In this document: positions 1 to 17,016 of the stretch, one piece after another
Position numbering within the stretch: position 1 is the first letter of the stretch
Layout: every line of letters starts with the position of its first letter
NCBI GenBank assembly: GCA_041497995.1
Contig: JBGQHM010000111.1
Coordinates: 1 to 17,016 of the forward strand
Source of the DNA: Candidatus Binatia bacterium
GTDB taxonomy: Bacteria > Desulfobacterota > Binatia > HRBIN30
Length of the DNA stretch: 17,016 nt
Reading direction: 5' to 3'
Notes under the pieces: generated by a model
Databases searched by the model: none
The model's input: the letters and a program-made list of their open reading frames with translations, nothing else
Told to the model about the DNA's origin: nothing
Translations under genes and position numbers: made by a program

Positions 1-2073
1 GCTTGGGAACGTGACACGCCGCGCACGAATTGGGGTCTCGGGTTCATCGAAGTGCACGACGCACGCGCAATGCCGCTCGGTTGGACCGAGCCCGACTTCG
101 ACGACGCGGCGTGGGACGCCGTGCAGATCCTGTCCGTTGGCGGCGGGCCACCTGACTCGATGCTCGGCGGTCTGAAGATCGAGCCGTTTCCCACGCTCGT
201 GCCACGCGCGATTCCGTTCCTCACAGAGGCGCCGGTTGCGCCCCTGCGTGTCGTCCAATGGTACGGCGCGGTTCCCGACAAGGAGTTGTCGCTGGAACGC
301 AGGCTCTATGAGGAAACGCTGCAGCCGTTGCCAGCCGGGGCGGTCGACCATCCCGACGCGTTGCTGCAATCCGACGACGGCGTGACCACTGTGCGCACGG
401 TCGAGGGATTGGATACCTCCTTCCTGCTCGACTTCGGACGCATCCATTCCGGCTATCCATTCATCGAGTTGGAGGCGCACGGTGGCGAAGTCGTCGAGGT
501 CGCGGTGGCCGAGGGCATTCCGGGTGAGTGGGACGCTGCGCTGCCGGCGCAGCCGCGCATCTCGAAAGACAGCGGGCACGGGACACATCTCTTCCGCTAC
601 ATCGCGCGGCCCGGCCGCCAGCGCTTCGAGCGTTTCGAATGGGCTGCCGTGCGCTACGCGCAAGTCACCGTGCGCAGCGCACCGCGTGGTCTGCACATCC
701 GTCACGTTGGGTCGACGTTCACGCACTACCCCGCCGACGCACGCGGGCGCTTCGAGTGTTCTGATCCGTTGCTCAACCAGCTGTGGGAGGTTGGGCGCTA
801 CACGCTGCAGCTGTGCATGCACGACGGCTGGGAGGACTGTCCCGGCCGCGAGCAACGTCAATGGCTCGGTGATGCCACAGTCGAGTTCCTCGTCGGCCAG
901 GCCGCGTTCGGCCCCAGTATCAACGCGCTCAACCGTCAGTTCCTGCAGCACGCCGCGGAGAGTCAGCGGTCCGACGGGCTGACGCAGATGTATGCGCCGG
1001 GAGATCATCGCACCAACGGCATGCTCATCCCCGATTGGACGCTGCAGTGGATCCTGAACGCCGAGCAGCATCTGCTGTACACCGGAGAAGTCGATGCGAT
1101 CGAGGCCGTGTTCCCAGCGATTCAGCGCGCGCTGGCGTGGTTCGAGCGGCAGATCGGACCGCACGACCTGGTGGCCAACCTACCGTACTGGCACTTCCAC
1201 GATTGGGCGGCGGTCGGGCGACAGGGGGAAGCGGCGACGCTCAACGCCGTCCTCGTCGGCGCGTTACGCGCCGGTGCAACGCTCGCGCGGGCGCTCGAAT
1301 CGGGACGCGCGGCGCGCCGCTACGACGCTGTGGCCGAGCGCATCACGGCGGCACTCAACGCGCGCCATTGGGATGCAGAGCGCGGAGTGTACGTCGACTG
1401 CGTCGACCCCGCGACCGACAAGCGCGAGCCACGTGCTTCGCAGCATGCCAACGCAGCACTGATTCTGTGGGACATCGCGCCGCGCGAGCGCTGGGCGTCG
1501 ATGATCCAGCGCATCACCGACCCGGCGCGCGTCGTCTTCACCGCCGCGCCGCCCATCGTGCCGAGCGGTGCGCCCTTCGATCCTGAGAACAACGTCGTCC
1601 TGGCCAACACGTTCTTCAGCCACTTCGTCTACCGCGCCCTCTGCCGCGCCGGTCGGTTCGATCTCGTGCTGGCAATGATGCGCGAGCGTTACGGCCGCAT
1701 GCTGGCGCGCGGCGCCACGACGCTGTGGGAGAGCTACGACCCCACCGCCAGCCTGTGCCATGGCTTCTCGGCGACTCCCGTGTACCAGTTGTCGACGGAG
1801 GTGCTTGGGGTGTACCCCACCGCACCCGGCTTCACCCGCTTCCGCGTGTCGCCGCAACTCGGTGATCTGCAGCGGGCCGGCGGACGCTTTCCCACTGTGC
1901 GGGGCGACGTCGAAGTACAGTGGGTGCGGAGCGCAGATCGAGTCGACATCGACATTACGGTCCCGGATCACACCGAGGCGGAACTGATTCCACCGTTCGG
2001 CGGCGACCCGCCGGTGCGGCTGGGACCGGGCCGCCATCGTTCGCGCGTTGCGGTCCCACACGAAAAAGCTTGA
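1..2073 (+). CDS. Glycoside hydrolase family 78 (alpha-L-rhamnosidase-like, six-hairpin glycosidase), 5'-truncated by the window edge
   Basis: Frame 1 is open from nt 1 with no stop, so the listed M at 52 is probably internal. The GH78-typical segment 'WEDCPGREQRQWLGD' and (alpha/alpha)6-barrel-like content are present. Stop is TGA at 2071-2073. Confidence 0.7.
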   Translation, partial: AWERDTPRTNWGLGFIEVHDARAMPLGWTEPDFDDAAWDAVQILSVGGGPPDSMLGGLKIEPFPTLVPRAIPFLTEAPVAPLRVVQWYGAVPDKELSLERRLYEETLQPLPAGAVDHPDALLQSDDGVTTVRTVEGLDTSFLLDFGRIHSGYPFIELEAHGGEVVEVAVAEGIPGEWDAALPAQPRISKDSGHGTHLFRYIARPGRQRFERFEWAAVRYAQVTVRSAPRGLHIRHVGSTFTHYPADARGRFECSDPLLNQLWEVGRYTLQLCMHDGWEDCPGREQRQWLGDATVEFLVGQAAFGPSINALNRQFLQHAAESQRSDGLTQMYAPGDHRTNGMLIPDWTLQWILNAEQHLLYTGEVDAIEAVFPAIQRALAWFERQIGPHDLVANLPYWHFHDWAAVGRQGEAATLNAVLVGALRAGATLARALESGRAARRYDAVAERITAALNARHWDAERGVYVDCVDPATDKREPRASQHANAALILWDIAPRERWASMIQRITDPARVVFTAAPPIVPSGAPFDPENNVVLANTFFSHFVYRALCRAGRFDLVLAMMRERYGRMLARGATTLWESYDPTASLCHGFSATPVYQLSTEVLGVYPTAPGFTRFRVSPQLGDLQRAGGRFPTVRGDVEVQWVRSADRVDIDITVPDHTEAELIPPFGGDPPVRLGPGRHRSRVAVPHEKA

Positions 2074-2153
2074 CCTTGAGAGCCAGGACGCCTACCTTCG
2101 CAGCGTTGGCTCCGGGGGGAGCGGAACCCTACAGATCGATGGAGGGACAGCTG

Positions 2154-2810
2154 ATGGAGGGACATCGCACGAGAGCGCGCGCGTTGGTAACTCTCACCGC
2201 GTGCACGGCGTTGCTTGCTGCCGTTAGTCTTCGCCCGAACCCCACGCTTGCTCAGGGCACCGGGGTAGGGGACTGCCTGAAGGGATGCCGGACCACCGCC
2301 AAGTCGTGCAATGATCCGGTGCGCAGCGACCACAAGACCTGTGCGCAGGGCTGCCGCGACGACATGAAGACGACGCTGCAAGGGTGCAAGACGGCTCAAG
2401 ACCCCGCGGCCTGCATCGGCGGCGCGTTTGACGGAGCCGAGACCTGCCTCGATGGCTGCCGGGCAACGGGGCAGACGGCTCACGCGACCTGCTTCGGCAA
2501 CACCAACGATTGCATCAAGGTGTGCACCCCGGAGTTGGGTGACTGCATCGTCGGCTGCCGGGAAACTGCGCGCACCTGCAAACAGGCAGCATATGATACC
2601 GGGTACACCTGCAAAGACAGCTGCCGGGAAACGCTGAAGACCATGCTGCAAGGCTGTCCGAGCGCCGCCGACCCGAGCGCCTGTGCGCACGCCGCGCGCG
2701 ACGCGGCAAAGATGTGCACGCAGCCGTGCGCGGACGCCGTCCGGTCTGCGATGAATGGTTGCACGGCGGACGCGAAGACGTGCAAGAACGGCTGCCTCTC
2801 AGTGCAGTAA
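2154..2810 (+). CDS. Secreted or lipoprotein-like cysteine-rich tandem-repeat protein of unknown function
   Basis: ATG at 2154 follows GGAGGG (2141-2146) at a 7-nt spacing. An in-frame ATG at 2139 is an alternative start, and the track ORF start at 1920 is an upstream read-through. The N-terminus 'MEGHRTRARALVTLTAC...' has a positive n-region, a hydrophobic core and a possible lipobox L-T-A-C. The mature part carries about 26 Cys in alternating 'CxxGCRxTAxxC' (~22 aa) and 'CxxxCRxxxKTxLQGCxxAxDPxAC' (~35 aa) modules. Confidence 0.6.
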   Translation: MEGHRTRARALVTLTACTALLAAVSLRPNPTLAQGTGVGDCLKGCRTTAKSCNDPVRSDHKTCAQGCRDDMKTTLQGCKTAQDPAACIGGAFDGAETCLDGCRATGQTAHATCFGNTNDCIKVCTPELGDCIVGCRETARTCKQAAYDTGYTCKDSCRETLKTMLQGCPSAADPSACAHAARDAAKMCTQPCADAVRSAMNGCTADAKTCKNGCLSVQ

Positions 2811-2830
2811 CGAGCCCGTACCGCATAAGC

Positions 2831-2870
2831 AAAGGGGGGTGGTACCGCGTGACGGTGCCACCCCCCTTGT
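2831..2870. terminator. Bidirectional rho-independent terminator between convergent genes
   Basis: A 14-bp GC-rich stem (2834-2847 pairing 2853-2866, one G.U pair) closes a 5-nt loop. It is flanked by AAA (2831-2833) and TTGT (2867-2870). It lies between the 2810 stop of the + gene and the 2892 stop of the - gene. Confidence 0.7.
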
Positions 2871-2891
2871 GCGTTCTACGAACCTTCTGAC

Positions 2892-4016
2892 TTAGTTCGA
2901 CAACTTGTACAGCTTCGCCGCATTGCCGGCACACATCTGTTGGCGCTCGGCGGTCGGCACGTCGCGGAACATGTCGTCGACGACGCGACGCGTCTCTGGC
3001 CAATCGCAGCCGTGGTGCGGATAGTCGGTCGACCACATCATGTTCTCGACGCCGATGACGTGGCGGTTCATCACGGCGTAGCGATCGATCATGAACGCGG
3101 CGCGCCAGTTCCGATGAAAGTAGAAGCTCGGCTCGTGCTTGAGCTTCACGGGGAGCCACCAGCGATTGCGCCACCAGCGATCGTCCATCTGCTCGAGGAT
3201 GTAGGGGATCCACCCGCACCCTGTTTCGACGGCGACCCAGATCAAATTGGGAAACCGATCATGCACACCGGAGCTGATGATCTCCGGCAGGTCAGTGATC
3301 ATGCTCGATGCACCGACGGTGGCCAACCCGGTGAGGTCGTCGCCGCGCACGCCCTTGGGCTTCGGCTTCAGGATCTGGCGCATCACCCGCACGTGAAAGT
3401 GCACCGGCACACATGCCGCCTGCACGGCATCCCAGAACGGATCGTCTTCGGGGCGGATCGCCGGGCCGGCGCTGGGCATGGTGTTGAGCCACACCCCGCG
3501 CATGCCCATCTTCAGGCAGCGTTCCATTTCCTTGATGCACGCATCGACGCCGAGCGCCGGCATCGCCGCCAACCCGATGAGCCGGTCCGGCGCTGCTTTC
3601 ACGAACTCCTGCGCCAGCCAGTTGTTGTAGGCCTGCACACCAGCGAGATGGAACTCGGGGTCAGGATCGGAAAAGAAGTGACTCATCATGCGCGCCGAAC
3701 CGAAGAGCACTTCCGCGTCGACGCCGTCGGTGTCCTGTTCTTCGAGACGCGGCGCCGCCTTGAAGTTCCCTTGATTCGCCGCCGCGAAGGTCACGCCGGT
3801 CCAGCGCACCTCTTCATGCTTGCGGCCCGCTGATGCGTAAATCCCGATCGGTGCCGGAGGCGTTTCGGGGGCAAACTGCCACGCTTCGCCACCTTCGCCG
3901 TCGGGCACGACTCGCGGTGCTTTCGCATGGAACTTCTTGGGCATGTACTCGGTCCACAGATGCGGCGGTTCGAGGATGTGCGAGTCCGCCGAGATGAGTC
4001 TGTATTCACGCGCCAT
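2892..4016 (-). CDS. Amidohydrolase-2 family metal-dependent hydrolase/decarboxylase (ACMSD/LigW-like)
   Basis: A 374-aa ORF. The N-terminus 'ISADSHILEPPHLWTEYMP' matches the Amidohydro_2 metal-binding HxH-type start. His/Asp residues typical of the TIM-barrel amidohydrolase fold follow. Confidence 0.7.
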   Translation of the reverse strand: MAREYRLISADSHILEPPHLWTEYMPKKFHAKAPRVVPDGEGGEAWQFAPETPPAPIGIYASAGRKHEEVRWTGVTFAAANQGNFKAAPRLEEQDTDGVDAEVLFGSARMMSHFFSDPDPEFHLAGVQAYNNWLAQEFVKAAPDRLIGLAAMPALGVDACIKEMERCLKMGMRGVWLNTMPSAGPAIRPEDDPFWDAVQAACVPVHFHVRVMRQILKPKPKGVRGDDLTGLATVGASSMITDLPEIISSGVHDRFPNLIWVAVETGCGWIPYILEQMDDRWWRNRWWLPVKLKHEPSFYFHRNWRAAFMIDRYAVMNRHVIGVENMMWSTDYPHHGCDWPETRRVVDDMFRDVPTAERQQMCAGNAAKLYKLSN

Positions 4017-4099
4017 GGGTACGACCTTTCTTTGTTCGGCTCCCGGAGGCAGACGCGCTGCCTCCGGCGACTGAGCGCCAGCGCTGCCGGCGTGAGCGT

Positions 4100-4135
4100 T
4101 CGTTCTTCACTGAACTAACACTTGTTAATATAGCC
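4100..4135. promoter_or_regulatory. AT-rich island with short palindromes in the divergent amidohydrolase/adhE promoter region; candidate operator
   Basis: 'cttcactgaactaacacttgttaatatagcc' is a local GC drop in a region otherwise about 68% GC. It contains the palindromes TTCAcTGAA (4106-4114) and TAACActTGTTA (4116-4127). It lies about 170 nt upstream of the adhE start. Confidence 0.3.
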
Positions 4136-4302
4136 TTCTGGCAGGTGCAAGAGTCTTCGCAGTCGTCGCAGGGCCGGTGCTGATGGTTTTCAGGAAATGC
4201 GAACGCTCTTCCTGCTGCGGGCCGCGGGTGGCCGCTATGCAACTGGCACCACGCTTGCTCAACTCGTTCTTCAACCAGTGCGGTGCGTGAGGAGGGACTC
4301 CG

Positions 4303-6939
4303 ATGCTCCAGACGGCAATCAAGCTGGGTGACCCCCCCCAGGTGGCGAGCGTGCGACGGAAGGAGCTCACGCCGGAGCGCCAGCGATATCTGGACGAGTT
4401 GGTGTCCCGCTCGCGGCACGCGGCGGCGACGTTCTACCAATTCTCGCAGGAGCAGGTGGATCGTTGCGTGCGTGCGATGGTGCTCGCCGGACTGGAGGCG
4501 GCGCAGCAGTTGGCGGCGCTCGCGGTGACGGAGACGAAGCTCGGGGTGCTCGAAGACAAGGTGGTCAAGAACATGGTGGCGACCGAGTTCGTGTACCACT
4601 CGATCAAGGACGAGAAAACGGTCGGGGTCATCCGCGAGTGTCCGGAGCGCAACCTGAAAGAGATCGCCGAGCCGATCGGTGTCATCCTCGGTGTCACGCC
4701 GATCACCAACCCGACGTCGACCGTGCTGTTCAAGTCGTTGATGATGGCGAAGACGCGTAACGCGGTGGTGTTCTGCCCGCATCCGGGCGCGCAGCAGTGC
4801 TCGAACGAGGCGGCACGCGTGATGTACGAGGCCGCGCTCGCGGCGGGGGCACCAGAGGGGTTCATCGGCTGGGTCGATGACATCGCCATCAGCGACACGC
4901 AGTATCTGATGCGTCACCCGGATGTGGCGCTCATCGATGCCACCGGCGGGCCGGGCGTGGTGAAAGCGGCGTACAGCTCCGGCAAACCGGCGCTCGGCGT
5001 CGGCGCCGGCAACGTGCCCTGCTACATCCACCGCAGCGCCGACCTCAACATGGCCGTCGTCGACATCCTCACTTCGAAGACCTTCGACAACGGCACCATT
5101 TGCGCGTCGGAGCAGACGGTACTTGTGGACCGTTCGGTGTACGCGCGCGTCGTCGAGCTCTTCGCGTCGCTCGGTGCGCATGTCTGCAGCGCAGAGGAAG
5201 TCGCGCTGCTCGAGCGCACCGTGGTGGATGCCACCACCGGGACGATGCGCCCGACGGCCGTCGGGCAGAGCGCGCCGGCGATCGCGCACGCCATCGGCAT
5301 GCACGTCGCGCCGGGCACCAAGCTGCTGCTGGCGCCGCTCCAAGGCGTCGGACGCGCCCACCCGCTGTCGTGCGAGAAGCTGTTCCCGGTCCTCGGCATC
5401 CTCCCGGTCGATGGCGAGGACGAAGCCATCAACGCCGCGATGGACGTGCTCTACTTCGGCGGCGTCGGTCACACCGCGTCGATCTTTTGTGAAGACGACG
5501 CGGTCATCGATCGCTATGGTGTGGCGCTGAACGCCGGGCGCATCATCGTCAACTGCCCCTCGTCAGTCGGCGCTCTCGGCGGCGTCTACAACGACCTGCG
5601 GCCGACCTTCTCGTTCGGCTGCGGCACCGGCGGCGGCAACAGCACGATCGAGAACGTCAGCGTGCGCAACTACATGAACGTCAAGCAGCTGGCGAAGCGG
5701 ACGCCGGCGCACCAGTGGCTGCGCGTGCCGAACCAGATCTACTACAACTTGCACGCGCTGGAGAACCTGCGCGCCATCGACGCCGGGAACGTGTTGATCA
5801 TCACTAGCCAGGACTTGGACGACCTCGGCCTGGTTGATCAAGTCCGCTCGTATCTCCCGAACGGCTCGCACGCTCACGTCTTCAACGAGGTAGAGGTCGA
5901 GCCGACGTATCGCGTCATCGCGCGCGGCGTCGAGGCGATCCAGCACCATCATCCCGATCACCTCATCGCCGTAGGTGGTGGCTCGGTCATGGATGCAGCG
6001 AAGGCGATGCGCTTGTTCTACGCGCATCCCGACTTGGACTTTCGCAGCTTGGAGACCACCTTCCTCGATCCACGCAAGCGAGTCATTCAGTACCCGCGCC
6101 AGGCACGCGATCATCTCAGGCTCATTGCCATCCCCACGACCAGCGGCACCGGCTCGGAAGTGACGCCGTTCGCGGTGATCACCGACAGCGAGCGCGGCCG
6201 CAAGGTACCGTTGTATGACAATAGTCTCATTCCCGACGTCGCGATCATCGATCCGCAGCTGGTGCGTGGCCTGCCGGCAAGCGTCACCGCCGATACCGGA
6301 CTCGATGCACTGACGCACGCGTTGGAGGCCGGCGTATCGATATTTGCGTCGGAGTATACGGACGCGCTGGCGCTGCAAGCCGCGCGGGTGGTCTTCGAGT
6401 TTTTGCCGCGGGCGGTGCACGACGGCAGCGACATGGAGGCGCGCGCCAAGATGCACAACGCCGCCTGCATGGCAGGGATGGCGTTCGCCAACGCCTTCGT
6501 CGGCGTCAACCATGCGCTGGCGCACAGCCTCGGATCGGCGTTCAAGATTCCGCACGGACGTGCCAACGCCGTGCTGTTGCCGTACGTTGTGCGCTACAAC
6601 GCCGCGGTGCCGAGTAAGTTCATGCCCTTCCCCAACGTCAAAGCCTACGTCGCGCACCGCAAGTATGCACAGTTTGCCGAGGCCATGAGTTGGGGCGGCT
6701 CGAGCCCTGAGGAGAAGGTCGAGATCCTGATCGCCAAGATCTTCGCGCTGCTGGAGACGTGCAATCTGCCGACCTCGATCAAGGAGTTGGGCATCGCCGC
6801 GGAAGACTTCGAGCGCGCGATACCCGATATCATCCGCGCCGCTTTCGACGACATCAGCATCCGGTCGAATCCGCGTATGCCGTTGATCAAGGAGCTCGAG
6901 GACATTCTGCGGACCGCATATGCGGGCCGCCGCAGCTGA
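4303..6939 (+). CDS. adhE: Bifunctional acetaldehyde-CoA/alcohol dehydrogenase AdhE (N-terminal ALDH domain plus C-terminal Fe-ADH domain)
   Basis: An 878-aa ORF. GAGGAGGG sits 6 nt upstream of the ATG. It is collinear with E. coli AdhE: 'FSQEQVD', the catalytic-Cys motif '[11 protein letters not shown]', Fe-ADH '[11 protein letters not shown]' and His-rich metal motifs 'HALAHSLG'. Confidence 0.9.
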
Positions 6940-6954
6940 GGCGGGAGGCGTGAC

Positions 6955-7260
6955 ATGAATCATCTGAACGGAGAGAACCCGCGACTGCGGCTCGATCCGG
7001 ATGGGAGCGAAACGTTCCTCAAACACCTCAGGGCTGAGCTGCAGAAGCCGTCGGTGTGCGCGGTCACCGTCGATCTAGGACGCGTCGGGCGCGTCGACCC
7101 GTTGATTCTGCAGACGCTACGCACTGCCGGCGAGGAAGCGGACGTCACTCGCAAGGATCTCTACGTCGACGGCGCCGGACCCGTCGTGTACAAGTCCTTG
7201 CAGCTCGCCAAGCTCGGCTCATTCTTCAAGCGGCTGCATCACGCGACCGCGCCATGCTGA
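6955..7260 (+). CDS. Small STAS-domain-like protein (putative anti-sigma-factor-antagonist fold), translationally coupled to adhE
   Basis: The ATG at 6955 is preceded by GGGAGG (6941-6946). 'VTVDLGRVGRVDPLILQTL' and 'DLYVDGAGPVVYKSLQLAKLGSFF' loosely resemble the SpoIIAA/STAS core. This is a weak recall-based assignment. Confidence 0.35.
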   Translation: MNHLNGENPRLRLDPDGSETFLKHLRAELQKPSVCAVTVDLGRVGRVDPLILQTLRTAGEEADVTRKDLYVDGAGPVVYKSLQLAKLGSFFKRLHHATAPC

Positions 7261-7354
7261 CGAAGTTTGGTCTGCTCTCCTGACGCGCCATCAGGGTACG
7301 CTGGCGCACGCCGCCGCCGATCTGCTACAGCCACGGCCACACGCGAGGTGCGCC

Positions 7355-8131
7355 ATGGTGACAAGCGATCTGGACGTCGGCTCTCAGTACCTGCACGCCA
7401 CAAAGGGCGGCGGTGTGTTGCGTGTCGTCATCGACCGACCCAAGCGCCGCAACGCGCTGACCATCGAGATGTACCACGGCCTGAAGAAGGCCACGGTGCT
7501 CGCCGAGCGCGACCCCGATGTGGATGTGCTCGTCGTCACGAGCACCGGCGAGTACTTTTGCGTCGGCGGCGAGATGGGCGGGCAACATGAAGGTGGGCAG
7601 GCGCTCGACCGCGAGACCGATCGCTTCGACCTGCTGCCGTTCGTCGAGCTCGAGCGCTGCCCGAAGATCGTCGTGATGGCGATCAACGGCATGTGTCAGG
7701 GCGGCGGGCTCAACATGACTTTGATGAGCGACATCTCCGTGGTTTCCGACCGCGCGACCTTCCGCGCGCCCGAGTTGCTGCGCGGCGTCGCCGACTGCTT
7801 TCTCGGTGCGCGGCTGGCCAGCCGTATCGGCATCGCGCGCGCCAAGTATCTGCTGTTCACGGCGCAGTACATCAGCGCGCAAGAGGCGCTGGCCATAGGC
7901 CTCATCTCACGCGTCGTCCCGCACGATCAACTCGAGACCGCGCTTGCTGAAACCATCGGCTGGATCCGCCAGACCGGCCCGCACGCGCGCACCGCGCTAA
8001 AGCGTGACATGAACCGCCAGCTACCGGTGATCGACTACCCGATGTTCGCCGAGTCGCTCGCGTCTGAAGAAGTACGCGAAGGCTTCACCGCCTTCGTCGA
8101 GAAGCGCCCACCGCGCTGGGCGAGCAAGTAG
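7355..8131 (+). CDS. Enoyl-CoA hydratase/isomerase (crotonase superfamily)
   Basis: A 258-aa ORF. 'RVVIDRPKRRNALT', 'YFCVGGEMGG' and 'GMCQGGGLNMTLMSD' are the crotonase oxyanion-hole signatures. ATG at 7355, TAG at 8129-8131. Confidence 0.8.
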   Translation: MVTSDLDVGSQYLHATKGGGVLRVVIDRPKRRNALTIEMYHGLKKATVLAERDPDVDVLVVTSTGEYFCVGGEMGGQHEGGQALDRETDRFDLLPFVELERCPKIVVMAINGMCQGGGLNMTLMSDISVVSDRATFRAPELLRGVADCFLGARLASRIGIARAKYLLFTAQYISAQEALAIGLISRVVPHDQLETALAETIGWIRQTGPHARTALKRDMNRQLPVIDYPMFAESLASEEVREGFTAFVEKRPPRWASK

Positions 8132-8609
8132 CGCCGCAGAAGCGCCGGTAGGTCCCCCTCCTTACCAAGGAGGGGGCTAGGGGGGAGGTTGCTCTGCGCG
8201 CCCGCAACACGTCCTCGATCCGCGCCAGCACACCCGCAAGATTCTCGAAGACATCCACGTTCGCAAACCGAAGCACCTCAATCCCGAAGCTCTTCAAGTA
8301 CGCCGTTCGCCGCTGGTCGTACGCGACGGCGTCCGCGGTGAAATGCGAATCGCCGTCGATCTCGATCGCCAACTTCGATTGTACTGCGTAGAAGTCGAGG
8401 ACGTAAGCGTTGACGCCGTACTGTCTGTGGAACTTGGTGCCGCGTTGTGCGCCTTTGAGTTGCTGCAACAGCCGGCGCTCGGCTTCCGGCGCGTTGTTGC
8501 GCAGTGTTTGGCGTTTGGTGCGTTCGGTGTGTTTGTTGAAGTGGAGTGTCAGAGCAACCTCCCCCTGCCCCCTCCTTGGTAAGGAGGGGGACCTGTGCCG
8601 CGCCCACAC
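8085..8609 (-). CDS. DUF559 domain protein (Vsr-like endonuclease fold; E. coli YcjD-like) with uncertain true ends, since the ORF reads through both flanking inverted repeats
   Basis: The core 'NKHTERTKR...LRNNAPEAERRLLQQLKG...GTKFHRQYGVNAYVLDFYAVQSKLAIEIDGDSHF...QRRTAYLKSFGIEVLRFANVDVFENLAGVLARIEDVL' matches the short (~120 aa) DUF559 family. The only available start is GTG at 8609, just outside the right repeat. No internal Met exists. The C-terminal ~40 aa are translated from the left repeat and overlap the crotonase 3' end by 47 nt. Confidence 0.6.
   Translation of the reverse strand: MWARHRSPSLPRRGQGEVALTLHFNKHTERTKRQTLRNNAPEAERRLLQQLKGAQRGTKFHRQYGVNAYVLDFYAVQSKLAIEIDGDSHFTADAVAYDQRRTAYLKSFGIEVLRFANVDVFENLAGVLARIEDVLRARRATSPLAPSLVRRGTYRRFCGATCSPSAVGASRRRR
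8151..8196. repeat. Left terminal inverted repeat containing a perfect hairpin (CCCCCTCCTT-acc-AAGGAGGGGG, 8154-8176) plus 'ctaggggggaggttgctctg'
   Basis: Seen directly. Its reverse complement recurs at 8550-8593 with only two small indels. Confidence 0.8.
8550..8593. repeat. Right terminal inverted repeat: 'cagagcaacctccccctg' plus hairpin CCCCCTCCTT-ggt-AAGGAGGGGG (8568-8590)
   Basis: Reverse complement of the left repeat. Differences are 'c-tagggggg-a' versus 'c-aggggg-a'. Confidence 0.8.
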
Positions 8610-8633
8610 CGGCGCGGCGTCGAGCGTTGCCGG

Positions 8634-9260
8634 TTACTTTCTCACGAAACCGCCGACGCCACGCACGATGAAGCTGTCGCACGTCGCGTCATTCAAGCGC
8701 GTCGCGATGTCGGTGGAGGAATTGGTCCCCAGACAGTTGCCCGCTCCAGCTGACTCGAGCAGCGCGACGCCGAGGACGGCGAACGGACTGCCTGAGGGAA
8801 ACGTGAGGCTGGCGAACACCGGGCCGAGATCCACTTTCACCTTGCCCTTGCCGCCCTTCAGCACGACCTTGACGTAGACATTCGTGACGTCGTCGCAGAT
8901 CGGTGGTGCTGCGGTGTCGACCGGGCAAGTGCTGACGGCGATTTTGAGGATGGGGTTGTTGGAATCGCTTTCTGTGGGCCCCGTCGTCATGAGGGCGCCG
9001 GCTCCGTCGGTCACTCCCTGGATCGTGCCAGTCACCTTGAGCGTGTCCGGAATCGTCACCTTCGATTTCGGAGACATCTTCGCCAGCGCGCATTCCGAAT
9101 TGTCAAACCCGCAGCTGAGACCCACGTTCAAGCAGAAGCCGGGACCGACGAAACAATCGGGCGGAGCGGGGATGATGTTCAGCTGGACCTTTGTCCCGGC
9201 CGCGGCCTGCGTGGCAACCAAGGAAAGCATCAACGCGAGCAAAGAGAATCGTCTGCTCAT
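8634..9260 (-). CDS. Secreted hypothetical protein (Sec signal peptide, 8 Cys)
   Basis: ATG at 9260 on the minus strand, with GGGGAGG about 9 nt upstream. The N-terminus 'MSRRFSLLALMLSLVATQAAAG' is a classic signal peptide. The track ORF start at 9332 is an upstream read-through. The body is G/T/S-rich with paired Cys. Confidence 0.6.
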   Translation of the reverse strand: MSRRFSLLALMLSLVATQAAAGTKVQLNIIPAPPDCFVGPGFCLNVGLSCGFDNSECALAKMSPKSKVTIPDTLKVTGTIQGVTDGAGALMTTGPTESDSNNPILKIAVSTCPVDTAAPPICDDVTNVYVKVVLKGGKGKVKVDLGPVFASLTFPSGSPFAVLGVALLESAGAGNCLGTNSSTDIATRLNDATCDSFIVRGVGGFVRK

Positions 9261-9339
9261 GATCACTACCTCCCCTTCTTGTTTTTTGCGATGGTGCTCC
9301 CAGGCAGGCAAAGTTGTCAAGCGTACCTGCACATCGGTC

Positions 9340-9368
9340 TTGACTTAACGAACGTTTGTTCGTAGCTA
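9340..9368 (+). promoter_or_regulatory. Sigma-70-like promoter (TTGACT-N17-TAGCTA) overlapped by a palindromic TetR-type operator ACGAAC-gttt-GTTCGT (9348-9363)
   Basis: Seen in sequence in the 128-bp divergent intergenic region between the secreted-protein gene and the TetR gene. Confidence 0.5.
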
Positions 9369-9388
9369 CAGCCGGGGTCTCCAATCCA

Positions 9389-10069
9389 GTGGTCACGAGC
9401 GTACGCAAGGCCAAACGCGCGGCAACGCCGACGCCGGCGCTACCGACGCGCGAGGTGATTCTCGACACTGCCGAGCGGCTGTTCGCCATGCATGGGGTGG
9501 ACAGCGTGGCGCTGCGCGATCTGGCGCGCGAGATGAACCTGACGGCACCGAGTTTGTACAACCACTTCCCCAGCAAGCAGGCACTGTACGACGCGGTACT
9601 GGACCGCGGCTTGCGGCCGATCCTCGAAGCGATTGCCGCGGCGTGGCATCCCGGCGCACTGCGCGCCGAACAGATGCGCGCCACGGTCGATACGCTGACG
9701 ACTCACCTCGCCACCCACCCGCATCTCGCCCGCCTGCTGCAGCGCGCGATGCTCGACCAGAGCGAGAGCGTGCAGAAACTCATGAGTCGCTGGCTCACGC
9801 CGCTGTACGTCGAGGGCATCGCTGTGATTCGCGAGACCGCCGGCGACGCCGGCTGGGAGGCAGACGAGGTGCCGCATCTCACCCTCGGATTGTTTGGGAT
9901 GGTCTTCGCGTATTTTACCAACGCCGCTGCGCTGCAATCGTTTGTTGCCGGCAGCGGCGATCCCATGTCACCGCAAGCGCTGGCGATCCAGCGCCGCGTC
10001 ATCGAAAAGGCGATCTACCGCTTGCTCGGGCCGCTGCCGCGCGGCGCCGAACGCAGAAAGAAGGCATGA
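9389..10069 (+). CDS. TetR/AcrR family transcriptional regulator
   Basis: HTH segment 'EVILDTAERLFAMHGVDSVALRDLAREMNLTAPSLYNHFPSKQALY'. The start is uncertain: GTG at 9389 is preferred, because the TTG at 9356 listed by the track lies inside the operator and promoter. Stop is TGA at 10067-10069. Confidence 0.75.
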   Translation: MVTSVRKAKRAATPTPALPTREVILDTAERLFAMHGVDSVALRDLAREMNLTAPSLYNHFPSKQALYDAVLDRGLRPILEAIAAAWHPGALRAEQMRATVDTLTTHLATHPHLARLLQRAMLDQSESVQKLMSRWLTPLYVEGIAVIRETAGDAGWEADEVPHLTLGLFGMVFAYFTNAAALQSFVAGSGDPMSPQALAIQRRVIEKAIYRLLGPLPRGAERRKKA

Positions 10070-10073
10070 GAGC

Positions 10074-11195
10074 ATGGCTGCAGCTGAACAGGGAAAGATC
10101 ACCGACGAAGGCATCGCTAAGCTGCGCGAACGCGTCGGCAAAGGCTTCGAAGGCCGGCGCCCGTGGCGCACTGAAGTCACGCGCGACGCCATTTATCACC
10201 TCGCGTTGGCGATCGGCGACCTCAACCCGCTGTACCTCGACGAGGAGTACGCCAAGAAGACGCGCTGGGGGACGCTGCTGGCGCCGCCGATCATCGTGCA
10301 GACGATGGACACGCTGCGCGCCGTCGGCCACAGCGGTCTGCCCGAAGGCCTGCCGGGCGTGCACTCCATCTGGACCGGCTCGCTCTATGAGTGGGTACGT
10401 CCGCCGCAGCTCGGTGACCGCATTCGCGCCGACTCCTACATGAAGGAGATCCGCGAGAAGGACAGCACCTTCGGCGGCGGCCGCGCGCTCTATCAAACCT
10501 ACGAGGCCAAGTACTACGACCAGAACGGTACCTACATGGGCGTCCGCAACGACACCTGGATTCGCATCGAGCGCGCCAAGACGGCGGAGAAAAAGAAATA
10601 CGGCGACATCAAGTTGGCCGAATGGAAGCCGGAAGACATCACGGGCTTCATGGAAGAGTACCGCACCGAACGACGTACGACCGCACGCTATTGGAACGAC
10701 GTGAAAGTGGGCGAGTCGATGAACCGCATCATCAAGGGCCCGCTGACACCGACCGCCGAGATCGCCTTCGAGTCATACTTCGGCATCTATTTGGTCGGCA
10801 ACAAAGTCGCCGCAAACCTGTACGCCAAGCACCCGGCGCTGATGATTCCCAACGAGCAAGGCATCCCCGAGCCACCGCAACGTGTGCATTGGGACAACGC
10901 CTTCACGCAACGTTTGCTCGGCTTGCCAGGTGCGTATGATCTCGGTCCTGAGCGGTGCTCGTGGCTCATCCAGGGGATGACCGACTGGATCGGCGACAAC
11001 GGCCGGCTGACCAAGCTCGAAGCCAAGTACCTGAAGTTCAACTACATGGGTGACGTCACCTGGGTGCAGGGCAAGGTGACCGACAAGTTCGAACAGGATG
11101 GTAAAGGCTTCGTACGCTGCGCGCTCGAATGCGTCAACCATCGCGACGAAGTTACGGCGGCGGCAACCGCCGAGGCGGAGTTGCCACACCGCTGA
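10074..11195 (+). CDS. Double hot-dog MaoC-family (R)-specific enoyl-CoA hydratase/dehydratase (MaoC_dehydrat_N plus MaoC_dehydratase)
   Basis: ATG at 10074 lies 4 nt after the TetR stop, giving a 373-aa product. The track start at 9894 is an in-frame read-through of the TetR 3' end. Two hot-dog halves are visible, one of them at 'HRDEVTAAATAEAELPHR'. Confidence 0.7.
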   Translation: MAAAEQGKITDEGIAKLRERVGKGFEGRRPWRTEVTRDAIYHLALAIGDLNPLYLDEEYAKKTRWGTLLAPPIIVQTMDTLRAVGHSGLPEGLPGVHSIWTGSLYEWVRPPQLGDRIRADSYMKEIREKDSTFGGGRALYQTYEAKYYDQNGTYMGVRNDTWIRIERAKTAEKKKYGDIKLAEWKPEDITGFMEEYRTERRTTARYWNDVKVGESMNRIIKGPLTPTAEIAFESYFGIYLVGNKVAANLYAKHPALMIPNEQGIPEPPQRVHWDNAFTQRLLGLPGAYDLGPERCSWLIQGMTDWIGDNGRLTKLEAKYLKFNYMGDVTWVQGKVTDKFEQDGKGFVRCALECVNHRDEVTAAATAEAELPHR

Positions 11196-11211
11196 TCCGA
11201 CGGAGAGCATC

Positions 11212-12447
11212 ATGAAACTGGCAGACGTCGATCTGTGCAACCTCGACCAGTTCGAGACGGGTGTCCCGCACCATGTCTTCAAACTGCTGCGTGCCGAATC
11301 GCCGGTGCACCGCCATGCGGAGCCCAATGGCGGCCCCGGGTTCTGGGTGGTCACGAAATATCACGACCTGATGAACGTTTCGAAGAACCCGGGCACGTTC
11401 TCGTCCTACAAGGGCGGCACCAATATCTTCGACGTCGAGCCGGAGCAGCTCAGCCAAACGCGGATGATCATGCTCAACATGGATCCACCGGCGCATAGCA
11501 AGTATCGCAAGCTGGTGAGCCAAGGCTTCGTACCGCGCATCGTCTCGCGGCTGGAAGAGCACGTCCGCGAGATGACGCGGCACATCGTCGACAGCATCGC
11601 CGCACGCGGCGAGTGCGACTTCGTCACCGAGGTCGCCGCCGAGCTGCCGCTGCAGGTGATCGCCGAGTTTCTCGGCGTCCCGCTCGCGGATCGCCACAAG
11701 GTCTTCGAATGGAGCAACCGCCTCATCGGCTTCGACGATCCGGAATTCAACGGCAACGCCAAGGAAGAGGGGATGCGCGCCGCCACCGAGATGTACATGT
11801 ATGCGAACCAGCTCGCCCTCGAGCGGCGCGATCATCCGCGCGACGACCTGGTCAGCGTGTTGATGCGTGGCGAGGTTGATGGCGAGCGCTTGTCGGAGAT
11901 GGAGTTCGATTCGTTCTTTCTGCTGCTCGCGGTGGCGGGGAACGAGACGACGCGCAACCTGATTTCCGGGGGCATGCTGGCGCTCATCGAACACCCCGAG
12001 CAGCGCGCGCGGCTGGTCGCCGACATGTCGCTGCTGCCCACCGCGGTCGAAGAGATGCTGCGCTGGGTGTCGCCGGTGATGCACTTCCGCCGCACCGCAA
12101 CTCGTGACACGGAGCTTCGTGGCCAGAAAATCGGCGAGGGCGAAAAGGTGGTGATCTTCTATCCGTCGGTGAACCGCGACGAGGAGATCTTTCCCGACGG
12201 TGATCAGTTCAACGTCAGCCGCAGCCCGAACGAGCATCTCGCCTTCGGTATCGGCGAACACTTCTGTATCGGGTCAAACCTTGCACGGCTTGAGATCCGA
12301 CTGATGTTCCAGGAATTGCTGACCCGCCTGCCGGACATTGAGCTGGCAGGGCCGGTACACCGCCTGCGGTCGAACTTCATCAACGGCATCAAGCGCATGC
12401 CCGTACGCTTCACCCCTGAACGCGCACACCACGCGGCACACGCGTGA
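11212..12447 (+). CDS. Cytochrome P450, CYP125/CYP142-like (steroid/alkyl side-chain terminal hydroxylase family)
   Basis: ATG at 11212 with GGAGAG 5 nt upstream. Heme-thiolate motif 'FGIGEHFCIGSNLARLE', the EXXR motif 'EEMLRW' and 'AGNETTRN' in the I-helix. The N-terminus 'MKLADVDLCNLDQFETGVPHHVF' resembles mycobacterial CYP142/CYP125. Confidence 0.85.
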   Translation: MKLADVDLCNLDQFETGVPHHVFKLLRAESPVHRHAEPNGGPGFWVVTKYHDLMNVSKNPGTFSSYKGGTNIFDVEPEQLSQTRMIMLNMDPPAHSKYRKLVSQGFVPRIVSRLEEHVREMTRHIVDSIAARGECDFVTEVAAELPLQVIAEFLGVPLADRHKVFEWSNRLIGFDDPEFNGNAKEEGMRAATEMYMYANQLALERRDHPRDDLVSVLMRGEVDGERLSEMEFDSFFLLLAVAGNETTRNLISGGMLALIEHPEQRARLVADMSLLPTAVEEMLRWVSPVMHFRRTATRDTELRGQKIGEGEKVVIFYPSVNRDEEIFPDGDQFNVSRSPNEHLAFGIGEHFCIGSNLARLEIRLMFQELLTRLPDIELAGPVHRLRSNFINGIKRMPVRFTPERAHHAAHA

Positions 12448-12458
12448 AGTGCGGCGAC

Positions 12459-13688
12459 ATGAACCTCGACGACATCGACCTGTTGAACGCCGACAACTTC
12501 GTTGCGGGCGTCCCGCACGAAGCCTTCCGTACGCTGCGCCAGCAGGCGCCGGTGTTCTGGCACAAGGAAGCCGACGGCCCTGGATTCTGGGCGGTGACGA
12601 AGTATCAGGACGTCGCCACGGTATCGCGCGACCCGCGCACCTACTCCTCGGCCAAGAAAGGGGTGTTCGTCTTCGATCCGGTGCCCGAAGATCTCCAGCG
12701 TATGCAGCTGATGATGCTCAACATGGACCCGCCGAAGCACACCAAGCTGCGGGCTCTAGTGAACAAGGGCTTCACGCCGCGTATGGTCGCGCAGCTCGAA
12801 TCGCGTCTGCGCGCCAGAACCAACGAGATCATCGACGATGTCGCCGCGAGGGGACAGTGCGACTTTGTGAGCGACATCGCCGCCGAGCTGCCGCTGCAAG
12901 CCATTGCCGAGCTGCTGGGCATCCCGCTCTCCGACCGGCATTTGGTGTTCAACTGGACCAACCGCCTGATCGGTTTCGACGACCCGGATCAGGGGTCGTG
13001 GGAGGAAGGCAAGCTCGCCGCTGCGGAGATGTACATGTACGCCAACCAGCTCGCCGCCGAGCGCCGCGACCATCCGGGTGACGACCTCGTCAGCGTGCTG
13101 ATGAACGCCGAGGTCGAAGGCGAACGGCTGACGGAGCTGGAGTTCGATCTGTTCTTCGTCCTGCTCGCCGTGGCCGGCAACGAGACGACGCGCAACCTGA
13201 TCTCCGGCGGCATGCTGGCGTTGATCGAGCATCCGGAGGAGCGCGCGCGGCTCGCGGCCAATCCCGCGTTGATGCCCACCGCCGTCGAGGAGATGCTGCG
13301 CTGGGTGTCGGCGGTCATCGAGTTCCGCCGCACCGCGACCCGCGATACCGAGCTACGCGGGCAGAAGGTCCGGGCGGGTGACAAGGTCATCATCTACTAC
13401 ATTTCGGCCAACCGCGACGAAGACGTGTTCCCCGACGCCGACCGCTTCGATGTCGGTCGTACGCCCAACGATCATCTGGCATTCGGTATCGGCGAGCATT
13501 TCTGCCTCGGATCCAATCTGGCGCGGCTGGAGATTCGCATCATGTTCGAGGAGCTGCTGCGTCGCTTGCCGGATATCGAGTTGGCCGGTGCCGTCGACCG
13601 CTTGCGTTCCAGCCTGATCAACGGCATCAAGCGTATGCCGGTGGTGTTTACTCCTGAGCGCCAGCGCCACGCCGTTGGCGGAGGATGA
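12459..13688 (+). CDS. Cytochrome P450, tandem paralog of the preceding gene (CYP125/CYP142-like)
   Basis: ATG at 12459 gives 'MNLDDIDLLNADNF', which aligns residue-for-residue with the upstream P450 N-terminus. The GTG at 12444 listed by the track overlaps the previous stop. Motifs 'FGIGEHFCLGSNLARLE', 'EEMLRW' and 'AGNETTRN'. Identical nucleotide stretches are shared, for example 11941-11966 and 13177-13202. Confidence 0.85.
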   Translation: MNLDDIDLLNADNFVAGVPHEAFRTLRQQAPVFWHKEADGPGFWAVTKYQDVATVSRDPRTYSSAKKGVFVFDPVPEDLQRMQLMMLNMDPPKHTKLRALVNKGFTPRMVAQLESRLRARTNEIIDDVAARGQCDFVSDIAAELPLQAIAELLGIPLSDRHLVFNWTNRLIGFDDPDQGSWEEGKLAAAEMYMYANQLAAERRDHPGDDLVSVLMNAEVEGERLTELEFDLFFVLLAVAGNETTRNLISGGMLALIEHPEERARLAANPALMPTAVEEMLRWVSAVIEFRRTATRDTELRGQKVRAGDKVIIYYISANRDEDVFPDADRFDVGRTPNDHLAFGIGEHFCLGSNLARLEIRIMFEELLRRLPDIELAGAVDRLRSSLINGIKRMPVVFTPERQRHAVGGG

Positions 13689-13695
13689 GGCTGCG

Positions 13696-13890
13696 ATGAA
13701 GATTCGCATCGACTACGACTTGTGTGAAGGCAACGCCGTGTGCATGAAGGTCTGCCCCGAAGTCTTCGAGGTAGGTGACGACGATCGCGCGCGGTTACGA
13801 GTTAAGGACCCGGACGAGAACCTGCGCGCGAAAGTCGAGGCAGCAGTGCGCCGCTGTCCGCGGCAAGCGCTGGCCATCGAAGCCGCCTGA
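13696..13890 (+). CDS. Small single-cluster ferredoxin (3Fe-4S/4Fe-4S FdxD-type, P450 redox-partner class)
   Basis: ATG at 13696 with GGAGGA about 9 nt upstream. 'MKIRIDYDLCEGNAVCMKVCPEVFEVGDDD...RRCPRQA' is 64 aa with four Cys in the pattern C-x5-C-x3-CP...CP. It sits 7 nt after the second P450. Confidence 0.8.
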   Translation: MKIRIDYDLCEGNAVCMKVCPEVFEVGDDDRARLRVKDPDENLRAKVEAAVRRCPRQALAIEAA

Positions 13891-13915
13891 GGCGCGCCGC
13901 CCCGCGTTGGGGACG

Positions 13916-13943
13916 TTGACTCCCATCTGATTCACGCTAGCTT
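13916..13943 (+). promoter_or_regulatory. Putative sigma-70-like promoter for the encapsulin operon (TTGACT 13916-13921, N16, TAGCTT 13938-13943)
   Basis: Seen in the 86-bp gap between fdx1 and the EncFtn gene. It has the same TTGACT...TAGCT architecture as the TetR-operon promoter at 9340. Confidence 0.4.
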
Positions 13944-13976
13944 GCGGGTTGTCGACGACTGCGAAGGGAGACCGGC

Positions 13977-14339
13977 ATGGCAAGCGACGCGTATCACGAA
14001 CCGCTGGACCTGATCTCGGAGCGTACCCGCAACCTGCACCGCGCCATCGTCAGCCTGATGGAGGAGCTGGAAGCCATCGACTGGTATCAGCAGCGTGCCG
14101 AAGCCTGCTCGGATCCGCAGCTCAAAGCCGTTCTGCTGCACAACAAGAACGAAGAGATCGAGCACGCCATGATGGTGCTCGAATGGATCCGGCGGAACGA
14201 CGAGCACTTCAATGACCCCATGAAGACGTACCTGTTCACCGAAGCGCCGATCACCGGCATCGAGAAGGCCGCCGAGGGCGAGGCTTCCGCCGCGGCGCCG
14301 AACGCGACGCTCGGTATCGGTGCCTTGAAAGGGAGGTGA
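13977..14339 (+). CDS. Encapsulated ferritin-like protein (EncFtn/Flp cargo) with C-terminal encapsulin targeting peptide
   Basis: ATG at 13977 with GGGAG 6 nt upstream. 'HEPLDLISERTRNLHRAIVSLMEELEAIDWYQQR...NKNEEIEHAMMVLEWIRRN...TYLFTEAPITG' is collinear with EncFtn, including the ExxH ferroxidase motif. A flexible linker precedes the C-terminal 'ATLGIGALKGR', which matches the family-1 cargo-loading peptide (GxGxLKG). Confidence 0.85.
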   Translation: MASDAYHEPLDLISERTRNLHRAIVSLMEELEAIDWYQQRAEACSDPQLKAVLLHNKNEEIEHAMMVLEWIRRNDEHFNDPMKTYLFTEAPITGIEKAAEGEASAAAPNATLGIGALKGR

Positions 14340-14342
14340 GCC

Positions 14343-15152
14343 GTGGACCTGCTGAAGCGGAAGCTGGCGCCGATCACGCCTGAGGCGTGGAAACAGATTG
14401 ACGAAGAGGCGAAGCGTGTCCTGCAGCTCACCCTCGCGGGCCGCAAGCTCGTCGACGTCGACGGGCCACACGGCTGGCAACACGCTGCGGTGAACACCGG
14501 CCATTTGAGCATAAAGTCGGATGCCGTTCTCGGCGTCCCGTGGGGGATTCGGGAGGTCGTGCCGTTGATTGAGCTGCGGGTACCCTTCGAGCTGTCGATT
14601 ATGGAGCTCGACAACGCGGCGCGCGGCGCGACGTTGGACTTGGAGCCTGTCGTCGCTGCGGCGGAGCGCGTCGCCCGCGCCGAGGATCTCACCATCTTCA
14701 CCGGTTTCAAGCCGGCAGGCATCGACGGCATCATCGCCCAGAGCCCGCACCCTGCGATCACCATCCCCGACGACTTCGCGAACTACCCACAGGTCGTCGT
14801 CGAGGCGGTGGAAACGTTGCGGCGCGCCGGCATCAACGGGCCCTACGCGATCGCCCTCGGACCGGACTGCTACGCCGGGCTCTCGCAGGCAGCGGAAGAC
14901 GGCTACCCGATCCGCGACCGGGTCCAGCGCTTCCTCGACGGACCGCTGGTGTGGGCACCGCAGGTTGACGGTGCCGTCGTGCTGTCCGTACGCGGCGGTG
15001 ATTTCACGCTCACGATCGGCCAGGACCTGTCGATCGGCTACGCCTCGCACAGCCACGAGAAGGTGGAGCTGTATCTGACGGAGTCGTTCGCCTTCCGTGT
15101 GCACGAGCACGGCGCCGCGGTGCACCTCAAGCCGAAACGCGGCAAGAAGTGA
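14343..15152 (+). CDS. Family-1 encapsulin nanocompartment shell protein (HK97 fold, linocin M18-like)
   Basis: GTG at 14343, 3 nt after the EncFtn stop, with GGGAGG 6 nt upstream. A 269-aa ORF. 'MDLLKRKLAPITPEAWKQIDEEAKRVL...LAGRKLVDVDGPHGW...VVPLIELRVPF...GPYAIALGPDCY...DGYPIRDRVQRFLDGPLVWAP...GGDFTLTIGQDLSIGYASH' is collinear with T. maritima/M. xanthus-type encapsulins. Confidence 0.9.
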   Translation: MDLLKRKLAPITPEAWKQIDEEAKRVLQLTLAGRKLVDVDGPHGWQHAAVNTGHLSIKSDAVLGVPWGIREVVPLIELRVPFELSIMELDNAARGATLDLEPVVAAAERVARAEDLTIFTGFKPAGIDGIIAQSPHPAITIPDDFANYPQVVVEAVETLRRAGINGPYAIALGPDCYAGLSQAAEDGYPIRDRVQRFLDGPLVWAPQVDGAVVLSVRGGDFTLTIGQDLSIGYASHSHEKVELYLTESFAFRVHEHGAAVHLKPKRGKK

Positions 15153-15195
15153 ATTGTGTTGCTGGTGCCGCGACGCGTGTGCAAGGATCGGAGAG

Positions 15196-15390
15196 ATGAA
15201 GGTTCGGGTTGACGACGATCTCTGCGAGGGAAACGCCTTGTGTATGAAAGTGTGTCCGGAAGTGTTCGAGGTCAGAGACGACGACCGGGCGCATCTGCTC
15301 ATCCTGTCCCCCGGTGAGGAACTGCGAGCGAAAGTCGAGGAGGCTGTGCGGAGGTGCCCGCGGCAGGCAATCTCGATTGTGAATGAGTGA
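15196..15390 (+). CDS. Second small ferredoxin, paralog of the gene at 13696 (FdxD-type)
   Basis: ATG at 15196, 44 nt after the shell gene, with AAGGA upstream. 'MKVRVDDDLCEGNALCMKVCPEVFEVRDDD...RRCPRQAISIVNE' has the same Cys pattern. The track start at 15097 is an upstream read-through. Confidence 0.8.
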   Translation: MKVRVDDDLCEGNALCMKVCPEVFEVRDDDRAHLLILSPGEELRAKVEEAVRRCPRQAISIVNE

Positions 15391-17016
15391 CGTCTCGTGG
15401 TTCGCGCGACCCTCTCGCCTAGTGGTGTCGCTGCTGTCGCTGTTGTTCCTTGTGCTGTCGGCACGGGGCACTGCCAACGCGATCGTCTGTACCGACACCG
15501 CTGCAGTAGTGGCCGCCGTCTTCGGCGATCCGGCCGGCGCGTGCGATCTGAACGGTGACGGCATCGTCAGCGCCGCCGACGTCACAGCCGCGCTCCTCGG
15601 CGCTACGTCGGTGACAGCGACGCCAAGCGCGACTGTCACACCAACTCCCACTTCAAGTTCCGACGCGTCGCCAACCGCAACCAGTACCGCAACGCTCACA
15701 CCGACCGCGACCAGAACTCACACACCGGCCCTGTGTCCGACCAGCGGAGCGGATCTCCTCGTGGAGATCGACAACCAGACCGGCACCTCCCCGCTGTCCG
15801 CCGTGCTGAGCGGCCAGCGTATCGATGTGGGCTGCCGGACCACATCGCTCGCTACGTCGTACACCTTCAGCCTCGAGTGCAGCGGCAGTGGGCTCGTCAC
15901 GTGCGGCACAGCCGGCGGCTTGGCGCCCGGTGAATGGCGCCACTCGCTGCACGTGCTCACGCCGCACACCGGACAGTTGCAACATCAGACCTCGATGCTC
16001 GTCGCAGAAGACGTGCCGAACCCGGTGCGCTTCACCGCATTCACTAGCGTGCTCTCGGTGCAGACGACGGCCAACACGGGCAACGGCTCTCTACGCAATC
16101 TGCTGCAGAATGCCGAGAGCGACGCGAAACCCCTGCTCATCCAGTTCGACCCGTCGGTGTTTCCGGACGGCGTCGCAACGACGATTCAGCTGCAGTTCCA
16201 ACTCCCGACGCTTGCCGCGAGCGACGTGACGATCGACGGCACGGACGCCACGGGCACAGCCGGCAATCGCGTCATCGATGCCGGCGGTCTCGCGATCCCC
16301 GCGTTGGCCATTTCAGGCGCGCGCAACCATCTCGTCGGGCTGCGCTTGCAGAACGCCGGCGGCAGCAACCGCGACGTGCTGAACATTTCCGGTGGCACCG
16401 CCGATGCAAACGTGGTGGAGCACGTCATCGTCGAGGGTGCCGCCACCGGCGACGGTATCGGTGTGGACACCAATGCCGGCAAGGACTTCGACGGCAGCGA
16501 GAACATCATCCGCGATTGTGAGGTGTCGGGCGCCTCGGACAAGGGCATCAAAGTGACCACCGGCGCACACGTGCACGTGGAGCGCTGTTGGGTGCACGAC
16601 AACGTCAACGGCGGGATTCAGTCGACGCTCGGCGGCCACGTCCAGGCCTGGCACAACCTCGTCGAGCGCAACCGCGGCGGCACAGCACAGAATGGCCTCT
16701 CGGTGAATGCACAAGACGACAACACCTCGAACGGCGCGTATTCCGAGATGGGCTCGTGGGGGAACATCGCACGCAGCAACGGGGCCAACGGTTTTTCGGT
16801 GCGTGCCTTTGCGTTCGCACACTCTCGCGACGACTACCTCGCGACCAACGGCTCGTCAGGGATCCGTATCTTCAACGACATCGGCCCCGCCGCCACCGCG
16901 CTGGTGGAGGGCACGAGCGCCGTGTGCAACTCCGTCGACGGTGCCGTCGTCGCCAATACCTCGATGGCCGACTTCGGCGGCGGACCGTTCGCCAGCACCG
17001 GCAACAACGCCTTCAA
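15383..17016 (+). CDS. Secreted multi-domain protein: signal peptide, single dockerin/EF-hand-like Ca-binding motif, Thr/Pro-rich linker and right-handed parallel beta-helix (PbH1/pectin-lyase fold) repeats; 3'-truncated by the window end
   Basis: It is absent from the ORF track because it has no in-window stop. My own translation of this frame from ATG 15383 is open to nt 17016. That ATG overlaps the fdx2 stop by 8 nt (AATGAGTGA). The signal peptide is 'MSDVSWFARPSRLVVSLLSLLFLVLSARGTANA'. 'CDLNGDGIVSAADVTAAL' is a DxNxDGxxxxxD loop. Next comes 'TATPSATVTPTPTSSSDASPTATSTATLTPTATRT'. The beta-helix rungs follow, for example 'NISGGTADANVVEHVIVEG', 'SENIIRDCEVSG' and 'AHVHVERCWVHDN'. Confidence 0.6.
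   Translation, partial: MSDVSWFARPSRLVVSLLSLLFLVLSARGTANAIVCTDTAAVVAAVFGDPAGACDLNGDGIVSAADVTAALLGATSVTATPSATVTPTPTSSSDASPTATSTATLTPTATRTHTPALCPTSGADLLVEIDNQTGTSPLSAVLSGQRIDVGCRTTSLATSYTFSLECSGSGLVTCGTAGGLAPGEWRHSLHVLTPHTGQLQHQTSMLVAEDVPNPVRFTAFTSVLSVQTTANTGNGSLRNLLQNAESDAKPLLIQFDPSVFPDGVATTIQLQFQLPTLAASDVTIDGTDATGTAGNRVIDAGGLAIPALAISGARNHLVGLRLQNAGGSNRDVLNISGGTADANVVEHVIVEGAATGDGIGVDTNAGKDFDGSENIIRDCEVSGASDKGIKVTTGAHVHVERCWVHDNVNGGIQSTLGGHVQAWHNLVERNRGGTAQNGLSVNAQDDNTSNGAYSEMGSWGNIARSNGANGFSVRAFAFAHSRDDYLATNGSSGIRIFNDIGPAATALVEGTSAVCNSVDGAVVANTSMADFGGGPFASTGNNAF

Follow-up and report, generated by a model that had tools for sequence, protein, structure and literature searches.

A Sec-exported, cysteine-rich bacterial protein built from tandem helical hairpins, and a proposed disulfide ladder

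The window analyzed here is a 17,016-nucleotide stretch of DNA from Candidatus Binatia bacterium (contig JBGQHM010000111.1) and contains a gene for a cysteine-rich protein precursor (Table 1). This gene is preceded on the same strand, at a distance of 80 nt, by a GH78-like gene, and its invariant neighbor among the loci compared is a convergent Amidohydro_2 gene (positions 2892–4016, minus strand). As the latter is convergent, it cannot share a transcript with the cysteine-rich gene. The encoded protein has 25 cysteines, of which one (C17) belongs to the signal peptide and the other 24 to a mature chain of ~185 residues (~19 kDa); an initial reading of the DNA (the original prediction) had counted ~26 cysteines in ~190 mature residues, which is close but slightly too high. 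Translation probably starts at 2154 and not at the in-frame ATG at position 2139, a choice supported by the orthologous sequences, which begin at the equivalent Met (MEGH.., MEEN.., MHAN..).

Table 1. Features of the cysteine-rich gene, its product and the adjoining intergenic region (nucleotide positions refer to the window, residue numbers to the precursor)
Feature	Position	Strand	Remarks
Shine-Dalgarno-like GGAGGG	2141..2146	+	read from sequence; 7 nt before the ATG at 2154
CDS of Cys-rich protein precursor	2154..2810	+	218 codons plus TAA stop
Sec-type signal peptide, residues 1–33	2154..2252	+	inferred cleavage TLA|QG; contains the non-conserved C17
Module 1, residues C41–C124, 12 Cys	2274..2525	+	helix 37–78, DP-containing tip 79–83, helix 84–124
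Module 1, predicted Cys pairs			41-124, 45-120, 52-113, 63-102, 67-98, 78-87; all i+j = 165
Module 2, residues C131–C214, 12 Cys	2544..2795	+	helix 129–166, tip 167–173, helix 174–216
Module 2, predicted Cys pairs			131-214, 135-210, 142-203, 153-192, 157-188, 168-177; all i+j = 345
15-bp GC-rich inverted repeat	2833..2867		between convergent Cys-rich and Amidohydro_2 genes; RNA fold −42.7 kcal/mol, z −5.2

The ORF is a genuine gene under purifying selection (dN/dS is 0.17–0.39 among orthologs). Its product diverges fast, sharing 56–60% amino acid identity between orthologs compared with 82–97% for the adjoining amidohydrolase, and the dN/dS of the gene is several-fold above that of this neighbor. 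The intergenic inverted repeat had been described as a strong terminator. A strong hairpin is indeed predicted at this position, but it lacks a T-run, a scan for intrinsic terminators finds none, and only three of five orthologous loci carry such an element: analogous hairpins of different sequence occur in loci L003 and L007, whereas L001 has none and L002 a weak one. The hairpin is a probable bidirectional transcript end. An Rfam search of the window returned no match.

The precursor starts with a Sec-type signal peptide, as originally predicted, featuring a basic n-region (R5, R7, and R9), a 16-residue hydrophobic core (residues 11–26), and small residues at positions −3 and −1 of a cleavage site that we placed from the sequence itself and not with a dedicated predictor. 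Relatives contain equivalent Sec-type signal peptides, all with ordinary AxA sites of the signal peptidase I type. None of 39 family members carries the Tat motif [ST]RRx[FLIVM][LIVM]; an RR pair precedes the first module cysteine in five of them and falls within the n-region in only two (P0003 and P0020). With Sec-type signals and no Tat motif, the chain would cross the membrane unfolded and with free thiols.

The mature protein consists of two tandem 84-residue modules with 12 cysteines each, in which the cysteine spacing (4,7,11,4,11,9,11,4,11,7,4) is palindromic. An ungapped alignment of the two modules spans 86 residues and has a z-score of 18 relative to fully shuffled sequences, or 6.9 when the shuffling leaves the cysteines in place, confirming the internal duplication noted earlier. 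The two sequence motifs from which the repeats had been recognized, C-x2-G-C-R-x-TA-x2-C (residues 41–52 and 131–142) and C-x3-C-R-x3-KT-x-LQGC-x2-A-x-DP-x-AC (residues 63–87 and 153–177), both occur twice, but they are confined to the first of the two helices in a repeat. That each module is a helix-loop-helix hairpin with cysteines arranged in mirror symmetry on an 11-residue register had escaped the first reading.

Structure prediction with AF2 yields four helices of ~40 residues for the full-length protein (residues 37–78, 84–124, 129–166, and 174–216; pLDDT is ~97, pTM 0.76), with pLDDT values of 55–69 across the signal peptide. One module on its own is predicted as a two-helix hairpin (helices 2–42 and 48–88; pLDDT is 97.6, pTM 0.80), which suggests that the hairpin is self-sufficient and does not depend on the four-helix bundle. 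In agreement with this, one family member (P0008) carries an odd number of modules, five. A Foldseek search of the PDB with a single module returned generic hairpins only (≤21% sequence identity), and the best matches to the full protein are de novo four-helix designs. Neither small Tim or CHCH proteins nor Csp proteins are among the fold-search matches listed.

When the predicted helices are read in the 11-residue (hendecad) register, each predicted cysteine pair joins an 'a' position of one helix to an 'e' position of the other. All a/e positions in the window protein are occupied by either Cys or Ala, and the same holds largely across the family, where A91 and A181 are Ala in 97% of members and positions 56, 74, 109, 146, 164, and 199 are mostly Ala. 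At disulfide distance, the space between two facing helices admits small residues only. Gly, Ala or Pro frequently occupies the d position next to a cysteine. Leu/Val/Ile make up 50–90% of the residues at b and i, and Arg or another charged residue is found at f and j.

We next consider how widely this pattern is conserved. All 24 mature cysteines are invariant in four orthologs at 56–60% identity. Among 39 family members with a mean column identity of 26%, 22 of the 24 cysteines show no variation and the remaining two reach at least 97% conservation, which is far beyond chance expectation. A word-indexed homolog search recovers only 3–7 relatives, and an exhaustive phmmer search is needed to see the family: it returns 53 representatives at E<0.001, nearly all with the cysteine pattern. 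Some 50 metagenomic relatives share the pattern, and every one is named 'hypothetical protein'; a genome scan with the alignment of close relatives returned one MAG, labeled Candidatus Margulisiibacteriota. Searches of Pfam, NCBIfam and PDB sequences with the window protein gave no match at E≤10, in line with the original statement that no family could be named. The 39 relatives likewise gave no match at E≤1 to Pfam or NCBIfam, and profile searches of the PDB with the 39 whole proteins or with 63 modules gave only non-significant matches to the CP12 loop. We found no description of the present family in the literature on DUF6502 and on cysteine-rich periplasmic four-helix proteins. The protein belongs to a rare family without a Pfam or NCBIfam model. 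The earlier description of an uncharacterized, exported, cysteine-rich, and internally duplicated protein is thus borne out by the signal peptide, the 24 mature cysteines, and the module alignment.

The genomic context is variable. In the clade of the window no conserved functional partner adjoins the cysteine-rich gene, which behaves as an orphan with changing neighbors. In a sister clade the gene is part of a conserved operon that also encodes a DUF6502 protein and a DUF5666-repeat lipoprotein; a tblastn search found neither partner in the window or in the orthologous loci L001–L004 and L007.

We propose that the protein is a Sec-exported, disulfide-laddered four-helix rod, in which the cysteine geometry of the sequence points to a variant of the twin-CX3C hairpin principle. 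After export, the mature chain would fold into two tandem helix-loop-helix modules, each formed by antiparallel helices of ~40 residues in hendecad register. The a/e stripe of Cys and Ala would face the partner helix and place six cysteine pairs per hairpin opposite each other, with i+j constant. In the oxidizing envelope these pairs could then be converted to 12 nested disulfides, six in each hairpin. As the paired cysteines do not follow one another in the chain, a disulfide isomerase would presumably be required. A second stripe (Leu/Val/Ile at b and i) would form the interface between the stapled hairpins, and the product would be a rigid four-helix rod ~6 nm in length with a fast-evolving surface rich in Arg and Asp. 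The cysteines would accordingly serve as structural staples and not as ligands, and the protein would be no enzyme but a hyperstable scaffold or binding module outside the cytoplasm. We consider this model probable, with a moderate confidence that applies to its structural and chemical part, the disulfide ladder, and not to the physiological role. The reality of the gene, the export signal, the modular helical architecture, the positions of the cysteines along the sequence, and their conservation in the family are established; disulfide formation, disulfide connectivity, and the scaffold role are inferred, the first of them from the arrangement of the cysteines in the sequence.

Natural variation at the hairpin tip bears on the ladder in both directions. 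Three relatives (P0037, P0044, and P0046) lack C6 and C7 together and have a shortened tip, as would be expected if the two residues were a pair; these joint losses could, however, go back to one ancestral deletion. Against the ladder, one member of the C6/C7 pair is lost in P0005 (C87 to Ser) and in P0016, leaving a lone, unpaired cysteine in each. Furthermore, 12 nested, non-consecutive disulfides would be hard to form with DsbA alone, and no Dsb gene is linked to the locus. The last point against the ladder is that CxxxC pairs on one face of a helix in a four-helix bundle are the arrangement by which Csp proteins bind Cu(I) (PMC5171941).

A disulfide-rich extracellular scaffold and metal binding were the two options offered at the outset. 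In the latter case, the 24 cysteines would stay reduced inside the bundle and form a thiolate-lined store for Cu(I), or for Cd, Hg or As, making the protein a convergent extracytoplasmic analog of Csp1/Csp3. The predicted four-helix bundle, its eight intra-helix CxxxC pairs, a cysteine density per helix that resembles Csp3, and the restriction of strict conservation to cysteines would all be compatible with such a store; MtCsp3 derives eight Cu(I) sites from single-helix CXXXC motifs, and Csp1 is exported (PMC5171941). Yet neither the window protein (E≤10) nor the 39 members (E≤1) match PF03860/Csp, and an hhalign comparison of the family profile with BsCsp3 gives a probability of only 0.6%. 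The 4,7,11 spacing, the Ala residues at the other a/e positions, and the separate Leu/Val stripe differ from the 4,3,4,3,4 a/d heptad core of Csp proteins, and the export signals are of the Sec and not the Tat type, so that the thiols would meet the oxidizing envelope while the chain is unfolded. A single hairpin is predicted to be self-sufficient and one member has five modules, both of which speak against a store. Copper sites outside the cytoplasm are usually built from Met and His and not from Cys, and we find no conserved His or Met at the bundle ends. Copper-homeostasis genes are not linked in the lineages inspected, and no lineage has copper or other metal genes as regular neighbors. 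Taken together, a metal store appears unlikely, and the disulfide-rich scaffold is the better supported of the two options. Less likely still, in our view, is a convergent Sec-exported thiolate bundle that would either store or detoxify soft metals with up to ~24 ligating cysteines per chain, more than any known Csp, or act as a reversible 24-electron thiol/disulfide 'redox capacitor' of the envelope.

The same stapled fold could instead belong to an offensive or defensive binder, that is to an antimicrobial or toxin-like protein or to an inhibitor of proteases or glycosidases, comparable to the plant α-hairpinins. Formally, the outer and the inner cysteine quartet of each module are twin-CX3C motifs, and α-hairpinins are four-Cys helix-loop-helix antimicrobial peptides with a CX3C-Xn-CX3C pattern (PMC11591084). 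The fast-evolving surface, as seen in the low identity and elevated dN/dS relative to the amidohydrolase, and the orphan character of the gene with its changing neighbors would suit a binder. On the other hand, dN/dS is well under 1, the chain of ~185 residues is far above the size of α-hairpinins, the surroundings contain neither an immunity or secretion-system gene nor a toxin domain, and the sister-clade operon with the DUF6502 protein and the lipoprotein resembles a housekeeping envelope module and not a weapon. We therefore give this reading little credence.

A very improbable alternative is a lipoprotein anchored by C17 that partners the upstream GH78 rhamnosidase-like enzyme. The sequence L-T-A-C17 does match a lipobox, as had been pointed out in the original prediction, and a GH78 gene lies upstream not only in the window but also in L003/L004 and in L007. 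However, P0001 has Tyr in place of C17, and most of the 39 relatives lack this cysteine; it lies midway through the hydrophobic core, with just 6 hydrophobic residues between it and the n-region, and is followed by a normal AxA-type signal peptidase I site. The suggested linkage to GH78 is maintained in only three of five lineages: the upstream gene is an opposite-strand GST in L001 and encodes an AMP-binding enzyme in L002, yet the cysteine-rich proteins of these loci are orthologous, and more distant relatives have unrelated neighbors. We thus reject the lipoprotein assignment and, on the basis of synteny, functional coupling with GH78, and the comparative data largely refute this reading as a whole.

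Finally, the 64% GC content of the window, its many long overlapping ORFs (including one of 240 amino acids on the opposite strand at 1968–2690) and the absence of the exact protein sequence from a collection of 15 billion proteins might suggest a chance product or a pseudogene remnant, but equal-length syntenic orthologs in five lineages that retain 24/24 cysteines, the dN/dS values, the 53 representatives from the exhaustive search, the very high AF2 confidence, and a good ribosome-binding site refute a spurious ORF for practical purposes.

If the disulfide ladder is correct, the protein would to our knowledge be the most densely disulfide-stapled all-helical bacterial protein described. Its 12 bonds in ~185 residues would correspond to one rung per ~7 residues of helix pair. 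The best structural matches to the protein are hyperstable bundles of parametric design, and it would represent their equivalent in nature. For a Sec substrate, acquiring twelve disulfides that are nested and non-consecutive would be an oxidative-folding problem, and the compact 84-residue module, of which natural proteins have two or five copies, could interest protein engineers. If the cysteines were metal ligands instead, high-capacity metal storage in helical bundles would have arisen a second time, by convergence. In either case our analysis defines an unannotated domain family of ~50 clusters, which merits a Pfam entry and which the sister clade ties to the uncharacterized DUF6502. On present evidence the protein is a structural curiosity and answers no long-standing question.

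Comparison with known systems reveals several partial likenesses. The best fold matches are de novo designed long helical bundles (PDB IDs 4uos, 7jh5, and 7cbc), which share 4–10% sequence identity with our protein, have no evolutionary relation to it, and contain no disulfide ladder; 4uos is a right-handed four-helix design, a geometry that would suit the 11-residue periodicity seen here. The Helicobacter Hcp proteins are secreted all-α repeat proteins in which the helix pair of each repeat is disulfide-bridged, as in the proposed model. They differ in having one disulfide per 36-residue Sel1 repeat and in forming a solenoid of short helices, and the Pfam searches detect no Sel1 match in the window protein or in the 39 relatives.

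The sole resemblance to a PDB sequence is found in the CP12 loop: the helix-flanked tip motif aC-x2-DP-x-S-x2-C aligns with CAGDPVSGEC of CP12, with a non-significant E-value of 0.14. The crystal structure of a CBS-CP12 protein shows two disulfide-linked helices in the N-terminal part of CP12 (PMC6142219), and the CP12 loop may be regarded as a precedent for the proposed hairpin tip. CP12, however, works inside the cell as a conditionally disordered redox switch and has just two cysteine pairs, and its AWD_VEEL core is absent from our protein, so that we reject membership and retain a likeness of the loop.

Csp1 and Csp3 (PF03860/DUF326; PDB IDs 5fig, 5arm, and 5fjd) share with our protein a four-helix bundle with helix-borne cysteines that include CxxxC pairs. 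In BsCsp3 and in Streptomyces Ccsp the cysteines follow a 4,3,4,3,4 spacing and form an all-Cys core at the a/d positions of a heptad, compared with 4,7,11,4,11 in the present protein, and Csp helices comprise ~25 residues and not ~40. Csp1 and Csp2 are exported with Tat signals (PMC5171941), whereas the present family uses the Sec type. A PDB profile search with the family found no Csp, and the missing PF03860 match, the hhalign result for BsCsp3 (5fig_A), the different periodicity, and the lack of a Tat signal together lead us to reject Csp membership.

The closest parallel is provided by the twin-CX3C and twin-CX9C hairpins of mitochondrial small Tim and CHCH proteins and of plant α-hairpinins, which are likewise helix-loop-helix units with the cysteines on one face in mirror order, the outer cysteines being paired with each other and the inner ones likewise. 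The quartets 41/45+120/124, 63/67+98/102, 131/135+210/214, and 153/157+188/192, each with constant i+j, correspond to the twin-CX3C arrangement, and each module would add two single rungs to it. Neither the window protein nor any of the 39 relatives has a Pfam match of any kind, to Tim10/DDP or CHCH included. Twin-CX3C families have two disulfides and helices of ~15–20 residues compared with six predicted rungs and ~40 residues in each hairpin here, where, unlike in those families, a strict 11-residue register with Ala fillers is combined with a tandem four-helix bundle in a bacterial, Sec-exported protein. The resemblance to twin-CX3C proteins is thus one of principle and not of family membership.

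The precursor of the Cys-rich protein contains 25 cysteines: C17 in the signal peptide and 24 in a mature chain of ∼185 residues (∼19 kDa, pI 7.4), slightly fewer than the ∼26 in ∼190 residues originally counted. Their spacings are 4,7,11,4,11,9,11,4,11,7,4, and as the identical eleven numbers are repeated after a linker of 7, the protein comprises two copies of a 12-Cys module (residues 41–124 and 131–214), each with palindromic internal spacing. The halves can be aligned with each other over 86 residues with no gap (z is 6.9 compared with shuffles in which cysteines were held fixed), in agreement with the internally duplicated architecture of the original prediction. The two repeat motifs described there each occur twice, but within a module they extend over the first helix only. 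In module 1, helix 1 carries Cys-41, 45, 52, 63, 67, and 78, and helix 2 carries Cys-87, 98, 102, 113, 120, and 124. The sums 41+124, 45+120, 52+113, 63+102, 67+98, and 78+87 each equal 165, and the six Cys-pair sums in module 2 each equal 345. This constancy is the signature of residues predicted to face each other across an antiparallel helix pair.

Every module Cys occupies position a or e of an 11-residue repeat, with one a and one e in each predicted pair. Across the family, the non-Cys a/e positions are Ala (97% at A91 and A181, and for the most part at positions 56, 74, 109, 146, 164, and 199); the d position beside Cys frequently holds Gly, Ala, or Pro; b and i are Leu/Val/Ile in 50–90%; and f and j carry Arg or other charged residues. 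The preferences at a/e and b/i thus define two adjoining stripes per helix, one Cys/Ala and one hydrophobic. The former is probably oriented toward the partner helix of the hairpin, and the latter can pack hairpin on hairpin. An AlphaFold2 model based on the 39-sequence alignment (mean pLDDT is 90, and ∼97 across the mature part) has helices at residues 37–78, 84–124, 129–166, and 174–216, and a lone module modeled with 63 aligned modules is predicted to form a two-helix hairpin (pLDDT 97.6, pTM 0.80). Among the matches listed, a fold search with the whole model returned only generic long helical bundles (the nearest are the de novo designs 4uos and 7jh5; identity is 4–10%), and the single module returned only generic hairpins (colicin receptor-binding hairpins and ZraP, E above 0.8); these matches being generic, we find no solved homolog. 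The room between facing helices suits only Ala or a disulfide, and this is our main argument from which we infer that the cysteines are cross-links.

The Cys-rich ORF is a real gene. Syntenic orthologs of 215–218 residues are present in five lineages (P0001 to P0004, and a 216-residue ORF at locus L007); they share 56–62% amino acid identity with the window protein, and all 24 mature cysteines are invariant in the aligned orthologs. Pairwise dN/dS is 0.17–0.39, compared with 0.03–0.15 for the adjacent amidohydrolase gene, which is 82–97% identical in the same genomes. The Cys-rich gene is thus under constraint, concentrated at its cysteines, yet evolves several-fold faster, and it sits within a block that is otherwise syntenic and slow-evolving. 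L007 (DATKMS010000173.1) belongs to the only named genome with an ortholog, a MAG labeled Candidatus Margulisiibacteriota. The locus shares synteny and 78–82% nucleotide identity with the window; its GC content is 66%, at which the taxonomic label may be unreliable.

Searches of Pfam, NCBIfam, and the PDB with the Cys-rich protein gave no match at E ≤ 10, bearing out the earlier remark that it fits no nameable family. When 1.84 billion representatives were searched exhaustively with phmmer, 53 proteins reached E < 0.001, nearly all of 200–250 residues with a signal peptide and the shared 2 × 12 Cys pattern. Common departures from this pattern are limited to a spacing of 10 for 11 past the hairpin tip and 5 for 4 in one CX3C. 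In the 39-member family alignment mean column identity is 26%, and 22 of the 24 Cys columns are invariant (the other two are 97% conserved). The protein is secreted as initially proposed, but its possible lipobox (L-T-A-C17) is not conserved. Every relative looked up is a metagenomic “hypothetical protein” from a tiny cluster. One relative, P0008 (548 aa, 68 Cys), contains five 12-Cys modules, which marks the hairpin as an autonomous and mobile repeat unit. The P0008 N-terminal stretch has a shorter CX3C pattern (4,18,4,9,4,18,4), and neither of the genes beside it, for a sulfotransferase and a BrnA antitoxin, is related to the neighbors of the window gene.

Coordinates of features in the window and at loci holding relatives
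Feature	Locus	Position	Strand	Remarks
GH78-like gene	Window	1-2073		Cut at left edge
TTGACC/TACCTT match	Window	2068-2096		17-nt spacer
ATGGAGGGACA repeat	Window	2139-2164		Copies at 2139-2149 and 2154-2164
GGAGGG box	Window	2141-2146	+	7 nt 5' of ATG
Cys-rich protein CDS	Window	2154-2810	+	218 residues
GC-rich hairpin	Window	2833-2867		15 bp; -42.7 kcal/mol, z -5.2
Amidohydrolase gene	Window	2892-4016		
AdhE-like aldehyde/alcohol dehydrogenase	Window	4303-6939		
Putative catabolic cluster	Window	7355-13688		
Cytochrome P450 ORFs	Window	11098-12447, 12444-13688		4-nt overlap
510-aa ORF	Window	13932-15464	-	
P0008 gene	L013	4573-6219		
Sister-clade three-gene operon	L008	10001-13597		
Sister-clade three-gene operon	L010	10001-13577		
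Sister-clade three-gene operon	L011	3749-6371		

The ATG of the Cys-rich gene is equivalent to the Met start in the orthologs. An 11-nt string, ATGGAGGGACA, is present in two copies spaced 15 nt apart, creating two in-frame ATGs; the GGAGGG inside the first copy is the ribosome-binding site for the second of these, the one that agrees with the ortholog starts. A weak σ70-like match, under the scan threshold, overlaps the stop codon of the GH78-like gene and could be the Cys-rich gene's own promoter. The hairpin downstream, previously taken for a strong terminator, is real, but lacks a U-tract and was not called by the terminator scan. Structurally equivalent hairpins of different sequence are found at L003 and L007, only a weak one at L002, and none at L001. 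It is plausibly a bidirectional transcript end between convergent genes, and is not a distinctive feature. A 240-aa opposite-strand ORF overlapping the Cys-rich gene is of the kind that 64% GC commonly produces.

Downstream, a convergent Amidohydro_2 gene followed by the AdhE-like gene is conserved in all lineages; owing to this orientation the Cys-rich gene shares no transcript with them. Upstream lies a GH78-like gene in the window, L003/L004, and L007; its place is taken in L002 by a gene for an AMP-binding enzyme, and in L001 by a GST gene on the opposite strand. As the upstream genes of L001 and L007 differ despite 78% identity between their Cys-rich proteins, the GH78 linkage is incidental, and a role tied to it is not upheld. 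The GH78-like ORF has 673 aa here versus at least 853 aa and 1035 aa in orthologous ORFs, and nucleotide similarity to L003 and L007 begins at base 1 of the window. Further downstream, an enoyl-CoA hydratase, a TetR regulator, a FAS1/MaoC-like dehydratase-domain protein, and two tandem cytochrome P450 genes form what looks like a catabolic cluster. The 510-aa ORF has no Pfam match; its translation is Arg-rich and of low complexity, typical of a GC-rich shadow ORF.

Other members of the “11-spacing” subfamily have unrelated neighbors. The sister clade, which is larger and has “10-spacing,” keeps the Cys-rich gene at the head of a conserved operon, followed by a DUF6502 (PF20112) gene and a lipoprotein gene. 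The DUF6502 protein (∼296 aa) has no signal peptide, and we found no literature, PDB relative, or NCBIfam model for DUF6502. The lipoprotein has an LxGC lipobox, a weak CarboxypepD_reg-like N-terminal domain, and DUF5666-like repeats, each with a Cys pair. Neither partner was found in the window or in L001–L004 and L007.

Of the two functions suggested originally, metal binding or a disulfide-rich scaffold, the Cys geometry and negative tests for copper storage proteins (Csp, PF03860) make the scaffold more likely, and a disulfide ladder, which we favor with some reserve, is the best reading. The cysteines might instead form a thiolate metal store that arose by convergence, given that Csp proteins are four-helix bundles whose helix-borne cysteines, CXXXC pairs among them, bind as many as ∼19 Cu(I) per monomer, and that Csp1 is exported (Csp1 and Csp2 via Tat) (PMC5171941). 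We regard such a store as unlikely: Sec substrates are translocated unfolded, and so 24 free thiols would meet the oxidizing envelope; both the single-module model and P0008 suggest that the autonomous unit is the hairpin and not the bundle; and metal-homeostasis genes are linked to the Cys-rich gene in no lineage. This resemblance to Csp proteins was our reason to test family membership, which we reject, as BsCsp3 (5fig_A, sequence confirmed) has a Cys spacing of 4,3,4,3,4 that fills both heptad core positions, whereas the Cys-rich family has 4,7,11, hhalign of the family profile with Csp3 yields a probability of 0.6%, PF03860 matched neither the window protein nor the 39 relatives, Csps are absent among the fold-search matches listed, and 0 of 39 signal peptides contain a Tat motif. 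We therefore place the Cys-rich protein outside the Csp family.

Three relatives lack both the sixth and the seventh Cys of a module (C6 and C7), which flank the tip, and have a shortened tip; this is weakly consistent with a C6–C7 bond, as the three losses may represent a single event and two other relatives lack just one of the two residues. The tip motif, C-x2-DP-x-S-x2-C, is the source of the family's only PDB resemblance, which is to CP12 Cys-pair loops (E 0.14, not significant). In a CBS-CP12 crystal structure, the two helices of the N-terminal CP12 region are joined by a disulfide (PMC6142219). Taken together, the Cys-rich protein is best read as a putative disulfide-stapled α-hairpin of the twin-CX3C type, extended, in a rare, unannotated bacterial family. 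It would share the known principle of the twin-CX3C hairpin and add to it a six-rung ladder, a hendecad register, and duplication into a four-helix rod.

Follow-up and report, generated by a model that had tools for sequence, protein, structure and literature searches.

The window analysed here (the whole stretch of 17,016 nt from a Candidatus Binatia bacterium) contains a gene of the DUF559 family bracketed by two inverted hairpin repeats, which lie between an enoyl-CoA hydratase (ECH, crotonase) gene and a TetR-operator-like palindrome. The repeats are referred to below as the arms of the unit, and their sequence follows the triplex motif (TM) pattern. The features of the locus are:

7355 to 8131, plus strand: enoyl-CoA hydratase (crotonase) gene (Pfam ECH_1, E 9e-48), the left neighbour, which is conserved and is used as synteny anchor
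8085 to 8609, minus strand: mechanical ORF of 174 aa, with a GTG start lacking a Shine-Dalgarno sequence and no internal Met
8150 to 8196, plus strand: left arm, a TM of 47 nt at the 3' end of the gene
8150 to 8153, 8154 to 8163 and 8164 to 8166: outer AGGT, pyrimidine arm CCCCCTCCTT and loop ACC of the left arm
8167 to 8176 and 8177 to 8179: purine arm AAGGAGGGGG and linker CTA of the left arm, the linker being the family stop codon TAG on the minus strand
8180 to 8190 and 8191 to 8196: G-tail GGGGGGAGGTT of the left arm, a mirror image of the purine arm, and inner extension GCTCTG
8177 to 8552, minus strand: core DUF559 (Vsr-like PD-(D/E)XK nuclease) coding sequence (CDS), as defined by the family
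8550 to 8594, minus strand: right arm, a TM of 45 nt at the 5' end of the gene, reading on this strand AGGT, CCCCCTCCTT, ACC, AAGGAGGGGG, linker CA, tail GGGGGAGGTT and GCTCTG
8634 to 9332, minus strand: ORF of 232 aa without a Pfam match, taken for a secreted protein in the initial annotation; a neighbour of the DUF559 unit
9339 to 9368, plus strand: conserved TetR-operator-like palindrome CTTGACTTAACGAACGTTTGTTCGTAGCTA, where the variable intergenic region ends on the right

The window ORF matched DUF559 (PF04480) over residues 31-135 (E 2.4e-24; score 85.7 bits, curated cutoff 20.6), and its Pfam matches were limited to DUF559, MTES_1575 and DUF2726, with no transposase domain found in the ORF by this search. 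VSR, DUF559 and DUF2726 belong to one superfamily clade (PMC3424549). The closest matches to the window protein among solved structures, 3HRL and 3R3P (the homing endonuclease I-Bth0305I), were recovered both in a profile search against the PDB (E 1.5e-27 for 3HRL; E 0.003, at about 21% sequence identity, for 3R3P) and by Foldseek with an AlphaFold model of the window protein (pLDDT 84.6; TM-scores of 0.90 and 0.78, respectively). The modelled fold is the restriction-endonuclease-like alpha/beta, PD-(D/E)XK fold common to the solved members. In an alignment of homologs, the invariant columns D53, E64, D66, D68 and H70 are all kept in the window sequence, so that the putative catalytic motif D..ExDGDxH, whose catalytic role is taken from the family, is intact.

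Homologs of the gene are about 124 aa long and read 'MTLHFN...TSP*'. The window carries CTG (8552-8550) where they have ATG, and its family stop codon TAG (8179-8177) is put out of frame by a single additional G/C within 8180-8185; the ortholog in L001, the one relative in which the unit is present with the same arms, has five G in that run and stops at ...TSP*. The lost ATG and the 1-nt frameshift explain why the mechanical ORF runs on through the two repeats and enters the crotonase gene, with an overlap of 47 nt. The initial annotation had described the 174-aa frame, its GTG start, its lack of an internal Met and the overlap correctly as read, but the frame is a mechanical artefact, and the repeat-encoded protein termini that it had treated as a feature of the element result from these same two changes. 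ORFs that read through such repeats, with termini such as 'PSLPRRGQGE' and 'TSPLAPSLVRRG', are artefacts of extension. W29 and R42, each conserved in at least 90% of homologs, are replaced by L and H in the window copy. Between the window and L001 the upstream arm is identical at 45 of 45 positions and the CDS is 87% identical (dN/dS 0.575). With its ATG changed to CTG, its stop codon frameshifted and its constraint relaxed, the window copy appears to be decaying while its arms stay conserved; it may be a pseudogene, and hence perhaps nothing is working there now. The conserved C-terminal T(S/T)P of the homologs is encoded by the TM tail. That the linker always forms the stop codon was rejected as a general rule, the two coinciding in only 5 of 45 downstream units.

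The two arms (8150-8196 and 8550-8594) are near-perfect inverted repeats, their sole differences being two single-base indels (linker CTA against CA, and G6 against G5). In each, a stem of 10 perfectly paired bp closes a 3-nt loop (CCCCCTCCTT NNN AAGGAGGGGG, at 8154-8176 and 8568-8590), a pattern matched twice in the window and not once in 200 shuffles, and the hairpins are stable, at about -12 to -15 kcal/mol. This bears out the approximately 45-bp inverted repeats with perfect 10-bp hairpins described around the gene in the initial annotation; the unit had also been placed flush against the crotonase stop codon, which is inexact, as the left repeat starts 18 nt past the TAG (8129-8131). A TM scan of the 17-kb window returned the two arms only. 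No target-site duplication was found at 8150/8594, where the flanks, GCGCCGGT before AGGT and GTGCCGCG after ACCT, contain no direct repeat. Neither hairpin is followed by a T-run, a terminator and promoter scan of 7900-9500 picked up neither of the two hairpins, and an Rfam search of 7900-8900 with E up to 10 gave chance matches only and no family. The right-arm tail holds a Shine-Dalgarno-like GGAGG 5 nt ahead of the CTG at the family start position, and the left (downstream) arm is the perfect complement of this GGAGG-bearing upstream tail.

The repeats named BoxC, PIT elements or TM (TMECO; Hoyne et al. 2000; Holder et al. 2015) were already known from E. coli in the 1990s, and enterobacteria and cyanobacteria have them in abundance. 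Their pattern consists of a pyrimidine arm, a loop of 3-6 nt, a complementary purine arm, a linker of about 3 nt and a mirrored purine third strand (PMC4666352). Judged by sequence pattern, the window arms are members of this published family of intrastrand triplex repeats and not private transposon ends, and the hairpin-ended unit that had been thought an undescribed element type thereby has ends of a published kind (PMC4666352). Following the TM criteria, both arms have a stem of at least 8 nt with a 3-6 nt loop, and a mirrored third segment, with AAGGAGGGGG followed, past the linker CA or CTA, by GGGGGAGGTT as its mirror (G*G:C and A/T*A:T triads). Across 93 distinct units, the tail was 93.5% identical to the mirror of the purine arm and 83% identical to a direct copy of it, while permuted tails from the same units gave 82.4 +/- 0.9%, with a maximum of 85%. 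The linker measured 3 nt in 70 of 86 units, and an A in the arm faced a T in the tail in 125 cases and an A in 57. This mirror-tail rule is in line with purine-motif triplex design and with the published pattern (PMC4666352). A G-quadruplex formed by the tail was ranked below a triplex because the interrupting A/T is mirrored in every subtype (G-tracts of 2-5 against 5-2 in the window), which a quadruplex does not need; such tracts also cannot give three tetrads. Watson-Crick pairing of the pyrimidine arm with the tail in place of the purine arm was excluded, as the tail is a mirror and not a complement. Triplex formation has been shown in vitro only for the E. coli variant, with no stable triplex detected in vivo (PMC4666352). 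The window arms resemble the described repeats in architecture, G/C-richness, frequent inverted pairing and locus variability, and may do so in intergenic, dispersed occurrence; they differ in sequence variant, the E. coli TM being CCCTCNCCC with a 9-nt stem and the window arms CCCCCTCCTT / GGGGGAGGTT with a 10-nt stem. They also differ in company: Holder et al. (2015) reported no associated gene class and no link of TMs to mobile elements (PMC4666352), whereas the TMs considered here recurrently bracket a nuclease gene.

Contigs of five relatives (L082-L086) carry no such unit at the orthologous place between genes (the ECH-TetR region); their crotonase orthologs are 88-93% identical and synteny is conserved. 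Comparison with empty sites of this kind had been proposed in the initial annotation. It points to an acquired insertion of the unit into the variable stretch between genes that follows crotonase. The 232-aa ORF at 8634-9332 is, like the DUF559 unit, missing from this region in the relatives. The alignment of L082-L086 defined no insertion point, their intergenic DNA being too diverged, and CTTCCCCCCTGGCAGAGGACCTG, found in L085 and L086, is a possible decayed solo hairpin that is too weak for a claim.

A search for further DUF559 genes with such boundaries had also been proposed initially. Elsewhere, near-identical units were found at loci unrelated to one another, both inside one genome and from one genome to another. 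A Nitrospinales chromosome carries two copies at two loci that are 98% identical over 492 bp, with homology stopping near the hairpins, and 95%-identical units occur in unrelated flanks. Of 81 loci, about 16 come within 500 nt of the end of their contig. Aliivibrio shows 91% identity in the flanks and only 73% in the DUF559 segment, and in Thiothrix (L022) the spacer of a TM doublet matches both gene-proximal ends of an occupied copy. A phage vector was rejected, as 2.9 million viral contigs yielded only 1 relative.

Bracketing of the gene by repeats is met again in other phyla. The flanking inverted-repeat score exceeded the 99th percentile of 458 shifted controls in 61% of 77 homologous loci from about ten phyla, with no significant flanking repeat in the remaining 39% or so. 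Within 150 nt of the gene, a zone comprising 5% of the bases, lie 156 of 317 C-rich hairpins, which are thus 18.3-fold enriched there (binomial p 8e-113). The gene has one or more of these hairpins next to it in 72 of 82 loci, and two or more, with both sides occupied, in 48. Tails point inward in 39 of 51 upstream and 45 of 53 downstream units, and the spacing between unit and gene is tight, with medians of 40 and 39 nt. The Nitrospinales loci, a minority, have their tails outward, so this geometry is not universal. In a sample collected from the motif rather than from the gene, a DUF559 gene adjoins only 4 of 90 TMs. The family is dispersed genome-wide, and the other 86 copies had no DUF559 gene beside them. 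At least 120 metagenome contigs carry the window motif type, and extra copies also occur in related loci. Gene-less TMs are often head-to-head doublets, the commonest pair arrangement being tails-inward with a spacer of 13-29 nt; the doublets mostly join two different TM subtypes, and the window arms are of one subtype. No paper linking the DUF559 nuclease family to these repeats was found in open-access full text, and the link appears to be unreported.

In E. coli the family is represented by ycjD, which has a TM 170 nt downstream and a degenerate TM over its stop codon. The gene is present in 3378 of 5426 genomes, as a single copy at a fixed locus. Among 60 genomes sampled at even spacing, carriers of ycjD had 11-24 TM places (median 17) and non-carriers 1-15 (median 3; Mann-Whitney p 9e-10), a correlation that is confounded by phylogeny, as it reflects few phylogroup-level events. 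O157 strains have no ycjD, yet carry 12 TMs, and one genome without the gene carries 15. Plasmids account for 5 of 3381 ycjD places and 34 of 76770 TM places.

The closest parallel is with the REP/REPIN-RAYT systems, reportedly described by Nunvar in 2010 and by Bertels and Rainey in 2011. These share with the present case a dispersed short structured repeat, inverted doublets with short spacers, an enzyme gene flanked by inverted copies that is single-copy and chromosomal in E. coli, and a repeat number that tracks the presence of the gene. Membership fails, since RAYT is an IS200/IS605-like HUH/Y1 transposase and the enzyme here is a PD-(D/E)XK Vsr-like hydrolase, so that the chemistry of mobilisation cannot match; TMs also lack the GTAG/CGTC tag and have a triplex-type mirrored tail. 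IS200/IS605 and other hairpin-ended single-strand transposons are similar in that subterminal hairpins bound a small gene and in having no long terminal inverted-repeat transposase binding site, but they use TnpA (HUH) and hairpins that differ between the ends and lie on one strand, whereas the ends here are symmetric, being formed by inverted copies of a repeat that occurs genome-wide, and the enzyme is a hydrolase. I-Bth0305I (EDxHD / Vsr-like, PDB 3R3P) has the catalytic fold in common, together with a selfish, presence/absence type of distribution; it is intron-encoded, of phage origin and equipped with an added DNA-binding region, whereas the DUF559 gene is free-standing, chromosomal and bracketed by repeats. 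Vsr, from the same superfamily clade, nicks DNA after recognising a distorted feature in it. The window protein returned no Pfam match to Vsr (PF03852), matching DUF559 instead, and neither of the genes directly beside it encodes a cytosine methyltransferase. Vsr genes are not known to have flanking repeats.

Taken as an autonomous IS-like cassette, the unit would encode its transposase in the DUF559 protein and would use the 45-nt hairpin repeats as its own terminal inverted repeats. Its bounded form with inverted ends, the empty sites in relatives, the Nitrospinales copies with homology ending near the hairpins and the loci close to contig ends, where repeats tend to fall, would all suit such a cassette. 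PD-(D/E)XK hydrolysis, however, involves neither a covalent intermediate nor strand transfer, and a compact autonomous transposon is unlikely as stated because a hydrolytic nuclease of this kind alone cannot perform strand transfer. The missing target-site duplication, the single-copy gene at a fixed locus in E. coli, its near absence from viral contigs and the scarcity of both gene and TMs on E. coli plasmids also speak against it, as does the assignment of the supposed ends to an independently described dispersed family (PMC4666352) that mostly lacks an adjacent gene. The reading is improbable, and what survives of the selfish or mobile cassette first proposed is a discrete, bounded gene-repeat unit that is not an ordinary housekeeping gene. 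A free-standing homing-endonuclease gene, which would cut gene-less TM doublets and be copied into them by recombinational repair through TM-arm homology, is also unlikely, if less so than the cassette. The closest characterised structural relative is a homing endonuclease, gene-less doublets have the same tails-inward arrangement with a short spacer in place of the CDS, the Aliivibrio pattern resembles allele replacement, and the polymorphism at the ECH-TetR region and, suggestively, the Thiothrix spacer would fit. Against this, some 35-45 bp of homology per arm is little for repair that depends on RecA, E. coli K-12 retains five unoccupied, gene-less doublets beside a single ycjD (PMC4666352), doublets usually combine two subtypes where the window arms are of one, no case was found of orthologous sites of which one is occupied and the other holds a doublet, and the same data fit doublets as deletion derivatives.

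TMs might gather beside DUF559 genes through causes in which the protein has no part, such as insertion at short intergenic hairpins or terminators or hitch-hiking in variable regions, with the gene itself an unrelated repair or defence nuclease. Most TMs do lie away from DUF559 genes, no significant flanking repeat accompanies 39% of homologs, TM loci are variable and prone to recombination (PMC4666352), and the variable site in the window has also gained the unrelated 232-aa gene. Such a passive origin is nevertheless harder to credit than the cassette, in view of the 18-fold local enrichment with both sides occupied in 48 of 82 loci, the conserved orientation and spacing over about ten phyla, the C-terminal codons lying in the TM tail and the number of TMs tracking ycjD within E. 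coli. Least likely of all is regulation in cis at the RNA level, in which the arms would pair in the mRNA, or terminate or stabilise it, occluding GGAGG and setting the expression of a toxic nuclease. The position of GGAGG, its perfect complement in the downstream arm and the stability of the hairpins would accommodate this reading, but the hairpins have no T-run and were not called as terminators, no Rfam family was matched, and the motif is abundant without any gene; the outward tails in Nitrospinales defeat the pairing of Shine-Dalgarno and anti-Shine-Dalgarno there, and the mirror-repeat rule has no Watson-Crick rationale. PIT elements, moreover, lack promoter or terminator activity, and purine-motif triplexes are not formed in RNA (PMC4666352).

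The preferred reading, to which we assign a probability of roughly 0.55, is that 8150-8594 is a DUF559 gene between inverted, tails-inward TMs and represents one case of a widespread gene-repeat partnership resembling that of RAYT with REP/REPIN. What is observed comprises the anatomy of the unit, the families to which its gene and arms belong, their statistical association, the polymorphism of presence and absence, and near-identical copies at dispersed sites; that the protein acts on TMs, and how it does so, we infer. Under this partnership, the repeats would be dispersed as solitary copies and head-to-head doublets, and the nuclease gene would be the one gene regularly flanked by them. The Vsr-like nuclease would recognise the folded or duplex TM and nick or cut it, after which host repair, recombination or replication would copy, move, maintain or rearrange the TMs and the gene that they bound. 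Such nicking or cutting would also account for the published instability of TM loci. The recurrence of the pairing across many phyla suggests that the nuclease family is the missing partner enzyme of the repeats, while a hydrolytic nuclease without an obvious way to paste DNA counts against a partnership. A tentative extension, which we hold to be somewhat less than an even bet, is that this DUF559 subfamily, including E. coli YcjD, comprises the long-missing cognate enzymes of BoxC/PIT/TM, which would recognise the hairpin with its mirrored strand and nick it, driving the spread, maintenance and turnover of the repeats as well as the mobility of the gene between them and the instability of TM loci.

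The origin, dispersal and function of TMs are unexplained, and their recurrent link to a gene makes that function testable. The same link provides a testable function for DUF559, a very large family without an assigned function that includes E. coli YcjD, and a mechanistic candidate for TM-associated genome instability. If the partnership is real, it would constitute a second, independent symbiosis of the RAYT-REPIN type, built on a PD-(D/E)XK hydrolase and non-B DNA and present in at least ten bacterial phyla, and the lifestyle of a dispersed repeat with a domesticated enzyme would have evolved more than once, with different chemistry.

On either side of the window's DUF559 gene lies a copy of a sequence about 45 nt long, the two copies being inverted and differing by two single-base indels. 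The hairpin core of each arm is CCCCCTCCTT NNN AAGGAGGGGG, in which 10 bp pair perfectly around a 3-nt loop, with a predicted single-stranded DNA folding energy of about -12 to -15 kcal/mol; the window contains this pattern twice, and none of 200 dinucleotide-preserving shuffles contains it. The arms and their perfect stems are as the initial annotation described them, but the repeat begins 18 nt past the crotonase stop codon and is not flush against it as had been claimed. The features of this region are:

8085-8609, minus strand: open reading frame of 174 aa containing the DUF559 gene
8150-8196: left arm
8550-8594: right arm, inverted copy of the left
8634-9332, minus strand: lineage-specific 232-aa open reading frame, absent from the crotonase-TetR region of five relatives (L082-L086)
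9339-9368: conserved palindrome CTTGACTTAACGAACGTT(A/T)GTTCGTAGCTA, found in L082-L086 just upstream of a TetR/CecR-like gene

The reading frame matches DUF559 (PF04480; E 2.4e-24) over residues 31-135, a domain lying entirely inside the arms, in agreement with the earlier placement of a DUF559 gene between them. The 174-aa open frame exists as annotated, but the gene itself is shorter. Homologs are mostly 124 aa (MTLHFN...TSP-stop); the family ATG position is CTG (8552-8550) in the window and also in L001, the closest relative, and a G-run of six bases at 8180-8185, where L001 has five and ends ...TSP, puts the family stop TAG (8179-8177) out of frame. The 174 aa are thus a mechanical extension of the gene, which explains both the 47-nt crotonase overlap and the termini that had been described as encoded by repeats. 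A profile of 27 homologs matches the Neisseria "endonuclease-like protein" 3HRL (E 1.5e-27) and also 3R3P, the catalytic domain of the homing endonuclease I-Bth0305I; the same two structures head the Foldseek results for an AlphaFold model (pLDDT 84.6), with TM-scores of 0.90 and 0.78, respectively. The protein is a predicted hydrolytic PD-(D/E)XK nuclease, and the invariant D..ExDGDxH residues are all retained in the window sequence. Compared with L001, dN/dS is 0.575, the upstream arm is identical at 45 of 45 positions and the coding sequence is 87% identical, and the window carries W29L and R42H at positions at least 90% conserved across the family. The window copy appears to be in decay, with its arms retained.

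The nature of the arms emerged from 80 loci encoding relatives of the DUF559 protein (40-53% identity, one genome per species) from Cyanobacteria, Nitrospinota, Nitrospirota, Planctomycetota, Bacteroidota, Patescibacteria, Chloroflexota, Desulfuromonadales, several Gammaproteobacteria and others. A common flank design recurs across phyla: a C/T-rich arm, a short loop, the complementary purine arm, a linker of about 3 nt (70 of 86 units have exactly 3 nt) and a G-rich tail, which neither copies nor complements the purine arm but mirrors it. Examples are GGGGAGGG followed by GGG(T/A)GGGG, GGGGGAGG followed by GGAGGGGG and, in the window, AAGGAGGGGG followed by GGGGGAGGTT. Over 93 distinct units, tail identity was 93.5% to the mirrored purine arm and 83% to its direct copy, compared with 82.4 +/- 0.9% (maximum 85%) when tails were permuted among units 500 times, and the mirror was the better fit in 60 units and the worse in 9. 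An A in the arm stands opposite a T (125 cases) or an A (57 cases) in the tail. As read from the sequences, the mirror, the linker and the A-pairing pattern are those of purine-motif intramolecular triplex rules. The conserved C-terminal T(S/T)P of the homologs is coded by the complement of this tail.

The hairpin-terminated unit had been put forward as an undescribed type of element, but the arms belong to a known repeat class, described earlier as BoxC (E. coli, 1990s), as PIT elements (Hoyne et al. 2000) and as triplex motifs (TM, or TMECO; Holder et al. 2015), with the published pattern CCCTCNCCC N3-6 GGGNGAGGG N3 GGGNGAGGG (PMC4666352). There are 23 copies in K-12 and 3610 across 262 proteobacterial genomes, TMs are highly abundant in cyanobacteria and inverted pairs are frequent; the triplex forms in vitro, with no stable triplex in vivo, and variability of TM loci was raised (PMC4666352). 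That study reported no associated gene class, no mobile-element link and no promoter or terminator activity, and the words "endonuclease" and "DUF" do not occur in its text (PMC4666352).

In 61% of 77 testable genes, the best inverted repeat pairing 150 nt of upstream with 150 nt of downstream sequence scored above the 99th percentile of 458 shifted controls drawn from those loci (medians 31 versus 17), the remaining 39% of homologs having no significant flanking repeat. Within 1.13 Mb, 156 of 317 C-rich hairpins lay within 150 nt of the gene, a zone comprising 5% of bases (18.3-fold enrichment, binomial p 8e-113); shuffled sequence yielded about 9 per 0.56 Mb. One or more of these hairpins adjoin the gene in 72 of 82 loci, and two or more in 48. 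The nearest unit has its tail directed at the gene in 39 of 51 cases on the upstream side and in 45 of 53 on the downstream side, and both tails point inward in 27 of the 49 loci occupied on both sides; in a minority, the Nitrospinales loci, tails point outward. Spacing is tight: the purine arm lies a median of 40 nt from the family start position, and the downstream hairpin a median of 39 nt from residue 112.

The window TM subtype was found on at least 120 contigs in a metagenome scan. Among the matches listed (80 contigs), 4 of 90 motif copies adjoin a DUF559 gene and the others are solitary or paired, most commonly tails-inward; 12 of the 14 inward pairs have a spacer of 13-29 nt. These doublets have the topology of the gene-bearing unit, with a short spacer in place of the coding sequence, and in Thiothrix (L022) the doublet spacer matches both gene-proximal ends of the occupied copy. 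A repeat that is numerous and mostly gene-less, together with a gene regularly bracketed by it, resembles the REP/REPIN-RAYT system. Tandem arrays were also seen, one of TMs with a 43-nt period reaching the contig end (L114 2272-2391) and one with a period of about 198 nt in which two motif-like hairpins alternate (L040 10527-11319).

The DUF559 gene of E. coli K-12 is ycjD (L090 16408-16761), which has an intact TMECO 170 nt downstream and a stop codon (C-terminus ...SPSP) overlain by a degenerate TM hairpin; between the two, in the ycjD-fabI interval (L090 16190-16420), lies an incomplete second copy of the ycjD 3' end, about 70 nt long and ending GGGTTAGGGG. Of 5426 complete E. coli genomes, 3378 have ycjD, which occupies the fabI-sapF gap and is present in single copy or two at most. 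In the ycjD-less strain UTI89 this gap (L212 4446-11938) holds the eefRABCD efflux operon instead. TM places number 1 to 27 per E. coli genome, with 2 in UTI89, 2 in Nissle and 12 in O157 strains. Among 60 genomes sampled at even spacing, the 37 with ycjD had 11-24 TM places (median 17) and the 23 without had 1-15 (median 3; Mann-Whitney p 9e-10); because it reflects few phylogroup-level events, this correlation is suggestive, not proof, that the E. coli repeat population depends on ycjD.

Comparison with relatives bears on mobility. Five contigs (L082-L086) with crotonase genes 90-93% identical to that of the window keep the order AdhE-like, STAS, crotonase, TetR, dehydratase, and in them the distance from the crotonase stop to the TetR operator-like palindrome, probably the operator of the TetR/CecR-like regulator, is only about 90-110 nt, whereas in the window this interval is 1.2 kb and consists of the DUF559 unit and the 232-aa gene, which has no Pfam match. 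In L001 the same unit adjoins the crotonase gene and the far flank is different. A further contig, L087, has different extra genes in this region, and the site is therefore a variable hotspot. After the crotonase stop of L085 and L086 (alignment columns about 85-125), CTTCCCCCCTGGCAGAGGACCTGCAG resembles a decayed solo hairpin whose terminal GGACCTG is also found at the outer end of the right arm in the window. A motif may once have occupied this empty site, but the resemblance is too weak to claim.

Elsewhere, a Nitrospinales chromosome carries two copies 98% identical over 492 bp, 1.6 Mb apart with unrelated flanks, and a 95% identical copy lies in a different context in another genome; two Desulfuromonadales MAGs likewise share a 594-bp unit at 95% identity with unrelated flanks. 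At orthologous loci of Aliivibrio sifiae (L017) and A. fischeri (L043) the flanks are 91-92% identical and the segment of about 900 nt with the DUF559 gene and its motifs reaches only 73% identity, over 134 nt, which suggests allele replacement at a fixed site. In Nitrospinales L016 and L028 (OZ252246.1), the upstream TM hairpin, about 100-300 nt from the DUF559 gene, is interrupted by an insert of 110-230 nt that has 13-14 nt of duplicated hairpin sequence, CTCCCTATGAAGG[A/G]G, at its flanks and that looks like a small element nested within the hairpin. The DUF559 subfamily is nearly absent from viral contigs (1 match in 2.9 million), and E. coli plasmids hold 5 of 3381 ycjD places and 34 of 76770 TM places.

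The best-supported interpretation is a gene-repeat partnership, in which a copy of a structured repeat lies on each side of a Vsr-like nuclease gene whose product presumably recognises it. RAYT-like trans-mobilisation or maintenance of TMs by the nuclease is compatible with the data, as is homing of the gene into TM doublets. An autonomous IS-like element is rated lower; PD-(D/E)XK hydrolytic nucleases cut DNA and have no known means of joining it. Passive accumulation of TMs and a regulatory structure acting at the mRNA level are also rated lower. The DUF559 family and TM repeats were each already known separately; no report of a link between them was found in searches of open-access full text, so an earlier one may exist.

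Under the partnership, the nuclease would nick TMs, most plausibly when these are folded in single-stranded or supercoiled DNA, and copying would then be done by host repair, recombination or replication. Such nicking and host copying would account for the co-mobility of gene and arms, for doublets that share the topology of the unit, for arms better conserved than the coding sequence and for the published instability of TM loci.

Follow-up and report, generated by a model that had tools for sequence, protein, structure and literature searches.

The tandem P450 gene array carried by an uncultured Candidatus Binatia bacterium raises two questions: which substrate its enzymes oxidize, and whether the two P450 copies are recent duplicates. 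In the window, i.e., the whole 17,016-nucleotide stretch analyzed (GCA_041497995.1, contig JBGQHM010000111.1), a TetR-family repressor, a double hot-dog protein, two P450s, and a ferredoxin are encoded on the forward strand with intergenic gaps of only 4–16 bp. With moderate confidence, we read these genes and the promoter/operator preceding them as the core of a putative, TetR-autoregulated operon for terminal oxidation of a sterol or a similar branched lipid chain by two old P450s.

PDB ranking and identities place both P450s in the CYP124/CYP125 clan. P450a (11212–12447, +; 411 aa) and P450b (12459–13688, +; 409 aa) are full-length, lie head-to-tail, and align end to end, as the sequence-only reading had described. 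The best PDB match was CYP125MRCA, a reconstructed CYP125 ancestor (PDB 8vxi/8vxg), followed by CYP124 and CYP125A1 at similar scores (552, 344, and 336 bits, respectively, for P450a), and then by CYP126, CYP268, and CYP142. Identities were 61% to CYP125MRCA, 44% to CYP125A1 (the Mycobacterium tuberculosis steroid C26-monooxygenase), and 46–47% to CYP124A1 (PDB 2wm4), a methyl-branched lipid omega-hydroxylase whose predicted chemistry here would be omega-hydroxylation at a methyl-branched terminus. The top rank of CYP125MRCA is partly a consensus effect, since the P450 of locus L016, with only 42% identity, also ranks it first. Of the earlier label “CYP125/CYP142-like,” the clan stood but CYP142 did not (271–292 bits vs. 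336–350 for CYP124/125), and the neighbor-joining tree did not nest the pair inside CYP125. The likeness to CYP125A1 and CYP125MRCA extends to the conserved heme-thiolate, AGNETT, and ExxR motifs, all present in P450a, and to similar I-helix and beta4 substrate regions; P450b has a clade-specific Leu at both M243 and F400, sterol-contact positions of CYP125MRCA. Unlike the CYP125A1 system, the host is not an actinobacterium, and the operon combines two divergent P450 copies with a dedicated ferredoxin and lacks igr-type partner genes. CYP125MRCA hydroxylates the chain terminus of cholesterol and phytosterols (PMC12100521).

The pair had been credited with about 75% identity and regarded as a fairly recent tandem duplicate that could still recombine. 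The genes do lie side by side in the same orientation and are collinear, identical runs of 14–23 nt occur in both, and their synonymous-codon identity rises locally to 0.73 near codons 240–290, as a recent event would predict. However, the measured identity was 68% for protein and 71% for DNA, and a 26-mer quoted as common to both is exact only in P450b (13176–13201), with 25/26 positions matching in P450a (11938–11963). Third-codon-position identity was 54%, synonymous sites were saturated (dS ~1.06), and where the copies agree in residue they also agree in codon 57% of the time, with codon usage alone predicting 54%. The longest in-register identical run, 23 nt encoding the I-helix motif AGNETTRNLI, is short for efficient homologous recombination, and the remaining long runs also sit on conserved motifs; given the codon and dS figures, such runs reflect protein conservation and GC-rich codon bias, not recency. 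Moreover, the copies fell in separate clades, and orthologues of each were present in other MAGs (L001, L002, and L006 for both copies); P450b grouped with P0054 and P0064 (94% bootstrap) and not with P450a, the single-P450 loci L005 and L026 carried the P450a type only, and the distance between the copies was comparable to that from Myxococcota P450s (65–69%). A recent duplication is thus refuted, or at the very least highly improbable: tree and codon divergence show P450a and P450b to be members of a large CYP124/CYP125-clan family and paralogues that separated long ago, and codon comparison shows both under purifying selection (dN/dS ~0.10 for each copy against its own L001 orthologue). The analysis also shows that hot-dog, P450a, ferredoxin is the ancestral gene order, and that P450b, from a different subclade, now sits between P450a and the ferredoxin.

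The ferredoxin at 13696–13890 (+; 64 aa; PF13459, PF13370) is a single-cluster [3Fe-4S]-type protein, alignable with the ferredoxins of P. furiosus and T. maritima and with M. tuberculosis FdxE. Its motif, C9-x2-N12-x2-C15...C52-P, corresponds to the CxxNxxC...CP signature of the M. tuberculosis FdxD (Rv3503c) class (PMC6237146), so that the designation “FdxD-type” holds at the level of motif class. Members of this class, including M. marinum Fdx11, share the CxxNxxC(x)nCP motif, a length of ~62–81 aa, and a position next to P450 genes; indeed, this ferredoxin type follows the P450 in L005, L026, L073, L075, and L076, and precedes it in L074. The window differs in encoding a paralogue (15196–15390, +; 75% identity) beyond an intervening encapsulin operon, possibly a second redox partner; in L002 both ferredoxin genes lie side by side. 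No ferredoxin reductase, CoA ligase, or acyl-CoA dehydrogenase is encoded in the window.

At the head of the array, a TTGAC promoter-like box overlaps the inverted repeat CGAAC-N4-GTTCG (9349–9362) within 9340–9364 (+), a site that occurs once in the window and is probably the operon start and predicted TetR operator. Its core 10-mer, AACGAACGTT, was present in 27 of 35 regions 5' of orthologous TetR genes. The TetR gene (9389–10069, +; PF00440, E = 6.8e-15; start inferred from orthologues, the ORF itself opening at 9356) lies directly upstream of the double hot-dog gene, in agreement with the regulator noted previously. Its product shares 90% identity with the TetR of L001 and 65% with that of L073, a locus lacking the hot-dog gene (TetR-P450-ferredoxin-DUF1329) but preceded by a palindromic variant of the same operator type, which speaks for a shared regulon. 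As a KstR candidate the protein scored 37.5 bits where 280 are required, and it also fell under the PsrA cutoff.

The double hot-dog protein (10074–11195, +; 373 aa; PF13452, 60 bits) is a member of the MaoC/hydratase-2 superfamily, and its AlphaFold (AF2) model (pLDDT 83, pTM 0.87) best matched, in Foldseek, 4v12 (MSMEG_6754), 5i7n, 2bi0 (Rv0216), and itaconyl- and mesaconyl-CoA hydratases, at 10–18% identity. These matches to dehydratases and hydratases bear out the proposed MaoC-type double hot-dog fold. The three mycobacterial structures (TM-scores 0.54–0.70) share the fused double hot-dog architecture, but at only 13–18% identity; the window protein exceeds them by ~40 residues, carries invariant motifs specific to its family, has degenerate catalytic motifs, and lacks the canonical Asp/His hydratase motif. 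The family is highly conserved (68–92% identity, n = 67 sequences) and Binatia-wide, mostly without P450s, with a P450 directly 3' in only 2/54 loci of species-representative genomes and within 10 kb in 4/62. Over the 62 loci, its neighbors include CoA transferases, acyl-CoA and PaaK-like ligases, crotonases, and thiolases; together with the fold matches, this context suggests that the predicted substrates are CoA esters.

In M. tuberculosis, the igr operon comprises cyp125-fadE28-fadE29-chsH1-chsH2-ltp2. The present locus resembles it in placing a terminal-oxidizing P450 beside a MaoC-fold protein, and the sequence-only reading drew a parallel with such actinobacterial cholesterol loci. This parallel was not sustained, since ChsH1/ChsH2 matched only at E = 0.012, the Asp/His motif is missing, and P450s rarely adjoin the hot-dog gene; nor is the TetR a KstR. 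The hot-dog protein, no homologue of ChsH, is one fused chain lacking a DUF35 domain and not a ChsH1/ChsH2 heteromer, and FadE and Ltp2 genes are absent from the window. The upstream crotonase invoked in the same comparison does exist (7355–8131, +; PF00378, E = 9e-48), but its likeness to EchA19 failed: EchA19 was the best NCBIfam match at 157.6 bits, under the cutoff of 400, and identity to the EchA19-like crotonases of steroid operons was only 32–33%. It is a conserved upstream neighbor of the TetR and hot-dog genes in Binatia, with orthologues at ≥60% identity in 17/46 loci.

The steroid link comes instead from P450 homologues. P0051 and P0097, from Myxococcota MAGs (65–69% identity), are encoded by the first gene of P450-KshA-HsaA-HsaC-HsaD-HsaE-HsaG-HsaF operons, which are canonical 9,10-seco steroid operons. 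The same loci additionally encode a pair of KstD-like proteins, a reductase resembling KshB, an acyl-CoA ligase, and a crotonase of the EchA19-like type. Agreement of P450a with P0051 and P0097 is 82–100% in three substrate regions (I-helix, beta1-4, and beta4). Because such close homologues occupy steroid-degradation operons, a role in terminal oxidation of sterols or branched lipids is reasonable, and a sterol or isoprenoid substrate appears plausible from these comparisons. The earlier proposal of a side-chain role stood in part; against it, KshA, Hsa, and KstD genes were absent from the window and, at all 62 hot-dog loci of Binatia, from the flanking 10 kb, and a KshA search gave named matches only in Myxococcota and Proteobacteria. 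Other members of the P450 family adjoin DUF35/thiolase-like pairs, crotonase, acyl-CoA ligase, ferredoxin, or DUF1329 genes.

The same architecture could serve a non-steroid substrate, the P450s attacking a methyl group on a terpenoid, whether methyl-branched or cyclic (e.g., a phytanate-like lipid, a hopanoid, or a diterpenoid resin acid), an alternative that is possible but rather unlikely. The absence of ring genes near the Binatia loci would suit it, as would a CYP124A1 identity no lower than that to CYP125A1, which counts against a sterol, and the retention of the hot-dog, TetR, and crotonase core at loci without P450s. Its acyl-CoA would be beta-hydroxylated or hydrated by the hot-dog protein, the crotonase, and an Amidohydro_2 protein (2892–4016, −) whose gene is, by synteny, a conserved divergent neighbor of the crotonase-TetR-hot-dog cluster at other Binatia loci. 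The closest relatives of this protein in the PDB are PtmU3 (1.5e-35) and DitZ (8.6e-34), diiron hydroxylases of diterpenoid substrates (PMC13154177), with decarboxylases at 1e-15 or weaker; this resemblance indicates a different substrate class and argues against a sterol. Nevertheless, the similarity is distant (121–127 bits). The protein shares the D-x-H and D-x-P-H residues (as D-S-H and D-Y-P-H-H-G) but ends the latter motif in Gly, where the D-x-P-H-x-D/E signature reported for amidohydrolase-related dinuclear oxygenases (PMC13154177) has an acidic residue, and in the window an AdhE and a STAS gene stand between its gene and the cluster. Furthermore, the nearest homologues with informative context belong to steroid-ring operons, which sets the window P450s apart from CYP124A1, and P450a retains their substrate-region residues.

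The rarity of P450s at hot-dog loci, and the occurrence of P450-ferredoxin pairs alone or in other contexts, could also mean that such a cassette was inserted into a pre-existing TetR-hot-dog operon of a different pathway, with unrelated functions. We consider this improbable: the arrangement is kept across the window, L001, L002, L005, L006, and L026 although orthologues differ by 11–26% in protein, the genes are tightly packed, the TetR and operator type are common to a TetR-P450-ferredoxin locus, and DUF1329 and acyl-CoA ligase genes recur beside both kinds of locus.

Under the favored reading, a terminal-oxidation operon, both P450s would receive electrons through the neighboring [3Fe-4S] ferredoxin(s) and a reductase encoded elsewhere, and would turn a terminal methyl group on an isoprenoid-type chain, most likely a sterol side chain (C26/C27), into an alcohol and then an acid, the two copies possibly differing in their preference for substrate or stereochemistry. 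A CoA ligase encoded elsewhere may activate the acid (in related loci, a CoA ligase gene adjoins the P450), and the acyl-CoA would pass to enzymes conserved as a set in Binatia, namely the double hot-dog hydratase, the crotonase, and possibly the diiron-oxygenase-like neighbor. Binding of a pathway lipid or acyl-CoA would release TetR from its operator. Besides the missing steroid-ring genes, the points that weigh against this reading are the rarity of P450s beside hot-dog genes, the missing Asp/His motif, and the lack of CoA ligase, acyl-CoA dehydrogenase, and ferredoxin reductase genes in the window. In brief, the operon is a further example of an already known type, with no recent gene duplication.

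The TetR-type regulator gene (open reading frame from 9356, probable start at 9389, end at 10069), a gene for a 373-aa PF13452 protein (10074-11195, hereafter the hot-dog protein), two adjacent cytochrome P450 genes, P450a (411 aa, 11212-12447) and P450b (409 aa, 12459-13688), and a gene for a 64-aa ferredoxin (ferredoxin 1, 13696-13890) follow one another on the forward strand of this 17-kb contig (GC 64%), with intergenic gaps of 4, 16, 11, and 7 bp, and are therefore almost certainly expressed as one transcript. Directly 5' of the TetR gene, TTGACTTAACGAACGTTTGTTCGTA (9340-9364), which is unique in the window, holds the inverted repeat CGAAC-N4-GTTCG, and the core 10-mer AACGAACGTT was found in 27/35 regions upstream of orthologous TetR genes; we infer that this segment is a promoter overlapped by a predicted TetR operator. 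Scans for sigma-70 promoters and terminators gave no signal above shuffle expectation. The regulator is not KstR, the repressor of cholesterol catabolism, since it scored 37.5 bits against the NCBIfam KstR equivalog (cutoff 280); its candidate operator, CGAAC-N4-GTTCG, also differs from the KstR operator, TnnAACnnGTTnnA. Relatives of the window genes were found almost only in metagenome-assembled genomes (MAGs) labelled Candidatus Binatia or "Deltaproteobacteria".

Both P450s matched PF00067 (E = 1.9e-29 and 1.9e-28) and carried FGIGEHFC(I/L)G, AGNETT, and EEMLRW, corresponding to the heme-thiolate loop (FxxGxxxCxG), the I-helix acid-alcohol pair (AGxET), and the K-helix ExxR by which P450s are recognized. 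When searched against the PDB, they ranked CYP125MRCA, a reconstructed CYP125 ancestor (PDB 8vxi), first with 552-554 bits, followed by CYP124A1 (344-350 bits), CYP125A1 (336-339 bits), CYP126 and CYP268 (320-332 bits), and CYP142 (271-292 bits). The sequence-only reading had called them CYP125/CYP142-like; the CYP124/CYP125 clan is upheld, and CYP142 is not (271-292 bits vs. 336-350 bits for CYP124/CYP125), so that the safe statement is that both belong to the CYP124/CYP125 clan, not to CYP142. Identities were 61% to CYP125MRCA, 44% to CYP125A1, and 46-47% to CYP124A1; the family criterion of >40% identity to a named CYP125 is thus exceeded, but CYP124A1 passes it too, and it does not discriminate. 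CYP125MRCA, which shares 54% identity with CYP125A1, accepts cholesterol, phytosterols, and vitamin D3 as substrates for hydroxylation (PMC12100521). In these searches it behaves as a consensus sequence, inflating apparent CYP125 affinity. Indeed, a P450 of another locus (L016, 7882-9066, reverse strand), which is 42% identical to P450b, likewise matched CYP125MRCA best in the PDB (301 bits), and consequently the strong match of P450a and P450b is partly a consensus effect. The same divergent protein had been tried as a route to CYP142 outgroups and was rejected as not CYP142-like. Neighbour joining of 137 sequences, with bootstrapping and with CYP125MRCA, CYP124, and CYP125A1 as the only named references, gave a tree with weakly supported deep nodes that placed the window P450 family next to CYP125MRCA (66% support) and left CYP124 and CYP125A1 on the other side.

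As had been proposed, the two P450s can be aligned over their full length; their identity is 68% at the protein and 71% at the DNA level rather than about 75%. Moreover, the 26-mer quoted as an identical run of both copies is exact in P450b only and has one mismatch in P450a. The longest in-register identical run comprises 23 nt and encodes the I-helix segment AGNETTRNLI, the remaining runs also coincide with conserved motifs, and such runs are explained by protein conservation and codon bias. Third-position identity was 54%, residues conserved between the copies shared identical codons in 57% of cases (54% would be expected given the codon usage of the two genes), and dS was ~1.06 (Nei-Gojobori); codon identity near expectation and this dS mean that synonymous sites are saturated. 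A fairly recent tandem duplication is therefore excluded, all the more since the copies occupy separate clades of the tree. P450a grouped with the single P450 of related loci, and P450b with two homologues from other genomic contexts (P0054 and P0064) at 94% bootstrap; furthermore, the 68% identity between the copies compares with 65-69% between either and P450s of Myxococcota MAGs. Each copy has its own orthologue in L001, L002, and L006 (81-89% protein identity), and dN/dS of ~0.10 for both indicates that selection maintains P450a and P450b alike. In L005 and L026, the hot-dog gene, P450a, and the ferredoxin occur without P450b, and no remnant of P450b was detected in the 115-nt gap between P450 and ferredoxin of the single-P450 locus L005, which thus gave no evidence of copy loss. 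The most parsimonious scenario would have the TetR-hot-dog operon acquire a P450a-ferredoxin cassette first and, next to P450a, a long-diverged paralogue later; alternatively, the pair may derive from an ancient tandem duplication.

Ferredoxins with a CxxNxxC(x)nCP motif are a class of P450-associated [3Fe-4S] proteins that includes Fdx11 of M. marinum and Rv3503c (FdxD) of M. tuberculosis (PMC6237146). With this motif, a length of ~60-80 aa, and a gene beside a P450 taken as the marks of the FdxD type, ferredoxin 1 (C9-E-G-N12-A-V-C15...C52-P in 64 aa, adjoining P450b) is assigned to this class as a putative [3Fe-4S] protein, and its designation as FdxD-type is acceptable in the sense of a motif class. 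The motif was present in 7/8 related ferredoxins listed, the exception being the second ferredoxin of L002, which keeps CxxNxxC and reads differently at the C-terminus. In the window, a second ferredoxin gene, whose product is 75% identical to ferredoxin 1, lies at 15196-15390. Between the two paralogues, directly after the P450 operon, we found a complete family-1 encapsulin operon (13977-15152), consisting of an encapsulated ferritin-like cargo (TIGR04535, 151 bits) and a shell protein (NF041155, 309 bits); L005 carries the encapsulin operon and lacks a second ferredoxin, and in L002 two ferredoxin genes lie side by side with no encapsulin. A few bases of the gene for a right-handed beta-helix protein with a signal peptide (PF13229, 15383-17014) overlap the ferredoxin 2 stop, and the gene is truncated by the contig end; it is conserved after the P450/ferredoxin block in L001, L002, L005, and L006.

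For the protein at 10074-11195, the description as a MaoC-like double hot-dog is correct at the level of fold. The AlphaFold model (pLDDT 83, pTM 0.87) is a double hot-dog, and Foldseek matched it with probability 1.00 to the mycobacterial dehydratases 4v12 and 5i7n, itaconyl- and mesaconyl-CoA hydratases, and MFE-2 hydratase 2, the best structural matches, Rv0216 among them, having 10-18% identity; PF01575 scored 17.4 bits, below its cutoff of 27. Enzymes of the hydratase 2/PhaJ type act through the Asp and His of a G-D-x-N-P-[LIV]-H motif. The canonical Asp/His motif is absent from the hot-dog protein: the N-domain reads G48-D-L-N-P-L-Y54, keeping Asp49 and replacing His by Tyr54, and the C-domain reads P267-P-Q-R-V-H272, keeping His272 with Pro at the Asp position. 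Across 67 homologues, Asp49, His272, and Asp274 are invariant and Tyr54 is found in at least 90%; the complementary degenerate motifs hint at a split catalytic pair, putatively Asp49/His272. The parallel that had been drawn with actinobacterial loci combining CYP125 and MaoC-like (ChsH) hydratases does not extend to this protein, which matched ChsH1/ChsH2 with E = 0.012 over about 50 residues; whereas ChsH1/ChsH2 is a two-subunit hot-dog heteromer with a DUF35 domain, the window protein is a single fused chain with no DUF35 match, and homology was rejected.

Members of the hot-dog family share 68-92% identity, a high degree of conservation, and come essentially from Binatia-type MAGs alone. 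Three records carry other labels, namely Candidatus Margulisiibacteriota (L006, 94% identity) and Enterobacteriaceae and Klebsiella pneumoniae MAGs (L048 and L049, 61%), which look like binning or labelling errors, since nearly all other relatives are Binatia. In species-representative genomes, an orthologous TetR precedes the hot-dog gene in 24/46 loci and an orthologue of the window crotonase accompanies it in 17/46, and a P450 directly follows it in only 2/54. Genes for family-III CoA transferases, thiolases, DUF1329 proteins, and acyl-CoA and PaaK-like ligases also lie nearby, and this setting supports a CoA thioester as substrate of the hot-dog protein. In addition, L073, a TetR-P450-ferredoxin-DUF1329 locus without a hot-dog gene, encodes a TetR 65% identical to that of the window and carries the same operator type, which suggests that the hot-dog protein and the P450s may be functionally linked.

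The most informative evidence on the substrate of the P450s is the genomic context of their 65-69% identical homologues. Two of these, P0051 (on an 8-Mb contig) and P0097 (from a Polyangiaceae MAG), are the first gene of P450-KshA-HsaA-HsaC-HsaD-HsaE-HsaG-HsaF operons, in loci that add two KstD-like flavoproteins (3-ketosteroid dehydrogenase ranked first by NCBIfam for both), a KshB-like reductase, an acyl-CoA ligase, an SCP2 protein, and a divergent EchA19-like crotonase. HsaA scored 449.7 bits against an NCBIfam cutoff of 450, and in gene content these operons correspond to the canonical aerobic 9,10-seco steroid pathway. Within the substrate regions (I-helix, beta1-4, and beta4), the agreement of P450a with the steroid-operon P450s is 82-100%. 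In the P450b clade, Leu occupies the positions of M243 and F400, which contact sterol in CYP125MRCA (PMC12100521), suggesting a shifted specificity. Further family members adjoin DUF35 and thiolase-like pairs, a crotonase, an acyl-CoA ligase, a ferredoxin, and DUF1329, or simply TetR, ferredoxin, and DUF1329. These contexts and residue matches are consistent with a branched chain that is oxidized at its terminus, activated with CoA, and then broken down by beta-oxidation, and sterol C26/C27 hydroxylase activity is a plausible prediction for P450a and P450b; with homologues in steroid operons, the functional guess made from the sequence is better grounded, and both it and the family assignment are broadly reasonable. 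The steroid-ring operons starting with a CYP125-clan P450 are compact and occur in Myxococcota-type MAGs (L069-L072), with HsaC and HsaD fused into one protein of 593-596 aa in L071 and L072; no paper on steroid degradation in these lineages was found in the literature searched. The window crotonase (7355-8131, forward strand), at 32-33% identity, was rejected as an orthologue of the EchA19-like crotonases beside these P450s.

Counting against a sterol for the window organism itself, no ring-degradation genes were found in the window or within 10 kb of 62 Binatia hot-dog loci, and KshA, HsaA/C/D/E/F/G, KstD, and KshB, sought in 74 loci, were found only in L069-L072, so that association with steroid catabolic genes holds for those homologues and not for the window or the examined Binatia loci. 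The named matches of a KshA homologue search, most matches carrying no name, were likewise all Myxococcota or Proteobacteria, and literature searches on Binatia with steroid and on CYP125 with Myxococcota returned no report of degradation. The same operon could instead serve a non-steroid, terpenoid or methyl-branched substrate, and a terpenoid acid is kept in play mainly by an Amidohydro_2 protein (2892-4016, reverse strand) whose best solved relatives are not decarboxylases but PtmU3 (1.5e-35) and DitZ (8.6e-34), diiron hydroxylases of diterpenoid substrates. Amidohydrolase-related dinuclear oxygenases have N-terminal D-x-H and C-terminal D-x-P-H-x-D/E motifs (PMC13154177); the window protein has most of the signature residues of PtmU3 and DitZ, including D-S-H, and reads D-Y-P-H-H-G, with Gly where oxygenases of this type have Asp or Glu. 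In other Binatia loci this gene is a conserved neighbour, directly divergent from the crotonase-TetR-hot-dog cluster.

Between the oxygenase-like gene and the crotonase, the window carries genes for a STAS-domain protein and for an 878-aa bifunctional AdhE (NF010378, 1144 bits) at 4303-7260, seen in that place only here and in L001; elsewhere in Binatia, the oxygenase-like gene and the crotonase are directly divergent. A DUF559 endonuclease-like gene and a gene for a 232-aa secreted protein with no Pfam match occupy ~1.2 kb between crotonase and TetR (8085-9332, reverse strand), which looks like an insertion, because the syntenic L001 has only ~150 bp there. Upstream, a truncated alpha-L-rhamnosidase-like gene (52-2073) is followed by a cysteine-rich repetitive secreted or lipoprotein-like ORF (~2150-2810) that could be placed in no known family.

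In brief, the observation made from the sequence was real but overstated, and at present the locus represents a refinement of annotation and no surprise; a sterol substrate in the window organism and the coupling of the hot-dog protein to the P450s are both putative and unproven. Homologues of the window P450 family number in the thousands. A P450 family known chiefly for its place in the M. tuberculosis cholesterol pathway is common among uncultured lineages of soils and sediments (Binatia, Myxococcota), and this bears on the view that CYP125 arose within Actinomycetota (PMC12100521). The locus also offers concrete candidate enzymes with altered sterol or terpenoid specificity, P450b being changed at two sterol-contact positions. 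Should the products of the linked hot-dog and oxygenase-like genes prove to act on what the P450s make, the two genes would represent an alternative module for side-chain processing. Of all parts of the locus, the atypical hot-dog family and its oxygenase-like neighbour most merit follow-up. To our knowledge, Binatia is a phylum without a cultured member. It is conceivable, though we consider it unlikely, that Binatia process sterol or cyclic-terpenoid acids aerobically by a route not yet described. CYP125-clan P450s would then feed a conserved module in which an amidohydrolase-related diiron oxygenase and a crotonase act together with an atypical double hot-dog enzyme, the catalytic Asp and His of the latter being split between its two domains, and this module would take the place of the actinobacterial ChsE/ChsH/Ltp2 machinery. 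If so, the hot-dog protein would represent a novel family of enzymes, and the ability of Binatia to degrade sterols or terpenoids would have gone unrecognised.

Follow-up and report, generated by a model that had tools for sequence, protein, structure and literature searches.

Two old ferredoxin paralogs around a predicted EncFtn-encapsulin gene pair: probably locus history rather than partnership

Two small ferredoxin genes, fdx1 and fdx2, flank a predicted EncFtn (encapsulated ferritin)/family-1 encapsulin pair downstream of two CYP125-like P450 genes. They are old ferredoxin paralogs, probably of the P450 type, and it is probable that the encapsulin is a lodger, an arrangement that would reflect the history of the locus and not a partnership. 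The encapsulin genes look like a lineage-specific, dispensable insert and the ferredoxin copies are old; the locus would therefore be an untidy, essentially ordinary P450 gene cluster. The features of the window (the whole stretch of DNA that was analysed, 17,016 nt) are shown in Table 1.

Table 1. Predicted genes and conserved non-coding elements of the locus, with positions in the window
Feature	Position	Strand	Evidence and remarks
TetR-family regulator, cluster head	9356..10069	+	PF00440 TetR_N, E = 6.8e-15; position conserved in orthologous loci
MaoC/FAS1-type dehydratase-like protein	10074..11195	+	PF13452, E = 2.7e-16
P450a, CYP125/CYP124-like	11212..12447	+	PF00067; best PDB match reconstructed CYP125MRCA 8vxi (E = 5e-165), then CYP124, CYP125
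P450b, tandem paralog of P450a	12459..13688	+	PF00067; PDB CYP125MRCA (E = 1.7e-165), CYP124, CYP125
fdx1	13696-13890	+	64 aa, ATG-to-stop ORF; CxxNxxC...CP single-cluster ferredoxin; Fer4_15 46.7 bits
Promoter-like element TTGACT-N16-TAGCTT, upstream of EncFtn	13916..13943	+	conserved in upstream-region alignment
EncFtn (encapsulated ferritin)	13977..14339	+	PF22277, E = 1e-40; TIGR04535 151 bits (cutoff 125); 7oe2 E = 1e-42
Family-1 encapsulin shell protein	14343..15152	+	PF04454, E = 2.7e-89; NF041155 309 bits (cutoff 100); 7odw E = 1.7e-88
Conserved non-coding element GCGTGTGCAAGGATCG, upstream of fdx2	15175..15190	+	single occurrence in window
fdx2	15196-15390	+	64 aa, ATG-to-stop ORF; CxxNxxC...CP ferredoxin; Fer4_15 50.2 bits
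Beta-helix protein ORF	15383..17016, runs off window	+	PF13229, E = 2e-7

The first-pass annotation of this DNA had described the two ferredoxins as sharing the backbone DLCEGNA(V/L)CMKVCPEVFEV.DDDRA...LRAKVE.AVRRCPRQA, which is correct as quoted, at about 65-70% identity. The likeness was confirmed and the figure proved slightly too low: BLASTP aligned the proteins with 46/61 identities (75%, E = 1e-33), and 46 of 64 residues (72%) were identical over the full length. At the N-terminus MKIRIDYD of fdx1 corresponds to MKVRVDDD of fdx2, and at the C-terminus ...RQALAIEAA to ...RQAISIVNE. The claim that the DNA has diverged, with only short identical runs remaining, also held, as 133 of 195 coding positions (68%) and 27 of 65 third codon positions were identical, the longest shared run was the 13-mer GCGAAAGTCGAGG, and synonymous differences were saturated (pS 0.78). 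Both proteins exceeded the cutoff of Pfam Fer4_15 (PF13459, 22.4 bits). The start of fdx1 lies 7 nt after the stop of P450b and that of fdx2 43 nt after the stop of the encapsulin gene.

To place these copies in time, orthologous loci were found with the MaoC/FAS1-type dehydratase-like gene as anchor; 79 related metagenomic loci were recovered, and the ortholog comparison comprised 12 orthologous metagenomic loci. In a neighbour-joining tree (200 bootstraps), fdx1 and fdx2 fell into separate ortholog clades (16 and 22 sequences) divided by a split present in 187/200 bootstraps. Within the combined match set, 132 sequences were nearer to fdx1 than fdx2 is, and 98 were nearer to fdx2 than fdx1 is; the copies are not each other's closest relatives, and the nearest relatives of both outside the locus adjoin P450s or occur in other contexts. 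Paralog dS is saturated and dS cannot date the duplication, because it already reaches ∼0.6-1.9 between orthologs; dN was therefore used. The paralog dN (0.14-0.19) was higher than every ortholog dN (at most 0.12). Thus, fdx1 and fdx2 are old out-paralogs and not recent in-paralogs, in agreement with the earlier argument against a recent duplication. After rate correction, dN puts the duplication at roughly the depth of the split from loci L051 and L117.

The two copies evolve at different rates. Strong constraint was observed on fdx1 (ortholog dN 0.007-0.08, dN/dS ∼0.01-0.04), whereas fdx2 is several-fold faster and still under purifying selection (ortholog dN 0.06-0.12, dN/dS ∼0.06-0.17). 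Ten clade-specific positions distinguish them, all outside the cluster ligands, in the hairpin 27-42 and at the C-terminus. The paralogs are a clean natural pair, one slow and one fast, with an unchanged cluster site, which should be useful for understanding how ferredoxin surfaces set partner choice.

With regard to ferredoxin class, the motif reads CEGNAVC and CEGNALC in the two proteins, Asn occupying the variable position, which is neither Cys nor Ala/Gly. Among 101 family members, C10, C16 and C54-P55 never vary and N13 reaches at least 90% conservation; C20, by contrast, does vary. The ligand positions are those of Pyrococcus furiosus Fd: C10, C16 and C54 align with its ligands C11, C17 and C56, and N13 falls at the position of its ligand Asp14. 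However, the variable position is Asp in P. furiosus Fd, which also has a Cys21-Cys48 disulfide; the present proteins have Asn there, and their Cys20 faces Lys46, so that such a disulfide is impossible. Cys20 takes the position of the CP cysteine, which in two-cluster ferredoxins binds the other cluster. Cys20 was also considered as a fourth cluster ligand and rejected, given that it varies within the family and that the residue at the P. furiosus disulfide partner position is Lys.

PDB sequence matches of fdx1 included P. furiosus Fd (1siz), M. tuberculosis Fdx (8amp) and a CYP51-Fdx fusion (6mcw). An AlphaFold2 model of fdx2 (pLDDT 94.7) gave TM scores of 0.90 to 1siz and 0.92 to 8amp, and with R. 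palustris HaPuxC (4id8/4ov1) included the range was 0.89-0.92 at 33-41% identity. These structures are [3Fe-4S] ferredoxins, and M. tuberculosis Fdx and HaPuxC are P450-associated. A compact beta-alpha ferredoxin fold is thus predicted for fdx2 by the model and for fdx1 through its 75% identity to fdx2. Pfam matches of both proteins were confined to Fer4_* families, the Bfd-type 2Fe-2S family not being among them. Both genes lie one to four genes from a CYP gene, fdx1 adjoining P450b and fdx2 standing four genes downstream of it. Judged by motif, family and neighbourhood, fdx1 and fdx2 appear to belong to the Asn (FdxD-like) subclass of P450-associated CXX?XXC(X)nCP ferredoxins; they probably carry a [3Fe-4S] cluster and would deliver electrons to P450s.

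In M. marinum, Fdx4, Fdx7 and Fdx11 (Rv3503c/FdxD equivalent) are characterised CYP-adjoining [3Fe-4S] P450 partners with the CxxNxxC(x)nCP motif (PMC6237146), and a single CYP cluster can hold several CXX?XXC(X)nCP ferredoxin genes (Child et al. 2018, PMC6237146). As in these proteins and M. tuberculosis FdxD (Rv3503c), which span 62-81 aa, the single-cluster motif of the present copies has Asn as its variable residue, and a CYP gene, here of the CYP125/124 type, lies within a few genes. In contrast with the actinobacterial FdxD type, the present copies come from a probable Binatia metagenome-assembled genome and are known from sequence; both have an additional Cys20, which varies in the family and corresponds to the CP of the ancestral CxxCxxCxxxCP, and an encapsulin pair lies between them. 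They would extend a known class of P450 redox partners.

The central genes match an EncFtn/family-1 encapsulin two-gene system in family, structural homologs and order. EncFtn lies directly upstream of the shell gene, with an intergenic gap of 3 nt, and ends in the C-terminal targeting peptide TLGIGALKGR. The closest solved homolog, the Haliangium ochraceum EncFtn-encapsulin (7odw/7oe2), shares this gene order and likewise has an LGIGxL targeting peptide at the C-terminus of its EncFtn. Species-representative genomes were scanned with the encapsulin protein, which yielded 24 loci from other species; all 24 have an encapsulin gene and nearly all an adjoining EncFtn gene, whereas a ferredoxin or P450 within 6 kb, the flanking seen here, was found in none of them (0/24). 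The expected conserved linkage between fdx and encapsulin was accordingly rejected. P450-fdx pairs without encapsulin are common, and together with the 0/24 result this bears out the proposal that the encapsulin module was acquired beside a pre-existing P450-fdx unit. The survey of encapsulins in PMC8346489 does not mention P450s, and our literature search for a natural encapsulin, ferredoxin and P450 system returned engineering reviews only. The unusual aspect of the locus is thus an EncFtn encapsulin inside a CYP125-like P450/ferredoxin cluster, kept in nine sampled lineages.

Gene content across the 12 orthologous loci revealed how loosely these parts are combined. All 12 contain fdx1. The EncFtn-encapsulin pair lies just downstream of it in nine loci and is absent from L047, L125 and L117; fdx2, missing from L051 and L117, is intact in nine of the ten lineages that carry it. 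L047, sister to the encapsulin-bearing L048, keeps fdx2 and lacks the pair, and what is left of the encapsulin 3' end can still be aligned, in collinear order, within its spacer (local alignment score 27; 1 of 2000 shuffles did as well); the pair has been deleted there, leaving a scar. Both P450s, an apparently frameshifted fdx2 and no encapsulin pair are present in L125, and a scar in its fdx1-fdx2 spacer is unsupported because 227 of 300 shuffles attained the best local score (20). The most distant orthologous locus, L051, has the pair downstream of fdx1, a single P450 and no fdx2; when its Enc/beta-helix spacer was translated and read, no fdx2 remnant was seen. Across these loci, the presence of fdx2 and that of the encapsulin pair vary independently of each other. 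An insertion between two ferredoxin genes is not established, as L051 has encapsulin downstream of fdx1 without fdx2.

P450 genes vary as well. L046 and L127 have no intact P450, yet fdx1, EncFtn, Enc and fdx2 are kept (fdx2 displaced by 1.6 kb in L046). L097 has lost P450b and retains one P450 with both fdx genes, and L117 has two P450s with fdx1 as its sole ferredoxin. Ferredoxin number does not track P450 number.

On the basis of these results, the following course of events appears most reasonable. The host would be a probable Candidatus Binatia lineage with a TetR-headed catabolic cluster containing a MaoC-like dehydratase and two CYP125/124-like P450s. Ferredoxins of the CxxNxxC(x)nCP type serve bacterial class I P450s by passing on electrons from a ferredoxin reductase encoded elsewhere; no ferredoxin reductase gene was found in the window or in longer orthologous contigs, so that the electron-transfer chain encoded there is incomplete on present evidence. 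The principal redox partner of the P450s would be fdx1, because it closely follows P450b and its sequence is almost frozen. The faster-evolving fdx2, which differs in surface hairpin and C-terminus, would be a second carrier that most likely serves the P450s, or some other oxidoreductase, as an alternative or auxiliary partner. The EncFtn-encapsulin would form a T=1-type compartment of the ordinary kind, which oxidises and stores iron, and has a promoter-like element of its own; the pair may have lodged directly downstream of fdx1 in the ancestor of the lineage and then been lost repeatedly. Its place between the ferredoxins would reflect locus history and not a dedicated ferredoxin-compartment partnership. 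It should be noted that, besides the incomplete electron-transfer chain and the mismatch between ferredoxin and P450 numbers, further points run against this explanation: the fdx1-EncFtn-Enc adjacency is conserved as far as L051; fdx2 may be co-transcribed with the encapsulin gene; and the retention of both ferredoxins and encapsulin after P450 loss is also predicted by a ferredoxin-compartment link.

Another explanation, which we regard as unlikely, is that parallel duplications gave one ferredoxin per P450, the surface differences setting the specificity of two cognate pairs. The paralogs have diverged to a similar extent (∼68% amino acid identity for P450a and P450b, ∼72-75% for the ferredoxins), the clade-specific differences spare the cluster ligands, and P450 activity in M. 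marinum depends on ferredoxin identity (PMC6237146). However, both fdx genes persist in L097 without P450b, both P450s occur with fdx1 only in L117 and with a frameshifted fdx2 in L125, and the sole concordant case is L051.

It is even less probable that constraint on fdx2 is relaxed and that it is drifting to loss as a redundant copy, held in place mainly by the overlap of its 3' end with the beginning of the beta-helix gene. The overlap of 8 nt (ATGAGTGA) is seen wherever fdx2 is intact, so that the invariable coupling of fdx2 is with this downstream ORF. The several-fold higher dN of fdx2 in the same lineages, the replacement of the otherwise conserved Pro21 by Ala or Ser in three orthologs, the variability of position 15, the apparent frameshift in L125 and the two absences would all fit such a drift. 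On the other hand, its dN/dS indicates purifying selection, all intact copies retain the three cluster cysteines and N13, nine of ten lineages have an intact gene, and the model is confidently folded.

The first-pass annotation had also raised long-standing specialisation, with one partner for the P450s and one for the compartment. In this scheme, fdx1 would serve the P450s and fdx2 (or fdx1) would be dedicated to the compartment as its cytoplasmic electron donor; by reducing the ferric core or a cofactor bound to the shell, it would mobilise iron, for example for haem and Fe-S of the P450 system. We consider this equally improbable. The fdx1-EncFtn-Enc adjacency in 9/12 loci, the retention of all four genes in the two lineages without P450s, and the position of fdx2 close behind the encapsulin gene and downstream of the conserved promoter-like element are in its favour, and a cytoplasmic ferredoxin has been proposed as the iron-release reductant of EncFtn-encapsulins (PMC11202242). 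A link between ferredoxin and encapsulin has a single precedent, the Bfd-like ferredoxin encoded in IMEF encapsulin operons (PMC8346489), and there, as here, the ferredoxin gene adjoins an iron-storing encapsulin system (Giessen 2019; Andreas & Giessen 2021, PMC8346489). However, the IMEF ferredoxins, 2Fe-2S homologs of Bfd from Firmicutes T=4 systems, have a TVGSL motif at the N-terminus (PMC8346489), whereas fdx1 and fdx2 belong to Fer4_15, show a 3Fe-4S-type motif and stand beside an EncFtn T=1-type system; neither has a C-terminal (LTVGSLKG- or LGIGxLKG-like) or N-terminal (TVGSL) targeting peptide. A compartment-dedicated ferredoxin is unsupported because of this lack of targeting peptides and because fdx2 and encapsulin vary independently, with fdx2 kept without the pair in L047 and (frameshifted) L125, and the pair without fdx2 in L051. 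The 24 loci of other species and the P450-adjoining or other contexts of the nearest outside relatives likewise speak against it.

The least probable claim is that iron is mobilised from the EncFtn encapsulin by a P450-type [3Fe-4S] ferredoxin, fdx2 or fdx1, as the cytoplasmic reductant, fdx2 being possibly co-transcribed with EncFtn-Enc from TTGACT-N16-TAGCTT and fdx1 being a candidate through its EncFtn adjacency, kept to the most distant ortholog. If true, iron release would be coupled to what the P450 system requires in haem and Fe-S. The joint survival of both ferredoxins and the encapsulin pair in the two loci without P450s is compatible with this claim. The locus provides a concrete, weakly supported candidate donor for iron exit from EncFtn, together with natural deletion variants.

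Non-coding elements were also compared. TTGACT-N16-TAGCTT is kept in all encapsulin-bearing orthologous loci (as a TAGGTT variant in L051); the unlinked EncFtn genes of L011-L015 and L033 lack it in their upstream regions. A strict sigma-70 consensus scan of 13600-15500 called no promoter, with one chance-level terminator-like site only; the element is therefore supported by its conservation alone, and it may function as a promoter. The GCGTGTGCAAGGATCG element is kept upstream of fdx2 in every locus, including L047, which lacks encapsulin, and L046, where fdx2 is displaced. No RNA family was found when the whole window was scanned with Rfam. The N-terminus of the beta-helix ORF appeared hydrophobic and signal-peptide-like by eye, and P450b has an alternative GTG start at 12444.

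Both ferredoxin genes that the first-pass annotation placed on either side of the encapsulin pair (the encapsulated ferritin gene EncFtn and the shell gene Enc) proved to be real, and all genes from TetR to the beta-helix ORF lie on the same strand (see table). The two proteins shared 46 of 61 residues (75%, E = 1e-33, BLASTP; 46 of 64 over the full length), slightly more than the 65–70% estimated by eye. Their coding DNA was 68% identical, with the same third codon position in 27 of 65 codons, and it retained only short identical runs, the longest being the 13-mer GCGAAAGTCGAGG already quoted in that annotation.

Features of the window (W) and of related loci (L handles)
Locus	Feature	Positions	Strand	Remarks
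W	ORF	1920-2810	+	looks secreted (by eye); repeated Cys-rich C..C motifs (…CLKGCRTTAKSCND…CAQGCRDD…); no assigned function
W	ORF	8634-9332	-	232 aa; hydrophobic N-terminal stretch, looks secreted (by eye); no assigned function
W	TetR	9356-10069	+	first gene of cluster
W	MaoC/FAS1-type dehydratase	10074-11195	+	
W	P450a	11212-12447	+	tandem with P450b
W	P450b	12459-13688	+	
W	fdx1	13696-13890	+	ATG-to-stop, 64 residues; starts 7 nt after P450b
W	promoter-like element	13916-13943		TTGACT-N16-TAGCTT, upstream of EncFtn
W	EncFtn		+	86-nt spacer after fdx1; 120 aa, ends in targeting peptide TLGIGALKGR
W	Enc		+	269-aa family-1 encapsulin; 43-nt spacer before fdx2
W	GCGTGTGCAAGGATCG	15175-15190		upstream of fdx2
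W	fdx2	15196-15390	+	ATG-to-stop, 64 residues
W	fdx2 stop/beta-helix start overlap	15383-15390		8 nt (ATGAGTGA)
W	beta-helix ORF		+	signal-peptide-like N-terminus
L097	P450b remnant	1990-2200		N- and C-terminal codons fused; ferredoxins and encapsulin pair intact
L046	deletion of both P450s	6486-6614		ferredoxins and encapsulin pair intact
L127	deletion of both P450s	1211-1462		independent of L046; ferredoxins and encapsulin pair intact
L040	Uma2-family gene	6039-6653		between fdx1 and EncFtn
L127	Uma2-family genes	1829-3035		between fdx1 and EncFtn
L125	fdx2	3138-3330		apparent 1-nt frameshift just before RRCPRQAISIVNE segment; C54-P55 ligand out of frame
L048	second encapsulin 3' end	5193-5436		…AAGAAGTGAAyTC, just upstream of fdx2
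L046	second encapsulin 3' end	about 9700-9778		as in L048
L011, L012, L013	Acidobacteria-labelled EncFtn-Enc pairs	5635-6807		83% identical to window's encapsulin, inside ferredoxin-linked clade; no ferredoxin, P450 or other common neighbours

Both proteins scored far over the Pfam Fer4_15 threshold, and by Pfam matches neither was of the Bfd type. Across 101 aligned family members, C10, C16 and C54-P55 were invariant, N13 was at least 90% conserved and C20 was not invariant; C10/N13/C16/C54 fell on C11/D14/C17/C56 of Pyrococcus furiosus ferredoxin in a PDB alignment. Cys21 of that protein, the equivalent of Cys20, has a Cys disulfide partner, whereas fdx1 and fdx2 have Lys at the partner position. 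The AlphaFold2 model of fdx2 (pLDDT 94.7) superposed at TM 0.89–0.92 on the P. furiosus [Fe3S4] ferredoxin, Mycobacterium tuberculosis Fdx and the CYP194A4-associated ferredoxin of Rhodopseudomonas palustris. On the basis of family conservation, PDB alignment and model, we assigned both proteins the motif CxxNxxC(x)nCP, which fits the earlier label 'FdxD-type'. In M. marinum, ferredoxins of this class (Fdx4, Fdx7 and Fdx11, with Fdx11 corresponding to Rv3503c/FdxD) adjoin CYP genes, and all those examined contained a [3Fe-4S] cluster (Child et al., PMC6237146). In every sequence and fold feature that could be tested, fdx1 and fdx2 agreed with the P450-associated CXX?XXC(X)nCP class; they are, judged by sequence, further members of this known class, and we infer a [3Fe-4S] cluster for both.

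The best PDB matches of P450a and P450b were a reconstructed CYP125 ancestor, CYP124 and CYP125. These two P450s (∼68% identical) matched the ancestor (8vxi) at E about 1e-165, far more strongly than extant CYP125 or CYP124 (about 1e-100), which points to hydroxylases of the CYP125 clan, acting on sterols or branched lipids, in a lineage outside the actinobacteria. The genes upstream of the cluster (AdhE-like protein, enoyl-CoA hydratase and amidohydrolase) fit lipid or sterol side-chain catabolism. No ferredoxin reductase was found in the window. Close homologs of the ferredoxins and the encapsulin bear source names that suggest a probable relative of Candidatus Binatia.

Database relatives were 80–97% identical to fdx1 and 80–98% to fdx2, in every case more than the identity between the two copies. 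Of the combined sequences, 132 lay nearer to fdx1 than its paralog does, and 98 nearer to fdx2 than its paralog does. Related loci, collected from fdx1 and fdx2 matches and by searching metagenomes with the MaoC protein, held a positional ortholog for each copy. A neighbour-joining tree separated an fdx1 clade (n=22) from an fdx2 clade (n=16) in 187 of 200 bootstraps, with ten positions fixed differently (3, 15, 27, 33, 37, 42, 59 and 62–64), all outside the cluster ligands. The dN between paralogs was 0.14–0.19 in every genome, compared with 0.007–0.08 among fdx1 and 0.06–0.12 among fdx2 orthologs, dS being near saturation throughout. This clade separation and the larger paralog dN uphold the earlier view that the duplication was not recent, and rule out recent in-paralogs. 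Rate-corrected dN would place it at about the depth of the split of L051, the most distant locus. Both genes are under purifying selection (dN/dS roughly 0.01–0.04 for fdx1 and 0.06–0.17 for fdx2), fdx2 evolving several-fold faster.

Conserved linkage between fdx and encapsulin was observed within the lineage (nine sampled lineages) but not outside it. With the encapsulin protein as query, a scan limited to a single genome per species gave 24 loci at 46–83% identity, all with the encapsulin gene and nearly all with adjoining EncFtn; none had a Fer4_15 ferredoxin or P450 within 6 kb. By common TetR-MaoC-P450 and beta-helix synteny, 12 distinct orthologous loci were defined, and the locus is plastic among them. 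The full arrangement occurred in W, L035, L126 and L048, and also in L040 with a Uma2 gene after fdx1. L097 had an internal deletion of P450b; L046 and L127 lost both P450s apart from short remnants, kept fdx1, EncFtn, Enc and fdx2, and had two extra ORFs and two Uma2 genes, respectively. Insertion of such Uma2-family (restriction-endonuclease-like) genes seems to recur in the fdx1-EncFtn spacer. L047 (recovered also as L038, and from another sample as L039) lacked encapsulin: P450a-P450b-fdx1 was followed by a 239-bp spacer, fdx2 and the beta-helix gene. L125 lacked the encapsulin pair, and its apparently frameshifted fdx2 could be either a true pseudogene or a product of misassembly. In L117, both P450s and fdx1 were followed by unrelated genes. 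L051, syntenic from the amidohydrolase on, lacked fdx2 but had a single P450 together with fdx1, EncFtn, Enc and the beta-helix gene. In fdx2 of L046, three substitutions turned the otherwise conserved CPEVFEV core into CSDVFQV, a hint that constraint was relaxed once the P450s were lost. What is new is the arrangement, an EncFtn compartment inside a CYP125-like P450/ferredoxin cluster, which one clade has kept in nine of its sampled lineages. P450 is not mentioned in a large encapsulin survey (PMC8346489), and our literature search found no natural example. Overall, this is a modest but sound comparative-genomics result.

Trees of P450a, P450b and the beta-helix protein concurred in placing L051 as outgroup, L125 and L117 next, and L047 as sister to encapsulin-bearing L048. 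In the L047 spacer, a piece of the encapsulin 3' end survives collinearly (CACGACGACAGCTGCCGGTGTGCAGCTCAAGC versus CACGAGCACGGCGCCGCGGTGCACCTCAAGC in the window; local score 27, reached by 1 of 2000 shuffles), followed by the conserved sequence normally found between the encapsulin stop and fdx2. Because both remain, this sequence evidence indicates that L047 lost the encapsulin pair by deletion. The encapsulin tree broadly followed the backbone, except that three Acidobacteria-labelled MAGs (L011–L013) nested inside the clade, either by horizontal transfer of the pair or by mislabelling. Most simply, the pair would have been inserted once, in an ancestor, immediately downstream of a P450-fdx1 unit and then lost, one loss at least being proven and three probable. 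Either fdx2 arrived after the L051 split or L051 lost it; the P450a/b duplication was older than L051 in the P450b tree, and therefore earlier gene loss occurred there.

EncFtn and Enc make up an ordinary EncFtn family-1 system, and their nearest solved relatives are those of Haliangium ochraceum (7oe2/7odw). The promoter-like element upstream of EncFtn (TTGACT-N16-TAG(C/G)TT across loci) was common to all encapsulin-bearing orthologous loci including L051, near-identical base for base despite near-saturated synonymous sites, and was not found upstream of EncFtn in unlinked encapsulin loci. This conservation and restriction suggest that EncFtn and Enc, perhaps also fdx2 and the beta-helix gene, may be transcribed apart from the TetR/P450 unit.

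We consider it reasonably probable that both ferredoxins, as FdxD-like [3Fe-4S] proteins, would carry electrons to class I P450s, with the tightly constrained fdx1 as principal partner, fdx2 as a second carrier diverged in its surface and not its cluster site, and the encapsulin pair as a module for iron storage and detoxification, driven by its own promoter, that may reside in the cluster by chance. Strict pairing of one ferredoxin with each P450 is unlikely, since copy-number patterns contradict it. The first-pass interpretation, partly supported in its old duplication, finds no support in reserving one ferredoxin for the compartment. In favour of that role, fdx1-EncFtn adjacency is old, both ferredoxins and the pair persist in two P450-less loci, fdx2 may share a transcript with the pair, and a cytoplasmic ferredoxin has been proposed to fill the acknowledged gap of a reductant for EncFtn iron release (PMC11202242), but fdx2 and the pair each occur without the other, neither ferredoxin is Bfd-type, and neither carries a C- or N-terminal targeting motif (as defined in PMC8346489), which makes a dedicated role quite improbable. 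Simple decay of fdx2 is equally improbable, since its dN/dS and intact ligands are at odds with it. There is a very slim, testable prospect that the locus bears on how encapsulins release iron.

GCGTGTGCAAGGATCG was conserved in every locus and stayed with fdx2 where the encapsulin pair was deleted (L047) or 1.6 kb of other genes intervened (L046); it had no Rfam match and could be an operator, promoter or RNA element. The 8-nt overlap of fdx2 with the beta-helix gene was present in every locus with intact fdx2, also at the L001, L035, L038, L040, L044, L126 and L127 junctions. The beta-helix protein has a hydrophobic signal-peptide-like N-terminus and a dockerin-like DLNGDGIVSAADV segment (both by eye) and a Thr/Pro-rich linker; as a putatively exported protein, it would be an odd partner for apparent translational coupling to a cytoplasmic ferredoxin. 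In L048 and L046, inserted DNA separates the encapsulin gene from fdx2 (170 nt with GGGCTTCGGACTTCGG-type repeats in the case of L048), and this is where the second encapsulin 3' ends sit; they look like products of insertion events that doubled the junction.

Follow-up and report, generated by a model that had tools for sequence, protein, structure and literature searches.

An EncFtn-encapsulin pair bracketed by two ferredoxin genes is better explained as a guest in a P450 cluster than as a ferredoxin-coupled compartment

A ferredoxin encoded beside an EncFtn encapsulin would be an attractive lead on the question of how such compartments release their iron. The window analyzed here, a stretch of 17,016 nucleotides from a Candidatus Binatia contig (JBGQHM010000111.1), carries two. 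Its plus strand holds, in order, genes for a TetR-family regulator, a hydratase, two P450s (P450a and P450b) and a ferredoxin (fdx1), then a promoter, the encapsulated ferritin EncFtn, the encapsulin shell (Enc), a second ferredoxin (fdx2) and a secreted beta-helix protein (Table 1). The initial annotation had given the order from the P450s to the secreted protein correctly, and all the genes that it named are present on that strand where it had placed them, in agreement with Pfam matches; it had gone on to propose a ferredoxin-coupled variant of the encapsulin, in which fdx2 could be a dedicated partner. We contend that the neighborhood is more readily accounted for by a mobile iron-storage cassette of two genes, which landed once in a P450/ferredoxin cluster. 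The plus-strand frames are backed by third-codon-position GC, and a 510-aa antisense ORF is not. A search of the literature on encapsulins with P450, Binatia or 3Fe-4S ferredoxins found no account of such an arrangement.

Table 1. Positions of the features of the window and the basis for each assignment.
Feature	Position	Strand	Basis and remarks
tetR promoter-like site	9340..9368	+	TTGACT, 17 nt, TAGCTA; direct reading of the sequence
TetR-family regulator	9389..10069	+	PF00440, 6.8e-15; 226 aa per gene call in an identical MAG contig (L001)
MaoC/FAS1-like double hot-dog hydratase	10071..11195	+	PF13452, 2.8e-16
P450a, CYP125/124-like	11212..12447	+	PF00067
P450b, CYP125-like, steroid C26-monooxygenase family	12459..13688	+	Solved relatives
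fdx1, 64-aa single-cluster ferredoxin	13696..13890	+	PF13459/PF13370; CEGNAVC..CP, [3Fe-4S]-type
Putative encapsulin cassette promoter	13916..13943	+	TTGACT 13916-13921, 16 nt, TAGCTT 13938-13943
EncFtn, encapsulated ferritin (120 aa), ferroxidase cargo	13977..14339	+	PF22277, E=1e-40
EncFtn C-terminal targeting peptide LGIGALKGR	14310..14336	+	Alignment with solved EncFtn ends
Family-1 encapsulin shell, 269 aa	14343..15152	+	PF04454, E=2.7e-89
Enc-fdx2 spacer, 43 nt	15153..15195	+	Conserved element GTTGCTGG..GCGTGTGCAAGGATCGGAG and fdx2 Shine-Dalgarno
fdx2, 64-aa ferredoxin	15196..15390	+	PF13459/PF13370; CEGNALC..CP
Secreted right-handed beta-helix protein	15383..17016 (runs off the window)	+	PF13229 in full-length ortholog

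The identities assigned to the cargo and shell reading frames both held in homology searches. EncFtn covers positions 2-85 of the 85 in its Pfam profile, consistent with the two-helix ferritin fold, and two solved chains match it best: H. ochraceum EncFtn (7oe2) at 1e-42 and 33bf, an encapsulated ferritin-like protein, at 1.3e-39. The motifs MEELEA-DWY-QR and NEE-EH are conserved in alignments with both chains, such that MEELEAIDWYQQR and NEEIEHA, at the ferroxidase center and entry site, align identically or conservatively. The roles of the ferroxidase Glu/Glu/His and the entry-site Glu-Trp-Tyr are presumably those given in the literature on R. rubrum EncFtn. The C-terminal targeting peptide claimed for EncFtn was borne out, as LGIGALKGR aligns with the LGIGSL and LGIGSLKG ends of the same two solved chains. 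The shell gene thus has an adjacent cargo gene with a targeting peptide, as in family-1 encapsulins, and its product spans the PF04454 (Linocin_M18) profile in full (positions 1-253 of 253), consistent with the family-1 HK97 fold. It aligns to 29 solved family-1 chains, best and end to end with H. ochraceum 7odw (E=1.7e-88); gap-free, end-to-end alignment with the H. ochraceum and T. maritima shells, which are T=1, suggests that this 269-aa protein would assemble as a T=1 icosahedron, the form expected of shells of ~265 aa that have no E-loop insertion. By analogy with characterized homologs, ferroxidase activity and iron mineralization within the shell may be expected. The shell gene starts with GTG 3 nt past the stop codon of EncFtn, its GGGAGG Shine-Dalgarno sequence lying inside the end of that gene, and it encodes a basic tail (KPKRGKK). 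The shell shows no evident haem or flavin site, and a flavin site of the T. maritima type was ruled out, as the alignment pairs the flavin-stacking Trp with Met88 and not with an aromatic residue.

The genes upstream of the cassette belong to a P450 system. The spacer of the tetR promoter-like site contains the palindrome ACGAAC-GTTT-GTTCGT, a probable TetR operator; the longest ORF for the regulator begins at 9356. The hydratase is 85-97% conserved among orthologous loci, and the two P450s are 68% identical. Among solved structures, P450b best matches a reconstruction of the CYP125 ancestor (8vxi, E=1.7e-165), ahead of CYP124, CYP125 and CYP142, and its homologs are named cholest-4-en-3-one 26-monooxygenase by JGI. 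Seven nucleotides past the P450b stop begins fdx1, and fdx2 lies 1.5 kb from P450b. The two ferredoxins are indeed paralogous, as had been claimed (75% identical over 61 aa), and match the single-cluster families Fer4_15/13/19; their CEGNAVC..CP and CEGNALC..CP motifs are invariant among eight aligned orthologs. In motif, size and acidity (pI 5.35 for fdx1 and 4.93 for fdx2) they conform to the CXX?XXC(X)nCP class of P450-partner [3Fe-4S] ferredoxins defined previously (PMC6237146), as they do in gene position, with fdx1 beside P450b and relatives in TetR-P450-fdx or TetR-fdx-P450 loci. The closest solved relatives of fdx2 are P. furiosus Fd, 8amp and a CYP51-ferredoxin fusion. The description of these ferredoxins as low-potential found no support, given that the potentials of the CxxNxxC [3Fe-4S] ferredoxins characterized in M. 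marinum are comparatively positive (PMC6237146). Orthologs of fdx1 come after a P450 gene in most loci, and P450 and TetR genes were common neighbors throughout a survey of 80 metagenomic loci with relatives of this ferredoxin. Among those with enough downstream flank, an encapsulin gene was present in seven of the 12 loci at a ferredoxin identity of at least 85%, and in none of the 39 below 85%. Electron delivery to bacterial P450s is the most likely job of fdx1 and fdx2. The window shows no gene for a ferredoxin reductase, and a complete P450 electron chain is therefore not seen there either. A neighbor-joining tree, a weak guide given its short alignment, hints that fdx2 is the older paralog, in a clade separate from fdx1 and beside the ferredoxins of TetR-fdx-P450 loci; the same tree lends no support to a recent duplication of fdx1 in situ.

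The wider distribution of EncFtn encapsulins does not favor a partnership. Of the 29 other EncFtn-Enc loci examined (46-83% shell identity), the closest outgroups among them, 28 lack such a ferredoxin, and the lone exception (L127) belongs to the clade of the window. At 24 species-representative GTDB EncFtn-Enc loci there is no Fer4_15-type ferredoxin within 10 kb, and a ferredoxin HMM and Cys-motif scan of all their ORFs returned nothing better than E=0.24. The adjacency of ferredoxin and encapsulin evolved a single time, within one clade, which counts against a variant in which fdx2 is a dedicated partner. Other loci of the same shell subfamily have the order SOD-EncFtn-Enc among stress genes (L128-L130, L015) or flavoprotein-EncFtn-Enc (L126), among further arrangements; the cassettes of this subfamily shift between redox and oxidative-stress settings, whether SOD, flavoprotein or P450.

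Within the clade, a check for recurrence found the order P450-P450-fdx1-EncFtn-Enc-fdx2-beta-helix in several diverged metagenomic relatives, with shells 84-93% identical and a dS of 0.3-1.3 among the full-arrangement loci compared. Natural variants of this order, namely ferredoxins without the cassette, the cassette without a ferredoxin, and fdx1 only, are usable as controls for the ferredoxin idea. In the first (L047), exactly the promoter, EncFtn and Enc have been lost, leaving fdx1, then directly fdx2 with its upstream element, and the beta-helix gene; this locus nests inside the encapsulin-bearing clade in hydratase and P450 trees. The second comprises three species-level genomes (L011-L013) in which the cassette lies elsewhere, with a truncated fdx2 and no functional ferredoxin nearby. 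Their shells nest in the clade and are 90% identical to that of L037, and the DNA homology begins at the EncFtn Shine-Dalgarno sequence and ends within fdx2, after its first ~10-20 nt, which indicates that the cassette moved out without a ferredoxin. In the third (L050, L054, and L127), fdx1-EncFtn-Enc-beta-helix is present and fdx2 is absent. Further, L052 and L053, two related P450-fdx loci that lack an encapsulin, have a DUF1329/LolA-like gene after fdx1, which in L052 is followed by the beta-helix gene, indicating that a P450-fdx...beta-helix frame exists without the cassette. The idea that DUF1329 and encapsulin genes were repeatedly swapped at one site (L052 and L053 vs. L127 and the full clade) was dropped: the comparison relied on single P450s, all of the P450a type, and their grouping is uninformative.

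Transcriptional signals also appear to set the cassette apart. A consensus promoter scan of 13600-15600 called nothing, and its sole terminator-like site sits inside P450b. The promoter previously proposed at 13916 was missed by that scan, with eight of 12 consensus matches, yet it is almost invariant across nine orthologous loci: CGTTGACTCC..GATTCnCGCTAGCTTG is nearly unchanged in the window and in L037, L038, L045, L046, L049, and L051, while the spacer around it varies, and the site is recognizable in L044 and L054. This conservation across loci argues that the cassette has its own sigma-70-like promoter. When the upstream regions of tetR, the cassette and fdx2 were compared, the -35/-10 hexamers were the only element common to the tetR and EncFtn promoters; the tetR palindrome is absent from the cassette promoter, which thus gives no sign of regulation in common with tetR. 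No conserved Fur or IdeR box was found by eye in the compared loci, and a TAGGTTAACCTA palindrome occurs in L054 alone. Downstream of the shell gene, the element ahead of fdx2 is kept in all fdx2-bearing loci, even the encapsulin-free L047, with a remnant in L011-L013. RNA folding found nothing beyond shuffled controls in the two spacers of the window (z=+1.09 and, for the Enc-fdx2 spacer, +0.63), and an Rfam scan of 13500-15700 gave only two sub-threshold hits to miRNA models, which we took as noise. As the 43-nt spacer lacks a hairpin, co-transcription of Enc and fdx2 in the window is plausible. At the level of translation, fdx2 would be coupled to the beta-helix gene rather than to Enc, as the ATG of the former, at 15383, overlaps the fdx2 stop (ATGAGTGA). 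The same overlap is found in the called genes of L001-L006, L035, L037, L038, and L041-L043, and a 38-nt gap replaces it in L036. The beta-helix protein, 734 aa in a complete ortholog, has a signal-peptide-like N-terminus and a dockerin-like DLNGDGIVSAADV motif.

The reading that we prefer, with a probability of roughly 0.7, is that a standard EncFtn cassette is a guest in a P450 cluster, that the ferredoxins are partners of the P450s, and that the linkage is incidental or indirect. EncFtn would serve as a decameric ferroxidase cargo bearing LGIGALKGR at its C-terminus, translated upstream of and coupled to the shell which packages it, with Fe(II) oxidized and the ferric mineral held inside. 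The cassette would be transcribed from its own promoter as a guest module within a TetR-controlled, CYP125-like P450 cluster of an uncultured soil lineage, lodged between the cluster ferredoxin fdx1 and a second unit comprising fdx2 and the beta-helix gene. The bracketing arose once and was then passed down in a single clade. In the window, transcription from the cassette promoter is likely to read through into fdx2 and the beta-helix gene, but this would be incidental to ferredoxin function. Several observations nevertheless count against a guest. The fdx1-EncFtn-Enc-(fdx2)-beta-helix block is intact down to 75% shell identity, all four of its genes are under purifying selection, and in the window nothing terminator-like lies between Enc and fdx2; the lack of a visible reductase gene, and the loci in which a ferredoxin stays with EncFtn (below), weigh on the same side. 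If correct, this reading spares follow-up on a likely false lead.

A benefit of linkage, if there is one, is more likely to be indirect, for example through iron or peroxide buffering of an uncoupling-prone, haem- and Fe-S-rich P450 system, than to reflect direct electron transfer from ferredoxin to compartment. Carried further, the encapsulin would be functionally integrated with the P450s, buffering iron and consuming O2/H2O2 when haem P450 and Fe-S ferredoxin are produced in quantity and uncoupled turnover gives rise to peroxide; the ferredoxins would make no contact with the compartment. The positions of the same cassette type after SOD and flavoprotein genes fit such an oxidative-stress role, and the cassette is retained in the P450 cluster across three sub-lineages. 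However, its promoter lacks the TetR-operator palindrome, L047 lost the cassette and kept the P450s, and the linkage could be plain inherited gene order; we regard this integration as unlikely.

Still less probable, in our view, is that a P450-partner-type [3Fe-4S] ferredoxin was recruited as an outside electron donor to mobilize iron from a T=1 EncFtn encapsulin, with fdx1 and/or fdx2 docking outside the shell, reducing the ferric core and releasing Fe(II), as an analog of Bfd or of the IMEF-system ferredoxin. Recruitment would explain why an fdx1 ortholog still precedes EncFtn in two loci whose P450s are gone (L044, where an oppositely oriented MatE gene lies upstream, and L049, which retains only a 43-aa P450b remnant). 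It would also explain why the EncFtn-Enc unit has a ferredoxin at its head in L050 and L127, where the intervening spacer is ~72-75 nt and without the cassette promoter, suggesting co-transcription. The common strand, the short gaps, the hairpin-free Enc-fdx2 spacer and the conservation of the whole block under purifying selection are likewise compatible with a dedicated redox partner, and an external ferredoxin is a plausible candidate for the missing iron-release factor in the literature (PMC11202242, PMC8610991); if true, this would give genetics its first handle on how EncFtn systems release iron. Against it stand the single-origin adjacency and the variants described above: the cassette survives without a nearby ferredoxin in L011-L013, fdx2 is dispensable where Enc is kept (L050, L054, and L127), and both ferredoxins are kept in the cassette-less L047. 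The ferredoxin family is otherwise associated with P450 and TetR genes (PMC6237146), and fdx2 is joined to the beta-helix gene, behind an upstream element of its own which persists without the cassette. Nor do the proteins show a sign of direct coupling: the eight aligned ferredoxin orthologs, with N-terminal MK(I/V)R(I/V)D and C-terminal ..AI(E/V)..., have no targeting peptide and no extension past the 64-aa fold, and the shell has Met in place of the flavin-stacking Trp. Coupling of the encapsulin to a ferredoxin, as the initial annotation envisaged it, is thus weakly supported.

Finally, that fdx2 is a functionless, decaying duplicate of fdx1 left by the insertion event is highly improbable, for although it has evolved somewhat faster (orthologs 83-98% identical, vs. 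87-97% for fdx1) and is the sole member of its 90% cluster, where that of fdx1 numbers 41, its dN/dS of 0.05-0.14 (fdx1, 0.02-0.13) rejects a pseudogene, its cluster ligands are intact in every ortholog, its Shine-Dalgarno sequence and upstream element are conserved, and its clade appears older and separate rather than a recent fdx1 copy.

Among known systems, the IMEF encapsulins of Firmicutes (Quasibacillus thermotolerans type) likewise have an iron-storage encapsulin operon beside a ferredoxin gene, the 2Fe-2S product of which has been proposed to mobilize stored iron (PMC8346489, PMC11202242). That ferredoxin is Bfd-like, carries an N-terminal TVGSL targeting motif and co-purifies with its shell, which is T=4 and contains IMEF cargo, whereas the window encodes EncFtn cargo (PF22277 only), a T=1-type shell, and Fer4_15 ferredoxins of the [3Fe-4S] type without a targeting motif. 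Neither IMEF cargo, nor a Bfd-like 2Fe-2S ferredoxin, nor TVGSL is found in the window, and co-occurrence is confined to one clade rather than extending across independent lineages. The bacterioferritin/Bfd pair of P. aeruginosa provides a conceptual model for ferredoxin-driven iron release from a protein cage (PMC11202242), but Bfd is a 2Fe-2S protein which uses the haem of Bfr as an electron conduit, and the window shell has no evident haem or flavin site. In Myxococcus xanthus, whose EncA is a family-1 iron-storage encapsulin, one proposed solution to iron release is EncD, a flavin-binding ferric reductase (PMC11126975); EncD is an encapsulated flavoprotein cargo, and nothing comparable is encoded in the window. 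The ferredoxins themselves resemble M. marinum Fdx4/7/11 and M. tuberculosis Rv0763c/Rv1786, which are acidic, 62-64 aa long, share the motif, its variable residue being Asn, and, as with fdx1, are encoded directly after a P450 gene; unlike these, the window pair is not actinobacterial, and one copy is split from the P450s by the cassette. For both EncFtn and the shell, the best solved match is the H. ochraceum EncFtn/family-1 encapsulin (7ODW shell, 7OE2 cargo-loaded), which has in common with the window pair the cargo-then-shell order, the LGIG(A/S)L targeting peptide and the ferroxidase motifs, and differs from it in that the window pair lies inside a P450/ferredoxin cluster and has a shell with a basic KPKRGKK tail.

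Third-codon-position GC marks out one run of plus-strand genes that starts at approximately 9.4 kb and reaches the window's end (GC of the window approximately 64%), and their Pfam identities, order and two paralogous ferredoxins (75% identical) bear out the initial annotation. The two P450s share 68% identity, 43 nt separate the shell gene from fdx2, and the fdx2 stop codon overlaps the ATG of the beta-helix gene (window:15383-15390, ATGAGTGA).

Features of the P450/ferredoxin cluster and its encapsulin cassette
Feature	Position	Strand	Basis or remark
TetR regulator	about 9389-10069	+	Pfam
MaoC/FAS1-like hydratase	10071-11195	+	Pfam
P450a	11212-12447	+	Pfam
P450b	12459-13688	+	Pfam
fdx1	13696-13890	+	Pfam Fer4_15/13/19
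EncFtn	13977-14339	+	PF22277, 1e-40
Family-1 encapsulin shell (Enc)	14343-15152	+	PF04454, 2.7e-89
fdx2	15196-15390	+	Pfam Fer4_15/13/19
Signal-peptide-bearing right-handed beta-helix protein gene	from 15383	+	complete ortholog, 734 aa

Upstream genes (window:52-8131) encode a rhamnosidase-like glycosidase, an amidohydrolase (minus strand), an AdhE-type aldehyde/alcohol dehydrogenase (878 aa), a STAS protein and an enoyl-CoA hydratase, and the order from amidohydrolase to enoyl-CoA hydratase is syntenic in the related locus L037. Because tetR directly follows the enoyl-CoA hydratase gene in L037, the minus-strand genes between the two in the window (8085-9332), for a DUF559/MTES_1575 endonuclease-like protein and a 232-aa protein that matches no Pfam family and has a hydrophobic N-terminal segment resembling a signal peptide, look like a lineage-specific insertion.

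The encapsulin system is an ordinary new member of the family-1 EncFtn encapsulins, and both proposed protein identities hold. Among solved structures, both proteins match those of Haliangium ochraceum best (shell 7odw, 1.7e-88, aligned end to end; EncFtn 7oe2, 1e-42), EncFtn conserves the ferroxidase motifs in alignment with solved relatives, and its C-terminus carries an LGIGAL targeting peptide. The cassette has every sequence hallmark of a T=1-type EncFtn encapsulin. As in characterised homologs, EncFtn decamers would be tethered by this peptide within a 60-mer shell and would oxidise Fe(II), the ferric mineral staying in the lumen. A basic tail, KPKRGKK (window:15129-15149, residues 263-269), ends the shell subfamily with or without adjacent ferredoxins, and is without counterpart in the T. 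maritima shell.

The arrangement is real and inherited within one clade. The order TetR-hydratase-P450(s)-fdx1-EncFtn-Enc-fdx2-beta-helix is kept in L035 (partial), L037, L038, L045, L046, L049 and L051, the shells of which are 84-93% identical to that of the window, confirming that ferredoxins recur beside EncFtn-Enc in related loci; three MAGs and several contigs assembled from reads encode an identical shell protein in the same gene order. Among four compared loci (window, L037, L038, L046; dS 0.3-1.3), purifying selection acts on all four of the small genes (dN/dS 0.02-0.14). Called fdx2 and beta-helix genes overlap likewise in L001-L006, L035, L037, L038 and L041-L043, and are separated by 38 nt in L036; it is odd for the translation of a cytoplasmic ferredoxin to be coupled to that of an exported protein, here one that has a dockerin-like motif. 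In L046, an insert of ~190 nt (5195-5385) follows the Enc stop and precedes the upstream element of fdx2; it looks like a MITE/REP-type element with target-site duplication, given the direct repeat AAGAAGTGA on both sides and the internal inverted repeats GGGCTTCGGACTTCGG / CCGAAGCCC. The 1.65-kb insertion separating Enc from fdx2 in L049 (8124-9779) carries a 179-aa ORF (9173-9709) that encodes a Thr/Pro-rich linker plus a dockerin-like motif, DGNADGIVDLGELV; it matches no Pfam family and resembles nothing in the other loci.

Within this arrangement, the promoter, EncFtn and Enc constitute a self-contained module. The proposed promoter, TTGACT (13916) - 16 nt - TAGCTT, scores 8/12 matches and is missed by a generic scanner, and it is backed by the near-invariance of its block (CGTTGACTCC..GATTCnCGCTAGCTTG) in nine orthologous loci, the remaining spacer varying in sequence and length. 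A promoter-like site before tetR (window:9340-9368, TTGACT-17-TAGCTA, hexamers the same as in the cassette promoter) has in its spacer a perfect palindrome, ACGAAC-GTTT-GTTCGT, which probably serves the P450 cluster as its TetR operator and is absent at the cassette promoter. The Enc-fdx2 spacer holds a second conserved element, which encapsulin-less L047 also has and of which L011-L013 keep a remnant. RNA folding of both window spacers was no better than in shuffled controls, and read-through into fdx2 is therefore plausible; in L038, fdx1 and the cassette promoter are separated by a perfect, GC-rich hairpin of 19 bp (8216-8256, z=-4.4), which is absent from the window and resembles a terminator or a REP element.

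Natural variants separate the module from its neighbours. L047, which groups with L046 inside the encapsulin-bearing clade in hydratase and P450 trees, is without exactly the promoter, EncFtn and Enc, and retains both ferredoxins and the beta-helix gene; its homology to L046 ends past the fdx1 region and restarts at GTGAATTC, containing the Enc stop. In L050, L054 and L127 (shells 75-78% identical), fdx2 is missing from an otherwise similar order, P450-fdx1-EncFtn-Enc-beta-helix. The shells of L011-L013, three species-representative MAGs that are labelled Acidobacteria, nest in the clade and are 90% identical to that of L037; DNA homology to L037 begins at the EncFtn Shine-Dalgarno and stops ~10-20 nt into fdx2. 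The cassette was therefore relocated, with truncation of fdx2, and has persisted at its new site with no Fer4_15-type ferredoxin within 10 kb. P450 copies number two, one or none per locus.

Reciprocal surveys covered 80 metagenomic loci with ferredoxins 61-97% identical, usually neighboured by P450 and TetR genes. Downstream sequence of at least 700 nt was available for 51 of these loci, and EncFtn/Enc occurred in 7/12 with ferredoxin identity of at least 85%, and in 0/39 below 85%. Conversely, EncFtn-Enc is present in 24/24 species-representative shell loci (46-83% identity), and a gene for a Fer4_15-type ferredoxin, a P450 or a beta-helix protein lies within 10 kb in 0/24. Four further shell clusters (75-77% identity) comprise L125, with no partner gene; L126; L127, with the fdx1-only P450 arrangement; and L128-L130. 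In L126 (75% shell identity; 4062-5997 and 7851-9077), a 474-aa Pyr_redox_2 flavoprotein gene lies 148 nt upstream of EncFtn-Enc and a Rieske / ferredoxin-reductase fusion downstream on the opposite strand, which are different candidate redox neighbours. Fe/Mn-SOD lies directly upstream of EncFtn-Enc in L128 (4898-6810), L129, L130 and L015 (~2700-4066), among general-stress genes (YtxH, CsbD and DUF1207 downstream), an oxidative-stress setting in which this cassette subfamily recurs.

The ferredoxins most likely serve the CYP125-like P450s, because of their motif class, size, position directly after P450b and wider-family neighbourhood. The best solved match to P450b is the reconstructed CYP125 ancestor (1.7e-165), followed by CYP124, CYP125 and CYP142; its JGI homologs are named cholest-4-en-3-one 26-monooxygenase, and its named NCBI homologs belong to Binatia or 'Deltaproteobacteria' MAGs. 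Both ferredoxins carry C-E-G-N-A-(V/L)-C...C-P, in which Asn is the variable residue of the CXX?XXC(X)nCP class; members of this class in Mycobacterium marinum are CYP-adjacent, bind [3Fe-4S] clusters and have comparatively positive potentials (PMC6237146). Solved relatives include P. furiosus ferredoxin, 8amp and a CYP51-ferredoxin fusion. In a neighbor-joining tree of low resolution (61-aa alignment), fdx2 forms its own clade beside TetR-fdx-P450 ferredoxins, outside the fdx1 clade. In the related encapsulin-less P450-fdx loci L052 (~1870-3236) and L053 (~3020-4404), a DUF1329/LolA-like (lipoprotein-sorting-like) gene comes after fdx1, its ORF overlapping the ferredoxin end, and is followed in L052 by the beta-helix gene; this neighbour fits the idea that the proteins exported from such clusters take part in hydrophobic-substrate uptake.

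What the cassette does beside such P450s may plausibly be to buffer iron and peroxide for a haem/Fe-S-rich, uncoupling-prone oxygenase system, which would parallel the SOD-linked copies. Ideas put forward so far for how iron is released invoke a shell-bound flavin in T. maritima (PMC8610991) and the EncD flavoprotein cargo in M. xanthus (PMC11126975). The initial annotation cast fdx2 as a plausible electron donor in a candidate ferredoxin-coupled encapsulin variant, of which the identities and recurrence stand and the functional coupling does not. A ferredoxin-driven iron-release partnership limited to the window's clade could explain why fdx1 stays before EncFtn after P450 loss in L049 (P450b reduced to a 43-aa remnant) and L044 (a MatE gene upstream on the other strand), and why the fdx-EncFtn spacers of L050 and L127 are short and promoterless, but it is improbable, as the adjacency arose once, ferredoxins and cassette were lost independently of one another, neither ferredoxin, in an alignment of orthologs, has an extension that could serve as a targeting peptide, and shell Met88 replaces the flavin-stacking Trp of T. 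maritima.

Our literature search found no paper on an EncFtn encapsulin inside a P450/ferredoxin cluster, and this genomic context is therefore undescribed. To our knowledge, Firmicute IMEF systems are the only encapsulins with a ferredoxin partner. That partner is a Bfd-like 2Fe-2S ferredoxin with an N-terminal targeting motif, which co-purifies with the shell (PMC8346489, PMC11202242); the window differs from the IMEF systems in every defining feature of their ferredoxin.

Follow-up and report, generated by a model that had tools for sequence, protein, structure and literature searches.

The question raised by this locus is whether the short C-terminal tail of a ferritin-like protein is the signal that directs it into the encapsulin shell encoded next to it. 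The window, i.e., the whole stretch of DNA analysed, comprises 17,016 nt from a Candidatus Binatia bacterium (assembly GCA_041497995.1, contig JBGQHM010000111.1, forward strand, positions 1-17,016). The protein in question is 120 aa long and is encoded on the plus strand at 13977-14339, including a TGA stop codon at 14337-14339; its translation ends in ...TGIEKAAEGEASAAAPNATLGIGALKGR. The original prediction had named it an encapsulated ferritin-like protein (EncFtn), an identity borne out by database searches, in which it matches the Pfam EncFtn-like family (PF22277; E=1e-40) and, among solved structures in the PDB, lies nearest to the EncFtn of H. ochraceum (7OE2/5N5F; E=1e-42). The catalytic residues agree with this identity. 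The ferroxidase centre of R. rubrum EncFtn (Rru_A0973, PDB 5DA5) consists of Glu32, Tyr39, Glu62 and His65 and includes the motif HxxxEExEH; with an offset of -2, the same residues are found in the window protein as E30, Y37, E60 and H63, the motif spans residues 55-63, and all four residues are invariant among the homologues (alignment A2).

The gene that follows, at 14343-15152 on the plus strand, starts with GTG and encodes a 269-aa family-1 encapsulin shell protein, which matches the Linocin_M18 family (PF04454; E=2.7e-89) and the T=1 shell of H. ochraceum (7ODW; E=1.7e-88, 56% identical). The two genes are co-oriented and the GTG lies 3 nt past the EncFtn stop codon, which is the adjacency looked for between a cargo gene and its shell gene. 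The H. ochraceum EncFtn:encapsulin system (7OE2/7ODW/5N5F; Ross et al., 2022, PMC8791618) has the same two-gene arrangement, and its EncFtn domain is identical to that of the window at 62/96 positions, whereas its EncFtn is longer (131 aa) and the window tether is the shorter of the two. EncFtn and shell happen to share a reading frame, separated by TGA-GCC across the 14337-14345 junction, which brings to mind read-through of the TGA into an archaeal-style EncFtn-shell fusion. The 3-nt gap is typical of the clade of the window, whereas other clades have gaps of -1, +1, +2 or +5 nt; the frame is not conserved and nothing supports a fusion.

Additionally, the two-gene module appears to bring its own 5' region with it. 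Some 65 nt immediately upstream of EncFtn (13912-13976, plus strand) are conserved in L081, L084, L088 and L092, also where the upstream gene is a different one. This stretch contains the hexamer TTGACT (13916-13921), a 16-nt spacer, the hexamer TAGCTT (13938-13943) and a Shine-Dalgarno sequence, AAGGGAG (13964-13970). Because the conservation persists where the upstream gene differs, it suggests that the module has its own promoter and 5' UTR here, with 13916-13943 as the promoter-like part. A scan for consensus promoters between 13600 and 15500 called none, and a terminator scan of the same interval returned a single hairpin, inside a cytochrome P450 gene and at chance level.

At the end of EncFtn, the codons of 14307-14336 (ACG CTC GGT ATC GGT GCC TTG AAA GGG AGG) specify T111 through R120. 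It was here that a cargo-loading tag, quoted as 'ATLGIGALKGR', had been placed; the interval does encode TLGIGALKGR, but the leading Ala of that quotation falls just outside it, at 14304-14306. The core of the tail, T111-L-G-I-G-A-L-K118 (14307-14330, plus strand), comprises three hydrophobic anchors (L112, I114 and L117), a hinge glycine (G115) and a basic residue (K118). It ends two residues short of the C-terminus and fits the pattern L(F)-x-V(I)-x-x-L(I), which defines membership among such peptides. The targeting peptides of R. rubrum and H. ochraceum read SLGIGSLK(R) (PMC11202242, Table 2). That of H. ochraceum, GSLGIGSLR with the core GxLGIxxL, was seen by cryo-EM in the P-domain cleft of its shell (PMC8791618), and TLGIGALK occupies the aligned position in the window, differing in that Thr and Ala replace the first and second Ser, respectively, Lys replaces Arg and Ala replaces the Gly that leads the core. 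Likewise, the T1 consensus DGSLGIGSLKG puts a reporter protein into a T1 shell (PMC7925596; Altenburg et al., 2021). When TLGIGALKG is set against the consensus SLGIGSLKG, seven of nine positions are identical and the two substitutions are conservative, the tails of R. rubrum and T1 both ending in ...LGIGSLKG.

Such a match is hardly expected by accident. A screen of every six-frame ORF of 50 aa or longer in the window (25,632 residues) finds L[GTSN][IV]G[SAGT][LM][KR] a single time, compared with about 0.015 occurrences expected from composition; for a hit among the final 12 residues of any one specified protein, the expectation is about 3e-6. The match is therefore not due to chance. Together with the likeness to characterised peptides, this makes it very probable that T111-LGIGALK-118, the octapeptide at the C-terminal end of EncFtn, serves as a targeting peptide for a family-1 encapsulin, from which we infer that EncFtn is indeed packaged in the shell. 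The label 'GxGxLKG-type' given to the tail by the original prediction is right as to the class of peptide, a family-1 targeting peptide, but not as to what determines binding, which is the pattern L-x-I-G-x-L-K.

Targeting peptides of this kind follow a disordered extension, and here, too, the window protein resembles its relatives. The segment ahead of the motif, KAAEGEASAAAPNA (residues ~97-110; 14265-14306, plus strand), is hypervariable in homologues. In an AlphaFold2 model built on an alignment of 46 sequences, the helical domain has pLDDT values of 88-98 at residues 11-80, and the values fall below 50 at residues 104-120. Residues 92-99, including TGIEKAA (93-99), are predicted to be helical, and the crystallised H. 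ochraceum construct aligns up to residue 96 of the window protein. On these model-based grounds, the ordered domain reaches about residue 96-100 and is followed by a flexible tether of about 10-15 residues. The flexible linker proposed ahead of the tag is thus variable and predicted to be disordered, as claimed, but the true linker is shorter than proposed, since TGIE aligns within the crystallised construct. Tethers of 10-40 aa have been described (PMC11202242), a range in which the window tether lies at the short end. R. rubrum EncFtn, which is 140 aa long, has a disordered tail of about 40 aa, and among homologues, the linkers differ in length over about 40 residues, the distance from the domain end to the motif ranging from 20 to 59 residues in 80 loci. 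The tail of the window protein is therefore a disordered and weakly conserved C-terminal extension of the expected kind (~10-40 aa).

The motif at the end of this variable stretch is conserved in orthologous cargo, as the original prediction would have it. Since an exhaustive search of cluster representatives gave mostly truncated metagenomic fragments, which are unfit for the comparison of C-termini, two samples were used: the 120 closest cluster representatives (69-99% identical) and one locus from each of 80 other species (52-80% identity). Among the close representatives, the Leu at motif position 0 is kept in 120/120 and G, I, G and K are each kept in 116-119, and the protein ends two residues past the motif Lys in all but seven; by comparison, the ~14 residues ahead of the motif vary freely. 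In the 80 loci, the column entropy amounts to 0-0.86 bits at seven motif positions, as opposed to 2.4-3.1 bits just upstream. The motif is found in 77 of the 80 species as an LGIGSL-type tail, counting the variants LGLGSL, LTIGGL and RGIGSL, and in each of these 77 loci a shell gene adjoins, starting between -17 and +8 nt from the EncFtn stop codon. The remaining three have neither tail nor shell gene. This co-occurrence is significant by Fisher's exact test (p=1.2e-5 across the 80 species), a value that overstates independence because the homologues are phylogenetically related and the three exceptions may represent a single clade or event.

The three exceptions serve as natural negative controls. 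They encode 101-aa proteins of the s-FLP type (L055, 2094-2396; L071, 6001-6303; L077, 755-1057) that come from proteobacterial MAGs, resemble one another and end in ...YLFTDKP[IV].[DE]LEH.H..., and within the fetched flanks of all three no targeting peptide and no shell gene were found. A member of this type is NE0167 of Nitrosomonas europaea (PDB 3K6C), whose ferritin-like domain is homologous to that of the window EncFtn (E=4.8e-32). The s-FLPs end about 10 residues past YLFT, lack the LGIGSL tail and have no adjoining shell gene in the three genomes examined, whereas in the window protein 24 residues separate YLF from the motif Leu and the targeting peptide follows, which is why the protein should not be classed as an s-FLP.

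How well the window peptide would work can be judged from the peroxidase cargo of K. pneumoniae, a DyP whose peptide, SGSLNIGSLK, was mutated systematically (PMC10960027; PDB 8U51). Although one cargo is a peroxidase and the other a ferritin-like protein, the two peptides share the same register, the three hydrophobic anchors, the Gly hinge and the Lys, and they differ at +1, where the window has Gly and KpDyP has Asn. In the alanine scan of KpDyP, mutation of L340, I342, G343, L345 or K346 abolished loading; G338A reduced it substantially; Ser-to-Ala and Asn-to-Ala mutants reduced it to varying degrees, the double Ser mutant abolishing it altogether; and K347A had little effect (PMC10960027). 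All five essential residues are present in the window peptide, as L112, I114, G115, L117 and K118, and the alignment to characterised peptides called for by the original prediction thus comes out in its favour. T111 stands at the first Ser position of the consensus, and two secondary deviations remain, A110 (corresponding to KpDyP G338) and A116 (corresponding to S344), both of them Ala at loading-sensitive positions. In its residues, then, the window tail is a canonical family-1 peptide with two mild natural deviations.

These deviations give rise to an alternative, namely that the tag is weakened to the point where EncFtn is poorly loaded or is a largely free ferroxidase, like the s-FLPs. 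The reduced loading of the KpDyP G338A and Ser-to-Ala mutants speaks for it, as does the existence of the tail-less and shell-less homologues described above. Nevertheless, T111 keeps a hydroxyl group at the first Ser position, which sets the window peptide apart from the double Ser mutant, and both deviant positions vary in nature: position -2 has an entropy of 2.5-3.1 bits, position +4 is Ala in 17/120 and Gly in 13/120 of the close relatives, and among close relatives with the same 9-residue tail, positions 110 and 116 both differ. Moreover, the shell gene has been retained in tight coupling and every essential residue is intact. A poorly loaded or largely free EncFtn is therefore very unlikely, but because A110 and A116 sit where Ala substitutions lowered loading in Klebsiella, the affinity of the window peptide could be below that of the consensus peptide.

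In agreement with the reading of the tail as a working targeting peptide, the residues that receive such peptides are present in the shell. In KpEnc, Arg34, Asp229 and Ile230 have an important part in binding the peptide, whose Lys pairs with Asp38 (PMC10960027). The window shell aligns R34, D38, D228 and L229 with these four residues, the first three being identical and the replacement of I230 by L229 being conservative. Across 78 shells, R34 is kept in 78, D38 in 75, D228 in 77 and L229 in 65. The H. ochraceum and window shells additionally share R34, D38 and the GQDLSIGY segment. Shell columns that co-vary with the choice of Leu or Met at the third peptide anchor were also sought; the top ones follow the division between clades and include no known pocket residue, and this signal was set aside as phylogenetic.

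A second alternative concerns the genes on either side of the module. Ferredoxin 1 (13696-13890) and its paralogue ferredoxin 2 (15196-15390), both on the plus strand and both 64 aa long, could also be packaged by a non-canonical signal, which would make this a multi-cargo compartment. Since Fer4_15 extends over residues 3-61 of the 64 in both proteins, neither has a spare tail at either end, and no LGIG-type or [TS][VI]G[ST]L (TVGSL-type) motif occurs elsewhere in the window, in any frame, besides that of EncFtn; the claim that neither flanking ferredoxin is tagged thus withstands the screen for cryptic tags. One candidate was ...QALAIEAA, with which ferredoxin 1 ends, read as a cryptic tag of the form 'LxI'. 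It was rejected: it sits inside the Fer4_15 match or at its border, is part of the CPxxAI element of the ferredoxin fold, and has no Gly hinge, no third hydrophobic residue and no Lys.

The precedent for packaged ferredoxins comes from Firmicute IMEF operons, in which Bfd-like 2Fe-2S ferredoxins with an N-terminal TVGSL co-purify with the shell (Giessen and Silver; PMC8346489). The resemblance to the window lies in the position of a ferredoxin gene directly downstream of the shell gene, and the order ferredoxin-EncFtn-shell-ferredoxin is kept in four sequence variants of the lineage. However, the window ferredoxins are of the single-cluster Fer4_15 type, lack TVGSL, have no Bfd or 2Fe-2S Pfam match and lie in a P450 cluster, so they do not resemble such N-terminally tagged cargo. 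An ordinary reason to have a pair of ferredoxins lies directly upstream, in two tandem P450 genes; the 8-nt overlap of ferredoxin 2 with the start of the following gene ties it to that neighbour and not to the shell; and in none of the 80 other species does a ferredoxin or a P450 gene adjoin the EncFtn-shell pair. Packaging of either ferredoxin is accordingly extremely unlikely, and EncFtn is left as the tagged cargo.

The genes around the module, from TetR through a FAS1-type (de)hydratase, two P450s, ferredoxin, EncFtn, shell and ferredoxin to a beta-helix protein (9356-17016), occur in the same order on other contigs with an identical EncFtn, one of them from GCA_041478385.1. Three diverged variants of the lineage show the order as well, two of them with an EncFtn 88% and 79% identical to that of the window and one on a contig reached via a member of the ferredoxin 1 cluster. 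The loci with this synteny are L081-L089 and L092; one of the variants carries an extra Uma2 gene, which in L088 and L089 lies between ferredoxin and EncFtn. Another EncFtn relative at 79% identity lies in an unrelated gene neighbourhood. The ferredoxins match each other at 75% by tblastn, with ~77% of aligned columns identical, and the similarity is confined to the coding region; a scar of recent duplication or insertion around the module was considered and rejected, since their flanks are unrelated and the two are old paralogues. The association with ferredoxins is lineage-specific and, most simply, marks where the two-gene module landed. A functional coupling of the module to the P450 cluster is improbable, a speculation we entertain only tentatively: an untagged ferredoxin outside the shell might donate electrons that re-mobilise the stored iron, or the compartment might serve the haem and Fe-S enzymes of the cluster as a buffer of iron or peroxide. 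If true, this would give a Fer4_15 ferredoxin a Bfd-like role and would bear on the 'unidentified electron carrier partner' in iron release from encapsulins.

Several features of the surrounding DNA deserve mention in their own right. The tandem P450 genes span 11212-13688, and their counterparts in related loci are called at 409-415 aa each; in the ORF listing, the second gene opens with a GTG at 12444 and shares 4 nt with the stop of the first, whereas on related contigs it is called from about 12 nt past the first. Overlapping the end of ferredoxin 2, a long gene starts with ATG at 15383 and runs off the end of the window (15383-17016), its product being 734 aa long on the contigs L081-L083, which carry an identical EncFtn. 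This product has only a weak Beta_helix Pfam match and a hydrophobic N-terminus that resembles a signal peptide (MSDVSWFARPSRLVVSLLSLLFLVLS...); a ferredoxin translationally coupled to an exported beta-helix protein is an odd pairing. Further upstream, 4303-6939 encodes an 878-aa fusion of aldehyde dehydrogenase and iron-type alcohol dehydrogenase (AdhE-like), which precedes an enoyl-CoA hydratase gene (7355-8131), and the window also contains genes for an amidohydrolase (2892-4016, minus strand) and a rhamnosidase-like glycosidase (52-2073). Collectively, these four genes suggest a catabolic neighbourhood.

The last two residues of EncFtn call for a separate explanation. In the tail PITGIEKAAEGEASAAAPNATLGIGALKGR, the terminal Gly and Arg codons, G119-R120 (GGG AGG, 14331-14336, plus strand), make up a perfect Shine-Dalgarno sequence, which lies 6 nt ahead of the GTG of the shell gene. 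Among homologues, the Gly at +7 is encoded by GGA or GGG in 49/52 loci, as opposed to 23/145 for the two Gly residues inside the core (p=8e-25), and the Arg at +8 is encoded by AGR in 16/18, as opposed to 3/17 for Arg at the Lys/Arg position. Elsewhere in the motif, Gly and Arg codons lack this GGR/AGR bias, which therefore indicates that 14331-14336 has a dual role, coding for the end of the peptide and acting as the ribosome binding site of the shell gene. In line with this, the cryo-EM densities of related peptides end at the Lys/Arg (PMC8791618; PMC10960027), and Lys347 of KpDyP is dispensable for loading (PMC10960027). The functional peptide is thus probably T111-K118, with the terminal Gly-Arg of 'LKGR' kept largely by the ribosome binding site of the shell gene. 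The core follows a different rule: its residues are invariant and their codons vary (Gly, GGC/GGT/GGG/GGA; Leu, CTG/TTG/CTC; Ser, AGC/AGT/TCG/TCT; Lys, AAA/AAG), which shows that selection acts on the peptide. That the whole tail might owe its conservation to constraint at the nucleotide level, be it the ribosome binding site of the shell gene or translational coupling, rather than to peptide function, is scarcely credible, since the bias that favours this explanation is confined to +7 and +8, the L-G-I-G-S-L-K core varies freely at synonymous sites and is kept at intergenic distances from -17 to +8 nt, and the same peptide has been seen on shells by cryo-EM (PMC8791618; PMC10960027).

With the tail read as a peptide signal, a plausible sequence of events can be drawn up. 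EncFtn would fold as a ferritin-like domain of two helices and would form, as its characterised homologues do, decamers with ferroxidase activity. The shell would be translated off the same mRNA, 3 nt past the EncFtn stop codon, so that cargo and shell would be made together. A disordered tether of ~10-15 residues would present the peptide, in which G115 would act as the hinge and K118 would pair with the acidic patch of the shell (D38). EncFtn would thereby be trapped within a probable T=1 shell, which would store oxidised iron. The binding of the peptide to the shell, the decameric state of EncFtn and the T number are points that we infer.

As far as sequence goes, EncFtn and shell are an uncharacterised but typical EncFtn/family-1 encapsulin pair, whose peptide, its position, tether, receptor and operon match those of known ones. 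Beyond annotation the result matters little, with two points of use. TLGIGALK is a natural variant with Ala at two secondary positions and could inform the engineering of tags, and consensus tags derived from alignments call for the caveat that their last two residues may reflect a downstream ribosome binding site and not shell binding. For the organism itself, the gene pair can confidently be labelled a family-1 encapsulin loaded with EncFtn, a nanocompartment for iron storage and oxidative stress in an uncultured soil or sediment lineage.
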